Assembly (NCBI GenBank): GCA_014360465.1
Contig: JACIXQ010000001.1
Span: 35,677 to 99,676 of the forward strand
Origin: a bacterium
GTDB lineage: Bacteria > Armatimonadota > JACIXR01
DNA length: 64,000 bases
Direction: 5' to 3'
This document shows, piece by piece, positions 1-64,000 of the stretch. Positions within the stretch are counted from its first letter, which is position 1, and the number at the start of each line of letters is the position of its first letter. The position numbers were made by a program, and so were the translations under genes. The notes below the pieces were generated by a model. That model was not told where the DNA came from and did not search any database. It saw only the letters and a program-made list of their open reading frames with translations.

Positions 1-645
1 TGGGGACATCTGCATAAACCTCTGATAATTTTCCATAAACCTTTGGCGTGGGTCGGTTGCTTGAGGAGATTCTTGCTGATTCTGTTCGTTCCCAAATAGC
101 GCGGCGAAATCTTCCAAATTTACGAGGATATTTGGCTTGCTTATAATATATACCTTCTCCCAGTAAAGTCCCGCTGAGGAACAAAGACGGTTTATTATCC
201 TTTCAAGCTTCTGATTCTTGAATTCCAGTTCATTCGTTTCTCCTTTAACATCGGGATTGAGAAGTATCTTGACCTTGCTCACCTCACTAAGCCTCTTGAA
301 AGCTTCGCTTAGTTGCGTTCCTTTGGGGAAGCTTATCGTTATAAGTGGTCCACCTAAAGTGGAGGATTTTTTACTCTTATTTGTGGTGATGAGGTAACCT
401 TCCTCCAACTGAGCGGATACTTGAGAAGTGAGTGACTTGAGCACATCGGGAAGCGAGGCTTTGTTTGCTTCCAATGAAACTTTTCTATCAATCGGGTCAA
501 TGACGATGATTTTAACCCCAGCCTTCTCGGAAATCAGCTTCACGGCGTTGTTAAACGGTTCATCAATGAGCTTCAAAGTTAATAGGGGAGCAGAAAACAC
601 AAAGCCTGCTACTATTAAAAGCGATATAAAAGATACTTTTCTCAT
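1..645 (-). CDS. Partial (C-terminus runs off the window) exported protein with signal peptide and two STN/secretin-N-like repeats; hypothetical
   Basis: Minus-strand ATG at 645 preceded by AGGAGG. The frame stays open to position 1 and translates as MRKVSFISLLIVAGFVFSAPLL followed by two repeats (AVKLISEKAGVKIIVIDP... and FKRLSEVSKVKILLNPDV...). It makes a 4-nt ATGA overlap with the upstream yfhO-like gene. It is absent from the ORF track because it has no stop in the window. Confidence 0.4.
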   Translation of the reverse strand, partial: MRKVSFISLLIVAGFVFSAPLLTLKLIDEPFNNAVKLISEKAGVKIIVIDPIDRKVSLEANKASLPDVLKSLTSQVSAQLEEGYLITTNKSKKSSTLGGPLITISFPKGTQLSEAFKRLSEVSKVKILLNPDVKGETNELEFKNQKLERIINRLCSSAGLYWEKVYIISKPNILVNLEDFAALFGNEQNQQESPQATDPRQRFMENYQRFMQMSP

Positions 646-2912
646 TTCCTTTTACCTCCTTTTCTGGTAATATACCCATATAAAATTATATTACAAAAGG
701 TGAAAGTTAGCAAAAAAAGGGTAAATGTGGAAAGATAAAGACCTATCTTGAAGGATATGGGGCGAAAACGAAATGAAACAAGGTGTTTCCCTTTGGGGAC
801 ATAGACGCTGCGGAAAACATAGAATGGAGTTATTTTTTCTTCTTTACCGTCTATGAAAGCTCGCCAGCCAGGATAAATCGTGTCTGTCAATATAAGGTAG
901 CCGTTTTTGTTTCCAGAAACTTCAAGCTCAACCTCGTTAGGTCCGTAATTTAGAAGTCTTACCTCCCCCTGAGGCTTAAATGAGTCATCCATCAGGGCGA
1001 ATCTGAGGGGTTTTCCGGTGAATTCATACACTTTTGTTTCGCCGTCTCTCCTCAATCTCAGATAAGGGGTATCTATATAAATGGGGGAAAAAACGAATTT
1101 CACACCCAGCAACTGCAGGTTTTGTTGTTTTAGGGATTTCGGTAAAAGCATATTTCCGTTCTCAAGAGGAGCTGTGTTTTCTCCTTCAAGATTATCAAGA
1201 AAGCTTTTGTAATAAAGCGGATAAAGGCTATCGTACCCTCCTACATCAAGCATATGATAAAGCGTAGCCGTGTTTGGAGGAAGGCAAGCTGGAGGGTATC
1301 TATAGAGAGACCAACGAGGAGTTACCGCGAGAATTCTGTATATGTTCCCTTCTAATTCTCTCATATACGCAGGGCGCGGTAATACCATTTTATTTGGGGA
1401 AAAGTAGAGATGGGAACGTGCTATCGGAAAGAGGTCAAGCAGGAGAAAAAGTATGGCAAAATGGGGAAGAAGTCGTCTTTTATAGCGAGTGATAAAGATG
1501 AAAACCAGTGGTATGAGGAAGAGTTTGAGAAAATCTATGAGCGGAAATTGGGGTACCACGGCTCGTAATGTGGCAAATGGCTCCTCCCGATAGGATAGAG
1601 CGAAAAGGAAAAAAGGCAGAAGGACAATCGTTGTTGCGATTGGTAGAAGTTTGCGAAAAGGAGGTGGATTTTTCAACAAAGCATCAAAGCCTATGCCGGC
1701 GGAAATTACAGAGCAAAGCGTAAAAACGCTTATGAGACGGGAAGGTGAGCCAGTTTGACTCCAGCCAGGGACGAGAAAATAGAGGGGGATATTAAGGGGG
1801 GTACCAAGGATAAGCAGAAGGAAGAGTAGGGAGATAGCAAGAAACGGAATGGCGTATTTTCTTTCCCCACGGAAAGAGAAAGGGAGAAAGAGAAGTGGGA
1901 GGAGTCCAAAATAAAGGGAATATTCTATATATTCCCCTCCACCCCAGTAATTTCCTTTTGCTGGATTGCCGAAGAAATTGGGAAGAAATAAACCTATCAG
2001 TCGTTCTATGGGCATAGAAAGGGAAATAAAGGCGTTGTAGGATTGCGAGCCAATGTTTCCTCCTCTGTGAGCCAAACGGGAAAACTCAAATAATGGCAGA
2101 AGCTGCACCGAGGACAAAATTAGGCCCGTTCCTATTGCGATTAGGGGTAAAAATATACTGGCAAGGGAAACCCTTTTCTCCATAAGGATACGGAGAATGA
2201 GATATATTACGAAGAGGAAGAGAGTATAAAGGAGAAATTGAGGATGTCCACCAAGAGAGGTTAATAAAATAGAAAATATAGAAAGGAAAAATGCTTTAAC
2301 GATTTTTCCCTCCAGGGCGAATTCAACTCCAAGTAAACATAAGGGAGCCCAGACGAATGTGTTGCTAACTGTAGGTAAATGCAACCAGGAGGTTATGAAT
2401 CCACTGAGCATATAAGTAAGAGAGGCGAAAACGGCTGAAGCCGAGGAAAGTCTTAGCTTCAAAAGGAATATGTAAAGTAAGAAACCCGCTAAGAACAAGT
2501 GGATGAAAGCCTGGAAGCCCATAAACATCTTTCCTAGGAGGGGTGAAAGCCAGTTGAATGGATAAAAGAGGGCTGATTGTCCGTTGGCATAGAAGGGATA
2601 ACCGCAGAACTGGTAAGGATTCCAAAGGGGGAGTATTCCATTTCGGAGGCTCTCACCCAGGAAAGTTCTCCAAGGATAGAACTGGGCTATGCTATCCCAC
2701 AAGAGGGGATTCCATTGAATTTCTCTTTTGGGTGTGTCAATTTCGCTCCAGGGTAGAAATTTATAAATCATATCGGCTGGAAGGAATACATAGCCGAGGA
2801 AAGATTTCCCCATCAATAAGAGGGCAACGATGAATAAAAGCCAAATGTATGAATTTTTCCTCAACATTGTTTGTTTGGTAGAGTGGTCAACTTCTTGAAA
2901 CGAAGAAGACAC
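642..2912 (-). CDS. YfhO-family polytopic membrane protein, a putative lipid-linked glycosyl transferase or polymerase
   Basis: 756-aa ORF with many TM segments and YfhO-like motifs (WNPYQFCGYPFYANGQSALFYPFNW). The true start may be the internal Met near 2867 (MLRKNSYIW...), which would remove the overlap with the preceding small gene. Confidence 0.65.
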   Translation of the reverse strand: MSSSFQEVDHSTKQTMLRKNSYIWLLFIVALLLMGKSFLGYVFLPADMIYKFLPWSEIDTPKREIQWNPLLWDSIAQFYPWRTFLGESLRNGILPLWNPYQFCGYPFYANGQSALFYPFNWLSPLLGKMFMGFQAFIHLFLAGFLLYIFLLKLRLSSASAVFASLTYMLSGFITSWLHLPTVSNTFVWAPLCLLGVEFALEGKIVKAFFLSIFSILLTSLGGHPQFLLYTLFLFVIYLILRILMEKRVSLASIFLPLIAIGTGLILSSVQLLPLFEFSRLAHRGGNIGSQSYNAFISLSMPIERLIGLFLPNFFGNPAKGNYWGGGEYIEYSLYFGLLPLLFLPFSFRGERKYAIPFLAISLLFLLLILGTPLNIPLYFLVPGWSQTGSPSRLISVFTLCSVISAGIGFDALLKNPPPFRKLLPIATTIVLLPFFLFALSYREEPFATLRAVVPQFPLIDFLKLFLIPLVFIFITRYKRRLLPHFAILFLLLDLFPIARSHLYFSPNKMVLPRPAYMRELEGNIYRILAVTPRWSLYRYPPACLPPNTATLYHMLDVGGYDSLYPLYYKSFLDNLEGENTAPLENGNMLLPKSLKQQNLQLLGVKFVFSPIYIDTPYLRLRRDGETKVYEFTGKPLRFALMDDSFKPQGEVRLLNYGPNEVELEVSGNKNGYLILTDTIYPGWRAFIDGKEEKITPFYVFRSVYVPKGKHLVSFRFRPISFKIGLYLSTFTLFLLTFTFCNIILYGYITRKGGKRK

Positions 2913-3252
2913 CCAAGCATATTAACAAAATGCCAAGGATTCGGTAGATATTCATAGTATCCTGGAAAATAAGCCAGGACAAAAGGGCGATGAACGCGAA
3001 GTTCAAGCTGATAAAGGGATAAACGAAGGAAAGCTGGGCTTGGGAAAGGGCGATGAGCCAGAATAGGCTTGAGACGGCGTAAGAAAATAAGCCCCCCAAT
3101 ACCCAGGGATTGAAGAAAGCCCGAACAAAATGAAGGTTAAATCCTTCCAATTTGCCTTCCTGCCTCAACCCCCATTTTAAGCTGATTTGCCCAACTACTC
3201 CCAGCGAAAGGGCAAGAATTAAGGAAAGCCAGAAAGGTACATCTTTATGCAT
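2887..3252 (-). CDS. Small 4-TM EamA/SMR-like (DMT superfamily) membrane protein, an ArnE/GtrA-type flippase-like subunit
   Basis: 121-aa hydrophobic ORF with four predicted TM helices, sitting immediately upstream of the YfhO gene and translationally coupled to it. Confidence 0.5.
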   Translation of the reverse strand: MHKDVPFWLSLILALSLGVVGQISLKWGLRQEGKLEGFNLHFVRAFFNPWVLGGLFSYAVSSLFWLIALSQAQLSFVYPFISLNFAFIALLSWLIFQDTMNIYRILGILLICLGVFFVSRS

Positions 3253-3268
3253 CTTTACTCTCCTTTCC

Positions 3269-3721
3269 TCAATAGAAGCTTTTTATCCTTTTGGGTGGCC
3301 AGATTATCGCCACAGCTACTCCTTTTACAAGTTCCCTTCTCACAGGTCCGTAATCGGATGAATCCTCGCTGTGGTTTCTATTATCACCAAGGACGAAAAT
3401 GTATCCCGGTGGAACATAAACCGGTGGGAGTACATATGCAGGAGGTTCTTTGAGATAAGGTTCCTCAAGAGCCTGTCCGTTTAAGAAAACAACTCCCCTA
3501 TATACAGCCACCCAGTTACCTCCCGTAGCAATGACCCTCTTAATTACCGTTTCACCTTTATATCTTGGGTCGGGGTCTTCCATTACGACTATCTCGCCAA
3601 TCCTAATTTCGCTGTTCGGTCCCACCCTTTGAACAAGTAGCCTATCGCCAGGAAGGAGCGTAGGTTCCATAGAGCTCAAGGTAACAACAGCGGTGAAAAA
3701 CAGGTACTTTCGGATGAGCAA
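3269..3721 (-). CDS. lepB: Signal peptidase I (S26 family)
   Basis: SMEPTL Ser box and the GDNRNHSEDSSDYGPV box. The ORF-track start is a TTG. The expected N-terminal TM anchor (KSKSRKWLVLVALIFGIIGG) is encoded in frame upstream with no ATG, GTG or TTG, so the start is uncertain. Confidence 0.85.
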   Translation of the reverse strand: MLIRKYLFFTAVVTLSSMEPTLLPGDRLLVQRVGPNSEIRIGEIVVMEDPDPRYKGETVIKRVIATGGNWVAVYRGVVFLNGQALEEPYLKEPPAYVLPPVYVPPGYIFVLGDNRNHSEDSSDYGPVRRELVKGVAVAIIWPPKRIKSFY

Positions 3722-3844
3722 TCCACCAATGATGCCAAAAATAAGTGCTACTAAGACGAGCCATTTTCTTGATTTACTTTTCTGTTCTTTATCAGTTTTT
3801 ATCTCGTATATTTGAAGCCCACCAACCTCCTATTAAAACGGAAT

Positions 3845-4705
3845 TTATAGAAGTCCCATTGAATAGGCCATTGCCTTCAATCTCTCTATTCTTTCTTCAA
3901 TGGGTGGGTGGGTAGAGAAAAGGCGAGCAAAGGATTGACCAGGTCTAAGAGGATTAACGATGAAGAGATGCGCTGTGTGTTCTGTAGCGGGTAGGGGCAT
4001 CATTTTAGAAGCAACTTGAAGTTTCTGGAGGGCGCTTGCAAGATAAAGGGGGTTGCCCGCTATTTTGGCGCCTGTTTCATCTGCGGAATATTCCCTTGAG
4101 CGCGATATTGCCATTTGAATCATCATTGCTGCGAGCGGCGCAAGAATAGCGAGGAAAATTAAGGAAACCAATTGGAGAATATTGCCTTCCCTGTCATCGC
4201 CACCTATAGGAGCGAAGAAGAAAAGCATTCGGGCAAGGAACATAATCGCTCCTGCCAGCGTGGCAGCGATAACAGCAATTAGTGTGTCTCTGTGTTTTAT
4301 ATGGGAAATTTCGTGAGCCAAGACTCCCTTCAACTCCTGCGGATTAAGAAGTTGAAGAAGTCCGGCAGTTACCGCAACGGCTGAATGTTGGGGATTCCGT
4401 CCCGTGGCAAATGCATTCGGAGATTGATGAGGAATTATATAAATCCTTGGCATAGGAATTCCAGCTTGGGAAGATAATTCCTCAACAATGGGATAGAGGA
4501 GGCGCCCTTCTGGGTCGGAAGGGGATACTTCCTGAGCCCCATACATTGCAAGCACCAATTTATCGGAGTAGTAGTAAGCGAAGAAGTTCATCATACCTGC
4601 TAAGACCAAGGCAATGAGCATCCCATCCCTACCCCAAAAGCTTCCTATCCCTATAAAGAGTAGGGTAAGGAAAAGCATAAGCAAGAATGTTTTGAAAGTA
4701 TTCAT
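3845..4705 (-). CDS. htpX: Zinc metalloprotease HtpX (M48 family)
   Basis: HEISHIKHRD HExxH motif and four TM segments. The likely start is the MNTFKTF Met at 4705, preceded by a GGAGGTG RBS; the ORF-track extension to 4756 has no RBS. Confidence 0.85.
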   Translation of the reverse strand: MNTFKTFLLMLFLTLLFIGIGSFWGRDGMLIALVLAGMMNFFAYYYSDKLVLAMYGAQEVSPSDPEGRLLYPIVEELSSQAGIPMPRIYIIPHQSPNAFATGRNPQHSAVAVTAGLLQLLNPQELKGVLAHEISHIKHRDTLIAVIAATLAGAIMFLARMLFFFAPIGGDDREGNILQLVSLIFLAILAPLAAMMIQMAISRSREYSADETGAKIAGNPLYLASALQKLQVASKMMPLPATEHTAHLFIVNPLRPGQSFARLFSTHPPIEERIERLKAMAYSMGLL

Positions 4706-4875
4706 TATATTAGCACCTCCACTATTATTTATACATACTACCATATCCATAGTCAAACTTTGCTGGCCAAGTAGATGGAATCGGTTTTACAGTTCAAGAG
4801 TTTCAAAAAATATTGGAATTATCCGGAGCTCAAGCTATAAGAAAGCATCAGTGTTTTGATGGAATTTTACAACAG

Positions 4876-4904
4876 TTGGACATTTTTATCTTGATAATTA
4901 TAAT
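4876..4904 (+). promoter_or_regulatory. Putative sigma70-type promoter for lysA (TTGGAC, 17 nt, TATAAT)
   Basis: TTGGAC at 4876-4881, a 17-nt spacer, and TATAAT at 4899-4904, about 35 nt upstream of the lysA TTG start. Confidence 0.35.
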
Positions 4905-4939
4905 AATTTTGAAGTAATTTCCTAAAGAGGTGAGAATTT

Positions 4940-6274
4940 TTGCTTTTAGGAACTCAGCGAGTCAACGAGTTCGGTCATCTGGAGATAGGTGGTTGCGATA
5001 CCACCAAACTGGTCGAAGAATTCGGTACCCCCTTATATGTTCTCGACGAGGAATACATAAGAGAGAATTGCCGACGATATGTGGACGCTTTGAGGAACTA
5101 CTATAAAGGGGAAAGTAGAGTAGTCTATGCTGGCAAAGCTTTCCTCACCCTTGGAATGTGCAGACTTGTTGAACAGGAGGGGCTTTGGCTTGATGTATCC
5201 TCGGGTGGCGAGCTTTACACCGCCTTAAAAGCCGATTTCCCTCCCGAAAGAATTTTGATGCACGGTAATAATAAATCCCCTGAGGAATTGAAACTTGCCA
5301 TAGAAAATGAAGTGGGAAGGATTGTGGTTGATAATTTGCATGAGCTTGAGCTTTTGAATACCATTGCCCAGGAAAGGGGTGTAAGAGCGAATATTCTCCT
5401 GAGAGTGACCCCTGGAATAGACCCACACACTCATAGGTTTATCGCTACTGGACAGGTTGATACTAAATTCGGCTTGAATTTAAAGAACGGATCTGCGATG
5501 GAGGGTATTCGCAAAGCTCTCTCTATGAATGGCGTGAATCTCTTGGGCTTACATTGCCATATAGGTTCGCAATTATTGAGGATAAGTCCCATACTTAAAG
5601 CAGCGGAAATTATGGTTGAGTTCTTGAAAGAAGTGAAGGACCAGACAGGTGTGGAGTTGAGGGAACTTGACCTTGGCGGAGGACTCGGCATAAGATATCT
5701 ATCAACCCATAATCCCCCATCTATTGAGGAGTTCGTCCAAAGGCTATGCGCTGTTATGGAGAAGAATTTGAAAAGGAGTGGATTATCGTATCCCGTCCTA
5801 TTATTGGAACCTGGCAGGTCAATAGTTGGAGAAGCCGGCACCACCCTATATAAGGTAGGAGCTATAAAGGAGGTCACATTCAGCAAAAATGGGAAATTAT
5901 TTAAGAGGATATACGCAATGGTGGATGGTGGATTGTCCGACAATCCTCGCCCTCAACTATATAATGCCAAGTATGAGGCAATTGTAGCCAACAAGGCTTC
6001 CCAAAAGGGTGAAGTGCATTACACGATAGCAGGGAAACATTGTGAGACGGATGTCCTTATCTGGGATGTGTTGCTTCCTCCCCTCGAACCGGGCGATATA
6101 CTCGCTGTGTTGTCAACTGGAGCTTATAATTATTCTATGGCCAGCAATTACAACAGGTTTCCCCGTCCCGCCGCGGTTCTGGTCAGAAATGGTAAGGCGG
6201 AATTACTTGTCAAAAGAGAGACTTACGAGGACCTCTTGCGGTTTGATGTTATACCATCCCATCTCCAAAAGTAA
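4940..6274 (+). CDS. lysA: Diaminopimelate decarboxylase
   Basis: PLP fold-III decarboxylase motifs (YAGKAF, GGGLGI, the C-terminal EPGR and GAY boxes). TTG start with an AGAGGTGAG RBS. Confidence 0.9.
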   Translation: MLLGTQRVNEFGHLEIGGCDTTKLVEEFGTPLYVLDEEYIRENCRRYVDALRNYYKGESRVVYAGKAFLTLGMCRLVEQEGLWLDVSSGGELYTALKADFPPERILMHGNNKSPEELKLAIENEVGRIVVDNLHELELLNTIAQERGVRANILLRVTPGIDPHTHRFIATGQVDTKFGLNLKNGSAMEGIRKALSMNGVNLLGLHCHIGSQLLRISPILKAAEIMVEFLKEVKDQTGVELRELDLGGGLGIRYLSTHNPPSIEEFVQRLCAVMEKNLKRSGLSYPVLLLEPGRSIVGEAGTTLYKVGAIKEVTFSKNGKLFKRIYAMVDGGLSDNPRPQLYNAKYEAIVANKASQKGEVHYTIAGKHCETDVLIWDVLLPPLEPGDILAVLSTGAYNYSMASNYNRFPRPAAVLVRNGKAELLVKRETYEDLLRFDVIPSHLQK

Positions 6275-8824
6275 ATGAATATAATACTGACTCACAAATC
6301 GCCTGATGGAGATGCAGTAGCTTCCCTTCTTGGCGCTTATCTCGTTTTTCCCCATTCTCTTCCCATTATGCCAGAAGGGGCACCTTACCCTAAGGAAATT
6401 TATTCCCAGTTCGGCGATGCTTTACCTCTATATTCGGAAAAGGAAATCCCCTGGAAAAAAGTCAAAAGTGCGATTCTTGTGGATTGTTCATCCCTTGGGA
6501 GGGTGGGTAAGATTGGCGAGGAAGTAAGAAGACGAGGCTTGCCCTTGATTATCATAGACCATCACTTGGAAACCTCTGGAGAGTTAAACATCAAAAATTG
6601 TTTTGTGGAACCTTTCGGCTCTGCCACTACCATCCTTGTAGGAATGATGAAGGAGAAGGGAATAATTCCTACACCTTTCCAGGCAACATTGCTGGCTCTG
6701 GGTATATATTCCGACACCGGTTCGTTAACTTATCCATCTACTTCGGAGGAAGATTTAAAGGCTGTTGCTTTCCTTCTTTCTTGTGGAGCGAACATCCCCC
6801 AAATTGTTCCTTTGCTTCATCCCTTACTTTCTGAAGAGGAGAAGAAACTCCTGGAGGAATTCAGCGGTGGTCTTGAGGTCAAAGATATTAAGGGGGTAAG
6901 AGTTGGTATAGGTGGTGTTAAGAGGGATAAGATGGAGTTCAATCTTGCCCCTATAGCCATCAAGTTGTTGGAAAGAGAGAATATAGAGGTTCTATTTTTA
7001 ATGTTAGAGGTAGATGGAAAAACATATTTGCTTGGAAGAAGCAAGGGCGAGATATATGATGTCAGCAAAGTCCTGAGTAGATTAGGTGGGGGTGGGCATA
7101 AGAACGCGGGTGCGGGAGTTGTGCCCTGCTCTTTGAATGAAGCTAAGGAAAGGTTGACATTTCTTTTGCCACAGGGAATTCAATGGGAGATTGAAGCACA
7201 AGATATAATGACTACTCCAGTTAAAGTAGTTCACACCAATACCCTGGTTAAAGATGCTCTGGAGATTATGCGTTCCTTCGGCTTTGGAGGATTGCCTGTT
7301 GTAGATAGAGGGAAAGTGGTGGGGGTTATCACCCGCAAGGAGGCAGAGAAATTAGCTAAATATGGAATGGGTGATAAGGAGTTGGGAGCCTTTGCTTACC
7401 GAGACCCTATTTTTGTTTCTCCCAAGACGAGTTTATCACAGGTTATCAGGCATATGAACGAAGGTGGAATAGGAAGGATATTGGTTATGGAGAGGGGGAA
7501 ATTGGTAGGGATAATAACTCGCCAGGATGTCATTGGTGCACTATATGGTCAAAGGATAAAGGAAAAAAGAGGGGAACAGATAATAGAAGAAATCGATTAT
7601 GGATTAAGGGAGAAACTTCTTAAAATCGGCGAGTTAGCTGCTTCACTCGGTATGAGGACATATCTCGTTGGAGGTGTCGTGAGGGATATAATTTTGGGTA
7701 AAGGTGTCAACGACCTTGATATCCTTGTTGTAGGAAAAGCGATAGAACTCGCGGAGAAAATAAGCCAGGAGATGAAGGGTGAGTTGATATCTCATCATCG
7801 CTTCGGAACAGCTACGGTCAGACTTCCTGATGGGCTTGAGATAGACTTCGCCAGCGCAAGGCGAGAATTCTACCCTAGGGCAGCGGTCTTGCCAGCTGTA
7901 GAGCCAGGTTCACTCAAAGAGGACCTTTTCAGAAGGGACTTCACGATAAATGCGCTTGCGCTCTCCTTACATCCCCGCGAATTCGGTTTCCTCGTTGATT
8001 ATTTTGGGGGAATGGAGGATTTGAGAAAAAAAAGTATAAAGGTACTTCATAGCCTCAGCTTTTGGGAAGACCCTACACGCCTATTGCGAGCTATAAGGTT
8101 GGAGGCGAAGCTCGGTTTTAAGATGGATGAATGGACGGAAAAATTGGCAAGGGATGCAGTAATAGGAGGTGCCCTAGCTCCCTTATCTGGAGAACGCTTT
8201 CGGGAGGAACTCAAATTGACGATAGAGGAGAATCCAGCCTATTGCTTAGTGAGAATGGAGGATATAGGGGTTCTAAAGGCAATACATCAAAAGGCTAAGC
8301 TGGACAAGCAAATGCTAAGACGATTACTTAAGCAGAAAATCGGCTCTAATAGTGTGGAAGAATGGATATTATATCTCTATCCTGTTCTCGGCTCCTTGAA
8401 CGAGGAAGAGATAAAGAGGGTTACATATCGGCTCAGGATGACCTCGCAACAAAGAGAGAAATTCCTTGTCCTTGTAGGAGTTGACGAGATTATAGCGAAT
8501 CTCTCTTCTCCCCGTTTGAAAAGGAGTCAGATTTACAGGTTGTTGAGGGATTTGCCAGCGGAAATCATATTCTGGATGAGGGCAAAAGGAAATAGAGTAG
8601 TTAAAAGAAGGGTTTCTCTTTTCTGGGAGAAGTTGCGATTTGTAAAGGTTTCTTTGACAGGTGAGGACTTGATGAATTTAGGGATTCCTGAGGGTCCAAT
8701 GGTTGGTCAAATCCTTTCAAAACTACTTGAGGCAAGGTTAGATGGGAAGGTAAGAAACGATGATGAGGAAAAATCTTTGGCTTTAAAGCTGAAGGAGGTA
8801 AAATATGGCGGAGAGGCTTATTGA
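6275..8824 (+). CDS. Multidomain fusion: DHH-DHHA1 phosphoesterase (NrnA-like), tandem CBS domains, and a CCA-adding / poly(A) polymerase-family tRNA nucleotidyltransferase
   Basis: N-terminal DHH motifs (SPDGDAV, IIDHH, GGGGHKNAGAG). Two CBS repeats (TTPVKVV...LPVVD, VSPKTSL...ILVME). Pol-beta nucleotidyltransferase head (LVGGVVRDIILGKGVNDLDILV, RREFYP, RRDFTINALA). The start codon abuts the lysA stop. Confidence 0.75.
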   Translation: MNIILTHKSPDGDAVASLLGAYLVFPHSLPIMPEGAPYPKEIYSQFGDALPLYSEKEIPWKKVKSAILVDCSSLGRVGKIGEEVRRRGLPLIIIDHHLETSGELNIKNCFVEPFGSATTILVGMMKEKGIIPTPFQATLLALGIYSDTGSLTYPSTSEEDLKAVAFLLSCGANIPQIVPLLHPLLSEEEKKLLEEFSGGLEVKDIKGVRVGIGGVKRDKMEFNLAPIAIKLLERENIEVLFLMLEVDGKTYLLGRSKGEIYDVSKVLSRLGGGGHKNAGAGVVPCSLNEAKERLTFLLPQGIQWEIEAQDIMTTPVKVVHTNTLVKDALEIMRSFGFGGLPVVDRGKVVGVITRKEAEKLAKYGMGDKELGAFAYRDPIFVSPKTSLSQVIRHMNEGGIGRILVMERGKLVGIITRQDVIGALYGQRIKEKRGEQIIEEIDYGLREKLLKIGELAASLGMRTYLVGGVVRDIILGKGVNDLDILVVGKAIELAEKISQEMKGELISHHRFGTATVRLPDGLEIDFASARREFYPRAAVLPAVEPGSLKEDLFRRDFTINALALSLHPREFGFLVDYFGGMEDLRKKSIKVLHSLSFWEDPTRLLRAIRLEAKLGFKMDEWTEKLARDAVIGGALAPLSGERFREELKLTIEENPAYCLVRMEDIGVLKAIHQKAKLDKQMLRRLLKQKIGSNSVEEWILYLYPVLGSLNEEEIKRVTYRLRMTSQQREKFLVLVGVDEIIANLSSPRLKRSQIYRLLRDLPAEIIFWMRAKGNRVVKRRVSLFWEKLRFVKVSLTGEDLMNLGIPEGPMVGQILSKLLEARLDGKVRNDDEEKSLALKLKEVKYGGEAY

Positions 8825-9407
8825 CCTCGTGCTAATGGCTCCCTTCTTTATATTTGGAATAGTGCTCCACGAATACGCACACGGCTGGGTGGCTTGGAAG
8901 CTGGGGGACCCAACGGCAAAATACTCCGGTAGATTAACCCTTGATCCTATGGCTCACTTCGACCCGTTTGGAGCTTTGATGTTCCTTTTTTCTTCCCTCG
9001 TTGGTGTGGGCTTCGGCTGGGCAAAACCCGTGCCGGTTAACTTCTATAATCTGCGTAATCCACGCCGCGATACTATACTCGTATCTCTCGCAGGACCGGG
9101 AGCTAATATCCTTTTAGCCATCGCTTGTCTTCTATGCCATCATCTTTTCCGTTCATTTTCACCACCACTTTCCAGCTGGTTCGCTCTGGGGTTTCTGCTC
9201 AATCTGGTCCTTGCCATATTCAATCTTCTTCCTATTCCCCCTCTCGACGGTTCAAAAGTATTGATGGTCCTTTTGCCTCCACGCTATGCTTATACCTATG
9301 CTCGGATGGAACCCTTTGGTTTTATCATACTTCTCGCCTTTTTAGCTACAGGTTTATTCAGCTTAATAGTTAATGCGGTTATCAATCTATTGAGGTTTCT
9401 ACTTTAG
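8805..9407 (+). CDS. M50-family (site-2-protease-like) membrane zinc metalloprotease
   Basis: HEYAHG HExxH motif within a TM segment; 200-aa multi-TM protein. It overlaps the preceding gene by 20 nt. Confidence 0.6.
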   Translation: MAERLIDLVLMAPFFIFGIVLHEYAHGWVAWKLGDPTAKYSGRLTLDPMAHFDPFGALMFLFSSLVGVGFGWAKPVPVNFYNLRNPRRDTILVSLAGPGANILLAIACLLCHHLFRSFSPPLSSWFALGFLLNLVLAIFNLLPIPPLDGSKVLMVLLPPRYAYTYARMEPFGFIILLAFLATGLFSLIVNAVINLLRFLL

Positions 9408-9419
9408 TCTGTTTTTTTC

Positions 9420-9448
9420 TTTACAAAGGGGTGAGGTTGTAGTAATAT
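9420..9448 (+). promoter_or_regulatory. Putative sigma70-type promoter (TTTACA, 17 nt, TAATAT) for the GH20-like gene
   Basis: TTTACA at 9420-9425, a 17-nt spacer, TAATAT at 9443-9448, then an AAGGAGG RBS and the ATG at 9477. Confidence 0.3.
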
Positions 9449-9476
9449 TTCTTGACAAAGAAAGGAGGTTGTTTTT

Positions 9477-11486
9477 ATGAAGTCGGAGATTGTTATTTTA
9501 CTTCTTATTATTTCAATGGTCGCGCTATCTTCAGAGCTCCGAATCATACCAAAGCCTCAGTATGAAACTCTTAAGCCTCTCACATTTGTGGCAGAGAAAA
9601 AACTTTACATAGTAATAGGAAAGGGATGCGATAAGAATATAGGGGATATTCTGGCGGAGGATTTAGCAAACTTCGCAATGCAAAAAGAGGAAATTGCTTC
9701 CAACTTTTTGAAAAAGGTGCAAAAACCCGTAATCTTCGGGATCCCTTCCCTTGACGAGGATATCGCCGCTTTCGTCAAAGAGAAAGGAATAGAAGTTCCT
9801 TCATTACCAAGGGAAGGATACCTTTTAGAGGTTGAGAAAGATTTCGTCGTGGTTTTAGGAAACGACCGAGACGGTGTTTTCTGGGGGATGCAAACCTTGA
9901 GGCAGATGCTTAAGGGTGGTAAGGGGAAGTTGGAGATACCTGGCGCAAGGATAGTAGATTACCCCAAGCTCCGCTGGCGGGGAATAACCGATGATGTGAG
10001 CAGGGGACCAATTCCCACCCTTGAATATATGAAAAATATAATAAGAACGCTCAGTGCGTTCAAGCTAAATATGTATACGCCTTATATTGAGTTACATGCC
10101 TTCAATTTCAAGAGCCATCCAGATATGTCGGCTCCCGGAGAGGGGTTATCTCCAGAGGAGATGAAGGAACTCGTAGCATATGGAAGGAAGTATCATGTTG
10201 ATGTGTTTCCTTCTTTACAATCATTTGGACATTCTGATAAACTTCTGCGAAAACCTCAATATAGGCATTTAGCCGAGATTGAGGATAGTCCCTGGAGCCT
10301 TTCCCCTGCCCTTGAGGAGACTTATTCCCTTTTCAAGGATTTATACGACGAGCTTGCCCAGATATTTCCTTCGCCTTTCTTCAACATAAATTGTGACGAA
10401 ACCTATGATTTGGGACAAGGTAAAAGCAAAAAGATTGCTGAGGAGATAGGACCAGCTAACCTTTATCTTAAGCATATAACAAGGCTATATGAGATGCTTA
10501 AGGCGAAGGGGAAGAGGGTTATGTTTTGGGGTGATATTGCCCTTCATTACGAGGAAATAATACCGAAACTTCCCCCTGATATCATCGTTCTCAACTGGGA
10601 TTATGGTGGTGCACCATCTTTTGAGTGGCGATTGAAGCCTTTTTACGATGCGGGGCTTGAGCAATTCGTTTGCCCGGGTGTTTCCTGTTGGTCGCACATT
10701 TTCCCTAATTTCGAGAATGCCACAGTGAATATCAATAACTTCGTTCGTGATGGTGTGAAATACAAAGCGAGCGGGATGTTGAATACGACCTGGGATGATG
10801 ACGGTGAGAACCTTTTTGGCTACAACTGGTATGGGATAGTTTTTGGAGCCGAGGCGGCTTGGCGGGGAGGCAATATAAATAGAAAGGAGTTTGACAGCAG
10901 ATTTGATAGTGCTTTCTTTGGTTCTTCCACTCGGATTGTGGAGGCGATTAACCTCCTTAGCCAGACCAACAACTATATGGCTCCAGGAATGTCTCCCGAT
11001 GCTTTCTTCTGGGAGGACCCCCTGAAATCCCTTGAGCGTGAGGACACGATTGATAAAGCAAGGGAAATAAAGACGAGGGCGGAAAAGGCACTTAAAATAT
11101 TGGAGGAGGATGGGAGGAAAGTGCAGAAGAATAAAACTGTTATACCTTACCTTATATTTGCTGGAAACAGGCTTTCGTTCTTGGCAGATAAGCTCCTTGG
11201 TATGTCCGAGGTTGTTTCTCTTTATAATTCCGCCCGGGAGAATCCAGCGGAGGGTAAAGAGAAACTTGATAAAGCGAAGGAAATCGTTCAAAATTTGATT
11301 GACCGCCTTTACCAGTTGAGGGAGAATTATAAGACCTTGTGGCTGTCGGAGAATCTTCCTTTCTTCCTGAACAACAACATAGAGAAGTATAACGGATTGA
11401 TACGATATCTTGAAAGCAAAAGGGAGCTCATACTTAAGGCGAAGGATGCTCTTGGAAAGAATAAGGAAATTCCACCATTTTCTTAA
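9477..11486 (+). CDS. Secreted GH20-family beta-N-acetylhexosaminidase-like glycoside hydrolase
   Basis: Signal peptide. IVDYPKLRWRGITDDVSRGPIP...FKLNMYTPYIE resembles the GH20 catalytic-domain entry, and NINCDETYDLGQG resembles the GH20 GGDE acid pair. Confidence 0.55.
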   Translation: MKSEIVILLLIISMVALSSELRIIPKPQYETLKPLTFVAEKKLYIVIGKGCDKNIGDILAEDLANFAMQKEEIASNFLKKVQKPVIFGIPSLDEDIAAFVKEKGIEVPSLPREGYLLEVEKDFVVVLGNDRDGVFWGMQTLRQMLKGGKGKLEIPGARIVDYPKLRWRGITDDVSRGPIPTLEYMKNIIRTLSAFKLNMYTPYIELHAFNFKSHPDMSAPGEGLSPEEMKELVAYGRKYHVDVFPSLQSFGHSDKLLRKPQYRHLAEIEDSPWSLSPALEETYSLFKDLYDELAQIFPSPFFNINCDETYDLGQGKSKKIAEEIGPANLYLKHITRLYEMLKAKGKRVMFWGDIALHYEEIIPKLPPDIIVLNWDYGGAPSFEWRLKPFYDAGLEQFVCPGVSCWSHIFPNFENATVNINNFVRDGVKYKASGMLNTTWDDDGENLFGYNWYGIVFGAEAAWRGGNINRKEFDSRFDSAFFGSSTRIVEAINLLSQTNNYMAPGMSPDAFFWEDPLKSLEREDTIDKAREIKTRAEKALKILEEDGRKVQKNKTVIPYLIFAGNRLSFLADKLLGMSEVVSLYNSARENPAEGKEKLDKAKEIVQNLIDRLYQLRENYKTLWLSENLPFFLNNNIEKYNGLIRYLESKRELILKAKDALGKNKEIPPFS

Positions 11487-11537
11487 TACGGGATTACCGA
11501 AGATAAATCATTCTTAAAAGAAAGGAGGTGAGAAATA

Positions 11538-12263
11538 ATGCGAAGGAGTAATGGAAAAGGCGGTTTCACCTTGATAGAATTGCTCGTAGTGATTGCTATT
11601 ATTGCAATCCTTGCAGCAATTCTATTCCCTGTCTTTAGCCGAGCACGAGAGATGGCGCGGAAGTCACAATGTATGAGCAATATGAGGAACTTAGCTACCG
11701 CTGCCTTGATGTATGCCCAGGATTGGGACGAGCACTTCTTCCTCACAGCTGATGCTTTTTGTAATTCCCCTACTCCTGGTTGTTGGGCTGTGCAATATCT
11801 CAATCGCCACACTGGGATTTACCCCTATATCAAGAACGAGGCGATAATGATTTGCCCGAGCAAAGGAATGCCTCCTCTTGAGGTTCAAGACTGGAGCTAT
11901 GGTTGGAATAAATGCTTGGGTCCTGATTTCTGGTTCCCTCACGGAGTTTCCCTTGCCTCTATAGCCCAACCATCCAAAGTGCTGATGTTCGGTGAATGTC
12001 ATGTAGTATGGCATCCCATCTCCATGAGGAATGGTTGTTGTGGTTTTGCTAATCATCTTCCCGAGGAACCCGACCATCAGAGACATCTTGTTGCTTTCCG
12101 CCATAACGATACCGCGAACATCGCCTTTGTTGATGGGCATGTTAAGGCGTTCAAGAGGGAGCAGATTCCCGATTGGGATGGACAGATGGATGCGAGTGGC
12201 GTGCGCAACACTAATGTCTATATAGACCCCCTCTGCCGGAACGCCGAGGATTACGGGATGTAA
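11538..12263 (+). CDS. DUF1559 / prepilin-type N-terminal cleavage-methylation domain protein (H-X9-DG family)
   Basis: [34 protein letters not shown] prepilin leader and pilin-like helix. C-terminal [19 protein letters not shown]9-DG motif. AAGGAGGTG RBS. Confidence 0.8.
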
Positions 12264-12283
12264 GCTCGCTAATTCAGGGGACT

Positions 12284-12329
12284 GGGAGGGGCTATAATAA
12301 CATTATAGCCCCTCCCTCTTTTTATTTTT
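12284..12329 (+). terminator. Rho-independent terminator
   Basis: Perfect 15-bp stem (GGGAGGGGCTATAAT / ATTATAGCCCCTCCC) with a 3-nt loop, followed by TCTTTTTATTTTT. Confidence 0.65.
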
Positions 12330-12355
12330 AGCAAAAATCGTTATCATTTATTTTA

Positions 12356-15232
12356 ATGGAAATAAAAGAGAAATTTGCTCACCCTCCAAGGGAATCTTTC
12401 CCCTATATCCTCCTTAACTTGGAGGAAAACCCTATTCTTGATAACCTCTTTTCTCGTCTGTCTAATCTCAAAAATTACTGCGCTGGTTTTATTATCAAAA
12501 CGTCTTCAAAACATAAGGGGATGGTTAGAAAGATAGCCGAATTCTTTAAAAAAGAGAATATTCCCTTTTATCTTGTTCTCCCATCCTTCACTCCTTTCAC
12601 ATCCTCACTACAAGCGATAAGGCTTACTGCGAAGGAGGGGGGAATAGTCGAGATTCCATTCCAAGGAAAGTTGCAATGGGTGGGCGCGGTTTCTAACCTC
12701 GGGACTGCCCAACCGAATATCATAGAGCTTAAGCAGTTCGTTGAGGGAAATGTGCTGAAATGGTCTGTCCCAGCTGGCGGTTGGGAAATCGTTATTATAT
12801 CCTCTTCCGAACAGGAAACAGTTGAAAACCCTTCAGAGGTGATTTCCTTCTGGATTGAGGAGCTATCTGAGTTCATTCCCCCTCTTGCGGGTTTTTACAT
12901 TCCCAGCCTGAATTTCCACCCTTTCCCTTGGAGAGAGGACCTTCCTGAGGAATTTCAGCGAAGGAGAGGTTATCCTTTTTTGCCTTCTTTTCCTGCCCTC
13001 GTTCTTAACTTAGATGGGAAATCGGGTAAGTTTCGTTATGATTTCCGTAGAACCGTTTATGAAATATGGGAAGAGAGTATCAAAGGGATAGTCAATAATT
13101 TACAAAGAAAGGGATTAACGCTTCTTTCTGTTCCCGATACAAAAGAGCATTGCTGGAGTGAGCTATTCCTTTTAGCTTCTCAACTTCCAGCTATTGCTAT
13201 CCGTCCATCTGATAATCGCTTTATTGACGAGTTCGTCGCAGCTCTCCTTTCCTCATTTCTTCCCATCGTCGATTTTTCACGCAAGTGGTCAGCTTCAATT
13301 GAAGAGTTGAAAACTTGGACGGATTTGTTATCTGTTTATGGTGTTGCTGGTAGTATACTTTATCTTCCAGCTTCTCGCCCAGATACTCAACTATATGAAC
13401 AACTTTTGCTTCCCATAATATCCCAATACCAAGCTCGCCTTCGTTTTCTCTTTCAGAGTTTTCCTCCTCAAAGCAAGGTGGCTATGCTTTTGCCACGACT
13501 TTCATTCTGGGTTAATCAACGATTAGGAGAAGATGATGAATATTTCAGGTCCGTCGAGAGAGACATCTTTTACCTTTCGGAATTGCTACACAAAATACAC
13601 TATCAGTTCTCTTTTGTGGACGAGGACGAACTGCCCAATCTAACTGGCATACATACGCTTGTCTTGCCCTCCATCGCGGTCCTCAAAAGGAGCACCATTC
13701 AGTGGCTTGAGAAGTTCAACGAGGGAGGAGGGAATATCATAGCTCTCGGAATGTTCCCTATTTGTTCCGAGGAAGGAGTGGATTTGAACCTTCAGAACGC
13801 TATTCGTGCGATATTTAAAGTGAACATAGAAGATATAAATAAGCTTTATCTTCTCTCAGCGAAGGAGGGGATTGGAAGCGCGGTTGCTTATGCAGTAGGA
13901 AGGATTCATCCTTTATCGGGAGGTAGGATTTATGCTTACCAGCCAGCTGTCAACCCCGATAGAGGGGAGGCGCTTCGCCAGACAAGGCAACTATTTAGAC
14001 AATGCGCTCCACCCGATTTGGATTCCTTAATTGAGGATGTTCTATGCCATCCGCGGAGAGGGAATCTTTTCCTCATATATAACGACGGTGAGAAAGAGGT
14101 CAAACTCAATGCGTTGCTCCCGGTACAGGGAATACCGTTCAAATTGGAAGCTAAATCGGGCAAAATTGTCAAAATACCAGTTTATTCTTTGATGGAGGAT
14201 GGACGAACCATCATTAGGGAAAAGCTCCCTTCCCGATTCCTCTCCATCATTCAGTTTGATAGAGGGGAAGAAGCCCATATTGACCAAGCTAATTTCGTTG
14301 TGGAGGAATTAAGGGTAGGGGAAGGGCAAATAGAGATAATTGGCTGCCAGGTGGGTCCTGAACCTCCATTTGCGGTCATAGAGCATAAAGGGGAAAGGAA
14401 AGAGGTAGATGGCAAGGCTTTTCCCATTCTTCCTTCAATTCCCTTGCCGGTAGAATGGGAAATAGAGCCAATTAGTCCAAATGTTTTACCACTAAAGAAT
14501 TGGCGCTTCCAGAGAAAGACCTCTTGGTTTTCCCAATTTTTCTTTCCGAGAAGACCCCAACCAGGCTGGCCTAGCCTCTCTCCTGATTACCAACCTAATG
14601 GTTTAACTTGGTACCAAACAACTTTCTCTTTGCGGGAAATGGTTAACGAGCTTTTCCTTTGGCTTGAATATCCCCCAGAGGTTGTATATATAAACGGGAA
14701 GAAATTAAAAGGAGGAAAAGAGTTTGCGATTAACGATTATGTGATGGAGGGGGAGAATTACATATATTTGCTTTTCAATCATAACAAATATCCGAGTATG
14801 CCCTACATTATGCTTAAGGGGAATTTTTCCCTTTATTTTCTTGAGGGTGAGTGGAGGATTGGCAAATTAAAGAGGATTCTTCAGATTGGCTCTTGGACTG
14901 AACAGGGTTTTCCATTCTATGTTGGCACCATCAAATATAGGACATCCTTCTTTCTTCCCAGCCTTTACCTTGGTAAAAAAGCTGTGTTGTCGTTAGGGCA
15001 GGTTAAAGATATGGTTGAGGTATTTGTGAACAACAACAGGGTGGATTTTCTTTTCTCCTCTCCCTGGGAGGTAGAGATAGGAGGATTCCTCAGCGAAGGG
15101 GAGAACGCGCTGGATTTGCTGATTACGAATTGCCCGCCCGAAACGATGGGTGAGGGACCGCACCAGTCGGGTTTGTTAGCTCCCTCTCAGGTGCTTATAT
15201 TCAATAGGGTTTGCCTTCGTCTACCCCTTTAA
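12356..15232 (+). CDS. Large hypothetical glycoside-hydrolase-like protein with two C-terminal galactose-binding-like (GH2-N-like) domains
   Basis: 958-aa ORF with no signal peptide. Two tandem C-terminal segments follow the GH2 sugar-binding jelly-roll pattern (W.F...TWYQTTF...VYINGKK...GENYIYLL, and a second copy ending GENALDLLI). The N-terminal region is unassignable, and the start at 12356 has no clear RBS. Confidence 0.35.
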   Translation: MEIKEKFAHPPRESFPYILLNLEENPILDNLFSRLSNLKNYCAGFIIKTSSKHKGMVRKIAEFFKKENIPFYLVLPSFTPFTSSLQAIRLTAKEGGIVEIPFQGKLQWVGAVSNLGTAQPNIIELKQFVEGNVLKWSVPAGGWEIVIISSSEQETVENPSEVISFWIEELSEFIPPLAGFYIPSLNFHPFPWREDLPEEFQRRRGYPFLPSFPALVLNLDGKSGKFRYDFRRTVYEIWEESIKGIVNNLQRKGLTLLSVPDTKEHCWSELFLLASQLPAIAIRPSDNRFIDEFVAALLSSFLPIVDFSRKWSASIEELKTWTDLLSVYGVAGSILYLPASRPDTQLYEQLLLPIISQYQARLRFLFQSFPPQSKVAMLLPRLSFWVNQRLGEDDEYFRSVERDIFYLSELLHKIHYQFSFVDEDELPNLTGIHTLVLPSIAVLKRSTIQWLEKFNEGGGNIIALGMFPICSEEGVDLNLQNAIRAIFKVNIEDINKLYLLSAKEGIGSAVAYAVGRIHPLSGGRIYAYQPAVNPDRGEALRQTRQLFRQCAPPDLDSLIEDVLCHPRRGNLFLIYNDGEKEVKLNALLPVQGIPFKLEAKSGKIVKIPVYSLMEDGRTIIREKLPSRFLSIIQFDRGEEAHIDQANFVVEELRVGEGQIEIIGCQVGPEPPFAVIEHKGERKEVDGKAFPILPSIPLPVEWEIEPISPNVLPLKNWRFQRKTSWFSQFFFPRRPQPGWPSLSPDYQPNGLTWYQTTFSLREMVNELFLWLEYPPEVVYINGKKLKGGKEFAINDYVMEGENYIYLLFNHNKYPSMPYIMLKGNFSLYFLEGEWRIGKLKRILQIGSWTEQGFPFYVGTIKYRTSFFLPSLYLGKKAVLSLGQVKDMVEVFVNNNRVDFLFSSPWEVEIGGFLSEGENALDLLITNCPPETMGEGPHQSGLLAPSQVLIFNRVCLRLPL

Positions 15233-16211
15233 GGGTTTGAAGCTCTTTTTCTATGGCGGGTAGGTCGATTGGATAGCGGGCGAATCTTTGCCTGATATAC
15301 AGCATAGATAGATAGTTTTCTAAAGGCATTCCCTTGAAGGGCACATTGCTGGTGCAGAGGATATGTCCTCCCCCAGGTGAAGCGTCTTTAATAGACCTAA
15401 GTGTATCAATCATAACTTTTCTTGGCGATTCCATATGGAGAATTGCACAGTTGACATTGCCACAGAGGCAGACCTTATTGCCGTATTTCCTTTTGACCTC
15501 TTTTAAATCTACCTTTGCCATAGGGTCAAGGGAATGGAGGGCGTGTGGTCTTGCTGAGAGAAGTTGGTCTATTATCGGCATAATGTTGCCATCGGTATGG
15601 ATTATCACATATAGTCCGAGTTCTCTTTGGGCTCCGACTATTTCCTGTAGGTAAGGGGTGACAAATTCGGAGAACATCTTGGGTGATAAGAACGGACCGG
15701 CATTGAAGCAGTAATCCGTGCAATGAGTTACGCAATCCAGCCCTGCATCTCGTATTTTTTTGCTTCTCTCTATAGCCCAATCTCTCATTTTCCTCGCCTG
15801 GTTATGAGCTTCTTCTCTCTGGTCGTGGAGAAAATAAACGAACGCTTCCATATTCTCCCCGGAAGGAATCCCATATGTCCCACTCGCTTCACAAGCTATA
15901 AGGTATTCATTGCCGAATTCCTTTTTGAGGAATTTTATGGTGAAAATTTCATCCTCAATGTTTGGAAGCCAGTTGATCCTGATGATTGAATAATCAAGGG
16001 TTTGGGCTACTTGCCCCATCAAAACTGCGTTTTTGCTCAACAATCTCTCTCTTTCTCTCTGAGTTACGCATTTCAAATCCTCAGCCGTCAAAAAGTGGAT
16101 TCCCTTTCCGAAAAGTTCCTCCGTAAGTTGGAACTCAAGTTCAAAAGTGGGAACTATATCCTCAGGTTCACGAAGTTCCAATGCCGCTATTGCTCTCTCA
16201 CTTGGTTTCAT
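15201..16211 (-). CDS. Uroporphyrinogen decarboxylase (URO-D) family protein, MtaA/CmuA-like methyltransferase-type
   Basis: 336-aa TIM-barrel-like protein with URO-D-family features (HTDGNIMPIIDQL, HALHSLDP, CGNVN). Confidence 0.55.
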   Translation of the reverse strand: MKPSERAIAALELREPEDIVPTFELEFQLTEELFGKGIHFLTAEDLKCVTQRERERLLSKNAVLMGQVAQTLDYSIIRINWLPNIEDEIFTIKFLKKEFGNEYLIACEASGTYGIPSGENMEAFVYFLHDQREEAHNQARKMRDWAIERSKKIRDAGLDCVTHCTDYCFNAGPFLSPKMFSEFVTPYLQEIVGAQRELGLYVIIHTDGNIMPIIDQLLSARPHALHSLDPMAKVDLKEVKRKYGNKVCLCGNVNCAILHMESPRKVMIDTLRSIKDASPGGGHILCTSNVPFKGMPLENYLSMLYIRQRFARYPIDLPAIEKELQTLKGVDEGKPY

Positions 16212-16227
16212 CTCGCACCTCCAGTTT

Positions 16228-16866
16228 TCAATATCCTGTTTCCATCTCGCTGATTATTTCTTCGGAAAGATGGCAAGTATCATTCAGTGTCACTATTTGC
16301 CATCCCCATTCTTCGTAGAAATCAAAGATATTTATATTAGCGTTAGCCTGTTTAATTCGTCTGAAAGGTTTTATTGTCCCAAGGATATGACAGACAAAAG
16401 CCCTTATGGGTCCACCGTGTGCGACGAGAAGAACTTCTTCTCCCTTGTGTCTGGTGGGTATATTTTCTATAAATTCAACCACACGACTTTGCATTTCCAA
16501 TATTCCTTCTCCTTCTGGAGGGTAAGCCTTTCCTTCATACCATAGTTCCAAAGCGTTTCCCCATTTCTCTCTTATTTCCTCCAAGGTTAGTCCTTCCCAT
16601 TTCCCGAAATCGGCTTCCATTAAAGATGTTGTTTCTACCACTTCTAAATTATGCGTTAAAGAGATGATTTCGGCGGTATTTTTTGCTCTTATAAGGGGGC
16701 TAGAATATACAGCATTGAGCGGGATGTTGGCAAGTCTTTTAGCCAGGAGTTTGGCTTGTGTGATGCCCTTTTGATTTAAAGGGACATCCGTCCTGCCTTG
16801 CATCTTTCCTCCATCGTTCCATTCTGTCATTCCGTGCCTAACCAGATATATCCTCGTTTTGCACAT
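16228..16866 (-). CDS. Histidine phosphatase superfamily (phosphoglycerate-mutase-like) phosphatase
   Basis: N-terminal IYLVRHGMTEWN RHG catalytic motif and a downstream LLVAHGGPIRA His box. Its start overlaps the 3' end of the Clp1-like gene by 29 nt. Confidence 0.8.
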   Translation of the reverse strand: MCKTRIYLVRHGMTEWNDGGKMQGRTDVPLNQKGITQAKLLAKRLANIPLNAVYSSPLIRAKNTAEIISLTHNLEVVETTSLMEADFGKWEGLTLEEIREKWGNALELWYEGKAYPPEGEGILEMQSRVVEFIENIPTRHKGEEVLLVAHGGPIRAFVCHILGTIKPFRRIKQANANINIFDFYEEWGWQIVTLNDTCHLSEEIISEMETGY

Positions 16867-17920
16867 ATTTGTCCTCCTTTTTCTGCGGTAGGTTTATCTT
16901 CATAGAGCCAAAGACAATTGTTGAAACCTTGTTAGCATCTCGGAGTGGGGTATAAATAGTGAGGTTCTTCTCAGCGAAACCGATGCTCTTTATTATTCCG
17001 ACCTCAATGTATTCTCCGTTCTCACTTGCAAGCCCTACATATCTATCGGTCAGCTCATCCACTGTAATTATGTGGACCTTTTTGCCCAATTCCCTTTCAA
17101 GAGAAAGGGGGGATAGACCCCCATATTTTTCTTCTCCTACCAGCCATATTCCCCATCTATCGCCTTCTCCCCATAATAGTTTTCTTCCCCATTTACTCTC
17201 AAGGTATTTCAGGAGTGAAGGATGAAGGGGATTGGTTGCAAAGATAGGTGAATTGCGAAAGGCAATCCGGTCCAGGGTGAAGGTGAGAAAGGAAGCATTT
17301 GCGAAATGGGAAAGAACTTTTCTCTCCCTGTTTTCCTTCCTTTCCTCAAAGGAGCGAGCGGAAGCCAGGGGTGAGGGGGGAAGACGATATATATTCAACC
17401 AGCTCGTCTTTTCCCAGCCCTTCAAAATATGTTCCACTTCTATCCCCCTCTGAAGAGCGACAAGATGATTTGGGCGGATTGCCTCTATTTTGAAGCTTTT
17501 AAGCTTTCTCGCTGGCATACCGCTCACGAGCCCTGTTGTATCAACGAGGACAAGTTCTGCTCCAAGTTCCAACGCCTTTCGGACCATCTTTTCTGTGCCA
17601 ACGACCATATCAAGAAAATGACCCTGAGGTGATATATCGCCGACAAAGTAAAGAGCCGATAGAGGGATATCTGATAGTGACATCATTTCTGGATGGGCAA
17701 ATCCTAAACCGATTGTCCCGGGTGGACCGATGTCTGACTGACCTATATCTGCGTCCACGACAGCAACCTTTTGGTAAAAGTTGAGGGCATAAAAGGCTAC
17801 GGCAGCGCAGAAGGTGCTCTTGCCTACATCAACAGCTCCAAGAACCAGTGCCACGCCGCCTTCCCTTGCTATTTTCTCTCCCACTTCCTGCCATTGAGGA
17901 TGGAGCTGGAATTTCCTCAT
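16838..17920 (-). CDS. Clp1/Grc3-family P-loop polynucleotide 5'-hydroxyl kinase-like protein
   Basis: Walker A GAVDVGKST followed by VAVVDADIGQSDIGPPGTIGL, which tracks the eukaryotic/archaeal Clp1 segment VELDVGQGSVSIPGT. The colinear downstream blocks are VDTTGLVSG...LVALQRGIEVEHIL and LPPSPLASARSFEERKENRERKV. A 4-nt ATGA overlap links it to the upstream M20 gene. Confidence 0.7.
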   Translation of the reverse strand: MRKFQLHPQWQEVGEKIAREGGVALVLGAVDVGKSTFCAAVAFYALNFYQKVAVVDADIGQSDIGPPGTIGLGFAHPEMMSLSDIPLSALYFVGDISPQGHFLDMVVGTEKMVRKALELGAELVLVDTTGLVSGMPARKLKSFKIEAIRPNHLVALQRGIEVEHILKGWEKTSWLNIYRLPPSPLASARSFEERKENRERKVLSHFANASFLTFTLDRIAFRNSPIFATNPLHPSLLKYLESKWGRKLLWGEGDRWGIWLVGEEKYGGLSPLSLERELGKKVHIITVDELTDRYVGLASENGEYIEVGIIKSIGFAEKNLTIYTPLRDANKVSTIVFGSMKINLPQKKEDKYVQNEDISG

Positions 17921-18969
17921 CTGCCGTAATTATCTATAATATAGATAAGAAGTTCTGTGAGAAAAAGCAAATCATCGGCATTAACCCATTCCCTTTCCGA
18001 ATGAGCTACTGAGAGATCCCCTGCACCTAAAACAACGCTATTTATCCCCTTTTTAATAAGGTTGGCTGCGTCTGTCCAGCTCCTCATACCTGCATAGATG
18101 ATGTCCTTTCCCTTGCTTTTCATAAATTCTTCAATGTAGTTACATACGCTGGGAGGTTCGGGAAGCTCATAAGGGTGAGCGATGTCCACAAGTTTGAAAT
18201 TTACATTTTTTTCTTTAAGGAAATTTTCAACTTCAATTTTTGCTTGGTCTATATTTACATTTGGCAAGATATGTATATCAACTTGAATCTTGCAGGTAGA
18301 TGGAACAACGGTTATGAATTCACCACCTTGGATGAAGGAGAGGTTCACTACAGGGGGAGGAAAGAGGGGATGCCGAGCTTGTAAAAAGGAAAGGTTTGAT
18401 AGTTCCTCATAAAGGGAAAGCGCCTTGAGGATGGCATTATCACCCTTTTCAGGCGTGGCGCTATGGGTTGGTTTTCCTTTAACATCTATTTCGTATTCAA
18501 GGGAACCCGCCTCGGCGATGCAAAGGGATAAGTTGGTTGGTTCCAATACGATGGCTTCTTCTACCTCTAATTCCAGTTTTTCCGAACCTTTTCCCTCTAA
18601 TTCTTCATCCACAGTCAAGGCTACTTTACAAGGACCTTTTGAATGTCTTAGAGCCACGAGAAGCGAGGCTATTTGCCCTTTGGCATCAACTACTCCTCTC
18701 CCTATGAATTCGCCATTTTCTTCAACCAGTTCGTAGGGGTTGGGATGACCGAAGGGAGGGATTGTATCAAGGTGCGTGCAAAGTAGAAGAGAGCTTAGCC
18801 CCCTTTCACCGATAAGATTGAAGCTATTAGGTTTGACTTCCTGTGTTCTTACATCAAAACCAATTTCTTGAAGCATAGCTTTGACCCTCTCGGCTAAGAT
18901 TCTTTCTTCTCCCGAGGGGCTTGGTATGCTTATTAGTTGCTTCAGAATTTCTCGTATCTCGTCCTTCAT
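17917..18969 (-). CDS. M20-family metallopeptidase / deacylase (ArgE/DapE-like)
   Basis: LLCTHLDTIP and GRGVVDAKG motifs and the overall M20 two-domain layout. Confidence 0.75.
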   Translation of the reverse strand: MKDEIREILKQLISIPSPSGEERILAERVKAMLQEIGFDVRTQEVKPNSFNLIGERGLSSLLLCTHLDTIPPFGHPNPYELVEENGEFIGRGVVDAKGQIASLLVALRHSKGPCKVALTVDEELEGKGSEKLELEVEEAIVLEPTNLSLCIAEAGSLEYEIDVKGKPTHSATPEKGDNAILKALSLYEELSNLSFLQARHPLFPPPVVNLSFIQGGEFITVVPSTCKIQVDIHILPNVNIDQAKIEVENFLKEKNVNFKLVDIAHPYELPEPPSVCNYIEEFMKSKGKDIIYAGMRSWTDAANLIKKGINSVVLGAGDLSVAHSEREWVNADDLLFLTELLIYIIDNYGR

Positions 18970-19688
18970 TTTTCACCTCTGCATATAATTGATACCCCGA
19001 AAGGGAAAGAAAATCCATTTTTAATCATCTTTGCTTCTTGAAGAAGAAGATAATAAAGGAAATCATTAAGAAAGGCGGGCAATATAATTAGAGAGCTTTT
19101 GGGGGTGCGATTCGCTCTTTTGAGGACCTTCTGGAGAAGACGAAATAGGACAATGGGGAAAAAGGAAAAGACTATGGCATAAGAGATGAACTTTATTGAG
19201 AAACCTACGCCTTCCATCTTGCCCGCTATCTCTCCCTTAGAATAACGACGGAAATGACAGAGAGCTTCATCGTGCTCGCTCCAGAGAAATTTGTAAGCTG
19301 GGACAGTCACAAGAAGAGTTCCGCCTTTTTTAAGAACCCTGTACATCTCCTTTAAGCCTTTGACATCGTCTGGGAGATGTTCCAGGAGGTCGAGGGCGAG
19401 GACTAAGTCAAATACATCGTCTTTAAATGGCAGATTTTCAGCTTTTGCCTGTATTAATTGGGCGTCGCTTTTTCTCCTTTTCGCTAATTTCAATGCTTCT
19501 AAGGATGCATCCAGACCGATAACATTGGCATTAAAAAGGGAAAGGTTGGCGCCAGTGCCACAACCGACATCCAGGATTCTCTCTGGTTTTAAATCCCCAA
19601 GAACGGAGGATATTATTGCCCTTCTTCCTTTGAACCACCAGTAGAAATCTTCAAGGAGGAACATCTTTTCAAATTCCTCTTCTTTCAT
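18966..19688 (-). CDS. Class I SAM-dependent methyltransferase
   Basis: ILDVGCGTGANL motif I. The likely start is MKEEEFEKMF at 19688, giving an ATGA overlap with the GT2 stop; the ORF-track N-terminal extension to 19778 overlaps that gene. Confidence 0.75.
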   Translation of the reverse strand: MKEEEFEKMFLLEDFYWWFKGRRAIISSVLGDLKPERILDVGCGTGANLSLFNANVIGLDASLEALKLAKRRKSDAQLIQAKAENLPFKDDVFDLVLALDLLEHLPDDVKGLKEMYRVLKKGGTLLVTVPAYKFLWSEHDEALCHFRRYSKGEIAGKMEGVGFSIKFISYAIVFSFFPIVLFRLLQKVLKRANRTPKSSLIILPAFLNDFLYYLLLQEAKMIKNGFSFPFGVSIICRGEK

Positions 19689-20389
19689 CTTATCCTCCAC
19701 TTTATTCTGAAGATATCTATGAGGGAAGATACACCATTCTTTAATATTTTCACTTTTGAGCCTGGAGCGTGTCGCCAACGAACTGGCACTTCCTTTATCT
19801 TATAGCCGAGTTTCCGCGCTATATACAAAATTTCAAAATCGAAAGAAAACCCTTTAAGCGTTTGTCTCCTAAAAAGTTCCTTGGCTACTTCTCCTTTAAA
19901 TAATTTGAAGCCGCATTGGGTATCATAAATACCGGGAAGCAGAATGGTCCTGAGGATGAAATTAAAGACCCTTCCCATAAATTCGCGGGGAAATGGTTGA
20001 TGAATCTCCAGCTTTGCACCTGGGTAGGCACGAGAGGCGATGGCGATATCGTAGCCTTCTTTAATATGCTGAAAGAGCTTCGGAAGTTCCTCTATAGGGG
20101 TTGAGAGGTCGGCATCGGAGAAGAGGATATATTTGCCTTTCGCTTCCCCAACTCCTGTTTTCACAGCATAACCCTTGCCTTGATTTGTTGGAAGACGAAC
20201 CAATCTAAGCTCTTTGTGATTTTTCAGCTTTTCCTCTACGAGGGCGGGGGTGGCATCAGTTGAGCCATCATCAACAACTATAATTTCAAATGTATATCCC
20301 CATTTCCTCATAAAGGCAATGATATTTTCTAAGCTTTTCCCCAACCTACCCGCTTCATTGAAGGCGGGAATGACGATGGAAAAATCCAT
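19685..20389 (-). CDS. GT2-family polyprenol-phosphate glycosyltransferase (DPM1 / GtrB / ArnC-like)
   Basis: FSIVIPAFNE, VVDDGSTD and FSDADLS (DxD) motifs; 234 aa. Confidence 0.85.
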   Translation of the reverse strand: MDFSIVIPAFNEAGRLGKSLENIIAFMRKWGYTFEIIVVDDGSTDATPALVEEKLKNHKELRLVRLPTNQGKGYAVKTGVGEAKGKYILFSDADLSTPIEELPKLFQHIKEGYDIAIASRAYPGAKLEIHQPFPREFMGRVFNFILRTILLPGIYDTQCGFKLFKGEVAKELFRRQTLKGFSFDFEILYIARKLGYKIKEVPVRWRHAPGSKVKILKNGVSSLIDIFRIKWRIR

Positions 20390-21819
20390 TAGAAGTTGTA
20401 TTCAACCCTGAGCTCCCCAATAATGTTATTTTCCTCCTTACCACCACTTGTAACTTTCTGGTGTCTTATACCCAATGTTAGTGACTTGTCGGTGCCCATA
20501 TCGTAGGGGAGCAGAAGGCTTAGTTCAGTAATTTTAATCGGTGAAGGTGAGCTTTTCAGTTGAGTTGTTCTTGCGATTTGAAAGATAAAGGGAGGATTTT
20601 TATGAAAATCTACCCTTGTAAAGATCCCCCTTGAATCCCGTCCCAGGGGGAAACCCATAGGATAGCCCTTGTAGAGATAATCATCATTTGGGTCCTTGTG
20701 TGTATAAGTTTCATTATCGGCATAGAAGTATTCAAGGTGGAAAGTAAAGTCCTTGCATTTTTTTCTCCCACCCAGAAGTAGAGCTGTCTTGCGGGGGACA
20801 TGATGGGGATAAGTGGTTATATCATCAACGAACCAGTCTCCATATATCGCTCCATTGGGGAAATTTTTCGCTACTTCCAAACCCATTATAACATTGACAT
20901 TATAATCGTTTTCCCAGAAATATTGCACCGCGTATAAAGGCAGTATTGGGACGAAAGCGAAAAGGGAAGGAAATTGGTCGGAAAAATGGATATCGTATAG
21001 GGCGAAATCCCAATCCTTTAGCGTTTTTTCTATTCTTCTCGCAATATAATATCTCCTTATCCCATTGGAGCTATAAGTTGTATGAAATTGCTTGAAGTTG
21101 AAAAAACCCCAGGAACCGATTTTGAAATTTTTGCTGAAGAGCAGGTAATCATAGGGCGGGGGATTATCGCTTAACCAGACGGAGCTGACATAGCCTGGAC
21201 CAAGTCGAACATATCCCCTTCCGATTTCCCAATCGGCATCCCAAAACGGGATTTTAGCTATCGCGCTATCCAAGAGGGAAAAATCTGAGGGTTTTTTAGC
21301 CAACCAGCGTCTTTCATTGCTTGCGGAGAAATATGTGAAGCCGTGGCTTAGGGGGATGAACGACGAAACGCGATACAATAACTTGCTATCGCTCTCATCG
21401 TTGTCGCTATCATAATGTGCTATGCCAGCAAATCTCCCTCCTATAAAGATGTTTTGGTAGTAGGAAAGTTCCAATTTTTCTTTTACATCCTTTATATTCA
21501 CATTCAAAGCTTCCAACTCTTGAGAGAACTCGTCAATTAACTTACCCAGAACGAAGAAGTCTTCATCTGAAAAGTCCCAGGGTTCATTCTCAGCTTTATT
21601 GATCAAATCCTTAAGGAGGATTGCGATTTCCCCTCGGGAGAAGACGCCATCGGAGAAGAGAAGTCTACTCGGGATATTGAGCAAACCTTTGGCAGCCATA
21701 CTTCCTAAGGAGTTTCTTATCCAGGAGCGAGGTGAAACTTGGTCCGATTGAAGAGCGAAGGAGATAAGGCTTCCGAAAACAAGTGAAAGAATCAAAATGC
21801 GTTTCAAGTTTGTGGGCAT
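20389..21819 (-). CDS. SLH-domain outer-membrane beta-barrel protein (OmpM/Slp-like)
   Basis: Signal peptide. An N-terminal SLH-like segment (SWIRNSLGSMAAKGLL...FSDGVFSRGEIAILL) and a long aromatic-rich region ending in the OMP signature ...ELRVEYNF. Confidence 0.55.
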   Translation of the reverse strand: MPTNLKRILILSLVFGSLISFALQSDQVSPRSWIRNSLGSMAAKGLLNIPSRLLFSDGVFSRGEIAILLKDLINKAENEPWDFSDEDFFVLGKLIDEFSQELEALNVNIKDVKEKLELSYYQNIFIGGRFAGIAHYDSDNDESDSKLLYRVSSFIPLSHGFTYFSASNERRWLAKKPSDFSLLDSAIAKIPFWDADWEIGRGYVRLGPGYVSSVWLSDNPPPYDYLLFSKNFKIGSWGFFNFKQFHTTYSSNGIRRYYIARRIEKTLKDWDFALYDIHFSDQFPSLFAFVPILPLYAVQYFWENDYNVNVIMGLEVAKNFPNGAIYGDWFVDDITTYPHHVPRKTALLLGGRKKCKDFTFHLEYFYADNETYTHKDPNDDYLYKGYPMGFPLGRDSRGIFTRVDFHKNPPFIFQIARTTQLKSSPSPIKITELSLLLPYDMGTDKSLTLGIRHQKVTSGGKEENNIIGELRVEYNF

Positions 21820-21822
21820 TTT

Positions 21823-22188
21823 TTATGCGCTCCTTTCTTCTATTTTCACTATTTCGTTTTTCTCATTAAGGTAAGCGATTTTATATCTCCAGTTTTTGAC
21901 TTCTTCATCGTTTACCCATTTATAGGCTAAAACTAAAATGGTATCGCCAGGGTAAGCGAGGCGAGCTGCCGGTCCATTCAAAACAATTTCACCCTTTTTC
22001 CCCTTTATGACATAGGTAACAAACCTTTCACCATTGTTTAGATTCAAAACTTGGACTTTTTGCCCTGGCAAAATATCCATTTGCTTAAGGATTTCTTCAT
22101 CAATGGTTATGCTTCCCTCATAGTGAAGTAGGGTATCAGTTACTTTGGCGTTTTGGATTTTGGCGTATAGCATCTCTCTAAATGTCAC
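21823..22188 (-). CDS. panD: Aspartate 1-decarboxylase
   Basis: MLYAKIQNAKVTDTLLHYEGSITID (pyruvoyl-forming GS site); 121 aa. Confidence 0.9.
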   Translation of the reverse strand: MTFREMLYAKIQNAKVTDTLLHYEGSITIDEEILKQMDILPGQKVQVLNLNNGERFVTYVIKGKKGEIVLNGPAARLAYPGDTILVLAYKWVNDEEVKNWRYKIAYLNEKNEIVKIEERSA

Positions 22189-22599
22189 TATCTCTCACCT
22201 TCCTCAGCAATAAATGTTCAAGAAAAATCTAAATCAAATTTTAATTTAACATAGACTAAAGTCAAACTATATTTTGACTGACCCTTTCCGACAGGTTTTT
22301 CGGTTGAAAGGATCTGGAAATATTCTTTCCCTTCTCCCTCTGCATCTCACTTCTCAGCGAATTAATCCAGATAGCCGATTATTTCGGTTAATGAAAAAAC
22401 GCTAAGCCAATAAACATAAGTGAATTCAATAAGAGTTTGATGCACTTTGATGGGGAGTCCAATATGTTATGGAATTCTACATTTCCGTCTTTCCTCGGTT
22501 TTCTTTTTTGTGTCTATCTGTTGTAGGGAATATACTTCTTGTAGAATTGAGGAAACAGTTCCTTTTTAAGTAAAATTATTTTTGAGGAAGAGCGCTTTC

Positions 22600-22627
22600 T
22601 TGACTTGCTTTGAAAATATGTTATAAT
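22600..22627 (+). promoter_or_regulatory. Sigma70 promoter with extended -10 for tRNA-Met
   Basis: TTGACT at 22600-22605, a 16-nt spacer, TGT-TATAAT at 22619-22627, and an AT-rich UP-like tract upstream. The tRNA 5' end lies 15 nt downstream of the -10. Confidence 0.5.
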
Positions 22628-22641
22628 ATACAGTGAAGGAC

Positions 22642-22718
<77 letters not shown>

Positions 22719-24251
22719 TTTTTTATAGTCTTTCCTTTCTCCCTTGTTGTCTATGATAGCGTTTTCGTCCCTTGAGGTTCCCTCTTCTCACATTTATTCA
22801 ACAAAGCCTAAAAAGTGGTTTTGTTGGGCTTTGTTGCATAATTCATCAAAAGGGAAACACCAAAAGGTAAACGGTAAGTTAACCTACTTTCCTTTATCAA
22901 AGTTGACAATTTAAGGATAATTTTTGCTTTGTTGAATAAAACCATTTCAAATTAAAGTTATAACTGCTTTCCTCATAAATTTAATATTCAGCTCAAATTT
23001 TGTTTATTCTCCGATTCATTACTATTATAGAGAAGAAACTTTCCGCTATTGCTCTATTACCATAGCCCAACTCTTGAACTCCTTTCCTTTAGCCATAGCG
23101 CAATCAATGATTATTATAAGCTCTCCGACATCCATTATTTAACAAAGCCACAATTGAACAAGATTCCCGAAGGTAGGGCAACTTTTGGCTCAATAGCAAA
23201 ATGGGAGAGGAATTTTTACGAAGCATTCAAAATAGAAGGATTGACCTCAAAGGGGAGGGATAAAATGGCGGTTAGAAACTTATTTTGAAAGAGTGCTAAT
23301 CTTCGTCCTTGCTTGCGATTATCCCTCACTAATTTGCGAGCGTAAATTAAATCTTAAATCTTCTTTGTGAATGTTTTGCTAATCCTTCCTAACGCGCCGA
23401 GCCCCAACGCGGACCGCTTCTCACGCCGGGAAGGCTGATTATTTTGTAGCCACGGCTTTTAGCCCAATTCCTTGCTGCTTTTTCCAACTTGCTATTGCCA
23501 CAATTCAGGAAATCCTCTGCCATTGATTCATCGCCAAACTTATGATTTGTTTAGGATTTGTCACGGGAGATAAAAAAGTGTTATTAAAGCAAAGGGTGAA
23601 TAGATACATAGGATAGAACCTGATATTGTGAGTAATTCTCTGGAACAAGTAAAAATAATAAACGAAGAAGCTTCAAAACAAATCTAAGGAGGAAAGCTCG
23701 TTCTATACCTTTTATTTGCACCCACTGTGGACGGAGGTAGGCAAGTAAAGGGGGAAATGGACACCACAAAAGGGAGCTGAGAGTTTCGGAGGGGGTGTAG
23801 AGGAAAAGATTGGGGGTTGCCACTGGCTGGATAAAGTTGCAAAAGATGGGCTGATAAGTCCGGGAGAAGCGAAAGGAAGACGAGCTAAATGTTGAATAAC
23901 GGCTCTCGATGAAATCTGCTAAGAGTTGATGGAAAAGGACAGTTTGCGTTTCGCATATATTAAAAGATACTTTCCGAAAGGGAAGGAGGAACATTAGGTC
24001 TTGAGAGGTTAGACAACGCGAGAACGGGAATGCTTTCCGGAAAAGGAAATAAGAACTTGATGAGGGAGGATATCTATGGGTACTATGATAAAAAATTTGA
24101 TATAATTTAAGATGACAAGTCCTAAACATAGGGAACTTTACCAAATAATTGCCTTAATATATCCTTTTAACTTGGATTTCATTAAAAAATTGCTTGCATA
24201 AAAAATTTCCTCGGGGTAATATTTTCATAAAATTTATGGAGGTGATTTGAT

Positions 24252-24797
24252 TTGAAGAAGTGCTGGGTTATTTTGCTTGTAGTTTTTTGTGTCGTTGGGC
24301 TTATGGCTCAGGAAGAAATAGGGCAACAGCTGAAGTATTCGGCGAAGATCGGGCTCTTCCGTCCCAGCGATTCCGACCTACGTGATGCCCTCGGTAGCAG
24401 TTGGTTCCTAATCGGGTTGGATGCAGAAAAGCAAATGGCACCCGACGCTTCCTGGGTATATTCCGTTGAATATCTTCACAAGTCGGGCAATGGTAATACA
24501 ATGACGGAGATCCCCCTACTTGTCACCTGGCGCAAGACACAGGTTTCTGCTGAACCTTCCATATTTGAGCAACCTGAGCCCCAATATTATCCATACTTGG
24601 GGGTAGGATTGGGACTCTATTATCTCAAGGCTGAAGAAGATAAGACAAGCGATAGCACCTGGAAGACGGGGTTCCATATCCTCGTAGGGGCACGTTTCAG
24701 TTCAAACCTGTTCGCCGAGCTACGCTGGAATACTATTGGCAAATGGCATGATACCGATTGCGGCGGCTACTCCCTGATGATGGGGGTGAGATTTTAA
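24252..24797 (+). CDS. Small outer-membrane beta-barrel protein (OmpW/OmpA-TM-like), hypothetical
   Basis: Signal peptide, alternating amphipathic strands, and a C-terminal ...MMGVRF aromatic terminus. TTG start with a GGAGGTGA RBS. Confidence 0.5.
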   Translation: MKKCWVILLVVFCVVGLMAQEEIGQQLKYSAKIGLFRPSDSDLRDALGSSWFLIGLDAEKQMAPDASWVYSVEYLHKSGNGNTMTEIPLLVTWRKTQVSAEPSIFEQPEPQYYPYLGVGLGLYYLKAEEDKTSDSTWKTGFHILVGARFSSNLFAELRWNTIGKWHDTDCGGYSLMMGVRF

Positions 24798-24895
24798 TTT
24801 AAAAAAAGGAGGGCGATGATTTTATAGAAACAGTCCTTGAAATCTTCCGTAAGTTAGGCGCCGTAAAAGAAGGGCATTTTCTCTTAGCTTCCGGT

Positions 24896-25396
24896 TTGCA
24901 TAGCGCCTTATATTTTGAGAAGATGAAGGTGCTATCGCATCCGGAAGCTGCTTCTTTCCTTTTTTCAAAGCTCGCTGATAAGCTCAAATCCATTGATATA
25001 GAGATTGTCATAGGTCCCTCGCTTGGTGGGGTTATAATTGCATTTGAAGTTGCTAAATGTCTGGGTTTGCCCTGTGCCTTTGCTGATAGAGCAGGTGATA
25101 AGAGAGTAATAAGACCTGTAGATGTGCTGAAAAATGGAATGAAAGTAGCAGTGGTGGATGATATATTGACAACAGGAAAATCACTTCGCGAAACATTATC
25201 CGCATTGGAAGAATATGCAGTGAATGTTGTCGCTCTTGGAGTTTTATTAGACCGTAGCGGTGGGAATGTGGATTTGGGTATCCCCCTTTTCTCCCTTGCT
25301 TCGCTTAAAGTTGAGGCTTATAAACCAGAGGATTGTCCTCTTTGTAAGATGGGGATTCCTTTAGAAGTTCACGGAAGTGCTACGAGGAGGGGGTGA
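24896..25396 (+). CDS. pyrE: Orotate phosphoribosyltransferase-like type I PRTase
   Basis: PRPP-binding loop VAVVDDILTTGKSL. The N-terminal motif (KEGHFLLASGLHSALYFE) begins upstream of the listed TTG start. The frame is open back to about 24803, where an RBS and an ATG at 24816 sit in the +1 frame, so an indel or a non-canonical start is likely. Confidence 0.6.
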   Translation: MHSALYFEKMKVLSHPEAASFLFSKLADKLKSIDIEIVIGPSLGGVIIAFEVAKCLGLPCAFADRAGDKRVIRPVDVLKNGMKVAVVDDILTTGKSLRETLSALEEYAVNVVALGVLLDRSGGNVDLGIPLFSLASLKVEAYKPEDCPLCKMGIPLEVHGSATRRG

Positions 25397-26681
25397 TAAG
25401 AAGAAGGAATAGGTTGCCCTTCAGATATCGCCTCACTGCTCTTTTTACATCCCATAGAGTAATGTTTTCTACTATTTGGGGAAACTTCTCAATGTAATTA
25501 TAACCCAAGCCAGTAGCTTCATAAAAGGCCAGTTGGAAGGATAGCTTCTTAAGTGAGGAAAGGGATAGTAAATAATCACCCTTCAATTTATTCCTCGCTT
25601 TTTCATATTCTTTCGCATCTAAATAATCAAGGGAAGCAATCTCATTGATGAGCGCCTCTTTCGCTTCATCCACTCTTTCTGGGTCAACAGTTGCCCAAAC
25701 GAATAGGAGGCTTTTACCTAAAAGAGAAGGGTAAAGGGAACCAAAATCATAGGAGATGCCCATTCTCCAACGGAGGGCTTTTGCGAGCCGAGAGGATGTC
25801 CCTTTGCCAAGCAAAGCGTTTATCAATTCCAAAACGGGATAATCTGGGTGATTGATACCGGGTAAAGGAATTCCAATAAGTATATAGGCGAATTGGGAGT
25901 CAAGTTTGAGAACCTCGGAATGCGAGCGGATAAGGGGGTGATAAAAAGGGTAGGATATAGGACTGTTTTCCCCCTTCGGCAATTCCCCAAATAATTCCGA
26001 GCATAGCTCCGTAATTTTAGATGGTTCTACATCTCCGGTGATGGAAATTATGATGTTTTGTGGTTGAAAAAAGGCGAGATAAAGGGAGCGAATCTCCTGA
26101 AGGCTTATCTTTTCCACGCTTTCTCTTGTGCCATTTACTGGTCTTCCATAGGGATGGTTCAAACCGTAAAGAGCTTGGCAGAGACGAGCATAGCCGATGA
26201 TAAGCGGTTCAATGGAGAGGGCATCTATCTCTGCGATGATTTTCTTCTTCTCCTTTTCCAGTTCATATTCATCAAGGAGGGGATAGAAAAGTATCTCCTT
26301 GAGGAGATTCAAAGCTTGAGGAAGTGAGTAGGATGGACAGCGGATGTTCATTTGCCAATAATTGATGTTCGTTTGAGTCTCCAAATCCATAAGATTATCT
26401 TCGAGAATTTTTCTTATTTCGTCTTTCGTGTGTTGTTTTGTCCCCAGTGGAAGCAAACGCATTAGCAAATTGCTTGCTCCGGGGTTATTTTCTACATTGC
26501 TCCCTCCCTTTATCAAAACGGTGATATAGGCGAGCTGTTTGATCTCGGTTGGGGTAATAAGTAAGGTCAAACCATTGGGTAGTTTGCTTTTTAGCGTTTT
26601 CGCTTGAATGGAAGATAGGAAGATAACAAGGATGTAGGGAAGAAATTTTCTCATTTTGGTGGTATCAGTGATACAAGGCAA
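25380..26681 (-). CDS. M16-family (pitrilysin/insulinase-like) peptidase, non-catalytic beta-type subunit
   Basis: M16 two-domain architecture and signal peptide, with no HxxEH motif. Confidence 0.7.
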   Translation of the reverse strand: MPCITDTTKMRKFLPYILVIFLSSIQAKTLKSKLPNGLTLLITPTEIKQLAYITVLIKGGSNVENNPGASNLLMRLLPLGTKQHTKDEIRKILEDNLMDLETQTNINYWQMNIRCPSYSLPQALNLLKEILFYPLLDEYELEKEKKKIIAEIDALSIEPLIIGYARLCQALYGLNHPYGRPVNGTRESVEKISLQEIRSLYLAFFQPQNIIISITGDVEPSKITELCSELFGELPKGENSPISYPFYHPLIRSHSEVLKLDSQFAYILIGIPLPGINHPDYPVLELINALLGKGTSSRLAKALRWRMGISYDFGSLYPSLLGKSLLFVWATVDPERVDEAKEALINEIASLDYLDAKEYEKARNKLKGDYLLSLSSLKKLSFQLAFYEATGLGYNYIEKFPQIVENITLWDVKRAVRRYLKGNLFLLLITPSS

Positions 26682-27952
26682 TAGGCATCTTGTCTGATAA
26701 ATTGTGCCAATTTTTCTTTTACCTCGTCAAGGGAAATTGCTTCAATCAATCCGGGATAATCACAAGCGATGGAAAAATCGGCTAAGCTCTCGTAGAACCC
26801 CAACATATGAGCTTGGGCTGAATATGTCTCACAACTACAATAAAAGGAGAATAAAAGGCTCTTTTTCAATTTTGTTAGCTTATCGTTATCAAGCGACTTT
26901 ATTGTCTGCAAAAGCTGGGCAAGGATTTCCTTCTCCACCTCATCTATTGCATCTTTCCAAGTGGAAGCATAAATTATGAAGACGGAGGGATGTTTTTGGG
27001 TGAGGAAAAAAGAACGTATCTCCGATACTAAGCCATTTTCCTTCAGATTTTCAAAAAGCTGTCCATTTTCTATGAGTTGGTTCAATAGGTCAAGAGCTAT
27101 GACCCCTTTTATATCGTCAATTCCCGGAGCAGGGAACCCAAGAGCTATGTAGCTTCGCGCTCCTACCTCGTTGGAAGAGGGATTCACTTTGAGAGGAAAG
27201 GAAGCCCTCAAAATCCTCTTAAGAGTTGGTTCTTCTTGAATAGGTTCGGTTGGTAAAGATGCATTATGCCAGCTTCCAAACGCTTTTTCAACCTCAGCAA
27301 TAACATTTTGAGGGTCAAATTCACCAACAACTATCAGGCTTGCTTTATCGGGGTGGTAATAAAGTTGCCAGGCAGATAATATATCCTCTCTGGTTATTCT
27401 TTTAACCGTTTCTTCACTTCCCGGTATGGGATTTCCATAGGGATGATTGTTGAACAGAAGGTGGGTTAATCTCCAGGCAGCTTCTTGGAAAGGGTTGCTC
27501 GCTCCCTTGATCTCGGCTATCACCACTCTCTTTTCTCTATCCAACTCCTCTTCGGGGAATAGCGGATGCTGGACGAGGTCGGAGAGGATATCAATCGCTT
27601 GAGGGAGAAATTCTGGGGTTATATCTACGGAAAAATAGGTGAAATCTTGCCCTGTTTCGGCGCTTATCTTTCCTCCCATCTCCTCTATTGTCTCGTCTAT
27701 TTTCCCCGGTGGATACTTGCTTGAGCCATTAAACAGCATATGCTCCACAAGGTGCATCAGTCCGGGTTTATCACCATCGTTTATGGAGCCTATCTTCATC
27801 CAAAGCTGAATTGAAACAAGCTTCAATTCATTGCGAGGAAGGAGGATAATCCTTAGACCATTAGGTAAGGTGTTCAGGATAATCCTTTCTCTTGGGATAA
27901 AGGCGAGAGAAAGGGTGCTTAGCGTTAGAAGGTATAACAATCGCTTTATCAT
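26651..27952 (-). CDS. M16-family zinc peptidase, catalytic subunit
   Basis: HLVEHMLFNGS inverted zincin HxxEH motif with a downstream Glu. Signal peptide. Overlaps its partner gene by 31 nt. Confidence 0.8.
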   Translation of the reverse strand: MIKRLLYLLTLSTLSLAFIPRERIILNTLPNGLRIILLPRNELKLVSIQLWMKIGSINDGDKPGLMHLVEHMLFNGSSKYPPGKIDETIEEMGGKISAETGQDFTYFSVDITPEFLPQAIDILSDLVQHPLFPEEELDREKRVVIAEIKGASNPFQEAAWRLTHLLFNNHPYGNPIPGSEETVKRITREDILSAWQLYYHPDKASLIVVGEFDPQNVIAEVEKAFGSWHNASLPTEPIQEEPTLKRILRASFPLKVNPSSNEVGARSYIALGFPAPGIDDIKGVIALDLLNQLIENGQLFENLKENGLVSEIRSFFLTQKHPSVFIIYASTWKDAIDEVEKEILAQLLQTIKSLDNDKLTKLKKSLLFSFYCSCETYSAQAHMLGFYESLADFSIACDYPGLIEAISLDEVKEKLAQFIRQDAYCLVSLIPPK

Positions 27953-28076
27953 CTACTTTAACACAAGTATAATTCTATAAACCCCGAGAGTTCAAAGCAA
28001 GTTTGAAAGATTATTAATAGTGGTAAGCCTTTGACTATGAATCATATTCCTTCTATCCTAATAATTTAAGGAGGCG

Positions 28077-28736
28077 ATGTTTATGAAGATTTTCGTTGAC
28101 ACGGCGAATATAGAAGAAATTAGAGAAGCAGTTTCCTGGGGAATCGTTCAAGGGGTGACTACAAATCCCACTTTGGTCAGTAAGGAAGGGCGCCCCTTCA
28201 AAGAACTTGTAGAGGAAATCTGTTCAATCGTAGATGGACCGATAAGTGTGGAGGTCACAGCGACGGATGCGGAGGGGATGGTGGAGGAAGGGAGAGAAAT
28301 CGCAAGTTGGCATCCCAATATAGTCCTCAAAATACCGATGGGGATTGAAGGAATAAAAGCCGTTAAGAGACTGTCTACAGAGGGAATAAAAACTAATGTG
28401 ACTCTCATATTTTCTCCAAATCAAGCACTCCTTGCTGCGGAAGCCGGTGCCACTTATGCCAGTATTTTCGTGGGTAGGCTTGATGATATAGGGCAGGATG
28501 GTATGCAAGTCGTAGCACAAGCCCTTCAAATTTACAGGAATTATTCATTTTCAACGGAGATAATAGTGGCGAGTGTTAGACATCCAATGCATATCTTGAG
28601 GGCAGGGGAAATGGGAGCACCTGTTGTTACGGCTCCCTTCAAGGTTCTGGAAGCGATGTTCAAGCACCCCTTAACCGATATCGGGCTTCAACGCTTCCTC
28701 GCTGATTGGGAAAAACTCAAAAACTTGATGAAATAA
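28077..28736 (+). CDS. tal: Transaldolase / fructose-6-phosphate aldolase (short TalC/FSA type)
   Basis: About 215-aa type-3B transaldolase pattern ([16 protein letters not shown], the Schiff-base Lys in NVLKIPMG). The second ATG at 28083 has better RBS spacing. Confidence 0.85.
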
Positions 28737-28818
28737 GGGAAAATTTACTTAAAGAATTTGACGATTGAAAAATCATTTGTCCTGGGTCTGTTGGACAAGA
28801 ATTTTAATGCTCTCTCCT

Positions 28819-28852
28819 TTGGAGGCTTTCCCATAGGAAAGCCTCCAACTTT
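28819..28852. terminator. Bidirectional hairpin terminator between convergent genes
   Basis: Perfect 13-bp stem TTGGAGGCTTTCC / GGAAAGCCTCCAA with a CATA loop, followed by CTTTTG on the + strand. Confidence 0.5.
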
Positions 28853-28926
28853 TGCCTCTATACATGAAAAAGTTTACATGTTCCTAATTTAAAAGTACCG
28901 TGCTCTGGAAGTTAGAATATTGAAAC

Positions 28927-29322
28927 CTATTTCGGAGTAGGTCCTCCCATTGGACCTTTCATCATCCCGGACCCCATCATAGGCATACTGCCAGAAGGGC
29001 CACCACCGCCCATTGGACCTTTCATCATCCCGGGTCCCATCATAGGCATACCGCCAGAAGGGGCACCACCGCCCATTGGACCTTTCATCATCCCGGGTCC
29101 CATCATAGGCATACCACCCGCAGGGGCGTTACCTCCCATCGGACCTTTCATCATCCCGGGTCCCATCATAGGCATATTGCCTGACATTCCGGGCATTCCG
29201 GCGGTAGCTTGGGTGTTAGTAGGAGCAGGAGGCTTTGGAGCGAGCAAAACGACTGCGAGGGTCGCCAGCACACAGATGATGAAGAATATAGCGGAACCTA
29301 TCAGCATTTTATCCGTTTTCAT
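28927..29322 (-). CDS. Small exported or membrane-anchored Met/Gly/Pro-rich repeat protein; putative Cu(I)/Ag(I)-binding periplasmic protein
   Basis: N-terminal hydrophobic signal/anchor, then four copies of ...GGMPMMGPGMMKGPMGG(A/G)(P)S... About 30 Met residues fall within about 100 residues. Confidence 0.6.
   Translation of the reverse strand: MKTDKMLIGSAIFFIICVLATLAVVLLAPKPPAPTNTQATAGMPGMSGNMPMMGPGMMKGPMGGNAPAGGMPMMGPGMMKGPMGGGAPSGGMPMMGPGMMKGPMGGGGPSGSMPMMGSGMMKGPMGGPTPK
28941..29192. repeat. 63-bp direct tandem repeat (about 4 copies), in-frame coding repeat
   Basis: CATTGGACCTTTCATCATCCCGG recurs at 28948, 29011, 29074 and (as CATCGGACC...) 29137, an exact 63-nt (21-codon) period with a few substitutions. 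Confidence 0.8.
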
Positions 29323-29478
29323 TTATAAGGAACCTCCTTTCTTGATATTCAATTTTATTATATACATCGCAAGAATGCTGTCAAACATATATCATCTTGC
29401 AATTCAATGGTGTTCATTTATTCTCCTTCGACTTTTCCTTCTTGAAAAAAATTCCCAATTGCTTTATGCTTTTTACAA

Positions 29479-29878
29479 GATGGATTTATTAGAAAACAGG
29501 AGTAAATTGCTCTCAATCGCTAAAGAGGCGCAAGGAAATTCATTCGCTCCATATTCTGACTTCACCGTGGGGGCAGCGATACTCACAAGGAATGGTAAAA
29601 TCTTTTCGGGATGTAATATTGAGAATGTTTCTTTTGGACTAACGATATGCGCTGAGCGAGTGGCGCTTTTCAAGGCTGTATCTGAAGGGGAGAAGGATTT
29701 CCTCGCCTTAGCCATTTATGCTCCCAAATTAGTTACCCCCTGTGGAGCCTGCCTACAAGTTCTTTCCCAATTCGTCTCCGCTCCAGATGAATTCATAGTC
29801 ATTTCCTCCGATGGGACAGGCAGGATAGGGGAATGGACCCTTTCCCAGTTATTCCCTTTTCCTTTTACGAGTTTTTGA
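29479..29878 (+). CDS. cdd: Cytidine deaminase
   Basis: CAER and PCGACLQ zinc-binding motifs; about 132 aa. The ORF-track N-terminal extension back to 29177 is antisense to the Met-rich gene and is rejected. Confidence 0.85.
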
Positions 29879-29935
29879 CTTTTTCTCCGATGTTATGAAC
29901 TAACTTTACAAACCGAGCTGGGCAGAATTCGTTTA

Positions 29936-32575
29936 TTACTTCAATAATCTGATATAATCTATGGCAATATTAGCCCCTGCGGCGTCTGTTGGGTCAAAGC
30001 GGATTGAAGTTATCGTCCCACGCCATGCGGGATTGGAGGAAAGGTCAAGTTCATAGATATGAAACTCATTGTCGGCTATAAGTTGGAAACGTTGGCTGGT
30101 AAACTCGCTTATCGGAAAAATGCTTGTCGCCCAGAATACTTGTCCTCCGCTTCCTTTGTCCACTTTCATTCTGATAATCATCTTTTTATATTCTTTGGCG
30201 TTTAGATGGACAGGAGGAAGGTTAATGGCAGGGTCATTAGTAGAGGTGCGAAGTATGAGACAGCCATTTTCCAACTTGAACTCGCTTATCCCCATCATGG
30301 CTGACCACCCTTCCAGACCTTCCTCAAATTCCCAGCTATCCTTAGGGGGAGGAAATTCGGCTTCTACCGGTGAGAGCCCTATATCCTGGGGAACTATATC
30401 CAGATGTTCATCTTTGCCGATGAAAACATCTTTTACTGCATCAAGATAAGCGAACCCCCATTCTCTACTTGGCTCTATGTAGGAACCCTCACCCCATTCA
30501 TTCCAGGCTTCTATTATGACCATCTTTCTGAGGTTGTTTTTTTCAACCAGTTCCTTAGCGGCGCGTAGCATTTTTTCAAAAGAAGAGGGAGTGGGGTTGG
30601 TCCGCACGAGTGTATTGGGACCATGCCAGGGTCGGGGGTCCCAACCGGGAGTAGTGGGAACAATGTAATCGTACCCTTTATCAACGATTCCTTTCCAGAT
30701 TCTTTCATACCCTTTTACCAACTCGTCATAGGGGACTCTTTTATCATCGGGACCAGCCCCAGCCCAGGGGTAATTGTAACCCGTCACGGCATCATAACCC
30801 TCTTCCTTCATAACCCGTAAATCCCAATCAGAGTCGTGCATACAGCCAACGATAAAAAGACCATTCAGCCCTTCCTGTTGGCATAGCTCCCTCATTTTTG
30901 TAAATGCTTCTTTGACCCCTTCTACTCCGATGTCGTCCGTTAGCTGGCGAGGTGTGAAAATGAACAAAGTTGGTTTGTTATCAATGCGAAGATAGCTGGG
31001 AAGGCGGAAATAATTATCAATGCAGAAGCGGGTGAGATTTAGAAGGTCGGGTATGGAGGAAGTTTTGGGCGGATTGTGATTCGCCCAGAGCAAGGAGAAT
31101 TTCATCAGGTTTCCATAGCGGGATTTCAGGAAAGCATCGTGAAGACCGTGTTCCAGTATCCTGCTTCCTTGCACCCAGTACCAATCAAATATGAAAAAGG
31201 TTATCCCGTGTTCAAGGCACCATTTTATCTGCCAGTCCATCACTTCCGGATTTCCCTCCTTATAGTATCCAAGCAAGGGTTTGCGTCCCCAATTTTTTAT
31301 CGGGAGCCAGTTGGAGGCACTTGGCCAGCCAGGGAAATAATAAACTCCAACTTCCCATTCGCTTCTCCTTATCTTGGGCTCGGGGGGATAATCGGAGGGT
31401 GTTAGCGAGGGGTTGCGAGTAATTTTTAAAGTTGATGTAATTTCCTTGGCGAATTGACCAGTAGAAATTTTTGCGGATATCTTGAAATTGCCGATTTTAT
31501 CGCAAATGGCTTTCCATTGAAGGAATCCGGATTCACCGAAATCCAAATCTGAGAGTGTCTTTGAGGAGGAGTCATTCAAAAGCTTTATCTCTTTGGGAAG
31601 CTTAAGCGTTACCTTTACCGTTTTTAAGGGTTTTCCCGTATTTTTCAGGTGAAGTATTATAGAAAAAGGTTTACCAGCTCTTGCTATGCCATCAACACCG
31701 AAATAGGGCACGAGGACTTCTTCCCCTTGGGGTTCAGTGCCAATTTCTAAATCGCTCAATTCCCCTTCTCCCTCGCAGTGCCGCAGGACGAGGAGGGCTG
31801 ATGAAACATCCCCAATCCATCCGGGGAATATGTTATAGTAGTGGGGCTGACCATCGGGAATCAAATCAAAGGCGTAAGATTTTCTTTCGTTTCCTTCCTG
31901 ATAAATTATCTCTCCATAGCAATTCTCTCGCTGTGTTTTCAGCTTGAGACAGAAAGATAGAAGAGGGGATTTGGAACCTTGGAAGGGGGTTATGAAGGGA
32001 AGCACCCCCGCTTCATCGGCTATAATTTCGAATTGGATTGCTTTATCCGAAGCTTTTTTGAGCTCCAATCCTTCAAAGATACCCCATTTGCCCCGTGCTA
32101 AGGGTTGGATTTCCCTAATTTGGATATATTCTATCTGGAAAGTGGCGCCGTCGGGAGGGTCAAGACGAAGGTGGATTATCTTCCCTTCACCTTCCCAGAA
32201 CGGAATAAGACGATAGATATGGAACTCGTTATCTCCTTTGACATAGAAATCGTTGCGTTTTCCTGGTCGGAAGCCGCCATATGGTTCCTCAAGGGTTCCC
32301 GACCAGAAAAGCTGAGCCAAACCATCTCTATCGCTTCTCATCTTTATCTCTATGACCTGGCGATTATTGGCTTTTAAGGCAAATAGGGGGGAGTAAATCT
32401 GTGGGTCATCACCGACACATTTCCCTGTCAGATAGGAATTTTCAACTCTCAAATTTGCTATGCTTTGATTTGCTTTCCAGCCATCCAATGTTTTGAAATC
32501 GAAAGATAGCGATGTGCTTTCCTGCGCAAGGCTGAAAAACGATATGAAGATGAGAAATGGTAAGCCCTTTCCCAT
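29936..32575 (-). CDS. Secreted glycoside hydrolase-like protein (WbsX / GH99 / GH71-clan TIM barrel) flanked by homologous N- and C-terminal beta-sandwich modules
   Basis: Signal peptide. The central domain carries EAWNEWGEGSYIEP (the NEW[GH]EG motif of the WbsX/GH99-like clan). The N-terminal segment (NEFHIYRLIP...FQIEYIQIRE) and the C-terminal segment (NEFHIYELDL...IAIDYIRLLK) are clearly related to each other. Confidence 0.5.
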   Translation of the reverse strand: MGKGLPFLIFISFFSLAQESTSLSFDFKTLDGWKANQSIANLRVENSYLTGKCVGDDPQIYSPLFALKANNRQVIEIKMRSDRDGLAQLFWSGTLEEPYGGFRPGKRNDFYVKGDNEFHIYRLIPFWEGEGKIIHLRLDPPDGATFQIEYIQIREIQPLARGKWGIFEGLELKKASDKAIQFEIIADEAGVLPFITPFQGSKSPLLSFCLKLKTQRENCYGEIIYQEGNERKSYAFDLIPDGQPHYYNIFPGWIGDVSSALLVLRHCEGEGELSDLEIGTEPQGEEVLVPYFGVDGIARAGKPFSIILHLKNTGKPLKTVKVTLKLPKEIKLLNDSSSKTLSDLDFGESGFLQWKAICDKIGNFKISAKISTGQFAKEITSTLKITRNPSLTPSDYPPEPKIRRSEWEVGVYYFPGWPSASNWLPIKNWGRKPLLGYYKEGNPEVMDWQIKWCLEHGITFFIFDWYWVQGSRILEHGLHDAFLKSRYGNLMKFSLLWANHNPPKTSSIPDLLNLTRFCIDNYFRLPSYLRIDNKPTLFIFTPRQLTDDIGVEGVKEAFTKMRELCQQEGLNGLFIVGCMHDSDWDLRVMKEEGYDAVTGYNYPWAGAGPDDKRVPYDELVKGYERIWKGIVDKGYDYIVPTTPGWDPRPWHGPNTLVRTNPTPSSFEKMLRAAKELVEKNNLRKMVIIEAWNEWGEGSYIEPSREWGFAYLDAVKDVFIGKDEHLDIVPQDIGLSPVEAEFPPPKDSWEFEEGLEGWSAMMGISEFKLENGCLILRTSTNDPAINLPPVHLNAKEYKKMIIRMKVDKGSGGQVFWATSIFPISEFTSQRFQLIADNEFHIYELDLSSNPAWRGTITSIRFDPTDAAGANIAIDYIRLLK

Positions 32576-32577
32576 AA

Positions 32578-32784
32578 TCAGTCGCTCCTTTCATCTTCTT
32601 CAACAAACATTTGTGGTATACCATCCACGAGAGGATATTCCCTCCCGCACTTTACACAGAAAAGAAGCTTTTCACCCTCATCCAAAACTATATCCCCATA
32701 ACAGGCAGGACAACGTAGGAGTTTAGTGAAGTGTTCTTCTAACCTCATCAGAATAAGTTTAGCAGGATTGACAAGGCAATACAA
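32578..32784 (-). CDS. Trm112-like (DUF343) small zinc-ribbon-like protein
   Basis: LLRCPACYGDIVLDEGEKLLFCVKCGREYPLVDGIPQMFVEE matches the Trm112/YcaR pattern (C..C...C..C, YP..DGIP). Confidence 0.6.
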   Translation of the reverse strand: MYCLVNPAKLILMRLEEHFTKLLRCPACYGDIVLDEGEKLLFCVKCGREYPLVDGIPQMFVEEDERSD

Positions 32785-32841
32785 GGGAGCTCCAGAAATT
32801 AATCTGGGAGGGAAGCCTATAGGCTTCCCTCCCAGACGACT

Positions 32842-33618
32842 CTATAGACCGAATATATCGTTTGGGCAGAAGCGAATTGTGCCTCCTTTGAAGCGGAACT
32901 TCAGCTGGGGAACGGAATACCATTTGGCGTGCCCATCGGCAAAGACAAGGTTTGAGCCACCTGTATGTCTGCTGAAACGTTTGATTGCTTCATCCAGATT
33001 ATGAATTACCGGTGGACAACAGGTAAGGACGGAAGGGTCGTTCCAGCCCGGACCGGGGTTGGTGAAAGATAGCCAAATGGAGATGCCTGTAGCCCCATCA
33101 TAGGCGGCGCCCAAAACAGCATGTCTGCCATCGGCTATCACCACCGTCTCCGCTGGGGCAGCTATGGCAGCAAGCTTTGCGGTGGAAGCATTGCCCCTTC
33201 CACACCAGTTAAGGGGGTTCATTATCCTCTCGTTATAGCCGTAATCAAGAGGATGTGAGTTTTGTGGTCTTCCCCATCGCTGTGGATAACAAATGCTGAC
33301 CCCGGTTCTTTCCGGGCTGAGGGAGCTGGGGCATTCAAAGACCTGCCAGTTCTTCGTATAAGGGGCAAGTTGTTCCCACCAGGCTAATCCTCCGTCGTCG
33401 TGTCCCCAACAGGGCCAGTGCCAGGTAGGAAGCACTTCATCCCAATCTTGCGCATACATCATCAACGCGGTTCCTATCTGTTTCGTGTTAGATAGGCAAG
33501 CGGATTTTCTCGCTTGTTCCCTGGCACGGGAAAAAACGGGAAAGAGAATTGCCGCCAGGATCGCGATAATCGCGATCACGACGAGCAATTCTATCAAAGT
33601 AAACCCCCTTCTTTTCAT
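32842..33618 (-). CDS. DUF1559 / prepilin-type N-terminal cleavage-methylation domain protein (H-X9-DG family)
   Basis: [34 protein letters not shown] leader/helix and the C-terminal [17 protein letters not shown] motif. Confidence 0.8.
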
Positions 33619-33797
33619 CTACTATCACCTCCTTTTTAATTTTTGAAATTTAAGAATTTTTCGCGAGCTACTTGCGGACAATCAATTTTCATCACCTCTT
33701 TCCGTTTATAGTATATTAAACTCTTTTAATATTAGTCAATACTTATGTGAAGGATTGCTTGAGATTTCTTTAAGGTTTATGATTAAATTAGCATATA

Positions 33798-34391
33798 ATG
33801 AAGAAGCTGGAGAAGGAAGAAGAGCAAAGATTAATTAAAAATTGTCTTGCGGGAGAGAGGGACGCACTGGAGGAGTTCATTAGGCTCTTCCAGAAACCCG
33901 TTTTCAATCTCGCCTACAGATTGTGTGGTGATAGGGATATGGCTGAGGATATAGCGCAGGAAGCCCTGCTCCGTGCTTTGGAGAATCTCCCTCGTTTCAA
34001 GGGGGAATCTTCTCTTTACACTTGGTTATATCGTATAACAACTAATATTTTTTATGACAGCATAAGGGGGAGCAAGGAGCTCTCCTATGACCAGATGAGC
34101 TATAACGAGGATGAGGGTGAAACGAAATCTATTGAGCTACCGGATGAGGAATCCTCTGTAGAGAAGGATATGGAGAGGAGAGATATACAGGAGATAGTAC
34201 AGAAGGAGATCGCGAAGCTTCCAACCCATTATCGCACTGTTCTGGTCCTTTATGATATAGAAGGTTTTTCTTATGAGGAGATATGCGGGATATTGCAAAA
34301 ACCGATTGGGACGATAAAATCTCGTTTGAACAGGGCTCGTAAGATTTTGAAGGCAAGATTGGAAAAATATCGGGAACTTTTTGAGGACTAA
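33798..34391 (+). CDS. ECF (group IV) RNA polymerase sigma-70 factor
   Basis: Region 2 (DIAQEALLRALENLPRF...YTWLYRITTN) and region 4 HTH (VLVLYDIEGFSYEEICGILQKPIGTIKSRLNRARKIL). Confidence 0.9.
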   Translation: MKKLEKEEEQRLIKNCLAGERDALEEFIRLFQKPVFNLAYRLCGDRDMAEDIAQEALLRALENLPRFKGESSLYTWLYRITTNIFYDSIRGSKELSYDQMSYNEDEGETKSIELPDEESSVEKDMERRDIQEIVQKEIAKLPTHYRTVLVLYDIEGFSYEEICGILQKPIGTIKSRLNRARKILKARLEKYRELFED

Positions 34392-34410
34392 AAATGTCTA
34401 ATCATTTGAA

Positions 34411-35382
34411 ATGAAGTGCGACCGAGTCAAAGAGCTATTGTTAGATTATCTGAATGGCGACCTATCGGCGCCAGAGAAGCTCCTCGTTGATGAACATATC
34501 GGCATTTGTCCTTCTTGTAGAGAGGAGCTGAGAAAATTGGAGAAGATGAGGCACCTCCTCTCTTCTCTTAAGCCAATTGAACCACCCCCTTATTTTACCC
34601 AGAAGGTAATAGCAAATTATTACGCGAGAAAAGAGAGAAAAGCGCACCCTCTGCGTGTTTTCTTTTTCGGTGGGTTGAAACCAAGCAGGGCATTTGCCTA
34701 CGCAGGGTTCGCCATATTCCTTATTTTCGCTTTTGCATACCTTTCCCTTTCACCCTGGTGGGGTAAAGCGAGGCAGGCGGTAGTTCCTTCTATTCCGACT
34801 TTGAAGAGGGCGCCATCTATAATCTCGGCGAAAGGTATTGGTAAAATTCTTGTTCTTCCCCAAACTACAACACCCGACGCTCAGGGAAGAATCAGGATTG
34901 AGATAATGGTTTATCCACCTTCTCCACAGGAGAAGGTTTGGTTGAGTCTCCTGCTTTCCCAAGGGATGGTTTTTGCCAGTGAGAATCCTCTCCTTCCCCA
35001 TCAGAAAGACTACTACATCGGAAAATTGAGTAGCCCTGTCTCTTTCTGGACGGATGTCCAGGTCTCCTCTCAGGGAGTCCAATGGATAAGGGTATCCTGC
35101 CAGAGTGGTAATCACAAGTGGGCAGAAGGACTCCTCTTCCTCCCCATAGGAATAAAACCATCTCCTTTCGTTTCCCTCTCCCAAAGCGATATAGATGCCA
35201 TATCGCTTCTCGCGCTTCTATGCGAGCGAACTGGAAAACCTCTGGCATTGTCAGTGCCACTATCTTCAAAGTTGAATTTCTCCTACCAGGGAGACGCAGA
35301 AGGGGCAATTCACCATTACGCTTCCCTTTTAGGGTTGACCGCATTAAAATATAATGGCGGTTTCATAATAGAGATTCCCTGA
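34411..35382 (+). CDS. Anti-sigma factor with N-terminal zf-HC2 zinc finger, one TM segment and a periplasmic domain
   Basis: The H..C..C signature (DEHIGICPSCREEL), a TM helix around residues 95-115, and its position immediately downstream of the ECF sigma. Confidence 0.7.
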   Translation: MKCDRVKELLLDYLNGDLSAPEKLLVDEHIGICPSCREELRKLEKMRHLLSSLKPIEPPPYFTQKVIANYYARKERKAHPLRVFFFGGLKPSRAFAYAGFAIFLIFAFAYLSLSPWWGKARQAVVPSIPTLKRAPSIISAKGIGKILVLPQTTTPDAQGRIRIEIMVYPPSPQEKVWLSLLLSQGMVFASENPLLPHQKDYYIGKLSSPVSFWTDVQVSSQGVQWIRVSCQSGNHKWAEGLLFLPIGIKPSPFVSLSQSDIDAISLLALLCERTGKPLALSVPLSSKLNFSYQGDAEGAIHHYASLLGLTALKYNGGFIIEIP

Positions 35383-35417
35383 AAAGCAAAAAGCCCTAAA
35401 AGGAGGGATTGCTTGAA

Positions 35418-36401
35418 ATGAAAAAGCTTTTCATCTTCTGTCTGCTTTGGAGCGTGGTTTTTCCCCAGGTTATCATCAAGCAGGTAAATTATAATGGGTG
35501 GCCTCACGCAGTTATGCTGCAGAAGGATGACAGCAGGCTCGTAATTGCTCCGGGTATAGGAGGGAGGATAATGGAGTTTTCTTTGAGGGGGCTAAACCCG
35601 ATTTGGCAAAACCCCGAGGAGTTTGGCAAAACCTATCCCATAAGCGATGTCTGGCATAACTATGGAGGTTACAAAATCTGGAACGCTCCTCAAGCCGTAT
35701 GGGGTTGGCCTCCTGACCCATTCCTTGACTATGGCAAGGCGAGTGTGGAGATAATTAAGGACGGTGTGAGGGTTTATGGTGCCCCTTCCTTAAAGGCAGG
35801 AATTATGTTTATAAAGGAGATAACCTTTCTTGAAAGAGGAAGGATAAAGATAGTTCAGAGGATGAGAAACATCTCGGGTCGGGAAGTCAGATGGAGCATT
35901 TGGGATGTAACCCAGGTATCAACCCCTTGCTTCGTCGTCTTCCCTGCGGAGAAAAATTCCAAGTTTCCAGAAGGATTGTATTTCTTTGACGAACCATCAC
36001 GCAAAAGCTCCCAATGGAAAATTAAAAACGGACTCGTGATAGTTGAATATAAGGGTGAGACAGGAAAAATAGGGTTGGATAGTTCCTCAAACTGGATGCT
36101 TTATCTTAAGAATAACCTCGCCTATGTGAAACGATTTCCAATCTTTAAGGGAGCGGATTATCCCGACGAGGGTTGTTCTGTTGAGGTTTATACTAATTCC
36201 AAAGAGCTTCCTTACTTGGAGATGGAGGTTCTGAGCCCCCTGGTCAGTTTGAAACCTGGTGAGGAATACAGCTTCTGGGAAGAATGGTCGCTCTGGATAC
36301 TTTCCCATCCTGTCAAAGTGGAGGGAGATATACCAGGAGCGATTAGGGAGCTTGCACTTGCAGGTATACTCCCTATAGACGCTTTTAAATATCTTCCCTA
36401 A
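35418..36401 (+). CDS. Secreted hypothetical protein (third gene of the ECF module)
   Basis: Signal peptide (MKKLFIFCLLWSVVFPQ). No recognisable catalytic motif. ATG at 35418 with a GGAGGG RBS. Confidence 0.4.
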   Translation: MKKLFIFCLLWSVVFPQVIIKQVNYNGWPHAVMLQKDDSRLVIAPGIGGRIMEFSLRGLNPIWQNPEEFGKTYPISDVWHNYGGYKIWNAPQAVWGWPPDPFLDYGKASVEIIKDGVRVYGAPSLKAGIMFIKEITFLERGRIKIVQRMRNISGREVRWSIWDVTQVSTPCFVVFPAEKNSKFPEGLYFFDEPSRKSSQWKIKNGLVIVEYKGETGKIGLDSSSNWMLYLKNNLAYVKRFPIFKGADYPDEGCSVEVYTNSKELPYLEMEVLSPLVSLKPGEEYSFWEEWSLWILSHPVKVEGDIPGAIRELALAGILPIDAFKYLP

Positions 36402-38389
36402 GGTTGCAATAGCAGAGCGAAGAGGGCGCCAAGGACGGGGCGGGCGGCGAAACCGACGACCTTCCCCGTTTGGGTATCATACCAATCGGTGAAGGGAACT
36501 TTGTCGGGTGTCTCCTTGACGAATCTCACAAGCGATTGCAACAGTTTTTCCCTTTTTGCCTTATCGTCGCTCATAAAGGCAACCCACGATAACCAATCTG
36601 CTTTCGTGTAAGTGAACCTTTCATCAAGAGGCACCCCAAATTTATTGAGCTTTGTTAGGTAAAAATCTATCTCCCTGTTGATAATATCCTTGGGGAAGAT
36701 ATCTGCCCCTGCAAGCCTTGCGTAGAATATGTTGTATTTTAGCGACCAAGTTTCCGGCTTCCCATACACTCTGGAGAGATGAGTGCCAGCGTCAGAAGAC
36801 TTCAACCAGAAATCAAGCATCTTTTTCGCCTTTTCGGCATAGTTGTGGGCATCTTCTGCCCTACCGAGTTTATGGCAGATTTGGGAAAAAGCCTGCACGC
36901 CAGCGCTTGCCTTGGCAGCGAGATTGACATTAAGGGCGGAAGGTCCTGTGAAATCATCTGTGCAAAGCTGTTCTTCCGGCTCAATTCCCTTCTCAACGAG
37001 ATAATCAGCCCATTTCTTCAAAGTATCAAAGTGTTCTCTAAGCAGGGAGGTATCCCCGCTAAATCTGGCGTAGGCGGAACTCATAAGGAGCATATTTCCC
37101 GATTCTTCAATCGGCATTGGCGCACCGTAAGACTGAAGTAGAGCCACCGGATAGCGACCCAAATCGTGGGGAGCAAATGGCTCCTTCCACTCCTGGCTTT
37201 CGCTGACCTTGAATATTGGTTCCAACTGCATTTTGAGGAGCTCGGGGTTGAAGACAAGGAAGAAGGGCGAGGCGGGGAAAATCACATCCACAGTTTGAAT
37301 AAAACTCCCGCTACTTATTTCTTTCATAAACATAAATTTACCGTTTTCATTGTAAACGAGCTCGCAGGCTCCCAGAACCTGCCGATAGGCGAGGGAGAGA
37401 AGAGTTGCGTAATCTTGACCTCCTACCTTAACCGCTCTTTCTTGGAGTTGGCTATCAAATTTAGAGAGGGCTGAAGCGATAGATGGGAATTCATCCCAGG
37501 CGAAGCGGAGCATATCCTCCCAGTTTTCAAAATAGCTCTTCCAGATAGGGAAGTACACCTCGTTTGCAAAACCGATGGAGACTTCCCTTATATGCCCGAT
37601 AACGAGCTTAATCGTTTGGGGTTGGCTACCAACTTTTCCTAAATCGAACTGAAAAGCGAATACTGGCCAGTTATCGTTTATCGCTCTTGGTTGATGCAAA
37701 TCTATGCGATTCTCCAGCTTTTCACCTCTGAGGAACTTCGGTCTCAACTGGCTATCCGGTCCAGCTTCCCAATTCGTTGCTTCTTCTGTGCACCAGATGG
37801 GGAAGCCCCAATCGGCGTAATCGTTGACCTCCTGGAGGATGCTCGGGTTGGCTAATTGGATTTTATAAGCTACAAGTTCTCCTTTCCGGGTTCTAATGTT
37901 TCTCTTTTCCCATACGACCTTTTTATTCTGGTCGCCTCCTGCCCATTCGGCTGAAATGTCAAAATAGAGTTGGATATTATGGGGGTTTTTATCCAGAGAT
38001 TTGACACTGGCAATTATGTAGGAAATGGGAAGGGAAAGTATCTTGTAGTCGTTTGGCAGAGCAGGGGTGAGAAAGGTCAACTCCAAACGAATAGATTCAT
38101 TTTCGAAGGATACAATCGTTCGTGTGGGACGGATTTCCACTTCCTTCTGGGGTAGCGTGGGAATATCTGTATACTGCCCTGCGAGACCCATAAATTTATA
38201 GGGTTTTTCGTCTATCCTTATCATACCGGCGATAGCCTTTATCCCGCCGCTCCAGTGTCTTGCCCAATCAGATGAAAGTTCATCTGCCATCTGCCAGACA
38301 TTTAGATAGGGGTCCTTTACGATCAATGGTATCGCCGGCATCGCTCTCAGCATGGCGATGGCAACCAACATTAGATACAGGATTTTCAT
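36398..38389 (-). CDS. Secreted glutaminase-A-like / DUF4965-DUF1793-type six-hairpin glycosidase-like protein
   Basis: Signal peptide (MKILYLMLVAIAML), with the likely start at 38389 (ATGA overlap with the GH116 stop). A long alpha/alpha-toroid-like C-terminal region. Family assignment is by overall resemblance only. Confidence 0.4.
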   Translation of the reverse strand: MKILYLMLVAIAMLRAMPAIPLIVKDPYLNVWQMADELSSDWARHWSGGIKAIAGMIRIDEKPYKFMGLAGQYTDIPTLPQKEVEIRPTRTIVSFENESIRLELTFLTPALPNDYKILSLPISYIIASVKSLDKNPHNIQLYFDISAEWAGGDQNKKVVWEKRNIRTRKGELVAYKIQLANPSILQEVNDYADWGFPIWCTEEATNWEAGPDSQLRPKFLRGEKLENRIDLHQPRAINDNWPVFAFQFDLGKVGSQPQTIKLVIGHIREVSIGFANEVYFPIWKSYFENWEDMLRFAWDEFPSIASALSKFDSQLQERAVKVGGQDYATLLSLAYRQVLGACELVYNENGKFMFMKEISSGSFIQTVDVIFPASPFFLVFNPELLKMQLEPIFKVSESQEWKEPFAPHDLGRYPVALLQSYGAPMPIEESGNMLLMSSAYARFSGDTSLLREHFDTLKKWADYLVEKGIEPEEQLCTDDFTGPSALNVNLAAKASAGVQAFSQICHKLGRAEDAHNYAEKAKKMLDFWLKSSDAGTHLSRVYGKPETWSLKYNIFYARLAGADIFPKDIINREIDFYLTKLNKFGVPLDERFTYTKADWLSWVAFMSDDKAKREKLLQSLVRFVKETPDKVPFTDWYDTQTGKVVGFAARPVLGALFALLLQP

Positions 38390-41076
38390 AAGGATTTCCC
38401 TCCTTTCATAGCAAACCAGAAAGTCCATACGGACATATTGCTGTAGTAATCGGAGCCCCAGCATTCCTCGCCGGTTGAGGAAAGGTAGTTGAAAAATATG
38501 TTCCAAGGGCTTTTGCGAAGAATCGCTATGTTCCGGTATATCTTTTCGCCTGCCCAAAGCCCCAGCTTGCTCTCTCCTGCGTAAATTGCGGTTACTGCGA
38601 AGGCAAAACCTTCTCCTGGCGATATTCCGTCTGATTGGTGATTTCTACCTGTTTCATCTGGCTTTCCCTCTGGAGTGACACCGTTCACTACTCCGTAGGG
38701 ACTAACTTTACAATTGAACTCGCCTATCCATTTTATAGCCGAAACAACTTTCTCCCTGGGTAGGATTTCCCCTAAGCCACAAACATAAGCATACCATTGT
38801 CCAACGAGCTGGTTGGCGAGGCAGGTCTCCGATGTAACATCGTCGCTGTAAAGGTTGAACCATCTACCGTTCCAGAGCTTTTCCTGGAATTGCTCCTGAG
38901 CTCTTTCAAACAATTCATCGGCAAATCGCTTCGTTTCCTCATCGTTCATTATTCCTGCCATCATTGAGATTGCTTTTAATGCAGATAGTAAAATAGAATT
39001 GACATAAGAAGATACACCCTTCCATTCCCAAACATCGTAATACTGATTGGCAAGCCCTCCTGGTTGTGGGTCTTCCTCTACAAGGTAATCACCATTTCTA
39101 TCCAGATTTTTGACGAAGTAAAGAGCCTTCTTAACTATTGGATACATCTCTTTCAAAAAATCCATATCTTTTAAGAAAACATAGTCGCGCCAGACCATAA
39201 TGATGAACTCGCTTGAAACTATAGGGTGTTGAAGATGGTATGTGGGTGATGAGAAATTGTCCTCGGGACCGAAGCAGAAGGGGATTTCCCCATCATCTTT
39301 TTGCAACTTGGCAAACTCCTTCATCACCTTCATCTCCAATTCGGGGAAAAACAATAGGAGCGGGAAGGAGCCATTGAATCGGCAGACGAGAGTTTCATTT
39401 ATTGGGCAACCGGTGAAGGATTCGCTAAGGGAAAATCTCCCGTCTTGAGTGAATAGGGAATTTTTAACGATAGGATATAGCCCATTTATCAATGCGTCCT
39501 TCAACCATAGGGGGATTTCAGAGGAGTAAATCTCACTCTGCCACTCCTCAATTTTCCTGAGGAACTCATCAGCTTTTGTAAGGGAATATTCCGCTACCTC
39601 ACTTGCTGATTTGAAGCTATTTGCATAGAAATGACCGAGCTTCTGACCTCCGGTGCTTATGTAATTCGGGAAAAACCAGCTGAGAACCAGCAAGATTTCC
39701 CTGTTCTCTTTTGTGTCGCATTCGGCAAATACCTGGACCTTCTCCTCATCTATTCTATATCCTATTTTGTGTTTCCCTTTGGGAAAGCAGATTGCGTATT
39801 CTCCCTCTTCCTGGCGAAGCAAACCCCCATCTTCAACTGGTTTTACTTCCCATTGGCTTGTTTCTATCTTCTTCAGTTTTCCCCCTCTCATCCTATTATG
39901 TGTTTCTTGCCAGGGTCCGAGGAAATAGTGAGATGCATCAAATCCCTTTATATATCCTGTAAATTTCCTTTCTTTATCCGATATACAGAGCAAATTCCCC
40001 TCTTCTTCAACTGTTCCGATATTATTCTCCGCTTCCCCTATACCTCCTACATCCAAATTGACGAAAATTGAGAAGGAGACATTTTCAATTGCATTATCAG
40101 AGACATTTTTAAGGGTGATTTTCTTCCAAAGGACCCCCTCAACGAGTAGATCTGTTATCGTGAGTTCTAACTTCCCATCCTCTGTTAGCAACTTCCTCCG
40201 AGCACATCTTCCATCCCTGGAGGTCTTGAGTCCCTCAAGTATTTGTAAATTTTCAACATTAAGCCCACTTGGTGAGTAGAAGACACCAGCGGAGTTCTCT
40301 TTCCAGTGAAGTGAAAAGAAAATGGCTGAGAGATGTCCTTGCCCACCGACGGGTAGAGTGAATTCTTTCTCCTCTTCCCAGTTGAAAGCTCCCCAATCAT
40401 TAACCTTAATGCTTGTAATTTCATCCTTAAGCGTTTTCCTTTCCGAGTCACAGGGAACATTAAAGGTGGGTGGTTTAAGGGTAGATGGATGTTTTTCGCC
40501 TACCCATATGGCGCATAAAGCGTTCAGCTCTTCTCCTGGTTGAAGGAAATCTTTTTTCCAGGCAAATGCACCTGCAAGATTTCCAATTAGTTTTCCTCCC
40601 ATTGCCCAGGATATACCAGCTTTCAGTTTGTGGTGTTTTGAGCTTTTCCCAATAAGGAATTTGAAAAAAGCGGAGGGGAGGGAGGAATTGAAACTATCTC
40701 CCTTTATAAAGGGGGAAAAAGCCTTCAGTTGGAGGGGAAAGGGGATTTGGGGGTCCTTATAAGAGAGCTCGGCAATGGGGAAATGCCCGAAGAATTTTAT
40801 GTTCTTGAGGCTATCGGAGCGCAGAGGAATATGTTTGCCATCAATTTCAATGAAGAGGTAGCACTCCTGAGGGAGTGGTGTGGGATGGAGAAAATTATTC
40901 TGGACGGTGGAATTTCCAAAGGCACCGGAGCTAAGTAGTTCAATATACCCAGTGCCAAGACCGCCGAGTGGCATCCCGCTTCTTGCTTCGCCGTTCTTAT
41001 AAACAGCGAAGGGCTGTGGTAAGTAAAAAGCAAGGGAAAAGTTTCCCATAAGCGTAATAAGGATTAGGAATCTCAC
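38386..41076 (-). CDS. GH116-family glycoside hydrolase (GBA2-type beta-glucosidase / glucosylceramidase-like)
   Basis: N-terminal GBA2_N signature GMPLGGLGTGYIEL and a C-terminal six-hairpin DUF608-like domain; 896 aa; signal peptide. Confidence 0.7.
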   Translation of the reverse strand: MRFLILITLMGNFSLAFYLPQPFAVYKNGEARSGMPLGGLGTGYIELLSSGAFGNSTVQNNFLHPTPLPQECYLFIEIDGKHIPLRSDSLKNIKFFGHFPIAELSYKDPQIPFPLQLKAFSPFIKGDSFNSSLPSAFFKFLIGKSSKHHKLKAGISWAMGGKLIGNLAGAFAWKKDFLQPGEELNALCAIWVGEKHPSTLKPPTFNVPCDSERKTLKDEITSIKVNDWGAFNWEEEKEFTLPVGGQGHLSAIFFSLHWKENSAGVFYSPSGLNVENLQILEGLKTSRDGRCARRKLLTEDGKLELTITDLLVEGVLWKKITLKNVSDNAIENVSFSIFVNLDVGGIGEAENNIGTVEEEGNLLCISDKERKFTGYIKGFDASHYFLGPWQETHNRMRGGKLKKIETSQWEVKPVEDGGLLRQEEGEYAICFPKGKHKIGYRIDEEKVQVFAECDTKENREILLVLSWFFPNYISTGGQKLGHFYANSFKSASEVAEYSLTKADEFLRKIEEWQSEIYSSEIPLWLKDALINGLYPIVKNSLFTQDGRFSLSESFTGCPINETLVCRFNGSFPLLLFFPELEMKVMKEFAKLQKDDGEIPFCFGPEDNFSSPTYHLQHPIVSSEFIIMVWRDYVFLKDMDFLKEMYPIVKKALYFVKNLDRNGDYLVEEDPQPGGLANQYYDVWEWKGVSSYVNSILLSALKAISMMAGIMNDEETKRFADELFERAQEQFQEKLWNGRWFNLYSDDVTSETCLANQLVGQWYAYVCGLGEILPREKVVSAIKWIGEFNCKVSPYGVVNGVTPEGKPDETGRNHQSDGISPGEGFAFAVTAIYAGESKLGLWAGEKIYRNIAILRKSPWNIFFNYLSSTGEECWGSDYYSNMSVWTFWFAMKGGKSL

Positions 41077-41080
41077 AGTT

Positions 41081-42025
41081 TCATCTTCTTGTGCGGAGGA
41101 AATCTATGGCGACTGCTCCCATAATGACGGCACCGATGACGACCTGTTGCCAATAGGCGGATACATTAAGGAGGACAAGCCCGTTTCGGAGGATTCCCAT
41201 AAAAGCTGCCCCAATGAATGTTCCGATGATGGTGCCTTCACCGCCGGCAAAGCTTGCCCCACCTATTATCACAGCTGCGATGACATCCAATTCTATGCCT
41301 AAGCCGGAGTTGGGCTGGGCAGAGGATAGGCGGGAGGTCAAAACGATTCCTGCAAGTCCTGAGAGCAAACCTGAGATTGTATATACGATTACTTTTGTCC
41401 TATTAATATTTATTCCCGAAAGGAACGCCGCTTGTTCGTTTCCTCCTATGGCGTAGACGCTTCTCCCAAAGGTTGTGTTATTCATAACGATGTGCCCGAT
41501 GATTATGCAGAAGAGCATAACGAGGACGGGCATAGGGATGGGACCGACCATCCCTTGCCCGAGGAAGAAGAAGGGCTTGGGAAGTTCAGTGATTGGCCAG
41601 CCACCTGTTATCACATAAGTTAAGCCTCTCGCTATGCTCATCATTCCCAGGGTTGCGATGAAGGGAGGCATCCTCACGCCGACGACGGCAATCCCGTTGA
41701 TAAATCCACAGAAAGCACCGCAAAGAAGCCCAGCAAGTATAGCAAGAGGGATGCTTATACCTTGCTTTAAAAGGAGAGCAGTTATACAGCCAGCGAGGGC
41801 GAGGACGCTACCCACGGAGAGGTCTATGCCAGCAAGAACAATTGCCATCGTCATACCCACGCCCATCGTGGCTATCATAGAAAACTGCCGAGCAACGATG
41901 CCCAGATTCTCTCCCGTGGGAAACGACTCTCGCTTGACGATGGAGAGAACGATGAACAAGAGAAAAAGAGCTATAAAAGCGGCTGTTTCCCGCCTTTGTA
42001 AGAGCGAAGACAGGTATCTCATCAA
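41081..42025 (-). CDS. Sugar ABC transporter permease (RbsC/AraH family)
   Basis: About 10 TM helices and the RbsC-type conserved loop (GIDLSVGSVLALAG). Confidence 0.8.
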   Translation of the reverse strand: MMRYLSSLLQRRETAAFIALFLLFIVLSIVKRESFPTGENLGIVARQFSMIATMGVGMTMAIVLAGIDLSVGSVLALAGCITALLLKQGISIPLAILAGLLCGAFCGFINGIAVVGVRMPPFIATLGMMSIARGLTYVITGGWPITELPKPFFFLGQGMVGPIPMPVLVMLFCIIIGHIVMNNTTFGRSVYAIGGNEQAAFLSGININRTKVIVYTISGLLSGLAGIVLTSRLSSAQPNSGLGIELDVIAAVIIGGASFAGGEGTIIGTFIGAAFMGILRNGLVLLNVSAYWQQVVIGAVIMGAVAIDFLRTRR

Positions 42026-42031
42026 CTTTCC

Positions 42032-43015
42032 CTATTGAGGAGTTTCAAACTCGCTTACATTTTCTTTCGTGACAACGGTAATTCCTGTATCAATATCTGG
42101 AATCTTTTCCAATTTGCCAGATTTCGCCATCTCGTAGAGGGTTTTCACGGCGAGGTAGCCCATCATCTTTGGCTTTTGGGCGATTGTTGCTTGAATGACT
42201 CCCTCCTTGATGAATTGGATGGTCATCGGGACTGTATCAAAGCATACTATCTTGACTTTGCCAACTTTGTTAGCTGCCTTCACTGCTCTTGCCGAGCCAG
42301 GACCACCTGTTCCGCTGACCCCGAAGAATCCAGCGAGGTCAGGGTGGGCTTGAAGGATGCTTTCAGCCTGTGAGAAGCAGAGCTCCTCATCATCGTTGTT
42401 AGCTTGGGTGGTTATGATTTTAATCCCCGGTGCCTTCTTGAGGGCGTCTTTGAAACCCCTTATCCTCTCATTGAGATTAAATGCTCCCAGGCTACCCGTC
42501 ATTACCGCTATCTTTCCCTTTCCTCCCAGCACTTTTATCATTTCTTCCCCTGCTGCGTAGCCCGCTTTATAGTTGTCCGTTCCGATGTAGCATAAACGCT
42601 TGCTCTTGGGAGCGTCCGAGTCAAAGGTTATGACGGGAATTCCCTGGGAAAGTATCTTATCTATGACGGGTGTCACTGCGGTTGGGTCGTTAGGAGAGAT
42701 AGCTATGCCATCTACTTTCTTGGAAATGAAATCTTCTATGATTCTTATCTGTTTCTCTACATCGGTGGTTTCGGGTCCGACGAAATAACCTTTCACACCC
42801 AATTCCTTACATGCTTCGTTCATCCCTTCCTCACAGGCGGACCAATAAGGGCTACCCACGGATTTGGGCACGAGGGCAAAAACATAGGTTTTTCCGCCCT
42901 TCGCACCGGTTGTTGGAGCGGTAGTAGCCTCTTTCTTCTTCCCACACCCAGTAAATAGAAAGAAAAGGCTGAAGGTTAGAAAGAACAGAAGCAGGCGTTT
43001 CATAAATTCCATCAC
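42032..43015 (-). CDS. Sugar ABC transporter periplasmic substrate-binding lipoprotein (RbsB-like PBP type I)
   Basis: Lipoprotein signal (LFFLFTGC) and the PBP1 fold pattern. ATGA overlap with the upstream gene. Confidence 0.8.
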   Translation of the reverse strand: MMEFMKRLLLFFLTFSLFFLFTGCGKKKEATTAPTTGAKGGKTYVFALVPKSVGSPYWSACEEGMNEACKELGVKGYFVGPETTDVEKQIRIIEDFISKKVDGIAISPNDPTAVTPVIDKILSQGIPVITFDSDAPKSKRLCYIGTDNYKAGYAAGEEMIKVLGGKGKIAVMTGSLGAFNLNERIRGFKDALKKAPGIKIITTQANNDDEELCFSQAESILQAHPDLAGFFGVSGTGGPGSARAVKAANKVGKVKIVCFDTVPMTIQFIKEGVIQATIAQKPKMMGYLAVKTLYEMAKSGKLEKIPDIDTGITVVTKENVSEFETPQ

Positions 43016-44220
43016 CTCACCAAAATATCAGGTCTGAGATATTTATGCCCATTGACAGTTACCTCAATCATTGGCCAATTGGGAGTGGCGGTTATTATCT
43101 CGGGACCGTTGGGACCGATTATTATTGTATCCTCAACCTTGACACCCCGTATAGTGGGGTTCCAAGCGCAGGCGCTACCGACCATCAGCTTGACGGGAGA
43201 GTGGGGGAAGGCGAACTGGTCCCTACCGTCATAGCCGATTGTGCCACCCTGGTGGTGGTTCTTCCATTCGCCTGGATAACCCATCTCGGCGTAAGCCTGC
43301 ATTCCCTTTTGGAAGATTTCCCCAAGTGTAGCTCCCGGTCTGCTTGCGTCAATATAAGTTGCATCAACATAGGCGCAGGCTCTAATTTTCTTTTGGAGTT
43401 CTTCGGGGAGTGGACCAAAATGAACGAGGCGGGAAAGAGCAACTATCAGTCCCCACTTCTCGGCACAAATGTTGACGAGGGCATATTTCTGAAGCTTCTT
43501 ATCAGTTGGTGGTAGATGTCTATATTGGAAGAGCCTCTCATCAGTGCCTATCAGCAGGACGGTGACCTTTATCCCTTCTCTTCGGAAATACCAATCGGCG
43601 AGCGCGGCTATATCCATCTCGGACATACCCGGTTTTATATCACGGCAAATTTCCCCTATTATTCTTCCGCACTGGGCACCCAGCCAGCGATACTTCTTTA
43701 TTTCCGCCTGTGTGAGGGGAACCCTTATTTTCTTCAACTCCTCACCGACGGTAACGGTCCCCGCAAGGGGGAGGTCCGAACCCACCTGTCCACCTAAGGA
43801 TAGCCTTTGGACGATTTTGCTCAAGGTAGCGGGGTCAATTCTTTCTTTAGGCCACTCGTATCTTATCCATTTGTAGCCAAGCTCGCCTAACCCTTGTTCT
43901 ATCATAAACCTTTGCCCTTCTATGTTATTAGCGATGAGATACTTCTGCCCATCCTTCCTGATGAGGAGAGAGGCACAGCCAGCACTATCGGTGATTACAA
44001 TCTCGCTGTCGCAACCGCCTGTTATCCAGGCGAAGTTGTTCTTCGCTTGGATGAGCAGGGCGGAGAGGTTGTGCTCAGCTAAAAACTTCTGCACCCTTGC
44101 TTCCTTCTCTGCTATCTCTGCCTTCCTTTCCTCCGGCGTTATCGCCACCAAGACGCTTTTCCAAGTATCAGCAAACAAGATGGAACTCACAACCATAAGC
44201 AACAAAAGACAATTCTTCAT
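43012..44220 (-). CDS. Secreted M24-family (creatinase/prolidase 'pita-bread' fold) protein with a possibly degenerate metal site
   Basis: N-terminal signal peptide, a creatinase-N-like region, and a C-terminal block HHQGGTIGYDGRD...KVEDTIIIGPNG that parallels the M24 HxxGHxxG...E motifs with substitutions. Confidence 0.5.
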   Translation of the reverse strand: MKNCLLLLMVVSSILFADTWKSVLVAITPEERKAEIAEKEARVQKFLAEHNLSALLIQAKNNFAWITGGCDSEIVITDSAGCASLLIRKDGQKYLIANNIEGQRFMIEQGLGELGYKWIRYEWPKERIDPATLSKIVQRLSLGGQVGSDLPLAGTVTVGEELKKIRVPLTQAEIKKYRWLGAQCGRIIGEICRDIKPGMSEMDIAALADWYFRREGIKVTVLLIGTDERLFQYRHLPPTDKKLQKYALVNICAEKWGLIVALSRLVHFGPLPEELQKKIRACAYVDATYIDASRPGATLGEIFQKGMQAYAEMGYPGEWKNHHQGGTIGYDGRDQFAFPHSPVKLMVGSACAWNPTIRGVKVEDTIIIGPNGPEIITATPNWPMIEVTVNGHKYLRPDILVR

Positions 44221-44301
44221 TTCCTCAACCTCCTTTGAAGAAATTTTTTAAATTATAAAAAAGCTTTGCTTATTCGGTCAAGAAAATTTAAGCACAAAAG
44301 T

Positions 44302-44341
44302 TTCCAAGGCGAAAGCTTCCAGGGAAGCTTTCGCCTTGGAA
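44302..44341. promoter_or_regulatory. Perfect 19-bp inverted repeat (2-nt spacer) in a divergent promoter region; candidate operator
   Basis: TTCCAAGGCGAAAGCTTCC-AG-GGAAGCTTTCGCCTTGGAA, located between the divergently transcribed M24-like (-) and GH38-like (+) genes. Confidence 0.4.
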
Positions 44342-44360
44342 GAACTTGATTTTATTTAGC

Positions 44361-44477
44361 TCAACGATTAACCCAGAGGTTGGTTGGTGTTAAGGTGGAG
44401 TTTGGCATAAGCCATTTCACATGCCCGTCGGCGGAGCCATATATCGCTCCTCCCTGATGCCTTTCTACATCGCACAT
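44361..44477 (-). pseudogene. Remnant of a DUF1559 (H-X9-DG) gene, C-terminal fragment only
   Basis: A 38-codon minus-strand ORF MCDVERHQGGAIYGSADGHVKWLMPNSTLTPTNLWVNR carries the family's terminal H-X9-DG block (compare [17 protein letters not shown] at 32842-33618) but lacks the obligatory N-terminal prepilin domain. Confidence 0.4.
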
Positions 44478-44653
44478 TACTCCATATGCCTTGAATGAGA
44501 AAGCTTGCCTTTTGAACCTAACTTGAGATTTAAATGTTATATTAAGTATCCACTATGTAATCTTCTCGCCACAAAAAGCAATACACTTTATTCTAAATAT
44601 TCCCTGGAATATGGTTGCTTTTAAGGCTTTAATTCTTTATTATCAGTTGTACT

Positions 44654-47600
44654 ATGAGATTGAAAGGTTTTCTCTCTTTGGTCTTGTCATTCTTTTTCAT
44701 TTACCCTGCTTTTGGGGAAAGGATATTTCAGATAGGTGAGTTGGATGGTTCCTACAGGGAGTTTGCCATTGCGGGGGATTATGCGAGCTATCCCAAGCTT
44801 TTCCCCCACGATGTTGTCTTCAAAATCGGAGAGAGTAAGGAGAAAAGCGATTTCCCCTATATCCATCCGGGTCCATCGGACTTCTGGGCTGGCTCAAGAG
44901 CTCATTCTGTCCGCCTTATTTTCCAGCTTGACCATATGCCAAGACCTTCCGTAAGGCTCCTCCTTTACTTTGTCAATACACATTACTCGGCTCCGCCTTT
45001 CATAGTAATCTATCTGAACGGTAAAGCCGTCGCTTCCCGCCAGCTACCTCCGGGAGGGAGCGATGCTTCCCTCACTGACCCGTCAAAGGGGCAAAAGTGG
45101 GTAGAGGCGATTTTCCTCCATTCCGAAGATTTCCGGCTTGGGGAGAACGAAATCATTATAGAAAATAGAAGGGGAAGCTGGCTTTTATACGATGCTATCC
45201 TTTTAGAGGAGGGATTGAATTTGGGAAAGCCCAAAATATCTTCTTTGAAAGCTAAGTCCGTTCCTTTCTTTTTAAAGACCGATTCGGACATAAAGCAAGT
45301 CATTCAGGTCTGGTTGACAAATTCTGGAGGTGAAGGGGAAGTTGACCTTTCCCTCCAGGGAAAAGAAAGCAAAAAGGATATGCGGGTTAAAGTTGTTTCG
45401 GGAGAAAATTTCCTTGAAATCCCTCTGGATGAAGGTCTTCTTTCTGGCGGTGAAATCAAGCTGAAAGCTGAGGATGTTGAGATATCCGTTCCTGTGAAAA
45501 GGGCGAAAAAATGGTTTCTGTTCCTTGCTCCCAGCGTGCACACAGATATAGGCTATACGGATGTGCAGACGAATGTCTATAAGAGACATAACGAGAATCT
45601 CTTGATAGCGATTGATGAATGTAAGAAGAACCCGAATTTCAAGTGGAACCTGGAGGTTGCTTGGCAGGTTGAGAATTTCTTAAAGGGAGAGCCTGACAAA
45701 ATAGGTGAACTTTTCCAGCTTTTGCGCGATGGACATCTATCGCTTCAAGGGCTTTACGCAAATATGCTGACCGGTCTATGTAGTCCTGAAGCCCTTGCCC
45801 GCCTTTGCCTTTTCGCTGGACAAGTTGCGAAGATGGGAAAGTTCCCTCTTGATTCGGCACTTCTGAGCGATGTCCCCTCGGCAATCTGGTCAACGCCAAG
45901 CATCCTTTCTGCCTCAGGGATAAAATATTTCGCCGAAGCTATAAATACCTATAGGGCTCGTTTCCCCTATCCTCCCCATCCATTTTACTGGGAGGGTCCC
46001 GATGGAGGAAAGGTGCTCTTCTTCCCTTCACCAGGTTATGGTTGGGCGAGGGGAATAGGTCTGCTGGAATCTATGGAATCTCTATCCTCAAAAATCGCTT
46101 CCCTTATTGAGGGATTGGAGGGTGGGGGCTATCCCTATGATGCTTACCTCCTTTATGGCGGATTTTACGATAACGAGCTCTTGGACCCTCAATTTATGAA
46201 GCTTGTAGAGGAGTGGAATAAGAAATATGCTTATCCAAGGATAATCGTTGCAACAAACAGCGAATTCTTCCGCTATTTAGAGGAAAAATACGGAGACAAA
46301 ATTCCAACTTATAAATTTGACGCTGGCGCCTATTGGGAGGATGGGGCTGTATCCACGGCGAAAGAGTTAGCTATGAACCGGGAGGCGAAAAATTGGGCAA
46401 CCGAAGCAGAGATACTTTTCTCCATTTCTTCCCTCCTCGCTCCTTCTTTTAAATATCCAACGGAGGAGCTTAAAGAGCTCTGGCGGAATATCCTTATGTT
46501 CGATGAGCATACTTGGGGAGCTTGGTGCAGTGTATCTGACCCTTATGCGGAAACAACCATCAAGCAATGGGAGATAAAATCTGCTTTCGCTAATAATGCT
46601 TATGAACAGGGCAAGAAGTTGAGGGAGGAAGCGATTTCTCACTTCGCTACATTGGTATCATCCGATGGTGAGTCTTTGCTCGTTTTCAATCCTTTATCTT
46701 TTCCGCGCTCGGATATAGTGAGGGCGAAAATCCCCTTGGATGAGTTTGCCCTCTTTGATGGCAGTGAGGAAATAGCCTGGCAGAGGGATGGAGAGGATGT
46801 GATATTCTTCTTGAAGGATGTGCCCACCCTCGGCTATAAGGTTCTGCGAATTGAGCGAAGGAAGCCATCTCCCTCATCTTCTGCTTTCAGCGTTTCCAAT
46901 GGGAAAATTGAGAATAAATTCTTCCAAGTTGAAGCTGATGAGAAGGGGATATTCTCTCTTATTGATAAAATTTCCGGGAGGCAATTGGTGGATGAGGGTA
47001 AAAGATTGGGGGATTATCTATATCTTGCAGGACCAGGAGGGAAACAGGAAGTTCACAATTTGGAGAAGGGGAGGGTATGGGTTGAGAATGTAGGACCCGT
47101 TTTTGCTGATTTATGCTATTCCTCCTCTGCCTATAAGACGCCTTCTTTCACCCTTCGGCTTCGCCTTTACAGGGACTTGCCAAGATGCGACCTACAGGTT
47201 GAGTTGGAGAAGGAGGAAACTTTGGATAAGGAATCGGTATTCATATCTTTTCCTTTCGCCTTTTACAAACCAAGGGTAAGGCTTGAGTATCCGGGTTGTG
47301 TCGTAGAACCCGAAAAGGACCAGTTCCGCCAAGCTTGTAAGAATTGGTTCACGATTCATCAATGGGTGGCTTTGGATGATGGGAACAAATCCATTGTTTG
47401 GTGCAGTCTTGATGCGCCTCTTCTTTCCCTGGAAAAACCGATTCATCAGGGGTGGGTGGACGAACTTAAGATTGAAAAAGGTTATATCTTCTCCTATTTA
47501 ATGCATAATCATTGGGATACGAATTACAAAGCGTCACAGGGTGGGAGATTCCGTTTCCGGTATTCCATAATTTCCCTACCGAATGTTTTGTCCAACGAAG

Positions 47601-47944
47601 AGGCTACCAGAATCGGCTGGGAATATGCCCATCCTTTAATTTGCAAGTTTATCCCATCACAAGAAGGTATTTTGCCACCTCAACCTCATTCCTTCCTTGA
47701 GGTGAAAGGAGCGGAACTCACGACTTTGAAGAAAAGGGAGCAGGGTTCGGGATGGATTCTTCGGGTATGGCGGGCAGAGAGACGAGGAGGTAGAGTAGAA
47801 GTTAGGCTTAATTTGCCCGTAAGGAAAGCATATAAGGCGAATTTGAGGGAGGAAAGGGAAGAGATGTTGGATTTAAAGGATTCCGTTATCGGGCTGGAGC
47901 TTCCTCCTTCCGCCCTTCAATCAATCTTGTTGATGGAGAAGTAA
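44654..47944 (+). CDS. Secreted GH38/GH57-clan (alpha-mannosidase-like) multidomain protein
   Basis: Signal peptide and an N-terminal beta-sandwich of about 280 aa. It is followed by FLFLAPSVHTDIGYTDVQ...LLIAIDECKKNPNFKW, resembling the GH38 N-domain entry (xHxHxDxGW...), and then a long alpha-mann-mid / C-terminal beta-region. Low certainty. Confidence 0.35.
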   Translation: MRLKGFLSLVLSFFFIYPAFGERIFQIGELDGSYREFAIAGDYASYPKLFPHDVVFKIGESKEKSDFPYIHPGPSDFWAGSRAHSVRLIFQLDHMPRPSVRLLLYFVNTHYSAPPFIVIYLNGKAVASRQLPPGGSDASLTDPSKGQKWVEAIFLHSEDFRLGENEIIIENRRGSWLLYDAILLEEGLNLGKPKISSLKAKSVPFFLKTDSDIKQVIQVWLTNSGGEGEVDLSLQGKESKKDMRVKVVSGENFLEIPLDEGLLSGGEIKLKAEDVEISVPVKRAKKWFLFLAPSVHTDIGYTDVQTNVYKRHNENLLIAIDECKKNPNFKWNLEVAWQVENFLKGEPDKIGELFQLLRDGHLSLQGLYANMLTGLCSPEALARLCLFAGQVAKMGKFPLDSALLSDVPSAIWSTPSILSASGIKYFAEAINTYRARFPYPPHPFYWEGPDGGKVLFFPSPGYGWARGIGLLESMESLSSKIASLIEGLEGGGYPYDAYLLYGGFYDNELLDPQFMKLVEEWNKKYAYPRIIVATNSEFFRYLEEKYGDKIPTYKFDAGAYWEDGAVSTAKELAMNREAKNWATEAEILFSISSLLAPSFKYPTEELKELWRNILMFDEHTWGAWCSVSDPYAETTIKQWEIKSAFANNAYEQGKKLREEAISHFATLVSSDGESLLVFNPLSFPRSDIVRAKIPLDEFALFDGSEEIAWQRDGEDVIFFLKDVPTLGYKVLRIERRKPSPSSSAFSVSNGKIENKFFQVEADEKGIFSLIDKISGRQLVDEGKRLGDYLYLAGPGGKQEVHNLEKGRVWVENVGPVFADLCYSSSAYKTPSFTLRLRLYRDLPRCDLQVELEKEETLDKESVFISFPFAFYKPRVRLEYPGCVVEPEKDQFRQACKNWFTIHQWVALDDGNKSIVWCSLDAPLLSLEKPIHQGWVDELKIEKGYIFSYLMHNHWDTNYKASQGGRFRFRYSIISLPNVLSNEEATRIGWEYAHPLICKFIPSQEGILPPQPHSFLEVKGAELTTLKKREQGSGWILRVWRAERRGGRVEVRLNLPVRKAYKANLREEREEMLDLKDSVIGLELPPSALQSILLMEK

Positions 47945-47950
47945 GTAGAG

Positions 47951-49756
47951 ATGAGGCGTTTTTATCTTTTCCTTGGGCTCCTTCTATTTATCACTGGGAG
48001 TATCTTCCCACTGCAGTTCGTGCATATAACCGATACACATATTGGGTCGGCAAGCGGGGCAAAGAATTTGAATTCCTTCTGCCAGTTACTGAACTCTTTT
48101 CCCGAGAAGCCGGATTTTATCATCCACACAGGGGACATAACGGAGTTCGGAGCGGATGAGGAATTTCAAACCTATTCCCGCATCGTTTCAGCCCTCAACA
48201 TACCCATTTATCACACCCTTGGTAACCACGATGTCCGCTGGAATGGAGCCATCTTGGCAATAGCTCCAAAGCTTTTCCCAAGCTATAGTAGGCGTGGTTA
48301 TACATTCAACAAGGAGGGTATAACTTTTATCGGTTTGGATTCCTCTTTCCCATTTAGCCAGTATGGAATTATTGACCCTTCCCAGCTTAACTGGTTGAAA
48401 GAGACATTGAGTCAACTTCCAAAGGACCAGCCGATAGTGGTTTTTTGTCATCATCCATTGATGCTATCCAACAACTTCCTCTTTGGTCAGCAGGCTTTGT
48501 TAGAGATTTTGAAGCCTTATAATGTGGTCCTTTTTCTTACAGGGCACGGGCACTCAGATAGGGTTTGGCAAGTAGATGGGATAAATTTCCTTATGACCAA
48601 AGGATTAATGGATGCGGATGCCAGCTTCCGTCTCATAAAAATAGAGAACGAGGGAATAGAGGTTGCTACTTATGGTCTGGATGGGAAGGAGAAGAGTGCG
48701 AGGTTGAAGTTTAATCTTAAAAGGGTGGGGCAGTCGGAGATTTCTCCGAATTCAAAAAGTGCTAATCAGGGAAATTTGGTTGCTCAATTGAATGGGGCGA
48801 TTCAAGGAGACTTAGTTGCCTCTGGCAATCTGATTTTCGCCTGTAGCTGGGATGGGGAAGTCCTTGCGCTGGATGGAAAGAGCAGAACAGTGGTCTGGAA
48901 AAAAAGGATGGATTCGCCTATCCTTTCTTCTCCCTATGTGGAGAACGGGGTTTTGTTCGTTGGTTTTCTCAACGGCTATGTGAGGGCGTTTGAATGCAAA
49001 ACGGGTTCTATGAAATGGGAGGTTAAATTGCCAGAGCCCGTGACGGGACGGCTAAATGGAAAAAATGATAGATTGTTCGTTCCAGCGAACCGTTCTATCT
49101 TTGCCTTAAGAACAGACAATGGAAGCATAATCTGGAGAAAGGACATTGGAGGCAGTTTGGAGAGTAAACCCTTGATAAAGGATGGTATTCTCTATATTGG
49201 TGCTTGGGATAAGAATCTCTATGCATTGAGAGCCGATAACGGTGAGATAATTTGGAAAAAGGAGACAGCACGTTCCCGTTATTTTTCTCCTGCCACTTGT
49301 CTTCCCATCGCCTGGAATAATTTTATCTTAATCACACAGGCTTACGATAGTAGCAGTAAAAAGGGCGGTCTGTTAGCCCTTGATGAAAACGGCGAAATTG
49401 TTTGGCAAGTGGAAGGTAATTTCGGTTATTCTACTCCCATTGTTGCGGGGGATAAGCTTTTCATAGTTTCTATGGAGGGGAAACTGCTTTGTGTTTCGCC
49501 GAAGGGTGAGGTCATCTGGAACATCTCATTGGGAACATCGTTCTTCAATTCCCGCCCAGTGATTGCGGGAGGGAAACTTTATAGCGTTTCTTTCAACGGA
49601 ACGCTTTTCATCCTGGACATATCAAATGGAAAATTGATTAGCAAGGTAAGGCTTTCTCAAGATGGTTGTTGTGTTTCTACCCCAGTGATAAGCGAAGGTA
49701 GCATTTTTATAGGGGATATGATGGGTAGGATTTTTGCTTTCCCTCTTTCTGGTTAA
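47951..49756 (+). CDS. Calcineurin-like metallophosphoesterase fused to a PQQ-repeat (BamB-like) beta-propeller; secreted
   Basis: N-terminal metallophosphoesterase motifs (HITDTH, GD(IT)EFG, GNHD, GHGH). The C-terminal half contains about six repeats of the DG.I.W..-type (e.g. DNGEIIWKKE). Confidence 0.7.
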   Translation: MRRFYLFLGLLLFITGSIFPLQFVHITDTHIGSASGAKNLNSFCQLLNSFPEKPDFIIHTGDITEFGADEEFQTYSRIVSALNIPIYHTLGNHDVRWNGAILAIAPKLFPSYSRRGYTFNKEGITFIGLDSSFPFSQYGIIDPSQLNWLKETLSQLPKDQPIVVFCHHPLMLSNNFLFGQQALLEILKPYNVVLFLTGHGHSDRVWQVDGINFLMTKGLMDADASFRLIKIENEGIEVATYGLDGKEKSARLKFNLKRVGQSEISPNSKSANQGNLVAQLNGAIQGDLVASGNLIFACSWDGEVLALDGKSRTVVWKKRMDSPILSSPYVENGVLFVGFLNGYVRAFECKTGSMKWEVKLPEPVTGRLNGKNDRLFVPANRSIFALRTDNGSIIWRKDIGGSLESKPLIKDGILYIGAWDKNLYALRADNGEIIWKKETARSRYFSPATCLPIAWNNFILITQAYDSSSKKGGLLALDENGEIVWQVEGNFGYSTPIVAGDKLFIVSMEGKLLCVSPKGEVIWNISLGTSFFNSRPVIAGGKLYSVSFNGTLFILDISNGKLISKVRLSQDGCCVSTPVISEGSIFIGDMMGRIFAFPLSG

Positions 49757-50253
49757 TCTTCTTCCTCATCTATGTCCAGGAAGAGGGTTTCTTCGTCCTG
49801 GTCATATCCGAAGAGCTCGGCGTAGCGTCCCCAGCTTATCGCTGTGCGCAGAAGGAGGTCAGCTTCCTCTTCGGACAAATCTTCCAGGAATATTTCAAGG
49901 ACTTCATCTTTTTGGAGGGGTTTTCCCTTATTTGCTTTTAGCAACTCAAGGATCTTCTTCATCCAGGGGACTTCCATTACCGCCCTGGCAAATATCTCCT
50001 TTCTTTCCTGGATATTTCCCCGCAGGAATTCGTAGCCCCAATCGGTTATCTCTATGTCGCCGCCTTCGGCGACGACGAAGCCGAGGAGTTCAGCTGCTCT
50101 TATTACAGGCAGGAGGTCATCCAGCTCAAATTGTAAACTCCGAGCCAGTTTTGGAATATCCTCCTTGCCTCCTAAATCATCAAGTATTTCCAATAAACCT
50201 ATAATTTGTTCTACCTCCGCACTTGGCAGAGGTTCACCATCCATAGCAAGCAA
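49753..50253 (-). CDS. Acidic hypothetical protein, possibly a stand-alone AAA-associated C-terminal domain of NitT/TauT-type ABC ATPases
   Basis: 166 aa, very Asp/Glu-rich, encoded directly downstream of the ABC ATPase on the same strand. No catalytic motif. Confidence 0.35.
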   Translation of the reverse strand: MLAMDGEPLPSAEVEQIIGLLEILDDLGGKEDIPKLARSLQFELDDLLPVIRAAELLGFVVAEGGDIEITDWGYEFLRGNIQERKEIFARAVMEVPWMKKILELLKANKGKPLQKDEVLEIFLEDLSEEEADLLLRTAISWGRYAELFGYDQDEETLFLDIDEEED

Positions 50254-50265
50254 CCTCCTTTCTTA

Positions 50266-51048
50266 TCATACTATAATGGCATAGACCTTGTCCACAATTT
50301 TTTGGAACTCCTCATCCCGCTGATTGCGAGGACGAGGGAGGGTAACATCGATTTCACCGATGATTTTACCTGGGTGGGTGGACATTGCTACTATCCTATC
50401 GCTCATAAAGACTGCTTCCTCTATGCTATGGGTAACCATAAGGATTGCAAGTATAGGTAGTTCCTTATTGCCCCAAAGCCTCAGGAGCTCTTCTCTGAGG
50501 TTCTGGCTGGTGAGTGGGTCAAGACTTGAGAAAGGTTCATCCATACAGAGAAGCTCAGGCTCAAGAGCAAGGGCACGGGCGAAGCCAACTCTCTGCTTCA
50601 TACCACCCGAAAGCTCCCTGGGATAGGCGTTCTCGTGTCCATCAAGCCCTACTTTTTCCAACCAATACTTTACTCTTCTTTCCCTTTCCTTTTTATCAAT
50701 CCCGCGTGCTTCAAGACCCAATTCCACATTTTGCCAGACCGTGAGCCAGGGGACCAGAGCAAAATTCTGGAATACAAGTGCTGTCTTGGCATTTACCCCC
50801 TCTACTGGTTGTCCCCGATAGAGGATTTGTCCCTTTGTAGGTCTATCGAGTCCAACTATCATCCTGAGGAGGGTGCTTTTACCGCAGCCGGAAGGACCAA
50901 CTAAGCAGACGAACTCGTTCTCAAAGACATCAAAGGAAACATCCTCAAGAACCACGATGTTGGTATCCTCGTGGTGGTATGTGCGATATACATTCCGCAC
51001 TTCCAGAAGTTTAGGCTTCAAAGTTGTATTTCCGTTCGGCAAGCTCAT
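50266..51048 (-). CDS. ABC transporter ATP-binding protein (NitT/TauT, SsuB/TauB-like)
   Basis: Walker A GPSGCGKST, Q-loop, signature LSGGMKQRVGFARAL, and Walker B LLCMDEPFSSLD. Confidence 0.9.
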   Translation of the reverse strand: MSLPNGNTTLKPKLLEVRNVYRTYHHEDTNIVVLEDVSFDVFENEFVCLVGPSGCGKSTLLRMIVGLDRPTKGQILYRGQPVEGVNAKTALVFQNFALVPWLTVWQNVELGLEARGIDKKERERRVKYWLEKVGLDGHENAYPRELSGGMKQRVGFARALALEPELLCMDEPFSSLDPLTSQNLREELLRLWGNKELPILAILMVTHSIEEAVFMSDRIVAMSTHPGKIIGEIDVTLPRPRNQRDEEFQKIVDKVYAIIV

Positions 51049-52702
51049 ACATCTTTCTCCAGAAGAATTTGTTCAAAAGAACTATTGTAAGGCTCATAGA
51101 AGCGAGTGAAATCAGGATCAGGGCGAGATTGCCCGCCTTGTAAGTAGCATAATCTAAAAGATAACCGATGCCAAATGCATAGTAAAGTTTGCCCTTAAAG
51201 GTAATCCATTCGGCGACGATGAGCGCATTCCAGGCGCCACCCCAGGCAGTGATGCTACCGGTTATGAGGGCGGGGAATACCGCGGGCAGAAGAATCTTTC
51301 GCCAATAGCGAAAGCCCCGTATGCCCAGAATGGCGGATAACTGCCTTAAATCGGTTGGGATTGACTTAACGCCACCGATTAGATTGAAGAGAAGATACCA
51401 CTGAGAACCGGTGAGTATGAGAAGAATTGTAGCGATGTTCACATTTCCTGTTATGCTGACGATATAACGAACGATGAAAGGAAAGAAGGCGATGGCTGGT
51501 ATGGAGGCAAAAGCTTGGATTAAGGGCATAAAGAAATTTTCCCTTCTCTTGTTTGAAGCGATGTAGACAGCAGTGGGAAGTGTCCAAAGCAATGCAAGGA
51601 TATAGGCTACAGCGATTCTTCCTGCTGATGCAAGAATGGCAGCAGGAATTTTAAATAGGTAAGCCTTATCTATTTGGACAAGGGAGGAAGTGAGGGAGAT
51701 GATTGCGAGTGATGTACCAAAGGCGATTAAAAAGAGAATGATTGTGGCGAGAGATAATCGCAGGTAGGATGAAAGGGAAGAGGGGAGCTGGATGGGTTTA
51801 AGACGCAGGTTCAATATAGGAGAGATTAGGCGACGAATAAATGAAAGGAGGGAAGATATAAGGGCGATATTGGCTATTTTGACCCACATAAGATAGGTAA
51901 GTGGAGGCTCCGCGGTTGATGATACCATTTCATAGCGGAATTTTTCTGCCCAGTAGGAAAGAGGTTGCCAGATGAAAAAGTACATAAGAAAAATTACGAA
52001 AACAAGCGCTCCTATGCCAGCAAGAGCGAGGTCAATCCTTCCTTTGTCCACAGCCATTTGCAGAAAGCTTCCCAGACCTGGAAGATGGTAATTCATAGGA
52101 CCTATAGCGATTATCTCGCAGGCGATAAGGAAATACCAGCCACCAGCCCAGGACATCATTGAATTGTAAACTACCTTTGGAATAGATGAAGGAACTATGA
52201 GAATGAAGAATTTTTTCAACCCGCTGATGTTCATTAAGTCGATGGCTTCCTTTATCTCCTCTGGTATAGTTTTTATGGACTCGTATATTGAAAAAGTTAT
52301 ATTCCAAGCTTGGGATGTGAAAATTAGGAATATGGCCGCCATTTCTACACCAATGCGGGAGCCATGAAATAAGTTGACGAAGAAATAAACGGCAGCTGGG
52401 AAGAAGCCGAGCACGGGAACCGACTGAAGTATGTCAAGGATTGCCAGCATAATTCCTTCTCGCCGTGGACTCGTTGCAGCTAAATAAGCATAAGTATAAG
52501 AGAATATTAATGATAAAATGTAAGCGGAGAACATTCGCAAAAGGGACCAAAGGGTGTAAATCGGGAGTTTTCTGTATTCAACAGGGATATGTGGCGGTAA
52601 TAGGGCAAAATGGAGGCGTTCCCTATATAGAAAATAAGCTATCCCCATTACAAGCAGAAAGGCGGTTATCTTCGTTAAAGTTTCCCAGATGTTTCTTCTC
52701 AT
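51011..52702 (-). CDS. ABC transporter permease with two fused TauC/SsuC-like transmembrane domains
   Basis: 563 aa containing two tandem BPD-transporter-like modules, each with about six TM helices and an EAA-like loop. Confidence 0.8.
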   Translation of the reverse strand: MRRNIWETLTKITAFLLVMGIAYFLYRERLHFALLPPHIPVEYRKLPIYTLWSLLRMFSAYILSLIFSYTYAYLAATSPRREGIMLAILDILQSVPVLGFFPAAVYFFVNLFHGSRIGVEMAAIFLIFTSQAWNITFSIYESIKTIPEEIKEAIDLMNISGLKKFFILIVPSSIPKVVYNSMMSWAGGWYFLIACEIIAIGPMNYHLPGLGSFLQMAVDKGRIDLALAGIGALVFVIFLMYFFIWQPLSYWAEKFRYEMVSSTAEPPLTYLMWVKIANIALISSLLSFIRRLISPILNLRLKPIQLPSSLSSYLRLSLATIILFLIAFGTSLAIISLTSSLVQIDKAYLFKIPAAILASAGRIAVAYILALLWTLPTAVYIASNKRRENFFMPLIQAFASIPAIAFFPFIVRYIVSITGNVNIATILLILTGSQWYLLFNLIGGVKSIPTDLRQLSAILGIRGFRYWRKILLPAVFPALITGSITAWGGAWNALIVAEWITFKGKLYYAFGIGYLLDYATYKAGNLALILISLASMSLTIVLLNKFFWRKMYELAERKYNFEA

Positions 52703-52717
52703 ATCTTGAGTTGGTTT

Positions 52718-53203
52718 CTAAATCTTGATTATCTCTCCTTTGATTTCTTTCCCGATGTAAAGAATACCTATGGAGTTATAAGGAGCGAATATTTTATCGG
52801 TTGGGCTCCCTGGATTGAAAAGAAGGATGCCTTGCCGCTCCTCATTGAATGGCTGATGGGAATGCCCAAAGACGATGCACTGGACATTCTCTCCCATAAA
52901 TGCTTCTAAAACCCTGAGTGGCAACCCTTTAGGGTCTCCCCAGCCATGAATCAAACCGATACTTACGCTACCAACTTTGATAATTCTCTTCATTGGAAGT
53001 TCTTCTTTCACCTCGTAAGGGTCCATATTGCCCGCTACTGCCTTGACTGGTGCTATCTCTTGAAGGTCATAGAGGACAAGGATGTCCTCAATATCGCCAG
53101 CATGCAATATCAGGTCAACTCCCTTGAAATGTTGGAAGACAGCCTCTGGGAGTTGGTCTGCCCTTGTCGGTATATGGGTATCGGAGATAACGCCTATCTT
53201 CAC
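52718..53203 (-). CDS. YfcE / MJ0936-family metallophosphoesterase (phosphodiesterase)
   Basis: MKIGVISDTHIP, ILHAGDI, GNMD, and VFGHSHQPF motifs; 161 aa. Confidence 0.85.
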   Translation of the reverse strand: MKIGVISDTHIPTRADQLPEAVFQHFKGVDLILHAGDIEDILVLYDLQEIAPVKAVAGNMDPYEVKEELPMKRIIKVGSVSIGLIHGWGDPKGLPLRVLEAFMGENVQCIVFGHSHQPFNEERQGILLFNPGSPTDKIFAPYNSIGILYIGKEIKGEIIKI

Positions 53204-53282
53204 ATTTAAATTTATGTATTGCAGGTAGGTTTAAGTCAAGTTAAAATTACTAAAACAATATTCTGATAGGGAGGGAAACGAT

Positions 53283-54956
53283 ATGAAGATGTTGTTCCTT
53301 ATCGGTATATTAACTATTACCTTATCGTTCACTTATGCCCAGCAAGCGGGGATGTTCAATGTCAAGGATTTCGGAGCGAAGGGTGATGGTACTACTGATG
53401 ATACCAAGGCTTTTCAAGCTGCTTTGGATGCCTGTGGAGAGGCTGGCGGTGGTATAGTTTTCGCTCCCACGGGTAATTACCTGATAAAAGGGCATTTATC
53501 TATTCCTCCTTATGTTACGCTTGAGGGTGTTTGGCGAGCTCCAAGCACCTGGTCGCAATATAAAGGGACTACTCTCCTTGCGGTGGAAGGGGAGGGGGAA
53601 GAGAATGGCACCCCTTTCATAACACTTCACACAAGCTCAACCTTGAAAGGCGTCACAATATTCTATCCAAACCAGAAGGCTGATAACATACGCCCTTATC
53701 CCTGGACGATAAGGGGGAGGGGAGACAATTGCTCGGTCATAGATGTTCTCATAGTTAATCCCTACCAAGCGGTAGATTTCGGCACATATCCCTGTGGTCG
53801 ACATTATGTGCGGGGACTTTATGCCCAACCATTGAGGAAGGGACTTTATATTGACCAGTGCTATGACATTGGAAGAGTGGAGAATGTTCACTTCTGGCCG
53901 TTCTGGACTTGGGATGATAAGAGCGGGATAAGGGATTACCTCTGGAAAAACGGAGAAGCTTTTATAATTGGGAGGACAGATTGGGAGTATGTCTACAATA
54001 CATTCTGTTTTGGCTACAAGATAGGCTATCGCTTTATAAGGACGAAGAACGGCGTTGCCAATGGAAATTTCCTTGGAATTGGTGCTGACGCAACTGAGAT
54101 AGCCTTATTAGTGGAGGATTGTGCTACATATGGTCTGCTCATAACAAATGGCGAATTCGTCAGCTTCGCGGGCGAAAACCCAATTGAAGTTGTGGTTGCA
54201 CCTACTAATACGGGGATGCTTCTTCTTCAGAACTGTGCCTTTTGGGGTCCATCCAATCAAATAGCAAAGATTGAAGGGAAAGGGACAGTTTCCTTCCAGA
54301 ATTGCAACTTTGATTACTGGGATAAGGATGCCAAGGGATTGCCAGCGATAGAAGTTCTTAGTGGAGATGTAATAGTTAACGGGTGTCTTTTCAACAGGGA
54401 TGCGCCCCAAGTGTATCTGGGAAAGGATGTTCGTTATGCAGTGATAACGAGCAATAGGTTCACGGGTTTTTCTCGGATAATTAACGAAGCAAAGGGCAAT
54501 GTTCAGATAGGTTTGAACGCTGCCTTTGAGATAAAGGAAGAGGCGGGTAGCATCGTGATAGATGATAGCTTCCCCGAGCCCTTGTTCAAGAAAATTGGCG
54601 AGTGGTATCTAGCGAAAGCCGGTGGCGATTATGGTGGTAGTAGTTTATGGGCCCCTAAAGGGGATGGAAACGCGAAAGCTATTTGGTCGCCTAAGATAGA
54701 GAAAAAGGGTTACTACAATGTATATGTCTGGTTTGGCGAGGACCCCAATAAGGACCATGCCTCAAACGCTGAGTTCGAAATATATCACGCCAAAGGTAAA
54801 ACCATCAAAATCGTTGATTTGACGAAGAACTTCTCCTGCTGGCATCTTTTGGGGCGTTTTTATTTCGAACCAAATGCTCCCGCTAAAATAGTCCTTTCCA
54901 ATAAGGCTAATGGAAATGTTGTAGCGGACGCTGTGAAACTGGTTCCTACCAAATGA
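53283..54956 (+). CDS. Secreted right-handed beta-helix glycosidase-like protein (Pectate_lyase_3 / GH55-GH28-like) with a C-terminal golvesin-like beta-domain
   Basis: Signal peptide and the hallmark N-terminal FNVKDFGAKGDGTTDDTKAFQAAL. The C-terminal 100 aa (YYNVYVWF...HLLGRFYFEP...VVADAVKLVP) matches the pattern of an accessory domain common on CAZymes. Confidence 0.6.
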   Translation: MKMLFLIGILTITLSFTYAQQAGMFNVKDFGAKGDGTTDDTKAFQAALDACGEAGGGIVFAPTGNYLIKGHLSIPPYVTLEGVWRAPSTWSQYKGTTLLAVEGEGEENGTPFITLHTSSTLKGVTIFYPNQKADNIRPYPWTIRGRGDNCSVIDVLIVNPYQAVDFGTYPCGRHYVRGLYAQPLRKGLYIDQCYDIGRVENVHFWPFWTWDDKSGIRDYLWKNGEAFIIGRTDWEYVYNTFCFGYKIGYRFIRTKNGVANGNFLGIGADATEIALLVEDCATYGLLITNGEFVSFAGENPIEVVVAPTNTGMLLLQNCAFWGPSNQIAKIEGKGTVSFQNCNFDYWDKDAKGLPAIEVLSGDVIVNGCLFNRDAPQVYLGKDVRYAVITSNRFTGFSRIINEAKGNVQIGLNAAFEIKEEAGSIVIDDSFPEPLFKKIGEWYLAKAGGDYGGSSLWAPKGDGNAKAIWSPKIEKKGYYNVYVWFGEDPNKDHASNAEFEIYHAKGKTIKIVDLTKNFSCWHLLGRFYFEPNAPAKIVLSNKANGNVVADAVKLVPTK

Positions 54957-55086
54957 AGGGGTGTAATTCTATCAGAGGTTAGTTCTGAACTCTTTGCTTC
55001 AGAACAGAGAGCTTATTAAAGCGAATTGATATTCCCAAAGTCTTAACCCTTGAGAAATTTGGTCTTTGGGCTAAAATATTATTGCT

Positions 55087-56157
55087 ATGGTGAGAGAAGT
55101 AAAGGATTATTATCAGATTTTGGGAGTTGAGCCTACAGCCACCACAGAGGAGATAAAGAGGCGTTTCAGGGAGCTTGTGCGGCGCTATCATCCTGATGTC
55201 CATCCCGATAAGCTTTTCAGCCACGAGATATTTCGCCAGATACTTGAGGCTTACAAAGTTTTGGGTGACCCAGAGAAAAGGCGGATTTACGATTCATTGA
55301 GGAAGGGGAAAACCCCTGTTAAGGAGGTACTTGTAGAAGTTCCTACGAAACCTCCTGTTGACTTGGAGGGCTTACTTTTGAGGGCGGAGATAGCTCTTAT
55401 AAGAGGTAATCTCAAGGACGCAGTAGAACTTTGTAATGAAGTGCTTAAAAAAGACCCGAGGAACGCATTCGCCTACAATCTGCTGGGCGATATTTTTAGA
55501 GCACAGGGGAGAATTAAAGAAGCGATAGAGATGTATTCCTACGCCGTTCAGTTTGACCCGCATAAGCCGATTTACGCTGAGAAGCTTAACAAGTTGCTCA
55601 AAGGGGAGAGAGGAGTAGAGACGATAGCGGAGGAAAGGATAAGAACAAAACCATTTTCCATTTTTCTCTTCTCGCTCGGTTTGCTTTCCCTCATTCCCAT
55701 ATGCTGGTGGATATCCCACAACCCTGGCACTGTTATAAAAAACTTCCCCTTTGCCAATTTCAGCCTGAATCTCATAATTGCTTTATCTCTCGCAGGAGTA
55801 TCATTGGGATTTTTCTCAGGTTGCTCCCGTTTCCTTCGTAGGCATGACGAGGAATTGATTTTCGCTTTAAGCTGGATTGGAAAAGGATATCTGCCTCTCG
55901 GGTTGATACTCTGCATTTTCTCCTTCGCCTTTTTTTGGGGCTCGTTGATTCTCTATGCGATTATATCGGCTATTCAAGAACATACTTCTTTATCGGTTTG
56001 GAAAGCCTATCTACTTTCTATCCTTGGAATCTTGGCTATCGCCTTTTCACTTCTGCCAATTTGGAAGAGCATCATTCTATGGGGAGGCAATTTCGTGCTT
56101 CCCTTTTTCTTCATCGGCTGGTTGATAGGGGATATATTCCGCCCTATTGGGAGTTAG
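55087..56157 (+). CDS. J-domain (DnaJ-like) protein with a TPR region and a C-terminal multi-TM domain
   Basis: DYYQILGVEPTATTEEIKRRFRELVRRYHPDV with the HPD tripeptide. TPR-like repeats at about residues 100-170. Four to five TM helices at the C-terminus. Confidence 0.7.
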   Translation: MVREVKDYYQILGVEPTATTEEIKRRFRELVRRYHPDVHPDKLFSHEIFRQILEAYKVLGDPEKRRIYDSLRKGKTPVKEVLVEVPTKPPVDLEGLLLRAEIALIRGNLKDAVELCNEVLKKDPRNAFAYNLLGDIFRAQGRIKEAIEMYSYAVQFDPHKPIYAEKLNKLLKGERGVETIAEERIRTKPFSIFLFSLGLLSLIPICWWISHNPGTVIKNFPFANFSLNLIIALSLAGVSLGFFSGCSRFLRRHDEELIFALSWIGKGYLPLGLILCIFSFAFFWGSLILYAIISAIQEHTSLSVWKAYLLSILGILAIAFSLLPIWKSIILWGGNFVLPFFFIGWLIGDIFRPIGS

Positions 56158-56531
56158 GATTTTGAGAAAAACATTCGGATAGCGAGAAGTATAATGATAA
56201 TGGCGAGGAGCTTCTTGACGAGACCGCCGGGGATTTGGGAAACGAGTGTTGCCCCAAGGAATGCTCCCAAAAGCGAACCACACCACATTATTATTGCTAT
56301 TTTCAAATCGGTATTTCCGTAATGAGCGTGGCGGAGAGCACCGACTAAAGCTGTGGGAATCATAACAGCAAGGCTTGTTCCAAGCGCCCTATGGGGTTCT
56401 ACCTTGAACACTTCCGTGAGGATTGGAATTATGATAACCCCTCCACCCAAACCGAAGAAACCACTGAAAGTGCCAACGAAAATGCCGGCTAAAACCAATC
56501 CAATTATTCCGAGCCAGCTAAGGGTTGCCAT
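56154..56531 (-). CDS. Half-size TSUP (TauE/SafE, DUF81) family membrane protein
   Basis: 125 aa with four TM helices and the glycine-rich GLGGGVIIIP motif typical of one TauE repeat. Confidence 0.6.
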   Translation of the reverse strand: MATLSWLGIIGLVLAGIFVGTFSGFFGLGGGVIIIPILTEVFKVEPHRALGTSLAVMIPTALVGALRHAHYGNTDLKIAIIMWCGSLLGAFLGATLVSQIPGGLVKKLLAIIIILLAIRMFFSKS

Positions 56532-56983
56532 AATTCTTCTTTCTCAAGGATTCTTTTTAACGAGATTTCTTTAATCTTAAGTGGACCCAATGGGAGTATT
56601 TTCTCCGTCATTTCGCTGATCACCTGGGCGAATTTTTTGCCCTCTGCGGCAGATATCCATCTTATCTGGAGGCGCTCAGGTTCTATGCCGGCGAAAAGAA
56701 GGAGGTCTTTAAGGAGCATAAATCTGCGGCGGGCGTAATAGTTGCCCTTGGAATAATGGCAATCGCCGGGATGACAACCTGCTACTAAAACTCCATCGAA
56801 ACCCTCTCTGAAGCCCTTTATAACGAAGTATGGGTCCATTCGGGCGGAACAGGGAAAGCGAATAACGCGAGGGGTAGGGGGATAGTGAATGCGGGAGATA
56901 CCAGCGAGGTCTGCGCCAGCATAGGCGCACCAGCGGCACAGAAGGCAGAGAATCCTCGGAGTCCACTCTCTATTCTCTTTCAA
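56504..56983 (-). CDS. mvhD: MvhD-like methyl-viologen-reducing hydrogenase delta subunit, the electron-transfer partner of HdrA
   Basis: Conserved Cys pattern CLLCRWCAY...GCHPGDCHY ([2Fe-2S]-binding MvhD fold). Confidence 0.8.
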   Translation of the reverse strand: MKENREWTPRILCLLCRWCAYAGADLAGISRIHYPPTPRVIRFPCSARMDPYFVIKGFREGFDGVLVAGCHPGDCHYSKGNYYARRRFMLLKDLLLFAGIEPERLQIRWISAAEGKKFAQVISEMTEKILPLGPLKIKEISLKRILEKEELWQPLAGSE

Positions 56984-58955
56984 CTTTAGCCAATCCCTCC
57001 AGTTGTGCTATTAATTGTTCGGATGTAAAACCAAGAAGGTCAATTGCTTGAGACCTGCAAGCTGAGGCGCAATTCCCACATCCCTGACAGAGTCCCGGGT
57101 TTACTTTCGCTATCTTCTTTTCCAACCCCGATGTCTGTTCAAGTACGGTTTCTTCCTCAATAGCCGAATAGGGACATACTTCTTTGCAGGAAAAGCAACC
57201 GACACATTTATTTTTATTAACCCTTGCGACAACCGGCTCGGAAAAGAGGCTTTCTTGTTGCATGATGGCTATAGCTTTGGAGGCAGCAGCCGACGCCTGA
57301 GCAACGCTATCGGGGATGTCCTTGGGGAACTGGCAGGTGCCAGCAAGAAATATACCTTTAGTCATCGTCTCAACCGGGCGTAGCTTGGGGTGAGCTTCCA
57401 TCAACCATCCATATTCGTCAGTGGAGATGTTCAACTTTCTGGCGAGGTCTTTAACATCCTTTCGGGGAACAAGCGCAGCTGCTAAGACAACGAGGTCAGC
57501 CTCAACCTTCACCTGCTGACCGAGAAGAGTATCGGTGCCTTGCACGATAAGTTTTCCATTTTCCGGATATATTCTTCCCACCCTTCCCCTGATATAAATA
57601 GCGCCGAATTCATCCTGCACCCTTCTTACGAACTCCTCATAGCCTTTCCCAAAGGCGCGAATATCAATATAGAAAATGTAAGTCTTCACATTGGGTAAAT
57701 GTTCTTTTAATAGGAGGGCGTGTTTAGCTGTGTACATACAGCAAACACGGGAGCAATAGGGATAACCTTTCTGTTCGTCTCGGGAACCGACACATTGTAT
57801 GAAGACGACGCTTTCGGGATGTTTCCCGTTTGATGGTCGTATTATTTCTCCCTTCGTTGGTCCTGATGAATTTATCATTCGCTCCAATTGGGCGGAGGTG
57901 ATGATGTCTGGATGTTGTCCATACCCATATTCGCCATAGACCGATGCGTCAAATATGTCCGCTCCCGTTGCCACGATGATTGTTCCGAATTTCTCCTTGA
58001 TGTAAGTATCCTGCTGGGAATAATCGATAGCCTTAGCGGGGCAAACCCTTTGGCAGAGTCCGCATCTGCCCTTTGTAAACCAAAGGCAGACCTCTCTATC
58101 TATAACGGGAACGAGGGGCACTGCTTGGGGGAAAGGAATATAGATTGCTTTCCTTTCGCCTATCCCCTCGTCAAATTCGCTTGTGGCTTTCGTGGGACAT
58201 CTTTCAATGCAAAGCCCGCAACCCGTGCAAAGGTCTTCGTTCACGGAACGGGCCTTTTTCTTTATGGTTACCTCAAAGTTGCCGACGAAACCCTTGACTT
58301 CCTCAACCTCGCTATAGCTAAGGATTTTGATGTTGGGATGACGGTAGCAGTCAACCATCTTGGGGGAAAGGATGCACATAGCGCAGTCAAGGGTTGGAAA
58401 AGTTTTATCAAATTGCGCCATTCTGCCGCCAATGCTTGGGCTTTTCTCAACGAGATATACCTGGAAACCTGCTTCCGCTATATCAAGAGCTGCTTGTATT
58501 CCCGCTATCCCTCCACCTATCACCAAAGCTTTTTTCTCCACGCTGAATTCCAGAGGTTCAAGGGGTTGAGCGCGTTTTACCCTTTCTACGGCAGCAGCTA
58601 TCAGTTCAAAAGCCTTTTCTGTTGCGAGTTCTCTATCCTCGTGGACCCAGGAATCCTGTTCCCTGATGTTTGCCATTTCCATAAAGTAAGGATTCAGTCC
58701 GGCTTCGGAAACAGCCCTTTGGAAGGTTGTTTCGTGCATTGCTGGCGAACAAGAGGCGACGACTACACGGTCAAGTTTGTGTTCCGATATGGCGTTTCTG
58801 ATGAGCTCCTGTCCAGGGTCGGAGCACATATAGCGGTAAGAAGTGGAATAAACAACACCGGGAAGGGTAGATGCTTTTTGAGCCACCTGCTCTACATCAA
58901 CTGTTTTCGCTATATTAACTCCGCACCAGCAGACGAAAACACCGACACGGGGCAT
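56970..58955 (-). CDS. hdrA: Heterodisulfide reductase subunit A-like flavoprotein with multiple Fe-S clusters
   Basis: FAD/Rossmann GxGxxG motif (ALVIGGGIAGIQAALDIAEAG), several CxxCxxCxxxCP ferredoxin motifs, and an N-terminal Cys cluster. Confidence 0.85.
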   Translation of the reverse strand: MPRVGVFVCWCGVNIAKTVDVEQVAQKASTLPGVVYSTSYRYMCSDPGQELIRNAISEHKLDRVVVASCSPAMHETTFQRAVSEAGLNPYFMEMANIREQDSWVHEDRELATEKAFELIAAAVERVKRAQPLEPLEFSVEKKALVIGGGIAGIQAALDIAEAGFQVYLVEKSPSIGGRMAQFDKTFPTLDCAMCILSPKMVDCYRHPNIKILSYSEVEEVKGFVGNFEVTIKKKARSVNEDLCTGCGLCIERCPTKATSEFDEGIGERKAIYIPFPQAVPLVPVIDREVCLWFTKGRCGLCQRVCPAKAIDYSQQDTYIKEKFGTIIVATGADIFDASVYGEYGYGQHPDIITSAQLERMINSSGPTKGEIIRPSNGKHPESVVFIQCVGSRDEQKGYPYCSRVCCMYTAKHALLLKEHLPNVKTYIFYIDIRAFGKGYEEFVRRVQDEFGAIYIRGRVGRIYPENGKLIVQGTDTLLGQQVKVEADLVVLAAALVPRKDVKDLARKLNISTDEYGWLMEAHPKLRPVETMTKGIFLAGTCQFPKDIPDSVAQASAAASKAIAIMQQESLFSEPVVARVNKNKCVGCFSCKEVCPYSAIEEETVLEQTSGLEKKIAKVNPGLCQGCGNCASACRSQAIDLLGFTSEQLIAQLEGLAKVERE

Positions 58956-58958
58956 ACC

Positions 58959-59819
58959 TTATCTCCTCCTTAGGGTAGGTATGAGAAATGGGTCTACGAG
59001 GTGTCTTCGTAAACCAAGTTTTTTCGCTGGTATCCCCAGTGCGAGCCCCAGAACCTGGGTGAAATAGAGGATGGGTATATTAAAAATCTCACCCTTTACC
59101 CTGTGGACATCAGCCTGCCGGGCGTCAAGGTTGAGATGACAGAAAGGGCAAGCGGTGACGATGGCATCAGCGCCCGCTGTTTTAGCTGATTTAAGGATTC
59201 TATAGGTTAGCTCAACAACGAGGTCGGAACGGGGAATGGTCAAGTTTGCCCCACAACATTCGGTCTTATGGGTCCAATCCACAACTTGGGCTCCGCAAGC
59301 TCTTAGGAGCTCGTCCATAGTTGTGGGGTTTTCGGGATCGTCAAATTGGCATATGTGGGGTGGACGAAGGAGGAGGCAACCATAATAGCTTGCAAGTTTG
59401 AGGTCGGATAGGGGTTTCGTGATTTTGGGTTTTATCTCTTCAAGCATTCCCACGAAAAGGTCAAGGAGGTTGCGAATTCGCAATCTATTTTCCCAAGGGA
59501 TGGGGAGAAGTTCTCTGACTTTCTCAAAGGTTGCCTTGTCCTGGCAAAGAACAGCTGTGTGCTTCAGACGATTGAAACAGGCAGCGCAGGGAGCGACAAC
59601 ATCCTCAACATCCATTCGCTCAGCGAGAGCGAGGGAATAGGCTGGCATCGCTAAGGATAGGAGATGATTTGTCGCATGGGCAGATGTTGCCCCACAACAT
59701 ATCCACCCTTCTATTTCCTCCAATTCTATTCCTACTGCCTTGCAGACTTCCCTGACAGATATGTCAAACTCAATACCAGTTGAATGGAGGCTACAGCCCG
59801 GGAAATAAGCTACCTTCAT
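58959..59819 (-). CDS. hdrB: Heterodisulfide reductase subunit B-like protein (two CCG domains)
   Basis: Two CCG-domain signatures (WICCGAT...PCAACF and ECCGAN...ACPFCHLNLD). Confidence 0.85.
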   Translation of the reverse strand: MKVAYFPGCSLHSTGIEFDISVREVCKAVGIELEEIEGWICCGATSAHATNHLLSLAMPAYSLALAERMDVEDVVAPCAACFNRLKHTAVLCQDKATFEKVRELLPIPWENRLRIRNLLDLFVGMLEEIKPKITKPLSDLKLASYYGCLLLRPPHICQFDDPENPTTMDELLRACGAQVVDWTHKTECCGANLTIPRSDLVVELTYRILKSAKTAGADAIVTACPFCHLNLDARQADVHRVKGEIFNIPILYFTQVLGLALGIPAKKLGLRRHLVDPFLIPTLRRR

Positions 59820-60358
59820 CTTTGAGATGTTTTCTCCATAAGTTGTCTTACCACCTCGCTATTTGGCGAAGTGGTAGGGAAGGGATTCAATTTGCCATTT
59901 ATGAACATCTTGATTCCCATAAGTATGTCGTTGAACCACTGCCCGCTTCTCAATTTATACTCCATAATAAAGCCCAGTTCGTATAATTTGCCCAACCAGC
60001 CTACCCATCTGCAGAAGATTTTGTGAAAAAGAGGGATTCGTGGCTCTTTAGGTGGGATGTTTTCTTTTAGGGCAATTTCGCGCAGAGCATCCATTACATA
60101 GGAGATTCGTATTTCAAGCGGACAGCGTGCTGTACAGGAGGCACAGGAGGCGCAAATCCATATCGTGGAGGAGGAAAGGACATCCCTTAAGCCTATTTGA
60201 GCCATCCGCATAACCTGATTGGGTTTAACATCCATTGCGAAGGCAAGTGGACAGGAAGCGGTGCATTTTCCACATTGATAGCATTTCTTGACATTTTCTC
60301 CACAAATCTCTTTGATCTGATTGGCTAAGGTGTCATCAGCAACGAGGTCAAGCATCAA
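59816..60358 (-). CDS. hdrC: Heterodisulfide reductase subunit C-like protein (two [4Fe-4S] clusters)
   Basis: CYQCGKCTASCP and CASCASCTARCP motifs. Confidence 0.85.
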   Translation of the reverse strand: MMLDLVADDTLANQIKEICGENVKKCYQCGKCTASCPLAFAMDVKPNQVMRMAQIGLRDVLSSSTIWICASCASCTARCPLEIRISYVMDALREIALKENIPPKEPRIPLFHKIFCRWVGWLGKLYELGFIMEYKLRSGQWFNDILMGIKMFINGKLNPFPTTSPNSEVVRQLMEKTSQR

Positions 60359-60573
60359 AAAATCACCGTAAACAATTATATCTTCAGAGGGTTTAAAGTC
60401 AAAATAAAATTCGTTTTATTTCAAAAATTCAATTTTTAGAACAAATATTACATAGCTGGCTTATTGTGAGGTGGGAATGCAGATATAATAGAGTAAAAAA
60501 ATTTATTTTTTTAATTGACGCCATATAATCTATTTATATGCTATTTTAAAAATATCAATTGGAGGTGATTTAA

Positions 60574-61365
60574 GTGAAAATAGCATGCCAGGATGGTTTG
60601 CTTCCCGGCAGGGACCTATTGGAGAAGGCGGAAAACGCCAAGCGTTTTGGGTTTGAGGGAATAGAGCTATGGGGTAGTGAGCTGAGGGATAAGGAAAAGG
60701 TCAAGGAGGTAAAGAAGGTGATGGAGAAAGCGGGGTTGCCTGTTTCCACTATTTGCGCCGGTTACAGGGGAACTCCTCTTGATGCTGACCGCTCCCAGCG
60801 TGAACTTGCTATCTCCGACTGCAAGGAGATCCTCTCCGCAGCAGCGGATCTTGGAGCGGTAGGCGTTATTTTCGTTCCCATCTTTGGGCATCCCCGTGTT
60901 CCTGACCTCAGCCCTCTCTATACTCCTTATGAGCTGGAGAGGGAGCTCCTTTTGAAGCTTCTGGATGAGCTGGGTGCACACGCGGAGAGGGTAGGGACAT
61001 ATCTTCTTCTCGAGCCCTTGAACCGTTACGAGACGCATTTCATCAACAGGCTGGAGCAGGCAGTTTGGTTTTGTGAAAAGGTAGGTAGAGAAGGTGTCAA
61101 GATAATGGGTGATTTGTTCCATATGTCCATTGAGGAGAGCAACATAGCCGAGGCAATCAAGGGGGCGGGCAAATATCTCAAGCATATCCATCTCGCTGAT
61201 TCCAATCGCTTGCTTCCCGGTTGGGGGCATACCGATTTCAAGAGCGCATTTGAAGCACTTAAGGAAATCGGGTTTGGGAACTTTATGGCGATGGAATGCG
61301 GCGTTCCTGGCGACCCGATGGAGAGCTTGCCTAAGAGCGTTGCCTATCTCAGGCAGTTTATCTAA
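60574..61365 (+). CDS. Sugar phosphate isomerase/epimerase (xylose-isomerase-like TIM barrel)
   Basis: AP-endonuclease-2-fold motifs (GIELWG, LLLEPLNRYE, HIHLADSNRLLPGWGHTDF). GTG start with a GGAGGTGA RBS. Confidence 0.8.
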   Translation: MKIACQDGLLPGRDLLEKAENAKRFGFEGIELWGSELRDKEKVKEVKKVMEKAGLPVSTICAGYRGTPLDADRSQRELAISDCKEILSAAADLGAVGVIFVPIFGHPRVPDLSPLYTPYELERELLLKLLDELGAHAERVGTYLLLEPLNRYETHFINRLEQAVWFCEKVGREGVKIMGDLFHMSIEESNIAEAIKGAGKYLKHIHLADSNRLLPGWGHTDFKSAFEALKEIGFGNFMAMECGVPGDPMESLPKSVAYLRQFI

Positions 61366-61389
61366 TCATTCGAGAAGGAGGTAAGTAAG

Positions 61390-62355
61390 ATGAAGATCAA
61401 GGTAGGATTTCTCGGTTGTGGAGGAATAGCTCACGCTCATATGGAGCGATTGGCAAAAATGGAAGATGTGGAGATGGTCGCTTTTTGCGATGTGGTTAAG
61501 GAGAAAGCTGAAGGAGCGGCGAATAGATTTGGTGGGAGGGCTTACACTGACCATCACGAGATGCTTGATAAAGAGGAAATGCAGGCTCTTTTCGTTGCCC
61601 TTCCTCCCTTTGCTCACACCGATGGGGAAATCATCGCTGCAGAAAAGAAGATAAACCTGTTTGTGGAGAAGCCCGTTGCTCTTACATTGGAAAAAGCGAA
61701 GGAAATAGAGTCGGCGATAAAGAAAAATGGTGTCATTTCTTCCGTCGGTTATCATTTCCGTTATATGGATACTGTGGAAGAAGCGAAAAAACTCGTTGAG
61801 GGAAAGACTATAGGAATGGTGCTCGGCTATTGGATCGGGGGCTTCCCCGGTGTCTATTGGTGGAGGAGGATGGATATGTCGGGAGGACAGATTGTGGAAC
61901 AGACAACCCACATCTTCGACCTTGCTCGCTATTTCTGTGGAGAGGTGGATGAGGTTTATGCTGCCTATGGGAGGAAGATTCTCACCGATATCCCCGAGTC
62001 CGATGTTCCCGATGTAGGCACCGTAACGATGAAGTTTAAAGATGGCACAGTCGGTACCATCTCCAATTCCTGTATGATCTCCCAGGGCTATACCGTAGGT
62101 ATCCATCTTTTCCTCCGAGACCTCGTGCTTGAAGTGGGATGGCGCTTGAGGATAATTGAGCCAAGCAAGACTATAGAGAAGAACTGCACGGTTGACGCTT
62201 ATTGGGAGGAAGACAGGATTTTCATTGACGCTATCAAGAAAAATGACCCTAGCAAGATAAAATCCAGCTACGAAGACGGAGTTAAAAGCCTTGCCATAAT
62301 CCTCGCTGCAAATAAGTCTTGGATGGAAGGGAGGGCTGTTAAGGTAGAGGTTTAG
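61390..62355 (+). CDS. Gfo/Idh/MocA-family NAD(P)-dependent oxidoreductase
   Basis: N-terminal Rossmann fold (KVGFLGCGGIAHAH), the EKP motif (LFVEKPVAL), and the C-terminal alpha/beta domain. Confidence 0.85.
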   Translation: MKIKVGFLGCGGIAHAHMERLAKMEDVEMVAFCDVVKEKAEGAANRFGGRAYTDHHEMLDKEEMQALFVALPPFAHTDGEIIAAEKKINLFVEKPVALTLEKAKEIESAIKKNGVISSVGYHFRYMDTVEEAKKLVEGKTIGMVLGYWIGGFPGVYWWRRMDMSGGQIVEQTTHIFDLARYFCGEVDEVYAAYGRKILTDIPESDVPDVGTVTMKFKDGTVGTISNSCMISQGYTVGIHLFLRDLVLEVGWRLRIIEPSKTIEKNCTVDAYWEEDRIFIDAIKKNDPSKIKSSYEDGVKSLAIILAANKSWMEGRAVKVEV

Positions 62356-62375
62356 CTGAAGTTGATAGAATTTTA

Positions 62376-64000
62376 ATGCGGCTTTTGGATGTTCTATTCG
62401 TTGCTTATATAGTTGTAGTAGCGTATGGAGTAGGGGGGCGTGTCCTTACTTGGATGCGTCCCCCTTATATAGAAGATTGGAGAGGAAGAGGGGTTTTTGC
62501 AGTGGGACTTGGGTTGGCTGTGATATCCTATCTCGTCTTTTTCCTCGGTATATTAGCCCTTTTATACAAATGGTCAATAATAAGTTTGCTGTTTCTATTA
62601 AGCATTATCGCTTTTTGGCGCAATCCCGCCATACGTAAAAGAAAAGAGGGGAAAAATTATATTCCTTATGAACTACTGATTTTTTTGCCCTGGTTCATCA
62701 TGGTCCTTTTGACTGTCCTTCCCCCACCAATCGATTGGGATGGACTCGCATACCATCTTGCTGTGCCCAAGCTTTATCTATTGCATCATAAAATCTACTG
62801 GGTTAAATTTATCCACCATTCCAACTTTCCCTTTCTTATGGAGATGCTCTACACCATTCCCCTAAGTCTTGGGCTTACCGATGCCTGCAAATTATTTCAT
62901 TTCACTTTTGCTCTATTAATTATGTGGCTTCTCTATCTGCAGTTCGCTGAAGACAACAAAATAGGTGGTATATTAGCCCTCCTTTTTCTGACGCAGATGG
63001 TTCTATTCTCTTGGGAAAGCACCATCGCCTATAATGACCTTGCCTTTTCCTTTTATGTATTACTTTCTCTTATTGCCTTTGTAAGAGGGGAAATCCTGCT
63101 GTCAGGTTTGGCTATTGGTTTGGCTATGGGTACAAAACACCTCGCTATATCTTTCCTCATTACCTTCTGCTTACTTCTGCCTTTTTATAAAAATGGAAAA
63201 TTCAATTTAAGAAAGGATTATAAATCCATACTCCACGATATCGGGATTTTGCTCTTGCCAGCTATTTTATTAGCTTTGCCCTGGTATCTCAAAAGTTATA
63301 TTTACACAGGCAATCCAGTTTACCCATTCTTCTACGAGCTATTTGGTGGCAAGTACTGGAGCAAGGAGGCAGCATCCGCTTACAGAGAAGCACAGCTTTC
63401 CATAGGTACGGGCAGGAATATCCTTTCTTTCATTCTTTTGCCCTGGAACCTTACATTTCATCCTGGAAAGTTTTTCGACCCCGGAGCAAATCCTTACTTC
63501 GTCCTAATCGGTCCCGCCTTCTTAGCCTTCTTGCCTCTACTATTTCTGGAACCCTTCTACTTCGCTTTTATTGCTCTCTCCTGTATTCAGTGGTTTTTAT
63601 TAAGTCAAAATATTCGCTATGCGCTCCCTATACTGGTCGTTCTCCCCTTACCCCTCGTTAAGCGTTTGCTAAGATTGTGGAGGAGACCGTTCAGCATAAT
63701 CGTTTTATCCTTGCTTTTGGTTTCTTATCTCGTCCATTTGTTCATATTTGGATTGATGATGTACCCTACCTGGAAAGTTGTTCTGGGATTGGAAGAGAAG
63801 GATGAATTCATACAGAGTGTATTTCCAACTTACAATGTGTATAAATTCATAAACGAAAATCTACCTAAAGAGGCAAAAATTGCTCTTCTTGGAGAACCTC
63901 GTGGTTTCTATCTGGATAGGGAGTATATATGGGCTGACCCCGGTCATCATACTTTGATTCCTTATGAGAAATTCAAGACCCCTCAGGATATGCTTCTATT
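62376..64000 (+). CDS. Partial (3' end off the window) polytopic membrane protein, GT-C-fold (PMT_2/ArnT/GT87-like) glycosyltransferase-like
   Basis: Open frame from the ATG at 62376 to the window end (541+ codons, no stop) with more than 12 TM helices. An early periplasmic loop carries an acidic DWDG motif. It is not in the ORF track because it has no stop; the track's 62450-62638 ORF is in a different frame. Confidence 0.45.
   Translation, partial: MRLLDVLFVAYIVVVAYGVGGRVLTWMRPPYIEDWRGRGVFAVGLGLAVISYLVFFLGILALLYKWSIISLLFLLSIIAFWRNPAIRKRKEGKNYIPYELLIFLPWFIMVLLTVLPPPIDWDGLAYHLAVPKLYLLHHKIYWVKFIHHSNFPFLMEMLYTIPLSLGLTDACKLFHFTFALLIMWLLYLQFAEDNKIGGILALLFLTQMVLFSWESTIAYNDLAFSFYVLLSLIAFVRGEILLSGLAIGLAMGTKHLAISFLITFCLLLPFYKNGKFNLRKDYKSILHDIGILLLPAILLALPWYLKSYIYTGNPVYPFFYELFGGKYWSKEAASAYREAQLSIGTGRNILSFILLPWNLTFHPGKFFDPGANPYFVLIGPAFLAFLPLLFLEPFYFAFIALSCIQWFLLSQNIRYALPILVVLPLPLVKRLLRLWRRPFSIIVLSLLLVSYLVHLFIFGLMMYPTWKVVLGLEEKDEFIQSVFPTYNVYKFINENLPKEAKIALLGEPRGFYLDREYIWADPGHHTLIPYEKFKTPQDMLL

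Follow-up and report, generated by a model that had tools for sequence, protein, structure and literature searches.

Described relatives of the two proteins

Of the bacterial Clp1-type kinases, a single enzyme has so far been reported to act as an RNA kinase, and this in vitro. ATP-dependent 5'-OH phosphorylation was demonstrated for the bacterial Ts-Clp1, and the survey of bacterial Clp1 by Saito et al. (2019, PMC6777427), made without neighbourhood analysis, recorded Clp1 in 0.9% of complete bacterial genomes. An earlier note on the DNA studied here had called Clp1 rare in bacteria, in agreement with that figure; yet our sequence scans found Clp1 relatives encoded in 306 genome stretches and 371 metagenome stretches, while a plasmid search using the kinase gave no match. 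The kinase encoded in the window (the whole stretch of 64,000 nucleotides that was analysed) shares with Ts-Clp1 of Thermus scotoductus and with the archaeal Clp1 of Pyrococcus horikoshii a common Pfam family, the P-loop, the Walker B/GQ and TxG motifs and the lid arginines (PMC6777427). Like both of them it is short and has no eukaryotic N-terminal domain, and its fold matches Clp1/Grc3/NOL9. The known bacterial enzymes have been described without reference to a gene neighbourhood or partner, whereas the window kinase is fixed beside a CobC-like phosphatase and carries Leu131 in its clasp.

The described counterpart of that phosphatase is CobC (Salmonella CobC, T. thermophilus TTHA0368), a branch-1 histidine phosphatase with the same fold and catalytic residues. 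In contrast to CobC, the window phosphatase scores under the TIGR03162 cutoff, lies outside a cob operon and without a riboswitch, and has for a partner not CobU, CobT or CobS but a kinase of the Clp1 type. A nucleic-acid enzyme joined to a CobC-type histidine phosphatase, as in the window pair, is also found in mycobacterial RnhC (MSMEG_4305 / Rv2228c), but there it is a fusion with RNase HI and here an operon pair with a kinase. The RnhC domains are functionally independent by experiment, the CobC domain having its role in B12 synthesis (PMC7466739). In the CblS/CblT salvage route of Listeria and Geobacillus, salvaged alpha-ribazole is phosphorylated by a kinase to alpha-ribazole-5'-P, and CobC takes off the phosphate once CobS has acted (PMC6461909). 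By analogy, the same kinase-then-CobC logic might apply to the window pair. None of the NCBIfam models matched the Clp1-like protein at E<=0.01, and it does not seem to be a recognisable CblS homologue; any likeness is one of function only, and no CblT-like transporter was seen.

In Pnkp/Hen1 and T4 Pnkp a 5'-kinase and a phosphatase are encoded together, and the predicted activities of the window pair are likewise those of a 5'-kinase and a phosphatase. However, the Pnkp architecture consists of a T4-Pnk-type kinase, a calcineurin-type phosphoesterase and a ligase/adenylyltransferase, and the window pair departs from it in each part. The kinase has the Clp1 fold and not that of T4 Pnk, the phosphatase is of the histidine type and not of the calcineurin or HAD type of Pnkp systems, and there is neither a ligase domain or gene in the window operon and the annotated neighbours of paired loci nor a Hen1-type methyltransferase. 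The neighbours in related loci are cobamide genes, not repair genes.

The kinase and phosphatase genes of the window

The kinase gene (16838..17920, minus strand) encodes a 360-aa P-loop protein, a predicted 5'-OH kinase, which the earlier note had placed in the Clp1 family. This placement was borne out by both sequence and fold. Pfam CLP1_P matched residues 28-207 with E=3e-36 (125 bits against a cutoff of 26.6), human CLP1 and NOL9 were the PDB sequence matches, and when the AlphaFold (AF2) model (pLDDT 91.1, pTM 0.88) was compared by Foldseek, all of the 23 best PDB fold matches were Clp1/Grc3/NOL9 structures, with E down to 3.5e-18. The protein is a short bacterial form that lacks the N-terminal beta-sandwich of Clp1. 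Its motifs are Walker A GAVDVGKST (28-36), VDADIGQS (55-62), DTTGL (127-131) and RKENR with the putative lid arginines (194, 198). The Walker A residues G28-T36, the Walker B/GQ residues D56/D58-G60-Q61 and R194/R198 (assigned as lid arginines by conservation and position only) are all present and are at least 98% conserved among 159 homologues, paired and unpaired with the phosphatase. Over the Walker A and Walker B/GQ stretch the alignment with human CLP1 is residue for residue.

In the TxGW clasp of the Clp1 family an aromatic residue stacks on the 5'-terminal base, and in eukaryotic Clp1 this residue is Trp, as in the C. elegans structure. In the window kinase T128-T129-G130 is kept and residue 131 is Leu. 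It can be seen that this position is Leu in 83% of the phosphatase-paired homologues and Tyr in 46% of the unpaired ones, with W, F and M also seen. Otherwise paired and unpaired homologues have the same active-site residues; in the comparison of specificity residues, which is confounded by phylogeny and does not decide the matter, Leu131 was the sole difference near the active site.

The phosphatase gene (16228..16866, minus strand) encodes 212 aa. The description of its product as a histidine phosphatase with an RHG motif was correct: it is a branch-1 enzyme, matched over its full length by Pfam His_Phos_1 (E=1.3e-63), and R10-H11-G12, SSPLIRA (R60), E84 and AHGG (H150) make up a complete histidine-phosphatase core. 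The best NCBIfam model was TIGR03162, the equivalog model of alpha-ribazole phosphatase (CobC), with 151.0 bits against a curated cutoff of 162.9. The same model was the best or second-best for the window phosphatase and seven Clp1-linked orthologues (125-160 bits), and an RNase H-CobC fusion model of NCBIfam was the first or second match of Clp1-linked phosphatases (132-161 bits). Three homologues lying beside cob genes scored 159-175 bits, the lowest of them 8 bits above the window phosphatase. One of these, in a cobD-U-T-S-C operon (L166), is itself just under the cutoff with 160.6 bits, and another, beside CobU (L162), is over it with 175. By model score, then, the phosphatase appears barely distinguishable from the CobCs of cob operons.

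Cob operons house three of the six sampled nearest relatives of the phosphatase outside its clade, with the gene orders cobD-cobU-cobT-cobS-HisPhos (L166), CobO-HisPhos (L165) and CobU-HisPhos (L162); the window phosphatase is 35-42% identical to these three CobCs. Among solved structures the top sequence match was the phosphoserine phosphatase PspA (1e-34), and the alpha-ribazole phosphatase of T. thermophilus was weaker (2e-18). In a crude NJ tree the Clp1-linked phosphatases were interleaved with unlinked ones.

Both open reading frames and their 29-nt overlap (16838-16866) were confirmed as the earlier note had given them. Within the junction (16838..16879, minus strand) a Shine-Dalgarno sequence, AAGGAGG at 16879-16873, lies 6 nt before the phosphatase ATG (16866) and inside the 3' end of the kinase gene, a layout which suggests translational coupling of the two genes. 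On the other side the kinase gene shares an ATGA overlap (17917-20) with a gene for an M20 (ArgE/DapE-type) hydrolase, followed further upstream by a class I SAM methyltransferase gene (together 17917..19778, minus strand, co-directional and ATGA-coupled). This coupling, and the position of the methyltransferase gene two genes upstream of the kinase, are likewise as had been reported. The window operon comprises eight co-directional genes in all, namely panD, Wzi-like, GT2, methyltransferase, M20, Clp1, histidine phosphatase and URO-D-like; a promoter and terminator scan gave nothing above chance.

The last gene of the operon (15201..16211, minus strand) belongs to the URO-D superfamily (Pfam URO-D 4.9e-21) and is MtaA/CmuA-like, of the corrinoid methyltransferase family. 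It starts 16 nt past the phosphatase stop with its own GGAGG, and its best NCBIfam model, methylcobalamin:CoM methyltransferase, gave 53 bits, far under the cutoff. Its place in the module is uncertain, because its adjacency to the phosphatase gene is kept only in the window's clade.

Conservation of the pair while its surroundings changed

Neighbourhoods were compared over 1.79 Mb around 160 Clp1 homologues. The phosphatase gene lies immediately downstream of Clp1 on the same strand in 47 of the 160 loci (44% of the non-Poribacteria loci), and 48 of the 49 phosphatase matches stand directly after the Clp1 gene in this orientation. The sole displaced copy is in L082, where 3.3 kb is inserted between the two genes; the URO-D-like gene still overlaps the phosphatase gene there, though Clp1 is separated from it. 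Across 43 paired loci, that of the window among them, the two genes are mostly separated by -4 to +40 nt. The paired loci fall into at least five groups of the Clp1 tree, at 31-38% identity to the window kinase, and these diverged groups have no further neighbour in common with the window. The adjacency greatly exceeds what chance would give. In the majority of Clp1 lineages no phosphatase partner is present.

The earlier note had proposed neighbourhood conservation as a check, and the pairing is indeed kept across deeply diverged lineages. These results show that the genes of the Clp1 kinase and the CobC-type phosphatase form a co-transcribed pair which has been kept while the surrounding synteny decayed; the pair is probably also translationally coupled. 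Pairwise identities of the two proteins are correlated (r=0.93 overall, 0.33 among pairs below 50% identity), which fits co-inheritance of both genes but is not decisive. No match to a concatenated kinase-phosphatase query covered more than 63% of that query, and a HAD-Clp1 fusion candidate (P0241) was rejected as a spurious overlapping Pfam match.

The other genes of the window operon behave differently from the pair. The M20, methyltransferase, GT2 and Wzi-like genes adjoin Clp1 only in the window's clade (5 of the 160 loci), and the M20 hydrolase and the methyltransferase are not part of the conserved pair.

No description of the combination as a system was found in the literature searched, as the earlier note had supposed, and the pair appears to be undescribed; a mention in Burroughs & Aravind 2016 (RNA repair systems) or in Gray & Escalante-Semerena 2010 (CblS) is possible. 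A partner gene that stays attached across such deep divergence is a first concrete functional lead for bacterial Clp1, and it points, contrary to expectation, to cobamide metabolism and not to RNA repair.

A proposed role in cobamide metabolism and the alternatives

We propose, with a probability of about 0.4, that the pair serves the assembly or salvage of the nucleotide loop of cobamides (B12-type cofactors) rather than broken RNA. The pair is likelier to be linked to B12 than to RNA repair because the phosphatase resembles the enzyme that finishes B12 assembly. In addition, the gene next after the pair in 31 loci encodes CobO, the corrinoid adenosyltransferase (Pfam 1.6e-60). These 31 loci form a single syntenic lineage, in which pyrE, gyrB and gyrA belong to the block as well, and they amount therefore to about one evolutionary event. 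Two loci without the phosphatase point in the same direction: in L085 a CobO gene (4.9e-63) lies 4 nt upstream of Clp1 and a Sir2/CobB-type gene follows, and in L008 a riboswitch-led cobU-T-S-btuF-btuC-like operon lies about 850 nt from a divergent Clp1. The MtaA-like gene after the phosphatase in the window's clade also counts for a cobamide role.

The cobamide context is present in related loci and absent from the window itself, where neither a cobalamin riboswitch nor a further cob gene (cobU/T/S/D/O) was found. Upstream of the ten paired loci tested no cobalamin riboswitch was detected either; the single one found, in L008, heads cobUTS and not Clp1. The earlier note had named a CobC-like phosphatase within a conserved cobalamin context as the observation that would speak against RNA end healing, and this is largely what was found, in that the phosphatase is CobC-like and cob genes occur in related loci, with none in the window. 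Further points weigh against the cobamide role. As about 35 lineages were inspected, it is not very unlikely that chance alone placed a cob gene or two close to Clp1; all the Clp1 enzymes characterised biochemically, the bacterial Ts-Clp1 among them, are polynucleotide kinases (PMC6777427), and the paired kinases share their active-site residues, the clasp position apart, with the unpaired ones; archaeal-type Clp1 homologues adjoin the RNA-end enzymes RtcA and calcineurin-like phosphoesterase; and among solved structures PspA matches the phosphatase sequence better than alpha-ribazole phosphatase does.

A mechanism for the cobamide role may be outlined from known chemistry. CobC removes the ribose 5'-phosphate from adenosylcobamide-5'-phosphate or alpha-ribazole-5'-phosphate, and the window phosphatase would do the same. 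Clp1-family enzymes phosphorylate a ribose 5'-OH that bears a 3'-phosphodiester. In chemical terms AdoCbl-5'-P is a nucleotide bearing a 5'-phosphate and a 3'-phosphodiester, and is therefore a small-molecule mimic of a 5'-phosphorylated polynucleotide end. In what is the most speculative step, the kinase might phosphorylate the lower-ligand alpha-riboside, either as free alpha-ribazole or in the cobamide itself, giving a 5'-phosphorylated intermediate which CobS would use and CobC would later dephosphorylate. Such a kinase would correspond in function to the alpha-ribazole kinase CblS. We suggest only tentatively, and with the odds against it, that a bacterial Clp1 clade was drawn away from RNA ends and into work on the nucleotide loop of B12 as an alpha-ribazole or cobamide ribose 5'-OH kinase, a non-orthologous replacement of CblS with CobC as its obligatory partner. 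If true, the Clp1 family would for the first time be tied to a cofactor or small molecule, and a polynucleotide kinase fold would have been put to new use on a cofactor resembling the 5' end of a nucleotide. A kinase acting on the lower-ligand riboside would also fill a gap, many cobamide users having no recognisable genes for lower-ligand activation or salvage.

A different possibility, to which we give clearly less than even odds, is that the two proteins have unrelated jobs and are merely co-transcribed, the kinase acting on RNA 5'-OH ends and the phosphatase being either a common CobC or a PhoE/PspA-like enzyme of general metabolism. The two genes would then stay together because the overlap places the ribosome-binding site of the downstream gene inside the upstream gene, which makes them hard to separate. 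Mycobacterial RnhC (MSMEG_4305), an RNase HI-CobC fusion with functionally dissociated domains, is a precedent (PMC7466739; bioRxiv 10.1101/2022.11.09.515703). The eight genes of the window operon have plainly unrelated functions, clade c likewise has a housekeeping block with pyrE and gyrBA, the insertion in L082 shows that the pair can be separated, and the partner is missing from most Clp1 lineages. However, order, orientation and near-zero gap have persisted at 31-38% Clp1 identity with all other neighbours changed, and gene pairs conserved across such divergence are usually functionally linked. Moreover, CobO beside Clp1 in a phosphatase-less lineage is left unexplained.

It seems improbable that the pair is a two-protein RNA end-healing module, as the earlier note had proposed, in which the Clp1 kinase would act on 5'-OH ends and the histidine phosphatase would remove 3'-phosphates to yield ligatable ends, as Pnkp does. 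Such a function is in keeping with the kinase family, whose members, a bacterial one included, act on polynucleotides (PMC6777427), with the intact catalytic motifs of the kinase and with the Pnkp logic of kinase plus phosphatase; histidine phosphatases are also a substrate-promiscuous family. Clp1 homologues of other lineages adjoin the RNA 3'-phosphate cyclase RtcA (L093) or, in L122 and L144, a calcineurin-like phosphoesterase, and Clp1-type kinases therefore do recruit end-modifying partners. Nevertheless, the function is not supported and is now the minority reading. By model score the phosphatase is nearly inseparable from cob-operon CobCs, and the CobO that follows the pair in the 31 loci has no explanation in RNA repair. 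No RNA ligase, RtcB, 2H phosphoesterase, nuclease or toxin was seen in the annotated conserved clusters of paired loci or among the immediate co-directional neighbours of representatives of the unpaired lineages; RtcA occurs beside the unpaired L093 only, and the search for a fusion of Clp1 with the phosphatase found none. Monoesters are what branch-1 histidine phosphatases hydrolyse, via phosphohistidine, and opening of a 2',3'-cyclic phosphate is not known for these enzymes. The suggested likeness of the methyltransferase to Hen1 fails as well. Only generic class I models matched it (Methyltransf_11 7e-26; the best NCBIfam model, the DVU_1556 family, gave 81 bits against a cutoff of 155), with no Hen1-specific match, and it is confined to the five loci of the window's clade. 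The Hen1/Pnkp analogy was therefore rejected, the methyltransferase being generic and lineage-specific and a ligase lacking. Should the phosphatase act on RNA instead, it would represent a new fold for RNA end healing.

It is very improbable that the pair cycles phosphate on another ribonucleoside and its nucleotide (nicotinamide or nicotinate riboside and mononucleotide), or sets RNA 5' phosphorylation with the phosphatase as the antagonistic 5'-phosphatase: CobC-type enzymes do act on ribose 5'-phosphates, a close phosphatase relative lies between nadD and gmk (L167) and Sir2-type NAD-consuming genes adjoin Clp1 in six Bacillota-like loci (L004, L009, L010, L027, L085, L172), but this is circumstantial, Sir2 being very common and standing in both orientations relative to Clp1, and no pathway gap demands such a cycle. 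A mobile-element or defence-island reading was rejected on the flat composition and the housekeeping neighbours of the locus.

Identity of the two proteins and their locus

The kinase gene (16838-17920, minus strand) encodes a 360-aa protein matched by the Pfam model CLP1_P with E=3e-36 (125 bits), and human CLP1 and NOL9 were its only sequence relatives in the PDB. With 20 homologues as input, a confident AlphaFold model was obtained (pLDDT 91.1, pTM 0.88). When this model was compared with the PDB by Foldseek, the best 23 matches were all Clp1, Grc3 or NOL9 (E 3.5e-18 to 4e-11), and SRP-type GTPases followed only at E~4e-4. The assignment of this P-loop protein to the Clp1 family is thus borne out. 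In an alignment of 20 diverse homologues G28, G33, K34, D56, D58, G60, Q61, T128, T129, G130, R194 and R198 were invariant; the C-terminal tail is weakly conserved and was modelled with low confidence. Clp1 proteins have been reported from bacteria before, and one of them was assayed (PMC6777427).

The second gene (16228-16866, minus strand) encodes a 212-aa branch-1 histidine phosphatase, in agreement with the phosphoglycerate-mutase-type phosphatase with an RHG motif of the earlier note: His_Phos_1 matches at full length (1.3e-63), with RHG at 10-12, R60, E84 and H150. Its top NCBIfam model is the well-known CobC (equivalog TIGR03162, alpha-ribazole phosphatase), at 151.0 bits under the cutoff of 162.9; the phosphoserine phosphatase PspA model, which has a far higher cutoff (350), ties at 151 bits. 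TIGR03162 was also the first or second match for 7/7 Clp1-linked orthologues from separate groups (125-160 bits), and three homologues adjoining cob genes scored 158.8, 160.6 and 175.4 bits. By this model, the window phosphatase and the higher-scoring Clp1-linked phosphatases lie only a few bits under the cob-adjacent CobCs. The sequence matches among solved structures were, in order, Hydrogenobacter PspA (1e-34), PhoE, T. thermophilus alpha-ribazole phosphatase (2e-18) and CobC (7e-16), and the protein may be a general metabolic phosphatase.

Both minus-strand ORFs are present exactly as the earlier note described them, and their 29-nt overlap was confirmed from the sequence; an AAGGAGG lies 6 nt before the phosphatase ATG, within the C-terminal tail region of the kinase gene. 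Also real are the ATGA overlap that joins the kinase gene to the M20 gene upstream of it, and the methyltransferase gene two genes upstream of the kinase. The pair belongs to a co-directional run of eight overlapping or nearly abutting genes (15201-22188, minus strand), in the order panD, Wzi-like outer-membrane protein, GT2 glycosyltransferase, class I methyltransferase, ArgE/DapE-type M20 hydrolase, Clp1-like kinase, phosphatase and URO-D superfamily protein. Since these functions are plainly heterogeneous, the shared operon by itself says little. A promoter-like site, TTGACT-16-TAAAAT, is found upstream of panD (22265-22238), and base composition is flat across the window. Elsewhere in the window (11538-12263, plus strand), a protein with a prepilin-type N-terminal methylation motif and DUF1559 is encoded next to genes for GH20 and GH106-like glycosidases, a combination that Planctomycetota/Armatimonadota-like genomes typically show and that fits the Armatimonadota labels of several loci that carry the pair.

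Conservation of the gene pair

Relatives were found in 306 stretches of one-genome-per-species contigs and 371 stretches of JGI metagenomes, and the best 80 of each were collected as loci L001-L160. By tblastn, the window phosphatase matched 48 of these 160 loci, and in 47 of them, spread over several groups of the Clp1 tree, the matching region starts immediately behind the Clp1 gene in the same orientation. In the remaining locus, L082, which is closely related to the window, three inserted genes (3.3 kb) split the pair. As no phosphatase match was found elsewhere in the 1.79 Mb fetched around the 160 loci, chance adjacency is excluded, and the pairing suggested in the earlier note holds. 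At the ORF level, gaps between the paired genes are mostly -4 to +40 nt. The L082 insert (5317-8656) encodes a beta-propeller protein and two RDD-type membrane proteins.

In the neighbour-joining tree of Clp1 proteins, the paired groups (the window clade, L096/L097, L020/L060/L098, L011, L092, L116/L151 and the large clade c) occupy one half, with a few unpaired loci interspersed. None of the 53 Poribacteria loci has the phosphatase, compared with 44% paired among the remaining loci. Between the window and the other paired groups, identity is 31-38% for Clp1 and 34-43% for the phosphatase. At this distance the pair has outlived all surrounding synteny, since the remaining window neighbours (M20, methyltransferase, GT2, Wzi-like, URO-D-like, GH106) were found only in the window's own five-locus clade. 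Such persistence is the usual signature of functional coupling. The pairwise identities of the two genes are correlated (r=0.93 overall and 0.33 for pairs sharing less than 50% identity), consistent with co-inheritance. When the concatenated proteins served as query, no natural fusion was retrieved; a seeming HAD-Clp1 fusion proved to be a spurious, overlapping domain call.

Throughout the Poribacteria (53 loci within L017-L080) Clp1 lies in a block of SppA, Clp1, MsbA-like ABC transporter, pentapeptide-repeat protein and RpoD, and in about 25 of the 53 a 239-aa class I methyltransferase follows Clp1.

Cobamide genes near Clp1 and the phosphatase

In 31 loci of clade c, an ATP:corrinoid adenosyltransferase gene (CobA_CobO_BtuR, 1.6e-60) comes directly after the phosphatase gene. 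These loci share one long stretch of synteny (MBL hydrolase, TPR protein, small NTF2-like protein, Clp1-HisPhos-CobO-PRTase(pyrE-like)-gyrB-gyrA) and so count as roughly a single evolutionary observation. Clp1 itself is linked to cobamide genes in two other lineages. One is L085 (4200-7591), which has no histidine phosphatase: here an M20D amidohydrolase gene is followed by CobO (4.9e-63), ending 4 nt before Clp1, and then by a Sir2/CobB-type gene. Sir2 genes also adjoin Clp1, in both orientations, in L004, L009, L010, L027 and L172. In the other, L008 (4698-9023), a cobalamin riboswitch (7089-7278, minus strand, 90.8 bits) leads cobU-cobT-cobS and btuF/btuC-like genes about 850 nt from a divergent Clp1 homologue (7920-9023), with one small gene between; an RNase HII gene lies convergent downstream. 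As about 35 lineages were inspected, a single neighbour of this kind could have arisen by chance. Taken with the CobC-like partner, the CobO and cob-operon neighbours form a consistent theme.

Contexts were also checked for six of the closest database relatives of the phosphatase outside the window clade (37-46% identity). One lies in a textbook nucleotide-loop operon (L166, aminotransferase-CobU-CobT-CobS-HisPhos), one follows CobO (L165, CobO-HisPhos) and one follows CobU (L162, Desulforamulus, CobU-HisPhos); the surroundings of the other three (NadD-HisPhos-Gmk, DUF3842-HisPhos, and one without a clear context) were uninformative. In two Firmicutes-type loci (L161:4556-5630 and L162:3178-3591), DUF3842 genes adjoin or lie close to genes for CobC-like phosphatases, with CobU alongside in one; DUF3842 is possibly an uncharacterised cobamide-linked family.

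In the window itself, the URO-D superfamily gene (15201-16211, minus strand) best matches, among NCBIfam models, methylcobamide:CoM methyltransferases of the MtaA type, at 53 bits, far under the cutoff. This MtaA-like gene follows the phosphatase in the window clade, and the two genes still overlap in L082, where Clp1 is separated. Of the annotated window genes, none was recognised as coding for a corrinoid-binding protein; the window has no cobalamin riboswitch, and its sole Rfam match is a tRNA.

Possible functions of the pair

The pair is real, conserved and cheap to test, and its meaning most likely differs from that first proposed. No description of the conserved Clp1-CobC-like operon pair, or of recurrent corrinoid genes beside bacterial Clp1 genes, was found in the literature searched. 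The canonical roles alone, an RNA 5'-kinase and the last enzyme of cobamide assembly, would give no reason for so durable a linkage. Probably one partner works on a non-canonical substrate, unless the linkage serves no function.

A link to cobamides is favoured by the partners that recur, namely the CobC-like phosphatase, CobO (twice) and cobUTS nearby. A chemical rationale can also be inferred from the established pathway: CobC strips the ribose 5'-phosphate off a nucleotide bearing a 3'-phosphodiester (AdoCbl-5'-P), exactly reversing what Clp1 does to the 5' end of a polynucleotide. It is therefore plausible that a Clp1-type enzyme might phosphorylate alpha-ribazole or a cobamide, in a role analogous to that of the salvage kinase CblS (pathway summarised in PMC6461909). 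We put the probability of this reading, cobamide metabolism with the kinase acting on alpha-ribazole or a cobamide, at about 0.4. Paired and unpaired kinase homologues have the same active-site residues, the sole group-specific difference nearby being Leu131 at the clasp position, so there is no sequence sign of an altered kinase substrate.

The main rival reading, somewhat less probable, is that the two functions are unrelated and operon structure keeps the genes linked. A direct precedent comes from mycobacteria, where the domains of an RNase HI-CobC fusion proved functionally dissociated (PMC7466739; bioRxiv 10.1101/2022.11.09.515703).

RNA end healing by kinase and phosphatase, the proposal of the earlier note, seems improbable; nothing specific speaks for it beyond the known activity of the kinase family. 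The likening of the nearby methyltransferase to Hen1 is rejected: this enzyme matches only generic class I models and was found beside Clp1 only in the window's five-locus clade. Among the annotated neighbours (conserved clusters of paired loci and immediate co-directional neighbours of unpaired lineage representatives) there was no RNA ligase, RtcB, 2H phosphoesterase, nuclease or toxin. RNA-end enzymes do associate with the Clp1 family in other lineages, mostly archaeal-type branches. In L093 (283-2655) an archaeal-type Clp1 homologue is followed after 58 nt by the RNA 3'-phosphate cyclase RtcA, and in L122 (5761-7885) and L144 such homologues are followed after 14-17 nt by a calcineurin-like phosphoesterase; these are possible unfused Pnkp-like kinase/phosphoesterase pairs.

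The remaining bacterial Clp1 contexts consisted of housekeeping genes and were uninformative. In L086 (174-2744) the genes for a HIT-family hydrolase, a Clp1 homologue and ApbE are separated by just 2-3 nt, and in L169 (1268-3226) a V-type ATPase subunit gene with an intein (Pfam Intein_splicing) lies beside a short-form Clp1 homologue.

Follow-up and report, generated by a model that had tools for sequence, protein, structure and literature searches.

What fills the 1533 bp (positions 22719-24251) between a tRNA-Met gene and the next conserved gene of this uncultured lineage, and does this DNA have a function of its own? The interval is the widest gene-free gap of the window, by which we mean the whole 64-kb stretch of DNA analyzed. 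A preliminary description, made from the letters alone, had noted a coding-poor stretch of about 1.5 kb downstream of tRNA-Met and had proposed either a large structured noncoding RNA (ncRNA) or a decayed element inserted at the tRNA. Here, we report a comparison of the gap with orthologous loci in relatives, together with homology searches, folding tests, and codon statistics. The stretch exists, although several details of that description do not hold, and none of its frames matches any protein family tested. With a probability of about 0.7, we read it as an intergenic spacer that is functional at both ends and has a nonfunctional middle of recently gained orphan DNA.

The tRNA-Met gene is preceded by a near-consensus promoter (TTGACT-16-TATAAT, 22600-22627; 11/12 matches in a promoter scan). 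We take the tRNA to be of the initiator type, with C1 facing U72 unpaired and three consecutive G-C pairs in the anticodon stem. The gene that begins at 24252 encodes a 181-amino-acid (aa) protein with a weak match to an outer-membrane beta-barrel family (here OMP) and with 13 homologs (54 to 96% identity). Between the two genes, no credible open reading frame (ORF) was found. Features of the interval are collected in Table 1.

Table 1. Features of the tRNA-Met/OMP interval (positions are those of the 64-kb window)
Feature	Position	Strand	Evidence or remark
tRNA-Met, read as initiator type, encoded CCA	22642..22718	+	ARAGORN; Rfam, 58 bits
Pyrimidine-rich 3' flank of tRNA	22719..22793	+	Composition, sequence reading
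48-nt palindrome, formed by the 15-nt motif TTATTCAACAAAGCC in two inverted copies	22794..22841		Self-blast, E=3e-6
Two more motif copies	22925-22939 (reverse), 23135-23149 (forward)		Within 22925..23149
Orphan DNA	23156..23563		Includes most of the 85-codon frame, the GC-rich 25-mer, and the left inverted-repeat arm
Purine-rich segment, 65.4% A+G	23564..24112	+	Composition; bracketed by inverted repeat
186-aa ORF (189-codon stop-free frame)	23584..24144	-	Spurious in our judgment, a dead relic at best
OMP promoter (A-tract, TTGCAT -35, TAATAT -10) and GGAGGTGA Shine-Dalgarno	24186..24251	+	11-locus alignment

Orthologous loci were taken as contigs encoding OMP homologs and PanD homologs (L numbers below). 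In L001/L011 (a 145-kb contig of a metagenome-assembled genome [MAG], OMP 81% identical), the order is PanD, tRNA-fMet, 270 bp, and OMP, and the same order and spacing were found in L002, an independent assembly of that organism. The distance from tRNA to OMP gene is 165 bp in L006 (OMP 78%). Other genes lie upstream of OMP in L004, L005, L007 to L010, L012, and L013, with spacers of 66 to 490 bp, and a different gene follows the tRNA in L016 (PanD 83% identical). The region is missing at the orthologous site in every relative below ~95% identity. Given these varied neighbors of both tRNA and OMP and the short spacers in relatives, the tRNA-fMet/OMP junction is, to judge from gene order, a place where synteny has broken repeatedly, and a spacer of 1.5 kb is specific to this strain cluster. 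A comparison of synteny had been suggested in the preliminary description as a way to recognize an insertion, and its outcome (165 to 270 bp in relatives versus 1533 bp here) supports that half of the inserted-element proposal; for the other half, an element, no support was found, as integrase or other protein remnants, a repeat of the tRNA 3' end, a target-site duplication, and a further copy of the DNA were all lacking in the sequences searched.

Independent assemblies are interrupted by contig ends within the tRNA-Met gene itself: L014 and L015 stop at 22687, and L002 and L006 start at 22663. L015, otherwise a 99.97% match to the window, switches to a variant in its last bases, where A replaces G at 22685 (a single mismatch, 3 nt before the contig end). 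Together, the assembly breaks and the variant at the end of L015 fit a second initiator tRNA gene of slightly different sequence, so the tRNA is probably present more than once in this genome. A CT-rich 20-nt direct repeat (22320-22339 and 22725-22744; 18/20 matches, E 0.005 in self-blast) brackets a 405-bp unit made up of the tRNA promoter and tRNA gene. Duplication of the PanD-tRNA spacer was considered and rejected; its sole trace is this 20-mer, which is of low complexity and is not seen in L001 or L006.

Both ends of the gap have counterparts in relatives. On the right, the OMP promoter and Shine-Dalgarno sequence align with those of all 11 orthologous OMP loci, and blastn similarity to L008 and L009 is limited to 24181-24245. 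As read from this alignment, the last ~65 bp is a functional OMP promoter and lies outside the anomaly, although the preliminary description had counted it in. On the left, the flank of the tRNA is probably ancestral spacer, because a CT-rich tract likewise follows the tRNA in L001, L006, and L016. The palindrome begins 75 nt past the tRNA (-19.3 kcal/mol, z -4.6), is the only significantly structured spot of 22719-24251, and was scored as terminator-like on the + strand (22797-22828) by a simple terminator scan.

With the two single copies, the motif TTATTCAACAAAGCC occurs four times within 355 nt (22794-23149). When up to two mismatches are allowed, the 64 kb contains five matches against 0.22 expected, four of them in that interval; the remaining copy lies at 32596. 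The first 21 nt of the palindrome (22794-22814) are identical (21/21) to L012 5873-5893, which in that locus immediately precedes the A-tract and -35 of OMP, so that the 21-mer abuts the OMP promoter in L012 but lies 1.44 kb from it in the window. L005 and L008 have variants of the motif at this same place before the OMP promoter, and in L001 one copy lies after the tRNA. Positions of the motif in these relatives are 15-421 and 3663-3852 in L005 (where it forms a 19-bp palindrome, TTGTTGAATTATTCAACAA), 5755 and 9771 in L001, and 5035 in L008. Throughout, TTATTCAACAAAGCC (core TTATTCAACAA) was found with either orientation and nearly always within intergenic spacers of this lineage, often just upstream of the OMP promoter. 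Because of this position in relatives, the motif is probably a protein-binding or terminator-like element, and it is a candidate regulator-binding site. The 21-mer next to the OMP promoter in L012 and the conserved core promoter suggest that two ancestral ends have been pushed apart by unrelated DNA.

The DNA between these ends is uneven in composition. A purine-rich + strand had been reported for the whole stretch, which is true only of 23564-24112 (top 0.2% of 549-nt windows); two other segments are pyrimidine-rich, with purine contents of 41% (22719-23100) and 40% (23381-23563), and GC content is 29 to 33% at 22800-23100. The borders of the purine-rich segment coincide exactly with a 16-nt inverted repeat (23548-23563 and 24113-24128; 15/16 complementary), and an equally good repeat was found in 6% of shuffles of the region (self-blast E=0.17). 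Orphan DNA to the left of the segment (23156-23563) resembles nothing in any relative's locus. Individual sequences quoted in the preliminary description were recovered, namely, CTTTCC-GAAA-GGGAAG at 23970-23985 and the self-complementary TTTCCGGAAA at 24033-24042. Its "many" GNRA-closed hairpins came to two with a stem of at least 4 bp, versus 1.8 expected from dinucleotide shuffles, and its GC-rich island is present as a 25-mer (23393-23417) whose folding does not surpass that of shuffles (z +0.6 and +0.1).

Only one other stretch of the window, 1291-1990, is equally purine-skewed on the + strand (up to 68.7%), because it lies inside a minus-strand gene (642-2912) for a large polytopic membrane protein rich in Phe, Leu, Ser, and Pro. 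Two further repeats of the window were recorded. A tandem repeat at 28946-29176 (63-nt unit, 3.7 copies, 92% matches) lies between a transaldolase gene and a cytidine deaminase ORF (29177-29878, 233 aa), whose N terminus is ~90 residues longer than in the 132- to 140-aa orthologs of L007 and L008; translated from the minus strand, the repeat would give a peptide rich in Gly, Met, and Pro. A 111-nt inverted similarity (11555-11665 and 33503-33613, 73%) exists between the 5' ends of the genes at 11538-12263 (+) and at 32842-33618 (-), which run in opposite directions and are presumably paralogs.

A partial homolog of the region was found in one locus only, L003 (OMP protein 96% identical; DNA ~94% over 3.6 kb), where homology is confined to 23942-24251, the last ~310 bp. 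The right third of the purine-rich segment is common to both (88% identity, many indels). Identity of the orphan part (23942-24189) is 88.2% (179/203) with 46 indel columns, compared with 93.5% for the OMP promoter, 92.9% for the OMP-PRT spacer, 90.9% for the PanD-tRNA spacer (compared in L014), and 88.4 to 94.6% for third codon positions of the flanking genes. With the lowest identity of these compartments and with its indels, the orphan part is the fastest diverging of them and gives no sign of purifying selection, as estimated over ~200 aligned bases of one partial homolog. A 27-nt block (24071-24097) is invariant between the two sequences. The first 34 nt of L003 match 22561-22595 (31/35), immediately before the tRNA promoter, and continue straight into the equivalent of 23942. 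On the simplest reading, L003 is a variant which has lost the tRNA gene and 1.35 kb; an assembly-graph artifact at the contig end is the alternative. The deletion, if real, would make the region dispensable. L014, from the same sample as L003, retains the tRNA.

A large structured ncRNA is not supported. At the gathering threshold of Rfam release 15, the tRNA alone passed, and the Rfam scan that the preliminary description had suggested returned nothing else for the region even at E<=10 (22200-24400 searched, with no match inside the region and a 13-bit ARRPOF fragment at the OMP start). When 150-nt sliding windows were folded on both strands of 22700-24274 (z against shuffles), only the two containing the palindrome stood out (z -3.3 to -3.9); outside it, z ranged from -1.9 to +1.7, with no excess structure. 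These results, and the lack of the region at the orthologous site in relatives below ~95% identity, count against the proposal.

A more modest version of it, in which the + strand of ~23548-24128 yields a young, strain-level ncRNA (a purine-rich RNA of ~580 nt with a 16-bp terminal stem and a few internal hairpins, the GAAA-loop hairpin at 23970-23985 among them), we consider quite unlikely. The segment with its terminal arms does fold to z -3.1 on the + strand, which 0/100 shuffles equaled, but the 549-nt interior without the arms reaches only z -1.3 (13/100 shuffles fold at least equally well), and its local windows lie between -1.6 and +0.9. The fold signal therefore stems from the arms, and their closing stem is matched by 6% of shuffles; in L003, a 42-nt deletion disrupts the right arm, and the left arm is missing. 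A pairwise consensus fold of the part common to L003 gave z -2.6 on the + strand and -1.6 on the - strand (column shuffling, two sequences), with 43 pairs, none of them broken and two with double-sided, pair-keeping changes, and the invariant 27-nt block also favors an RNA. We give the consensus-fold signal little weight, because it comes from two sequences only with a mononucleotide-shuffle control and because transitions mostly keep polypyrimidine:polypurine pairs (pairing survives 3/4 of the time in such stems), so that "compensatory" changes say little. An RNA would also sit in the compartment of highest divergence, missing from all other relatives, and would have no Rfam match and no convincing promoter or terminator. 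The pyrimidine-rich strand of the same segment invites a coding explanation, in which 23584-24144 on the minus strand, and perhaps 23031-23285 on the plus strand, are dead or dying relics of one or more horizontally acquired genes; this, too, is unlikely. It would account for the 189-codon stop-free frame, a length attained in 0/2000 dinucleotide shuffles, and it agrees with the region being an insertion relative to relatives and with the pyrimidine-rich coding strands of this genome's membrane proteins. The composition-corrected codon score of the 186-aa ORF is -0.225, however, far outside all 38 genes of the window (each at least 0.026). A 79-aa ORF has an in-frame score of 0.119, within the range of real genes and far above its other two frames, but antisense shadow ORFs score as high. 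Good Shine-Dalgarno-linked starts are lacking for the 186-aa ORF, for the 79-aa ORF, and for the 85-codon open frame at 23031-23285. Three 1-nt indels shift the first 67 codons of the 189-codon frame in L003, the 42-nt deletion takes its start region, and amino acid changes are as frequent as expected without selection. Homologs were found neither for the 186-aa ORF in 5.8 billion protein clusters nor for the 85-codon frame among 1.84 billion representatives (exhaustive HMMER) or in a JGI metagenome scan; stop-to-stop frames of at least 45 aa (about the ten longest per library) gave nothing below E 0.04 in Pfam, PHROGs, and NCBIfam, and tblastx searches of every fetched locus and of the remainder of the window yielded matches at chance level only. 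No tested frame had a homolog that would reveal the conserved protein-coding gene or frameshifted pseudogene which the preliminary description had named as a possible refutation of its own view. On this evidence, we judge the 186-aa ORF to be spurious or at most a dead relic; the 189-codon frame may be all that remains of a foreign gene now dead.

The position next to a tRNA, the 16-nt inverted repeat bracketing a 549-nt unit, and the presence/absence of the region between close relatives would all suit a nonautonomous, MITE-like element or a scar left by an integrative element for which the tRNA gene served as attachment site, yet both are very improbable. The inverted repeat is of borderline significance, and its flanks, ATGATT and TAGGGA, are not duplicated, so that a target-site duplication is lacking. 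The attachment-site reading was rejected because the 20-mer of the tRNA 3' end, searched with up to three mismatches, was found only in the tRNA itself, with no att-like direct repeat. Pfam, PHROGs, and NCBIfam searches with the frames of the region revealed no integrase or transposase remnant. A second copy was found neither in the 64-kb window nor in ~129 kb of relatives' loci, blastn (distant mode) against plasmids and phages gave no match, and translated scans seeded with the 189-aa and 85-aa frames detected no relative in 185,579 species genomes, JGI metagenomes, or viral contigs. The translated scans of genome, viral, and metagenome contigs did not return even the source genome, and the collections appear to be without near relatives beyond the fetched loci (three species with this OMP among GTDB representatives, all MAGs). 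Either this strain or a ~95% relative is represented in the Logan runs SRR11866724 and SRR26201534. A replication origin or other DNA-level site, suggested by the AT-rich left part (GC 29 to 33%), the four-copy motif cluster, and the divergent genes on either side, is scarcely credible. The motif TTATTCAACA loosely resembles the DnaA box TTATCCACA but matches only 6/9 positions of the Escherichia coli DnaA-box consensus, and its occurrence upstream of OMP promoters and in other spacers of relatives fits a transcription-factor site better. Neither dnaA nor dnaN is present in the window. The oriC reading was rejected because GC skew stays positive on both sides throughout the window and does not change sign near 23 kb.

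Against these alternatives, the spacer reading brings together what was observed. The region is absent from relatives and has no homolog, its divergence is neutral-like, its folding shows no excess, and its ends are conserved. The left end would comprise the tRNA-fMet 3' flank and the palindromic cluster of the 15-nt motif, the right end would be the OMP core promoter, and the middle would be ~1.0 to 1.35 kb of orphan DNA gained in the recent ancestry of the strain, a range that hinges on whether the whole motif cluster counts as ancestral. The gain would have taken place at a junction of repeated synteny breaks, beside an apparently multicopy tRNA that could have been a recombination substrate, and the extra DNA would be filler in the course of decay, without a function of its own. 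That the DNA was gained here by insertion or illegitimate recombination, and not lost independently several times in other lineages, is an inference, as is its lack of function. Insertion is thus supported, and "inserted and decayed" holds only in a weak form, that of recent, unconstrained extra DNA. Three points speak against neutral filler, namely, the 189-codon frame, the consensus fold (z -2.6), and the inverted repeat exactly at the segment borders, and the 65% purine bias is without explanation under pure neutrality. Were 23548-24128 instead a young element near birth or death (a strain-specific, purine-rich RNA or a 186-codon minus-strand orphan ORF), which is decidedly unlikely, the stop-free frame (0/2000 shuffles) and the fold would be real and not compositional accidents.

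The outcome removes one candidate "large ncRNA," which in itself matters little. Orthologous loci from metagenome contigs resolved the gap as a recent, unconstrained gain, and the case shows how such gaps resolve. Two results would be useful to annotators of this uncultured lineage: the recurrent breakpoint at tRNA-fMet/OMP and the motif TTATTCAACAAAGCC, which, upstream of OMP across species, is a candidate regulator-binding site.

Among known systems, the region is like the large ncRNAs of Rfam (OLE, GOLLD, HEARO, ROOL, and raiA) in its size class of several hundred nucleotides and its intergenic location but differs from them in having no covariance-model match, no excess folding energy, and no conservation beyond a ~95% relative. 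With MITEs it shares a noncoding unit of ~580 bp with 16-nt terminal inverted repeats; unlike MITEs, it was single copy in the searches and has no target-site duplication, and its inverted repeat is borderline. As in tRNA-linked genomic islets, extra DNA that varies between close relatives lies immediately downstream of a tRNA, although here the tRNA 3' end has no att-like duplicate, an integrase remnant is lacking, and ~100 to 440 bp of what appears to be ancestral spacer separates the tRNA from the extra DNA. Compared with typical orphan DNA, 1 to 1.35 kb is long for a compact genome, and one third carries a 65% purine bias together with a stop-free antisense frame of unusual length. In other respects, it is like the lineage-specific orphan DNA or decayed pseudogene remnants of bacterial genomes: it has no coding capacity and no homologs, is confined to one strain cluster and missing at the orthologous site of sister species, lies at a synteny breakpoint, and changes by substitution and indel no more slowly than silent sites do.

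Follow-up and report, generated by a model that had tools for sequence, protein, structure and literature searches.

A lineage-restricted gene from a relative of the Armatimonadota encodes a predicted N-terminal helix followed by a disordered, methionine-rich repeat tail

The stretch of 64,000 nucleotides analyzed here (the window), from a bacterium of a clade related to the Armatimonadota, contains a small methionine-rich gene that is very probably real and restricted to its lineage. With the same high confidence, the gene would be strongly and constitutively expressed, its product would consist of a helix and a disordered tail of 50-105 residues, the composition of this tail would be under selection, and its repeats would have been remade in each lineage. 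Regarding the role of the tail, our best guess, held with low confidence, is a brush of flexible methionine side chains, whereas a buffer for Cu(I)/Ag(I) and a sacrificial sink for oxidants are rivals still in play.

Results

The gene occupies positions 28927-29322 of the minus strand, a strand that the earlier note on this DNA did not give, and it is complete, with 131 codons plus a stop, from the ATG at 29320-29322 to the stop codon at 28927-28929. The four in-frame 63-bp tandem repeats previously described behind an N-terminal helix are present in this frame. Tandem Repeats Finder delimits the array at 28946-29176 (period of 63 bp, 3.7 copies, 92% matches, zero indels, score of 378), whereas in protein register the Met/Gly/Pro tail covers residues 48-131 (28930-29181, minus strand) as four units of 21 amino acids each, GNMPMMGPGMMKGPMGGNAPA, GGMPMMGPGMMKGPMGGGAPS, GGMPMMGPGMMKGPMGGGGPS and GSMPMMGSGMMKGPMGGPTPK, with the motifs PMMGPGMM and KGPMGG. 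Residues 29-47 (PKPPAPTNTQATAGMPGMS; 29182-29238, minus strand) form a linker without repeats, in which P(K/R)PPA is kept. The proposed Met content of about 30% holds for the tail, with 26 of its 90 residues (29%), as compared to 28 of 131 (21%) in the entire protein. Gly (34%) and Pro (19%) make up most of the remaining tail, accompanied by a few Lys, Ser, Ala, Thr and Asn, and there is no His, Cys, Asp or Glu, nor any aliphatic or aromatic residue (Leu, Ile, Val, Phe, Trp or Tyr). No other open frame of the window has such a density of Met: the tract reaches 11 per 30 amino acids, the others five at most, over a background of 1.9%.

The N-terminal region (residues 2-28; 29239-29319, minus strand) is composed of a KTDK n-region and a 22-residue hydrophobic helix, either a signal anchor or a signal peptide, with a maximum Kyte-Doolittle hydropathy of 2.9 in a 19-residue window. 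In AlphaFold2 models, based on an alignment of three sequences, residues 2-27 are helical, with pLDDT values of up to 90, and everything after residue 27 is coil, with pLDDT values around 50 and no secondary structure. The layout originally suggested, a signal or anchor helix followed by a Met-rich tail, is that of a genuine protein. Within the helix, A20, T21 and A23 are invariant, and TLA|VV is a possible signal peptidase I site, whereas cleavage after LLA would be blocked by the Pro at +1. Only if the helix were cleaved would the whole mature protein be a Met tract, as the earlier note stated. Two Lys flank the helix on its N side versus a single Lys/Arg on its C side, a difference that determines the topology weakly. 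In our opinion, it is likely that the N terminus is cytoplasmic and the tail periplasmic, on the outer side of the cytoplasmic membrane in a diderm cell, where it would be either anchored or released by signal peptidase. Two other types of exported protein were considered and rejected: a lipoprotein, as there is no lipobox ([LVI][ASTVI][GAS]C) and Cys17 is preceded by F-I-I, with a residue at -1 that is not small; and a type IV pilin-like protein (prepilin G|F/M-x-x-x-E), as no Glu is found at +5 after Gly9, which in the orthologue L005 is Ala.

A sigma-70 promoter without a mismatch to the consensus (12 of 12 positions; TTGACA-16 nt-TATAAT) maps to 29357-29384 of the minus strand, and a strong ribosome-binding site read directly from the sequence, AAAGGAGGT, lies 9 nt 5' of the ATG (29332-29340, minus strand). 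TTGACA is invariant, and TA(T/A)AAT and the AAGG(A/G) of the ribosome-binding site are kept, in the five loci available, while the promoter spacer and flanks have diverged and no conserved operator is visible in the comparison of these five loci. Transcription is thus probably strong and constitutive, a strength judged by the E. coli consensus for a host that is an uncultured Armatimonadota relative. Control by the ECF sigma/anti-sigma pair encoded at 33798-35382 was ruled out, given the sigma-70 consensus of the promoter. Between the Met-rich gene and the convergent transaldolase gene (tal) there is a 13-bp hairpin followed by a T-run (28819-28848, plus strand). The T-run exists in the plus-strand orientation only, and we regard the hairpin as the tal terminator, which probably stops the transcripts of both genes. 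The hairpin and the convergent tal 3' of the gene leave no downstream target to regulate, which rules out a Met-codon leader peptide or attenuator. The only Rfam match among RNA elements in the window is a tRNA.

Database searches indicate a narrow distribution. Neither Pfam, with just a sub-threshold OppC_N match on the helix, nor NCBIfam has a family matching the protein, no PDB entry was found at E<=10, tail-only search included, and an exhaustive profile search against 1.84 billion representatives detected no relatives beyond a narrow clade. One additional match of the profile search (P0003) was discarded as an unrelated 523-aa repeat artefact. A tail-only search in a set of 5.8 billion proteins gave 1686 candidates sharing words and none at E<=10, although composition correction strips analogues, so that tail-only searches cannot gauge similar tracts in other phyla. 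The gene family is an orphan, restricted to one lineage. Queries with the exact products of the gene, its Met6 variant, the L004 and L005 orthologues and two neighbouring genes gave mostly no entry, and with these sequences the protein collections yielded no orthologue. Orthologues occur in four further assemblies (L001, L002, L004 and L005), three of which (L001, L004 and L005) share the cdd/Met-rich gene/tal synteny, whereas the contig of L002 is too short for context. The sources of the clade are a long-term methanogenic enrichment from the Shengli oil field and Tengchong hot-spring data, with hot, anoxic and reducing habitats, and the host is an uncultured heat-loving anaerobe. The neighbours of the gene are those of a housekeeping locus, namely transaldolase (MBC7326548.1), cytidine deaminase (cdd, MBC7326550.1) and M16 peptidases, with no metal or oxidative-stress gene in the 64 kb. 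The window also holds an HdrABC/MvhD-like cluster.

Comparison of the orthologues reveals that the anchor (codons 1-33) is under purifying selection, with pN/pS values of 0.08-0.16 at a saturated pS of 0.5-0.85, and its first 33 residues are 76-85% identical, a level that neither the neighbouring cdd (67%) nor the WbsX-like gene (72-75%) reaches. All indels among orthologues are in frame. In spite of the saturated synonymous divergence, Met amounts to 26-29% of every tail, so Met conservation in homologues, on which the original proposal depended, was found in four out of four orthologues. As ATG has no synonymous alternative, the retention of Met at such pS values would need selection. The five tails have near-equal fractions of Met, Gly, Pro and Lys/Arg despite their differing repeat architectures: 2P+G is 0.66-0.71, Pro is 13-19%, the net charge ranges from +3 to +5, and His, Cys, Asp and Glu are absent from all five. 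On inspection, the orthologue tails likewise lack Leu, Ile, Val, Phe, Trp and Tyr, and two short motifs, PMMGPGM and KGPMGG, are kept.

These constraints bear on a purely physical reading, that of an inert entropic spacer or elastomer. The disordered Gly/Pro-rich chain would do no more than cushion or spring the space that separates cytoplasmic membrane and wall, with Met as a merely tolerated flexible residue. The 2P+G values of all tails match those given for elastomeric proteins, among which abductin is a Gly/Met-rich example; tract length is freely variable; and the Pro-rich PKPPAP directly after the helix recalls anchors that span the periplasm. However, an inert spacer would need neither 26-29% of Met, a residue for which all ATG mutations are non-synonymous, nor the conserved PMMGPGM and KGPMGG motifs, and we consider this explanation improbable.

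In contrast to their composition, the repeats themselves are not conserved. A 41-nt core shows 95-100% identity among units, synonymous sites included, and units 2 and 3 differ by only 2 nt. Where units differ, it is in the linker segment GG(N/G)(A/G)P(A/S) or at the C-terminal end, and the changes hit all three codon positions, not mainly the third ones as had been claimed. The best unit match across species reaches just 63-76%, and the orthologues have periods of 69, 15 and ~18 bp instead of 63 bp. Higher identity within a gene, together with differing periods, implies recent duplication or homogenization in each lineage, which contradicts the previous view of repeats that are maintained rather than recently duplicated. 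The sequences thus indicate repeats that are young or homogenized, not anciently maintained, and that are remade per lineage via slippage or unequal recombination. The suspected variability of the tract, on the other hand, was borne out by lengths of 50-105 amino acids among relatives. The copy number of four comes from a single metagenome assembly, and an independent Logan contig (SRR11866724) is identical to positions 28737-29030 and then ends within the repeat core. Assemblies of these loci break within the repeat.

Such breaks could also be taken as a sign that there is no functional protein at all, but a spurious frame, an assembly artefact or the antisense of another coding strand. In line with this, the exact 131-aa and 126-aa products have no entry in a collection of 15 billion proteins, and long antisense frames run across the tract in L004 and L005. 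The latter arise because ATG, GGN and CCN codons yield no antisense stops; they are missing across the array of the window, and their frame is not conserved. Moreover, the 3' end is the same, letter for letter, in the independent assembly, and the frame, start codon, ribosome-binding site and promoter are common to the five loci, with an anchor under purifying selection, which makes this explanation extremely improbable. An antisense His-rich or IIPGP frame was equally rejected as the true gene, being unconserved, with the promoter, ribosome-binding site and anchor all on the Met strand.

Discussion

One reading of a Met-rich and probably exported tail is a metal-binding one. Characterized extracytoplasmic Met-rich tracts in bacteria are mostly copper proteins, and the exposed thioethers of a periplasmic tail would buffer Cu(I)/Ag(I) with low affinity and high capacity, shielding the membrane and the Fe-S enzymes of the anaerobe from Cu(I). 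In an anaerobe copper would occur only as Cu(I), so the His and acidic ligands of Cu(II) would be needless. The Met fraction (26 of 90 tail residues, and 26-29% in all orthologues), the probably extracytoplasmic location and the MPMM clusters, with three thioethers in four residues, are consistent with this role. In the literature, peptides with Met as the only ligand bind Cu(I)/Ag(I) through MxM, MxxM and MxMxxM motifs (PMC9117721), the Met-rich domains of CueO aid Cu(I) recruitment (PMC11494321) and the disordered SilE acts as an Ag+ sponge in the periplasm (PMC5008109).

The spacing of Met in the tails, however, is not the expected one. Compared to shuffled sequences, MxxM occurs 0-1 times versus 1.9-3.7 expected and Mx1-2Mx1-2M zero times versus 1.5-3.0, and MxMxxM is absent. 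There are 2-4 MxM per tail, each of them within an MPMM and in total no more than expected, whereas MxxxM, in the form MM-GPG-MM, is enriched (9 versus 2.7 expected, P=0.001). To judge from their sequence, the clusters of adjacent Met (MPMM, MM) could act as metal chelators. The positive net charge (+3 to +5) and the lack of His, Asp, Glu and Cys also weigh against copper, and SilE requires His besides Met (PMC5008109). Homology to CopC, PcoC, CusF or CueO was not found by Pfam, NCBIfam, PDB or profile searches, there are no cop, cus, cue, csoR, pco or sil genes within the 64-kb window, and no copper or silver resistance genes in the orthologous loci. Known metal sponges are generally metal-induced, whereas this gene has a conserved consensus promoter, apparently with no operator. 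The habitats of the clade are reducing, and in anoxic E. coli resistance did not come from the copper-binding Met-rich domain of CueO (PMC12510620).

Comparison with the known metal proteins leads to a similar picture. With the Met-rich domain of CueO and the Mets motifs of Ctr1, the tail shares dense exposed thioethers in a flexible, probably extracytoplasmic segment, and its MPMM resembles a Met cluster. Unlike them, it has no catalytic or transport domain, no His, Asp or Glu and no homology, the canonical Met spacings are absent or depleted, and both copper gene context and metal-type regulation are missing. Like SilE/PcoE, it would be a small exported protein (by prediction in our case), intrinsically disordered in the apo form. 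SilE, however, binds through His and Met motifs, folds upon Ag+ binding and belongs to the sil operon (PMC5008109), whereas the tail lacks His, its Gly/Pro backbone is unable to form helices and its locus is a housekeeping one. In summary, the Cu(I)/Ag(I) assignment of the earlier note finds no support beyond Met content, with homology, motifs, co-ligands, the gene context within 64 kb and the promoter all against it, and we regard a metal buffer as rather unlikely. Any chain with 29% Met would be expected to bind Cu(I), so in vitro binding alone cannot confirm the copper reading.

A further possibility is a sacrificial oxidant sink, in which exposed Met would consume H2O2, HOCl and O2-derived species before they reach the membrane, and a methionine sulfoxide reductase of the periplasm would then turn the resulting sulfoxide back into Met. 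The model for such a role is MrpX of Azospira suillum, a small exported hypochlorite scavenger with 20% Met that is recycled by YedY/MsrP (PMC4436054). Both would be small exported proteins (a prediction for ours) with at least 20% Met and a function derived from Met content and not from a fold. The tail has even more Met (29%) and is predicted to be disordered and fully exposed, and a constitutive shield could fit a strict anaerobe that occasionally meets oxygen. Yet MrpX is 44% charged, as compared to ~5% in the tail, and is encoded in a yedYZ-mrpX operon induced 20-60-fold by an ECF sigma factor, SigF (PMC4436054). Here, the promoter is of the sigma-70 consensus and not of the ECF type, the 64-kb window contains neither msr nor yedYZ genes, NCBIfam gives no match, and one of the sources is a long-term methanogenic oil-field enrichment. 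An MrpX-type protein is therefore a poor candidate.

We tentatively favour a housekeeping physical role over inducible detoxification, where the tail, by analogy with those of GroEL, would form a brush making flexible hydrophobic contacts. In favour of a housekeeping role are the neighbouring genes, the HdrABC/MvhD-like cluster, the hot, anoxic habitats and a 64-kb window with no gene for metals or oxidative stress. Many copies of the tail would give a hydrated, non-collapsing brush whose sole hydrophobic groups are the flexible side chains of Met, and these would establish transient and adaptable contacts, either with stretches left exposed on envelope proteins that are exported or unfolded, or with a partner in the membrane, as modelled on the (GGM)4M tails of GroEL. 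Gly and Pro would keep the chains from aggregating, and the Lys residues would provide solubility and proximity to anionic surfaces. To our knowledge, no stand-alone or extracytoplasmic protein with a Gly/Met tail exists as a precedent. Both types of tail are flexible, disordered sequences of Gly and Met with Met as the only hydrophobic residue, and GroEL tails, which function via flexibility and hydrophobicity, also show a composition conserved over exact sequence and a housekeeping expression context. Their variants (AAM)4M, (PPM)4M and (GGD)4D each behave as a tail deletion (PMC11978752), and GroEL tails are reported to take up polyproline II helices (PMC12571646). On the other hand, GroEL tails are cytoplasmic, have 13 residues and face the folding cavity of a large ATPase cage, whereas the Met-rich tail belongs to a stand-alone protein, has 50-105 residues, is Pro-rich and cationic, and would be carried by a membrane helix, probably outside the cytoplasm. 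The likeness would be one of working principle, not of membership. In eukaryotes, the Arg-containing tails of the nuclear Sm B/B' proteins have disordered Pro/Gly/Met-rich (PGM) repeats that serve as protein docking sites, and the likeness of the Met-rich tail to these motifs is in composition only. A constitutive buffer of Cu(I) or oxidants would be indistinguishable from a brush at the level of sequence.

Conclusions

A more speculative idea, which we consider doubtful, is that the gene represents a new class of constitutively abundant, membrane-tethered brushes of thioether polymer. These would be either ATP-independent holdases similar to GroEL tails, with exported proteins as clients, or anaerobe-specific, Met-only Cu(I) buffers devoid of His or acidic ligands. 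In such a class, composition alone would encode the function while the repeats are continually remade. In any case, the usual equation of Met-rich with copper does not always survive a check of motif spacing, co-ligands, regulation and gene context. Provided that the tail serves a defined role, it would offer the cleanest example in nature of a function residing solely in exposed Met on an unfoldable backbone, and, if so, a minimal system for separating the three roles proposed for Met outside the cytoplasm, namely Cu(I) binding, oxidant absorption and flexible hydrophobic contacts.

Gene, relatives and expression signals

The Met-rich open reading frame lies on the minus strand (28927-29322), starts with ATG and encodes a product of 131 aa, MKTDKMLIGSAIFFIICVLATLAVVLLAPKPPAPTNTQATAGMPGMSGNMPMMGPGMMKGPMGGNAPAGGMPMMGPGMMKGPMGGGAPSGGMPMMGPGMMKGPMGGGGPSGSMPMMGSGMMKGPMGGPTPK. 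A repeat protein encoded by four 63-bp units, as an earlier note had proposed, is indeed found there: Tandem Repeats Finder gives a 63-bp period with 3.7 copies, 92% matches and 0 indels at 28946-29176, and in the protein register four 21-residue units span 28930-29181. Met accounts for 29% of the 90-residue tail, Gly for 34%, Pro for 19% and Lys for 6%, and His, Cys, Asp, Glu, aliphatic and aromatic residues are lacking altogether. Met density in the tract reaches 11 per 30 residues, as compared to 5 or fewer in any other open frame of the 64 kb, where the Met background is 1.9%.

A ribosome-binding site, AAAGGAGGT, lies 9 nt 5′ of the ATG, and a perfect TTGACA-16-TATAAT promoter maps to 29384-29357 of the coding (minus) strand. 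In an upstream alignment of five loci (the window gene and four orthologues), TTGACA is invariant and both TA(T/A)AAT and AAGG(A/G) are kept in 5/5, with no conservation of the spacer and flanks around the promoter. Two relatives came from 5.8 billion proteins searched by word index (P0001, 90 aa and complete; P0002, 80 aa and incomplete, cut at a contig end), and two more loci, L004 (126 aa) and L005 (145 aa), from scanning GTDB genomes and JGI metagenomes for patterns. Wherever context exists, the gene order is an 880-aa WbsX-like gene, a cytidine deaminase divergent from the Met-rich gene, the Met-rich gene itself and a transaldolase convergent with it, followed in the window and L005 by an M16 peptidase gene pair. 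Codons 1-33 show saturated pS (0.52-0.85) and low pN (0.04-0.13; ratio 0.08-0.16). This segment is 76-85% identical between genomes, comparable to the transaldolase (81-86%) and above the cytidine deaminase (67%) and the WbsX-like protein (72-75%), and all length differences among orthologues are in frame. The Met-rich frame is a genuine gene, and that it codes for nothing is scarcely credible.

Long antisense frames across the Met tract (minus strand; L004 9955-10371, L005 5916-6392 and 6019-6435) were rejected: their frame is not conserved, and they are an expected by-product of ATG, GGN and CCN codons, which yield no antisense stop codons. One of these frames reads IIPGPII and another is His-rich, and gene callers could choose them by mistake. 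Exactly one accession number separates the NCBI proteins of the transaldolase (MBC7326548.1) and the cytidine deaminase (MBC7326550.1), so some product is probably annotated between them; the 131-aa product is missing from a 15-billion-protein collection, as is its Met6-start variant. The protein has no match in Pfam, NCBIfam or the PDB, and an HMM profile built from three family members, run exhaustively against 1.84 billion representatives, recovered only the family's own representative and one spurious repeat protein. Among the relatives found, none combines the conserved anchor with a Met-poor tail. This is an orphan family confined to a single narrow clade.

Predicted structure and topology

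AlphaFold2, with a three-sequence alignment, predicts a single helix (residues 2-27, pLDDT up to 90), and no secondary structure for the remaining 100 residues (pLDDT ~50). The N terminus consists of MKTDK as the n-region, 22 hydrophobic residues (maximum Kyte-Doolittle hydropathy 2.9) and P(K/R)PPA. Cleavage by signal peptidase after LLA is excluded by the Pro at +1, and the junction between TLA and VV (invariant A20-T21-x-A23) could be a signal-peptidase site, so that the helix may either stay as a signal anchor or be cleaved off as a signal peptide. A lipoprotein and a prepilin were discarded, the sequence having neither a lipobox nor a prepilin motif. The layout of the n- and h-regions, together with two Lys on the N side of the helix versus one Lys/Arg on the C side, makes an N-in topology with the tail outside probable. 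The window encodes a sub-threshold match to an outer-membrane beta-barrel, a weak Wzi-like match and a protein with a BamB-type PQQ_2 beta-propeller. The host therefore appears to be a diderm, in which case the outside would be the periplasm.

Repeat turnover and conserved composition

The four window units share a 41-nt core, ATGCCTATGATGGGACCCGGGATGATGAAAGGTCCAATGGG, with 95-100% identity, counting synonymous positions; between units 2 and 3, just 2 of 63 nt differ. Differences cluster in the linker and at the C-terminal end, affecting all codon positions, not mainly the third ones as previously suggested. Best matches of the core in orthologues reach only 63-76%, and the array varies among relatives, with tails of 50-105 residues and periods of 63 bp in the window, 69 bp plus 15 bp in L004 and ~18 bp in L002. 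Such a pattern shows that the arrays are rebuilt or homogenised lineage by lineage, and contradicts the view of repeats that have been maintained and are not recent duplications. Composition, on the other hand, persists: the tails contain 26-29% Met, 30-44% Gly, 13-19% Pro and 3-6% Lys+Arg, with 2P+G of 0.66-0.71, a net charge of +3 to +5, zero His, Cys, Asp and Glu, and the motifs PMMGPGM and KGPMGG. Homologues without Met conservation, which the earlier note would have taken as a sign of mere low complexity, were not encountered. Since each ATG mutation is non-synonymous, the retention of ATG in more than a quarter of the codons at such divergence implies that Met itself is under selection.

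A Logan contig from SRR11866724 (L006, SRR11866724_8252, 4429-4722) carries a transaldolase identical to that of the window, matches the window exactly over 28737-29030, and stops within the repeat core, where one unit can no longer be told from another; the P0002 contig (L001/L003 contig end) likewise terminates within the tract. The tract is therefore real, but the copy number of four comes from a single metagenome-assembled contig. With two independent assemblies ending there, the repeat clearly interrupts short-read assemblies, and orthologues are likely under-represented in databases.

Host and genomic context

SRR11866724 is a Shengli oil-field metagenome (PMC9635834), and P0001 derives from a Tengchong hot-spring project (PMC11604079). 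The window LysA belongs to a private clade at 75-81% identity, its nearest named relatives being Armatimonadota and Candidatus Fervidibacter (57-60%). The window also carries numerous glycoside hydrolases, DUF1559 pseudopilin-like genes and an HdrABC/MvhD-like cluster; taken together, these data point to a thermophilic, anaerobic, saccharolytic bacterium. The cluster comprises consecutive MvhD/FlpD-like, HdrA-like (FAD and several 4Fe-4S domains), HdrB-like (CCG domains) and HdrC-like genes (56504-60358, minus), a heterodisulfide-reductase-type module that marks anaerobic life. The two prepilin-type N-methylation/DUF1559 genes (11538-12263, plus; 32842-33618, minus) fit the LysA placement, since they are typical of lineages such as the PVC group and Armatimonadota.

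A TauE/SafE-family frame of 125 aa (56154-56531, minus) matches positions 1-111 of a 237-position profile and looks truncated or split; its end overlaps a convergent DnaJ-TPR gene by 4 nt. A bacterial Clp1-type P-loop gene (Pfam CLP1_P, 3e-36; 16838-17920, minus) with a histidine-phosphatase superfamily gene directly downstream (16228-16866, minus) may be linked to RNA-end healing, and an 849-aa fusion (6275-8824, plus) joins DHH, DHHA1 and two CBS domains to a poly(A) polymerase/CCA-adding head domain. A trio of ECF sigma factor (MBC7326554.1), zf-HC2 anti-sigma factor (323 aa) and DUF4380 genes (33798-36401, plus), conserved also in L001, lies 4.5 kb from the Met-rich gene and has no evident link to it, as the Met-rich promoter is of the sigma-70 type. 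The sole Rfam/ARAGORN match in the 64 kb is a gene called as tRNA-Met from its anticodon CAT (22642-22718, plus), which may be an initiator, an elongator or tRNA-Ile2; that it lies near the Met-rich gene with its 28 Met codons is probably a coincidence.

Possible functions

Buffering of Cu(I)/Ag(I), the function first suggested for the tail, would suit its very dense exposed thioethers in a probably extracytoplasmic location; Met-only peptides bind both metals (PMC9117721), and Met-rich domains aid Cu(I) recruitment in CueO (PMC11494321). However, conservation does not extend to the canonical spacings: MxxM is seen 0-1 times where composition-preserving shuffles predict 1.9-3.7, both Mx1-2Mx1-2M and MxMxxM are absent from the tails, and the enriched spacing is MxxxM (MM-GPG-MM; 9 versus 2.7, P=0.001), these counts being non-independent owing to the repeats. 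The tail is cationic and offers neither His nor acidic co-ligands, unlike SilE, which requires His motifs as well as Met motifs. The suggested search for cop/cus genes yielded no cop, cus, cue or csoR gene in Pfam scans of ~50 ORFs across the 64 kb, nor at orthologous loci. CueO, SilE/PcoE and Cus are metal-induced, whereas the conserved consensus promoter has no conserved operator. Moreover, the habitats are strongly reducing, and in anaerobic E. coli copper resistance comes from the catalytic activity of CueO, not from copper binding by its Met-rich domain (PMC12510620). Metal buffering is rather unlikely, and the proposed binding assay would not discriminate between the hypotheses, since in vitro binding of Cu(I) or Ag(I) is a near certainty for a chain with 29% Met. 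Sacrificial oxidation has a precedent in MrpX, an exported protein with 20% Met that is oxidised by hypochlorite and recycled by YedY; MrpX, however, has 44% charged residues, co-transcription with yedYZ and a 20-60-fold induction through an ECF sigma factor (PMC4436054), all absent here, which leaves an oxidant sink improbable.

This costly protein with 28 Met apparently undergoes constitutive, high-level expression in a housekeeping neighbourhood. Its tail has been selected for Met as the sole hydrophobic side chain on a Gly/Pro backbone that can neither collapse nor aggregate. Among known systems, the (GGM)4M tail of GroEL comes closest in function: there, changing Gly to Ala or Pro, or Met to Asp, equals deletion of the tail, indicating that flexibility and hydrophobicity are the active principle (PMC11978752). 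GroEL tails reportedly form polyproline II helices as well (PMC12571646). From expression, composition and this analogy, we tentatively favour a housekeeping "Met brush" at the outer face of the cytoplasmic membrane, whose hydrophobic contacts would be short-lived and would involve either exported or unfolded envelope proteins or a partner in the membrane. What the data establish is the gene with its expression signals, the predicted disorder, selection on composition and turnover of the repeats; where the tail sits, how abundant the protein is and what it binds are inferences. A role as inert spacer or elastomer would be a long shot, and the rest of the probability goes to functions not yet imagined.

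The protein belongs to none of the families tested, as it lacks a defining feature of each. It is a tidy curiosity, and nothing so far demonstrates a new mechanism. Met-rich disordered tracts outside the cytoplasm and Gly-Met tails of chaperonins were already known; what is new is a stand-alone Met/Gly/Pro-only tail on a membrane helix, constituting an orphan family.

What the first reader, a model, noticed from the sequence alone, without database searches (positions are those of the whole stretch)
56154..60358. HdrCBA-MvhD flavin-based electron-bifurcation module without a hydrogenase, followed by a half-size TauE/SafE
A complete hdrC-hdrB-hdrA-mvhD operon with overlapping genes sits in what otherwise looks like a saccharolytic heterotroph. 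No MvhAG, FdhAB or MetFV partner is in the window. The immediately downstream gene is a 4-TM half TSUP protein (sulfite/organosulfonate exporter family), hinting at a sulfur-compound or disulfide substrate for this Hdr.
Basis: partly seen in the sequence, partly recalled or inferred. Interest (0 to 1): 0.5.

Follow-up and report, generated by a model that had tools for sequence, protein, structure and literature searches.

The report
Flx-less HdrCBA-MvhD operon with half-TSUP
A five-gene operon encodes the iron-sulfur/flavin core of a bacterial heterodisulfide-reductase complex that, in this uncultured lineage only, lacks the adjacent NADH-dehydrogenase genes found beside nearly all its relatives and instead ends in a conserved half-size sulfur-anion-type membrane transporter; it is a modestly interesting variant of a known system.

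Summary
On the minus strand, 56154-60358 holds hdrC, hdrB, hdrA, mvhD and a 125-aa single-repeat TSUP (TauE/SafE) gene. The genes are tightly packed or overlapping. A near-consensus promoter-like site lies upstream, and the unit is bounded by divergent and convergent genes. All Fe-S cysteine motifs are intact.

This HdrA belongs to the bacterial Flx-Hdr family. Among 116 evaluable relatives (53-61% identity), 115 carry flxC-flxB-flxA (the NADH-dehydrogenase module) directly after mvhD (= flxD), and none carries a TSUP gene. The nearest outgroup, Armatimonadota (63-66%), is also Flx-linked.

Only the window's own clade has the TSUP half in place of flxCBA. This clade has HdrA 81-100% identical. 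Five loci besides the window were read, representing at least three further lineages. All genes are under strong purifying selection (dN/dS ~0.06-0.08 where measurable, dS near saturation).

No hydrogenase, Fdh, MetFV or Flx gene is in the 64-kb window.

Best reading: a functional Hdr-FlxD core whose electron partner is encoded elsewhere or is ferredoxin alone. The half-TSUP probably dimerises to move the sulfur-containing substrate or product. Substrate and donor remain unknown.

Verdict: new variant of a known kind, with moderate interest.

The parts
60375..60402 (-). Sigma-70-like promoter candidate (TTGACT, 16-nt spacer, TATAAT) just upstream of hdrC
   Evidence: Scores 11 of 12 matches and is the best site in the region. 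The sequence was read. This is a consensus match only. The total count of sites in the region is not above the shuffle expectation.
59816..60358 (-). hdrC: two-[4Fe-4S] ferredoxin-like subunit, 180 aa (probable true start is the ATG at 60355)
   Evidence: Pfam Fer4_8/9/17. NCBIfam HdrC 77.7 bits, below the 160 cut-off. PDB 8rvu_c at 2e-18. Cysteines 26, 29, 32, 36 and 69, 72, 75, 79.
58959..59819 (-). hdrB: catalytic subunit with two CCG domains (ligands for non-cubane [4Fe-4S] clusters), 286 aa
   Evidence: PF02754 twice. TIGR03288 175 bits and SdhE-type 197 bits, both below cut-off. PDB 8rvu_b at 7.5e-46 over residues 1-275. Both Cx31-39CCx34-35CxxC motifs are complete.
56970..58955 (-). hdrA: FAD plus six-[4Fe-4S] subunit, full length, 661 aa
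   Evidence: NCBIfam HdrA2 868 bits, below the 1100 cut-off. PDB 8rvu_a/5odc_A 743-754 bits over residues 2-656, with all cluster cysteines aligned. NCBI protein MBC7326572.1.
56504..56983 (-). mvhD / flxD: [2Fe-2S] electron-transfer adaptor, 159 aa, TTG start with a GGAGGG Shine-Dalgarno sequence
   Evidence: PF02662 170 bits. PDB 5odc_D at 9e-48 over residues 6-139, cysteines conserved. dN/dS 0.06 against L086.
56154..56531 (-). Half-size TSUP (TauE/SafE) membrane protein, 125 aa: one 4-TM repeat
   Evidence: PF01925 99.5 bits, profile positions 1-111 of 237. Full-size TSUPs match it twice. AF2 model has pLDDT 86, with four long helices and one short one. It is 70-96% identical and 123-125 aa long in the clade. 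dN/dS 0.07-0.08. NCBI protein MBC7326570.1.

Best explanation
This is one transcription unit, hdrC-hdrB-hdrA-mvhD(flxD)-TSUP-half.

The four soluble proteins form the FAD/iron-sulfur core of the bacterial Flx-Hdr type heterodisulfide-reductase-like complex. In this uncultured, Armatimonadota-related lineage the flxC-flxB-flxA NADH-dehydrogenase genes that normally follow flxD are not there. A single-repeat TSUP gene, translationally coupled to mvhD, takes their place.

Inferred mechanism:
- HdrB's two non-cubane [4Fe-4S] clusters reduce (or oxidise) a still unidentified disulfide or sulfane-type sulfur compound.
- HdrC wires HdrB to the HdrA flavin.
- HdrA's ferredoxin domains exchange electrons with ferredoxin.
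- MvhD's [2Fe-2S] cluster connects to a partner encoded elsewhere. Alternatively the complex runs on ferredoxin alone, as a non-bifurcating ferredoxin:disulfide reductase.
- The 4-TM TSUP protein dimerises into the 8-TM architecture of the family. It imports the small anionic sulfur-containing substrate or exports the product.

Shown: gene content, intact cofactor motifs, operon structure, family affiliation, clade-specific conserved linkage, and purifying selection.

Inferred: complex formation, direction of electron flow, bifurcation, TSUP dimerisation, and any functional tie between TSUP and Hdr.

The confidence of 0.45 applies to the whole statement. The identity part (a functional Flx-type Hdr core lacking flxCBA in cis, with a conserved half-TSUP) is about 0.85. 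The TSUP-Hdr functional link is about 0.4.
For: - Operon anatomy and domain content.
- Full-length homology to solved HdrABC-MvhD with all Fe-S ligands present.
- Family context: 115 of 116 evaluable relatives from two collections have flxCBA after mvhD, and 0 of 160 have any TSUP gene within 8-10 kb.
- The nearest HdrA outgroup (63-66%) is Armatimonadota with hdrCBA-flxDCBA. The housekeeping LysA also points to Armatimonadota.
- The five-gene unit recurs in L081/L082, L086 and L176. Matching contig lengths suggest five more contigs.
- In L081 the downstream flank differs and a gene is inserted upstream, yet the unit and the mvhD/TSUP overlap persist.
- No flx within +-10 kb in any clade member.
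- Purifying selection: dN 0.06-0.25 with dS saturated or near 1.6-2.7, TSUP dN/dS 0.07-0.08, MvhD 0.06, all ORFs intact.
- TSUP is one repeat unit.
- Split and solitary half-TSUPs exist elsewhere, so half-size members are real genes.
Against: - The rest of the genome could not be read. flxCBA, mvhAG or fdh may simply sit elsewhere.
- The hdr-TSUP linkage is confined to one narrow clade, so it could be historical accident kept by tight packing.
- No TSUP is near any of 160 other Flx-Hdr loci, so the transporter is not a general requirement of the enzyme.
- TSUP substrates are poorly defined, and no TSUP structure exists.
- The physiological disulfide of Flx-Hdr outside sulfate reducers is unknown.
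- The NJ placement of the clade inside the Flx-linked radiation has only 65/100 bootstrap support. 'Loss of flx' is therefore likely but not proven.
Confidence: 0.45

Rival explanations
1. Ordinary Flx-Hdr or Mvh-Hdr system with a relocated partner. The flxCBA genes (or mvhAG, fdhAB) are elsewhere in the genome and still dock on MvhD. The TSUP half is merely a co-transcribed passenger, such as a general anion exporter, with no functional tie to Hdr.
For: - MvhD keeps all cluster cysteines and is under purifying selection, which fits a surviving docking partner.
- Every relative uses Flx.
- Half-TSUPs occur in unrelated contexts.
Against: - No flx within +-10 kb in four independent clade contexts, nor in 56 kb on one side of the window.
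- The overlapping mvhD/TSUP reading frames persist across saturated synonymous divergence and a changed flank.
Confidence: 0.3
2. The TSUP half is a membrane tether or subunit. It binds MvhD/HdrA and holds the otherwise soluble complex at the membrane. This would be analogous in role, but not in fold, to HdrE or QmoC membrane subunits. It could couple disulfide reduction to a membrane process.
For: Translational coupling to mvhD is conserved in the clade: overlaps of 28 nt (window), 19 nt (L081), 25-28 nt (L086) and 28 nt (L176).
Against: - TSUP proteins carry no redox cofactor motifs.
- No precedent was found in the literature searches.
- No interaction could be modelled with the tools available.
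Confidence: 0.1
3. Stand-alone HdrA2B2C2-like enzyme. As in Methanosarcina HdrA2 (an HdrA-MvhD fusion), the complex needs no dedicated dehydrogenase module. It oxidises a diffusible cofactor (NAD(P)H or reduced ferredoxin) directly.
For: - The NCBIfam HdrA2 model is the best hit for both HdrA (positions 1-644) and MvhD (positions 642-775).
- HdrA2B2C2 is active without a partner module (PMC5296606).
Against: - Scores are below the HdrA2 cut-off, and here HdrA and MvhD are separate genes.
- By identity and neighbourhood, the closest relatives are Flx-linked bacterial enzymes, not HdrA2.
- F420 is not expected in this lineage (knowledge-based, not tested).
Confidence: 0.15
4. Decaying remnant of an Flx-Hdr operon after deletion of flxCBA. 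It is non-functional, and the TSUP fragment is a truncated pseudogene.
For: The usual partner genes are missing, and the transporter is half-size.
Against: - All five ORFs are intact in the window, L081, L086 and L176, despite saturated synonymous divergence.
- dN/dS is 0.06-0.08.
- All cofactor cysteines are retained.
- Half-TSUP length is constant at 123-125 aa across ten 90%-identity clusters.
Confidence: 0.02

Closest known systems
FlxABCD-HdrABC (hdrCBA-flxDCBA) NADH dehydrogenase/heterodisulfide reductase of anaerobic bacteria (Ramos et al. 2015, as cited in PMC12125255 and PMC5296606)
   Same: - Same gene order, hdrC-hdrB-hdrA-flxD(mvhD).
- HdrA is 53-66% identical to Flx-linked HdrAs from many phyla.
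- Same domain and cysteine content in all four proteins.
   Different: - flxC (FrhB-like/4Fe-4S), flxB (Fer4_22) and flxA (FAD/NAD-binding, 2Fe-2S) are absent from the operon and from the 64-kb window.
- A half-size TSUP gene follows flxD instead.
MvhADG-HdrABC and Fdh-Hdr electron-bifurcating complexes of methanogens (PDB 5odc, 7bkb, 8rvu)
   Same: All four subunits align full length with the solved subunits, and all Fe-S ligands are conserved.
   Different: - No MvhA/G or FdhAB in the window.
- The organism is bacterial, and nothing in the window suggests methanogenesis.
- NCBIfam equivalog cut-offs for CoB-CoM heterodisulfide reductase are not reached.
HdrA2B2C2 of Methanosarcina acetivorans (HdrA-MvhD fusion, ferredoxin/F420H2-dependent; PMC5296606)
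   Same: - An HdrABC plus MvhD domain set with no dehydrogenase module in the operon.
- It is the best-scoring NCBIfam model.
   Different: - Here HdrA and MvhD are separate genes.
- Different gene order.
- The nearest relatives are Flx-linked bacterial enzymes.
TSUP / TauE-SafE family (Pfam PF01925; sulfite and organosulfonate transporters, 4+4 TM repeats)
   Same: A clear Pfam match, with the conserved G-rich TM motifs shared with other half-size members.
   Different: - Only one 4-TM repeat (125 aa versus ~250-300 aa).
- Full-size members match it twice.
- It must oligomerise to reach the family architecture.
- No characterised member is linked to Hdr.
sHdr (sulfur-oxidising Hdr-like system with LbpA; PDB 6tjr)
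   Same: HdrB/HdrC-type CCG and ferredoxin proteins. A TauE-type sulfite exporter is sometimes invoked in such organisms (papers listed).
   Different: - sHdrA is ~350 aa without ferredoxin domains, and it matches only residues 325-564 here.
- No second hdrB/C pair, no lipoate-binding protein, and MvhD is present.

Membership tests
Soluble HdrABC core (HdrA/HdrB/HdrC fold and cofactor set) | Full-length HdrA: N-terminal cluster domain, FAD-binding thioredoxin-reductase-like domain, inserted and C-terminal ferredoxin domains, with all cysteine ligands | tested here: met
   754 bits to 8rvu_a over residues 2-654, with every cluster cysteine aligned.
Soluble HdrABC core (HdrA/HdrB/HdrC fold and cofactor set) | HdrB with two complete CCG (CxnCCxnCxxC) motifs, and HdrC with two CxxCxxCxxxC motifs | tested here: met
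CoB-CoM heterodisulfide reductase (equivalog level) | Scores above the NCBIfam equivalog cut-offs for HdrA/B/C | tested here: not met
   HdrA2 868 against a cut-off of 1100. HdrB 175 against 345. HdrC 78 against 160.
CoB-CoM heterodisulfide reductase (equivalog level) | CoM-S-S-CoB as substrate | not testable with these tools
   Needs biochemistry. There are no methanogenesis genes in the window.
FlxABCD-HdrABC | hdrCBA immediately followed by an MvhD-like flxD | tested here: met
FlxABCD-HdrABC | flxC, flxB and flxA (NADH-dehydrogenase module) encoded with the cluster | tested here: not met
   tblastn found none in the window. None in L081, L082, L086 or L176. Present in 115 of 116 evaluable relatives.
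FlxABCD-HdrABC | HdrA sequence affiliation with Flx-linked HdrAs | tested here: met
   The best non-clade relatives (53-66%) are all Flx-linked. The NJ tree places the clade beside Armatimonadota Flx-linked HdrAs. Nesting within the Flx-linked radiation has 65/100 bootstrap support.
FlxABCD-HdrABC | NADH-dependent activity with ferredoxin and a disulfide (DsrC) | not testable with these tools
   Biochemical property.
Mvh-Hdr / Fdh-Hdr / MetFV-Hdr | [NiFe] hydrogenase MvhAG, FdhAB or MetFV encoded nearby | tested here: not met
   None among the 52 ORFs scanned (a non-overlapping set of >=80 aa).
HdrA2B2C2 subclass | MvhD domain fused to HdrA | tested here: not met
   Separate ORFs with a 14-nt overlap and a stop codon between them.
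sHdr (sulfur-oxidising) | Short HdrA, duplicated hdrB/C, lipoate-binding protein | tested here: not met
   HdrA is 661 aa with ferredoxin domains. There is a single hdrBC pair. 6tjr_A matches only a part of HdrA.
TSUP / TauE-SafE | Pfam PF01925 match above the gathering score | tested here: met
   99.5 bits against a gathering score of 32.6.
TSUP / TauE-SafE | Eight TM segments as two 4-TM repeats in one chain | tested here: not met
   125 aa. Profile positions 1-111 of 237. Four long helices plus one short one in the AF2 model. Full-size members hit the query twice.
TSUP / TauE-SafE | Transport of sulfite or organosulfonates | not testable with these tools
   No specificity determinants are known and no solved structure exists.

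The most novel reading that the evidence does not exclude
The operon encodes a self-contained, membrane-associated thiol/disulfide cycle. A homodimeric half-TSUP imports (or recycles) a small sulfonated or otherwise anionic disulfide, CoM-like in chemistry. The Flx-less HdrABC-MvhD reduces it with ferredoxin-derived electrons. This would identify, for the first time, a low-molecular-weight physiological substrate for a bacterial non-sulfate-reducer HdrABC, and would show a TSUP working as an Hdr-dedicated permease or subunit.
Probability: 0.1. Interest if true: 0.75.

Novelty: new variant of a known kind. Interest (0 to 1): 0.4.

Why it matters
The physiological disulfide substrate of HdrABC-type enzymes in bacteria that have neither CoM/CoB nor DsrC is an open question.

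In this clade the NADH module is gone and a sulfur-anion-type transporter is translationally coupled to the complex. That gives a concrete handle: identifying the solute carried by the half-TSUP would point to the Hdr substrate.

The clade is also a natural test of whether the HdrABC-FlxD core can work without FlxABC.

If the partner is simply encoded elsewhere and the TSUP is a passenger, the finding is a routine operon rearrangement.

Tried and rejected
- **Extending the window along its 123-kb NCBI contig to look for a donor module.** Exact-protein look-ups returned only short Logan contigs (L091-L093), or nothing. The rest of the genome stayed out of reach.
- **Looking for TSUP genes near other Flx-Hdr loci.** I used tblastn and an HMM built from 41 half-TSUPs. 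There were none in 160 loci.
- **Looking for hdr next to more distant half-TSUPs** (P0012, P0021, P0024). There were none.
- **Pseudogene or remnant hypothesis.** Rejected by intact ORFs and low dN/dS.
- **sHdr (sulfur-oxidising) assignment.** Rejected on HdrA architecture.
- **A riboswitch or other RNA element in the 215-nt leader/intergenic region.** No Rfam match at E<=1.
- **A solved TSUP structure for comparison.** None by sequence or fold. The afdb50 library was unavailable.
- **Robust rooting of the clade inside the Flx-linked radiation.** NJ bootstrap support is only 65/100, so loss versus never-had is not settled.
- **Literature searches for Hdr+TauE, Armatimonadota+Hdr and the TSUP family.** None described this arrangement. 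Shlykov et al. 2012 on TSUP repeats is not held.


Full report
**1. What is in the sequence**

The minus strand between 56154 and 60358 carries five consecutive ORFs at exactly the coordinates given:
- hdrC, 59816-60358, 180 aa
- hdrB, 58959-59819, 286 aa
- hdrA, 56970-58955, 661 aa
- mvhD, 56504-56983, 159 aa
- a TauE/SafE-family ORF, 56154-56531, 125 aa

The junctions are a 4-nt overlap, a 3-nt gap, a 14-nt overlap and a 28-nt overlap. Shine-Dalgarno-like sequences precede hdrA, mvhD and the TSUP gene.

A TTGACT-16-TATAAT site (11 of 12 matches) lies about 15 nt upstream of hdrC. The number of promoter-like sites in the region is not above the shuffle expectation, so this is only a candidate.

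Upstream there is a divergent sugar-isomerase-fold gene followed by a Gfo/Idh/MocA dehydrogenase. Downstream a convergent DnaJ-TPR membrane protein overlaps the TSUP stop codon by 4 nt. The transcription unit is therefore complete within the window and has five genes.

**2. Identity of the proteins**

Pfam and NCBIfam give the expected domains. Against solved structures all four soluble proteins align over their full length with methanogen subunits:
- HdrA: 754 bits
- HdrB: 160 bits
- HdrC: 70 bits
- MvhD: 166 bits

Every Fe-S ligand is present:
- HdrA has four cysteine groups for the N-terminal and flavin-domain clusters, plus four CxxCxxCxxxC-type motifs in its two ferredoxin domains.
- HdrB has both CCG motifs: C9/C41/C42/C78/C81 and C148/C188/C189/C224/C227.
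- HdrC has two ferredoxin motifs.
- MvhD has all its cysteines aligned.

None of the NCBIfam equivalog cut-offs for CoB-CoM heterodisulfide reductase is reached. These are members of the HdrABC fold family, not demonstrable CoM-S-S-CoB reductases.

**3. The rest of the window**

I took a non-overlapping set of 52 ORFs of at least 80 aa, keeping the longest at each place. Pfam scans of these show the following:
- GH20, GH106-like, GH116, GH38, WbsX-type and pectate-lyase-fold proteins
- a sugar ABC system
- proteases
- prepilin-type DUF1559 proteins
- housekeeping genes

There is no hydrogenase, formate dehydrogenase, MetFV or Flx gene.

LysA from the window finds its own lineage at 75-100% identity. 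Beyond that, the named hits (57-61%) are almost exclusively Armatimonadota/Fervidibacterota. NCBI labels the source only as 'bacterium'.

**4. Family context, the main new point**

I scanned one genome per species and JGI metagenomes with HdrA. Each scan returned 80 loci at 53-61% identity, from Bacillota, Bacteroidota, Chlorobiota/Ignavibacteria, Desulfobacterota, Planctomycetota, Spirochaetota and others.

Almost all have the order hdrC-hdrB-hdrA-mvhD followed by three conserved genes. By Pfam these are:
- an FrhB-like/4Fe-4S protein
- a Fer4_22 protein
- an FAD/NAD-binding protein with a DHODB-type 2Fe-2S domain

This is the hdrCBA-flxDCBA cluster of the FlxABCD-HdrABC NADH dehydrogenase/heterodisulfide reductase. 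That system was described by Ramos et al. 2015 and recently shown to matter in Bilophila (PMC12125255).

Counting:
- 116 of the 160 loci have at least 3.5 kb downstream of hdrA.
- 115 of those carry at least two of flxC/B/A there.
- None of the 160 has a TSUP gene. This holds for tblastn and for an HMM built from half-TSUPs.

The closest HdrAs outside the window's clade (63-66%) are labelled Armatimonadota, and the three I examined have the full hdrCBA-flxDCBA cluster.

**5. The window's own clade**

Proteins 70-96% identical to the TSUP half, all 123-125 aa, form ten 90%-identity clusters. HdrAs 82-98% identical form seven.

Wherever sequence could be read, the same five-gene unit is present with no flx gene within +-10 kb:
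- L081/L082
- L086, where the TSUP gene was not called but is intact at 12425-12799
- L176
- L093, too short to reach the TSUP gene (it ends about 90 nt into its 5' end)

Matching contig lengths for TSUP-half and HdrA clusters suggest five more contigs with both genes.

In L081 the downstream neighbour is an integrase instead of the DnaJ gene, and an extra gene sits upstream of hdrC. The five genes and the mvhD/TSUP overlap are nevertheless unchanged.

Between the window, L086 and L081, synonymous sites are saturated or nearly so, while dN is 0.06-0.25. Where dS is measurable, dN/dS is 0.07-0.08 for the TSUP half and 0.06 for MvhD. Both the Hdr genes and the half-transporter are therefore maintained by selection. 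This is not a decaying remnant.

An NJ tree rooted with a methanogen HdrA makes the clade monophyletic (100/100). It places the clade next to the Armatimonadota Flx-linked group. Nesting inside the Flx-linked radiation is recovered in only 65 of 100 bootstrap replicates. Loss of flxCBA is the parsimonious reading but is not proven.

**6. The half-size TSUP**

- The Pfam match covers profile positions 1-111 of 237.
- Hydropathy and an AlphaFold model (pLDDT 86) show four long helices plus one short helix.
- In an exhaustive HMMER search the best hits are full-size TSUPs of 250-300 aa. Each matches the query twice, once per repeat. The protein is therefore exactly one repeat of the 4+4 architecture.
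- Other half-size members exist. One locus has two adjacent halves (L083). Others are solitary and unrelated to hdr.
- The window contains no second half, so a homodimer is the simplest assumption.
- No TSUP structure is in the PDB by sequence or fold.
- The 8-TMS-from-4-TMS duplication origin of the family is recalled from Shlykov et al. 2012. That paper is cited in PMC5840216, but I could not read it.

**7. Interpretation**

What is shown:
- a complete, selected HdrCBA-FlxD core of Flx-Hdr ancestry or affinity
- no Flx module in cis
- a clade-specific, translationally coupled half-TSUP

What is inferred:
- The four soluble proteins assemble as in the solved complexes.
- HdrB handles a disulfide or related sulfur compound.
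- HdrA exchanges electrons with ferredoxin.
- MvhD, whose [2Fe-2S] ligands are retained under selection, still talks to a partner.

That partner may be encoded elsewhere. Alternatively the enzyme may work like the partner-less HdrA2B2C2 of Methanosarcina (PMC5296606), or as a ferredoxin:disulfide reductase without bifurcation.

The TSUP half most plausibly supplies or removes a small anionic sulfur compound. This rests only on family annotation and conserved linkage. A membrane-tether role and a mere passenger role cannot be excluded.

**8. Comparison and novelty**

The system works like, and descends from or beside, Flx-Hdr. It fails that family's defining feature of an adjacent FlxABC module, so I file it as a variant rather than a member.

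It is not Mvh-Hdr, Fdh-Hdr, MetFV-Hdr, HdrA2B2C2 (no fusion) or sHdr (wrong HdrA architecture).

Literature searches found no description of an Hdr-TSUP operon or of Flx-less Hdr in Armatimonadota-like bacteria.

**9. Verdict**

- Novelty: new variant of a known kind.
- Interest: moderate (0.4). The arrangement offers a possible handle on the unknown bacterial Hdr substrate. However, it is confined to a small uncultured clade, the donor and substrate are unknown, and a trivial explanation (partner encoded elsewhere, TSUP a passenger) remains quite possible.

Noticed in passing
window 49753-52702 (minus strand): A NitT/TauT-type ABC transporter set lies 3.5 kb from the hdr operon. It consists of an AAA_assoc_C protein, an ATPase (best NCBIfam hit SaoA, then nitrate/taurine/sulfonate ATPases) and a fused double permease (NtrB/SaoP/TauC-like). 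It is a possible second sulfonate-type transporter in the neighbourhood.
   Followed up: partly
window 55087-56157 (+): A DnaJ-TPR protein with a hydrophobic multi-TM C-terminal region is convergent with the TSUP half and overlaps it by 4 nt. The same neighbour is present in L086 and L176 but not in L081.
   Followed up: partly
window 15201-16211 (-): A URO-D family protein has weak, sub-threshold similarity to MtaA/CmuA methylcobamide:CoM methyltransferases. This probably reflects superfamily resemblance only.
   Followed up: no
window 11538-12263 (+), 32842-33618 (-); L081 5059-5829: Several prepilin-type N_methyl + DUF1559 proteins are present. One of them is inserted between hdrC and the divergent isomerase gene in L081.
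   Followed up: no
window 4940-6274 (+): Beyond its own lineage, LysA's best named relatives (57-61%) are almost all Armatimonadota/Fervidibacterota. The NCBI 'bacterium' MAG is therefore probably an Armatimonadota-related lineage.
   Followed up: yes
window 22189-23583: An ORF-poor 1.4-kb stretch contains a single tRNA-Met (22642-22718). This is the only Rfam or ARAGORN hit in the window.
   Followed up: no
L056, L067-L069, L075, L077 (Clostridia-type loci): Here hdr-flx clusters are preceded by an Ldh/Mdh-type dehydrogenase. They are followed by a 2Fe-2S/4Fe-4S protein plus a fumarate-reductase-like FAD_binding_2 flavoprotein. This hints at a lactate/malate-fumarate-linked use of Flx-Hdr in that group.
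   Followed up: partly
L110, L100, L148: These are unusual Flx-Hdr loci. L110 has flxCBA copies on both sides of hdrCBA-mvhD. L100 has a second short HdrA-MvhD pair 7 kb downstream. L148 has an extra flxB-flxA pair.
   Followed up: no
L083 3866-4621: A split TSUP is encoded as two adjacent half-size genes (118 and 132 aa). This is a natural two-gene version of the 4+4 architecture.
   Followed up: partly
window 16838-17920 (-) and 16228-16866 (-): A CLP1_P P-loop (polynucleotide-kinase-like) protein sits next to a histidine-phosphatase-family protein. This is a possible RNA-end-processing pair.
   Followed up: no
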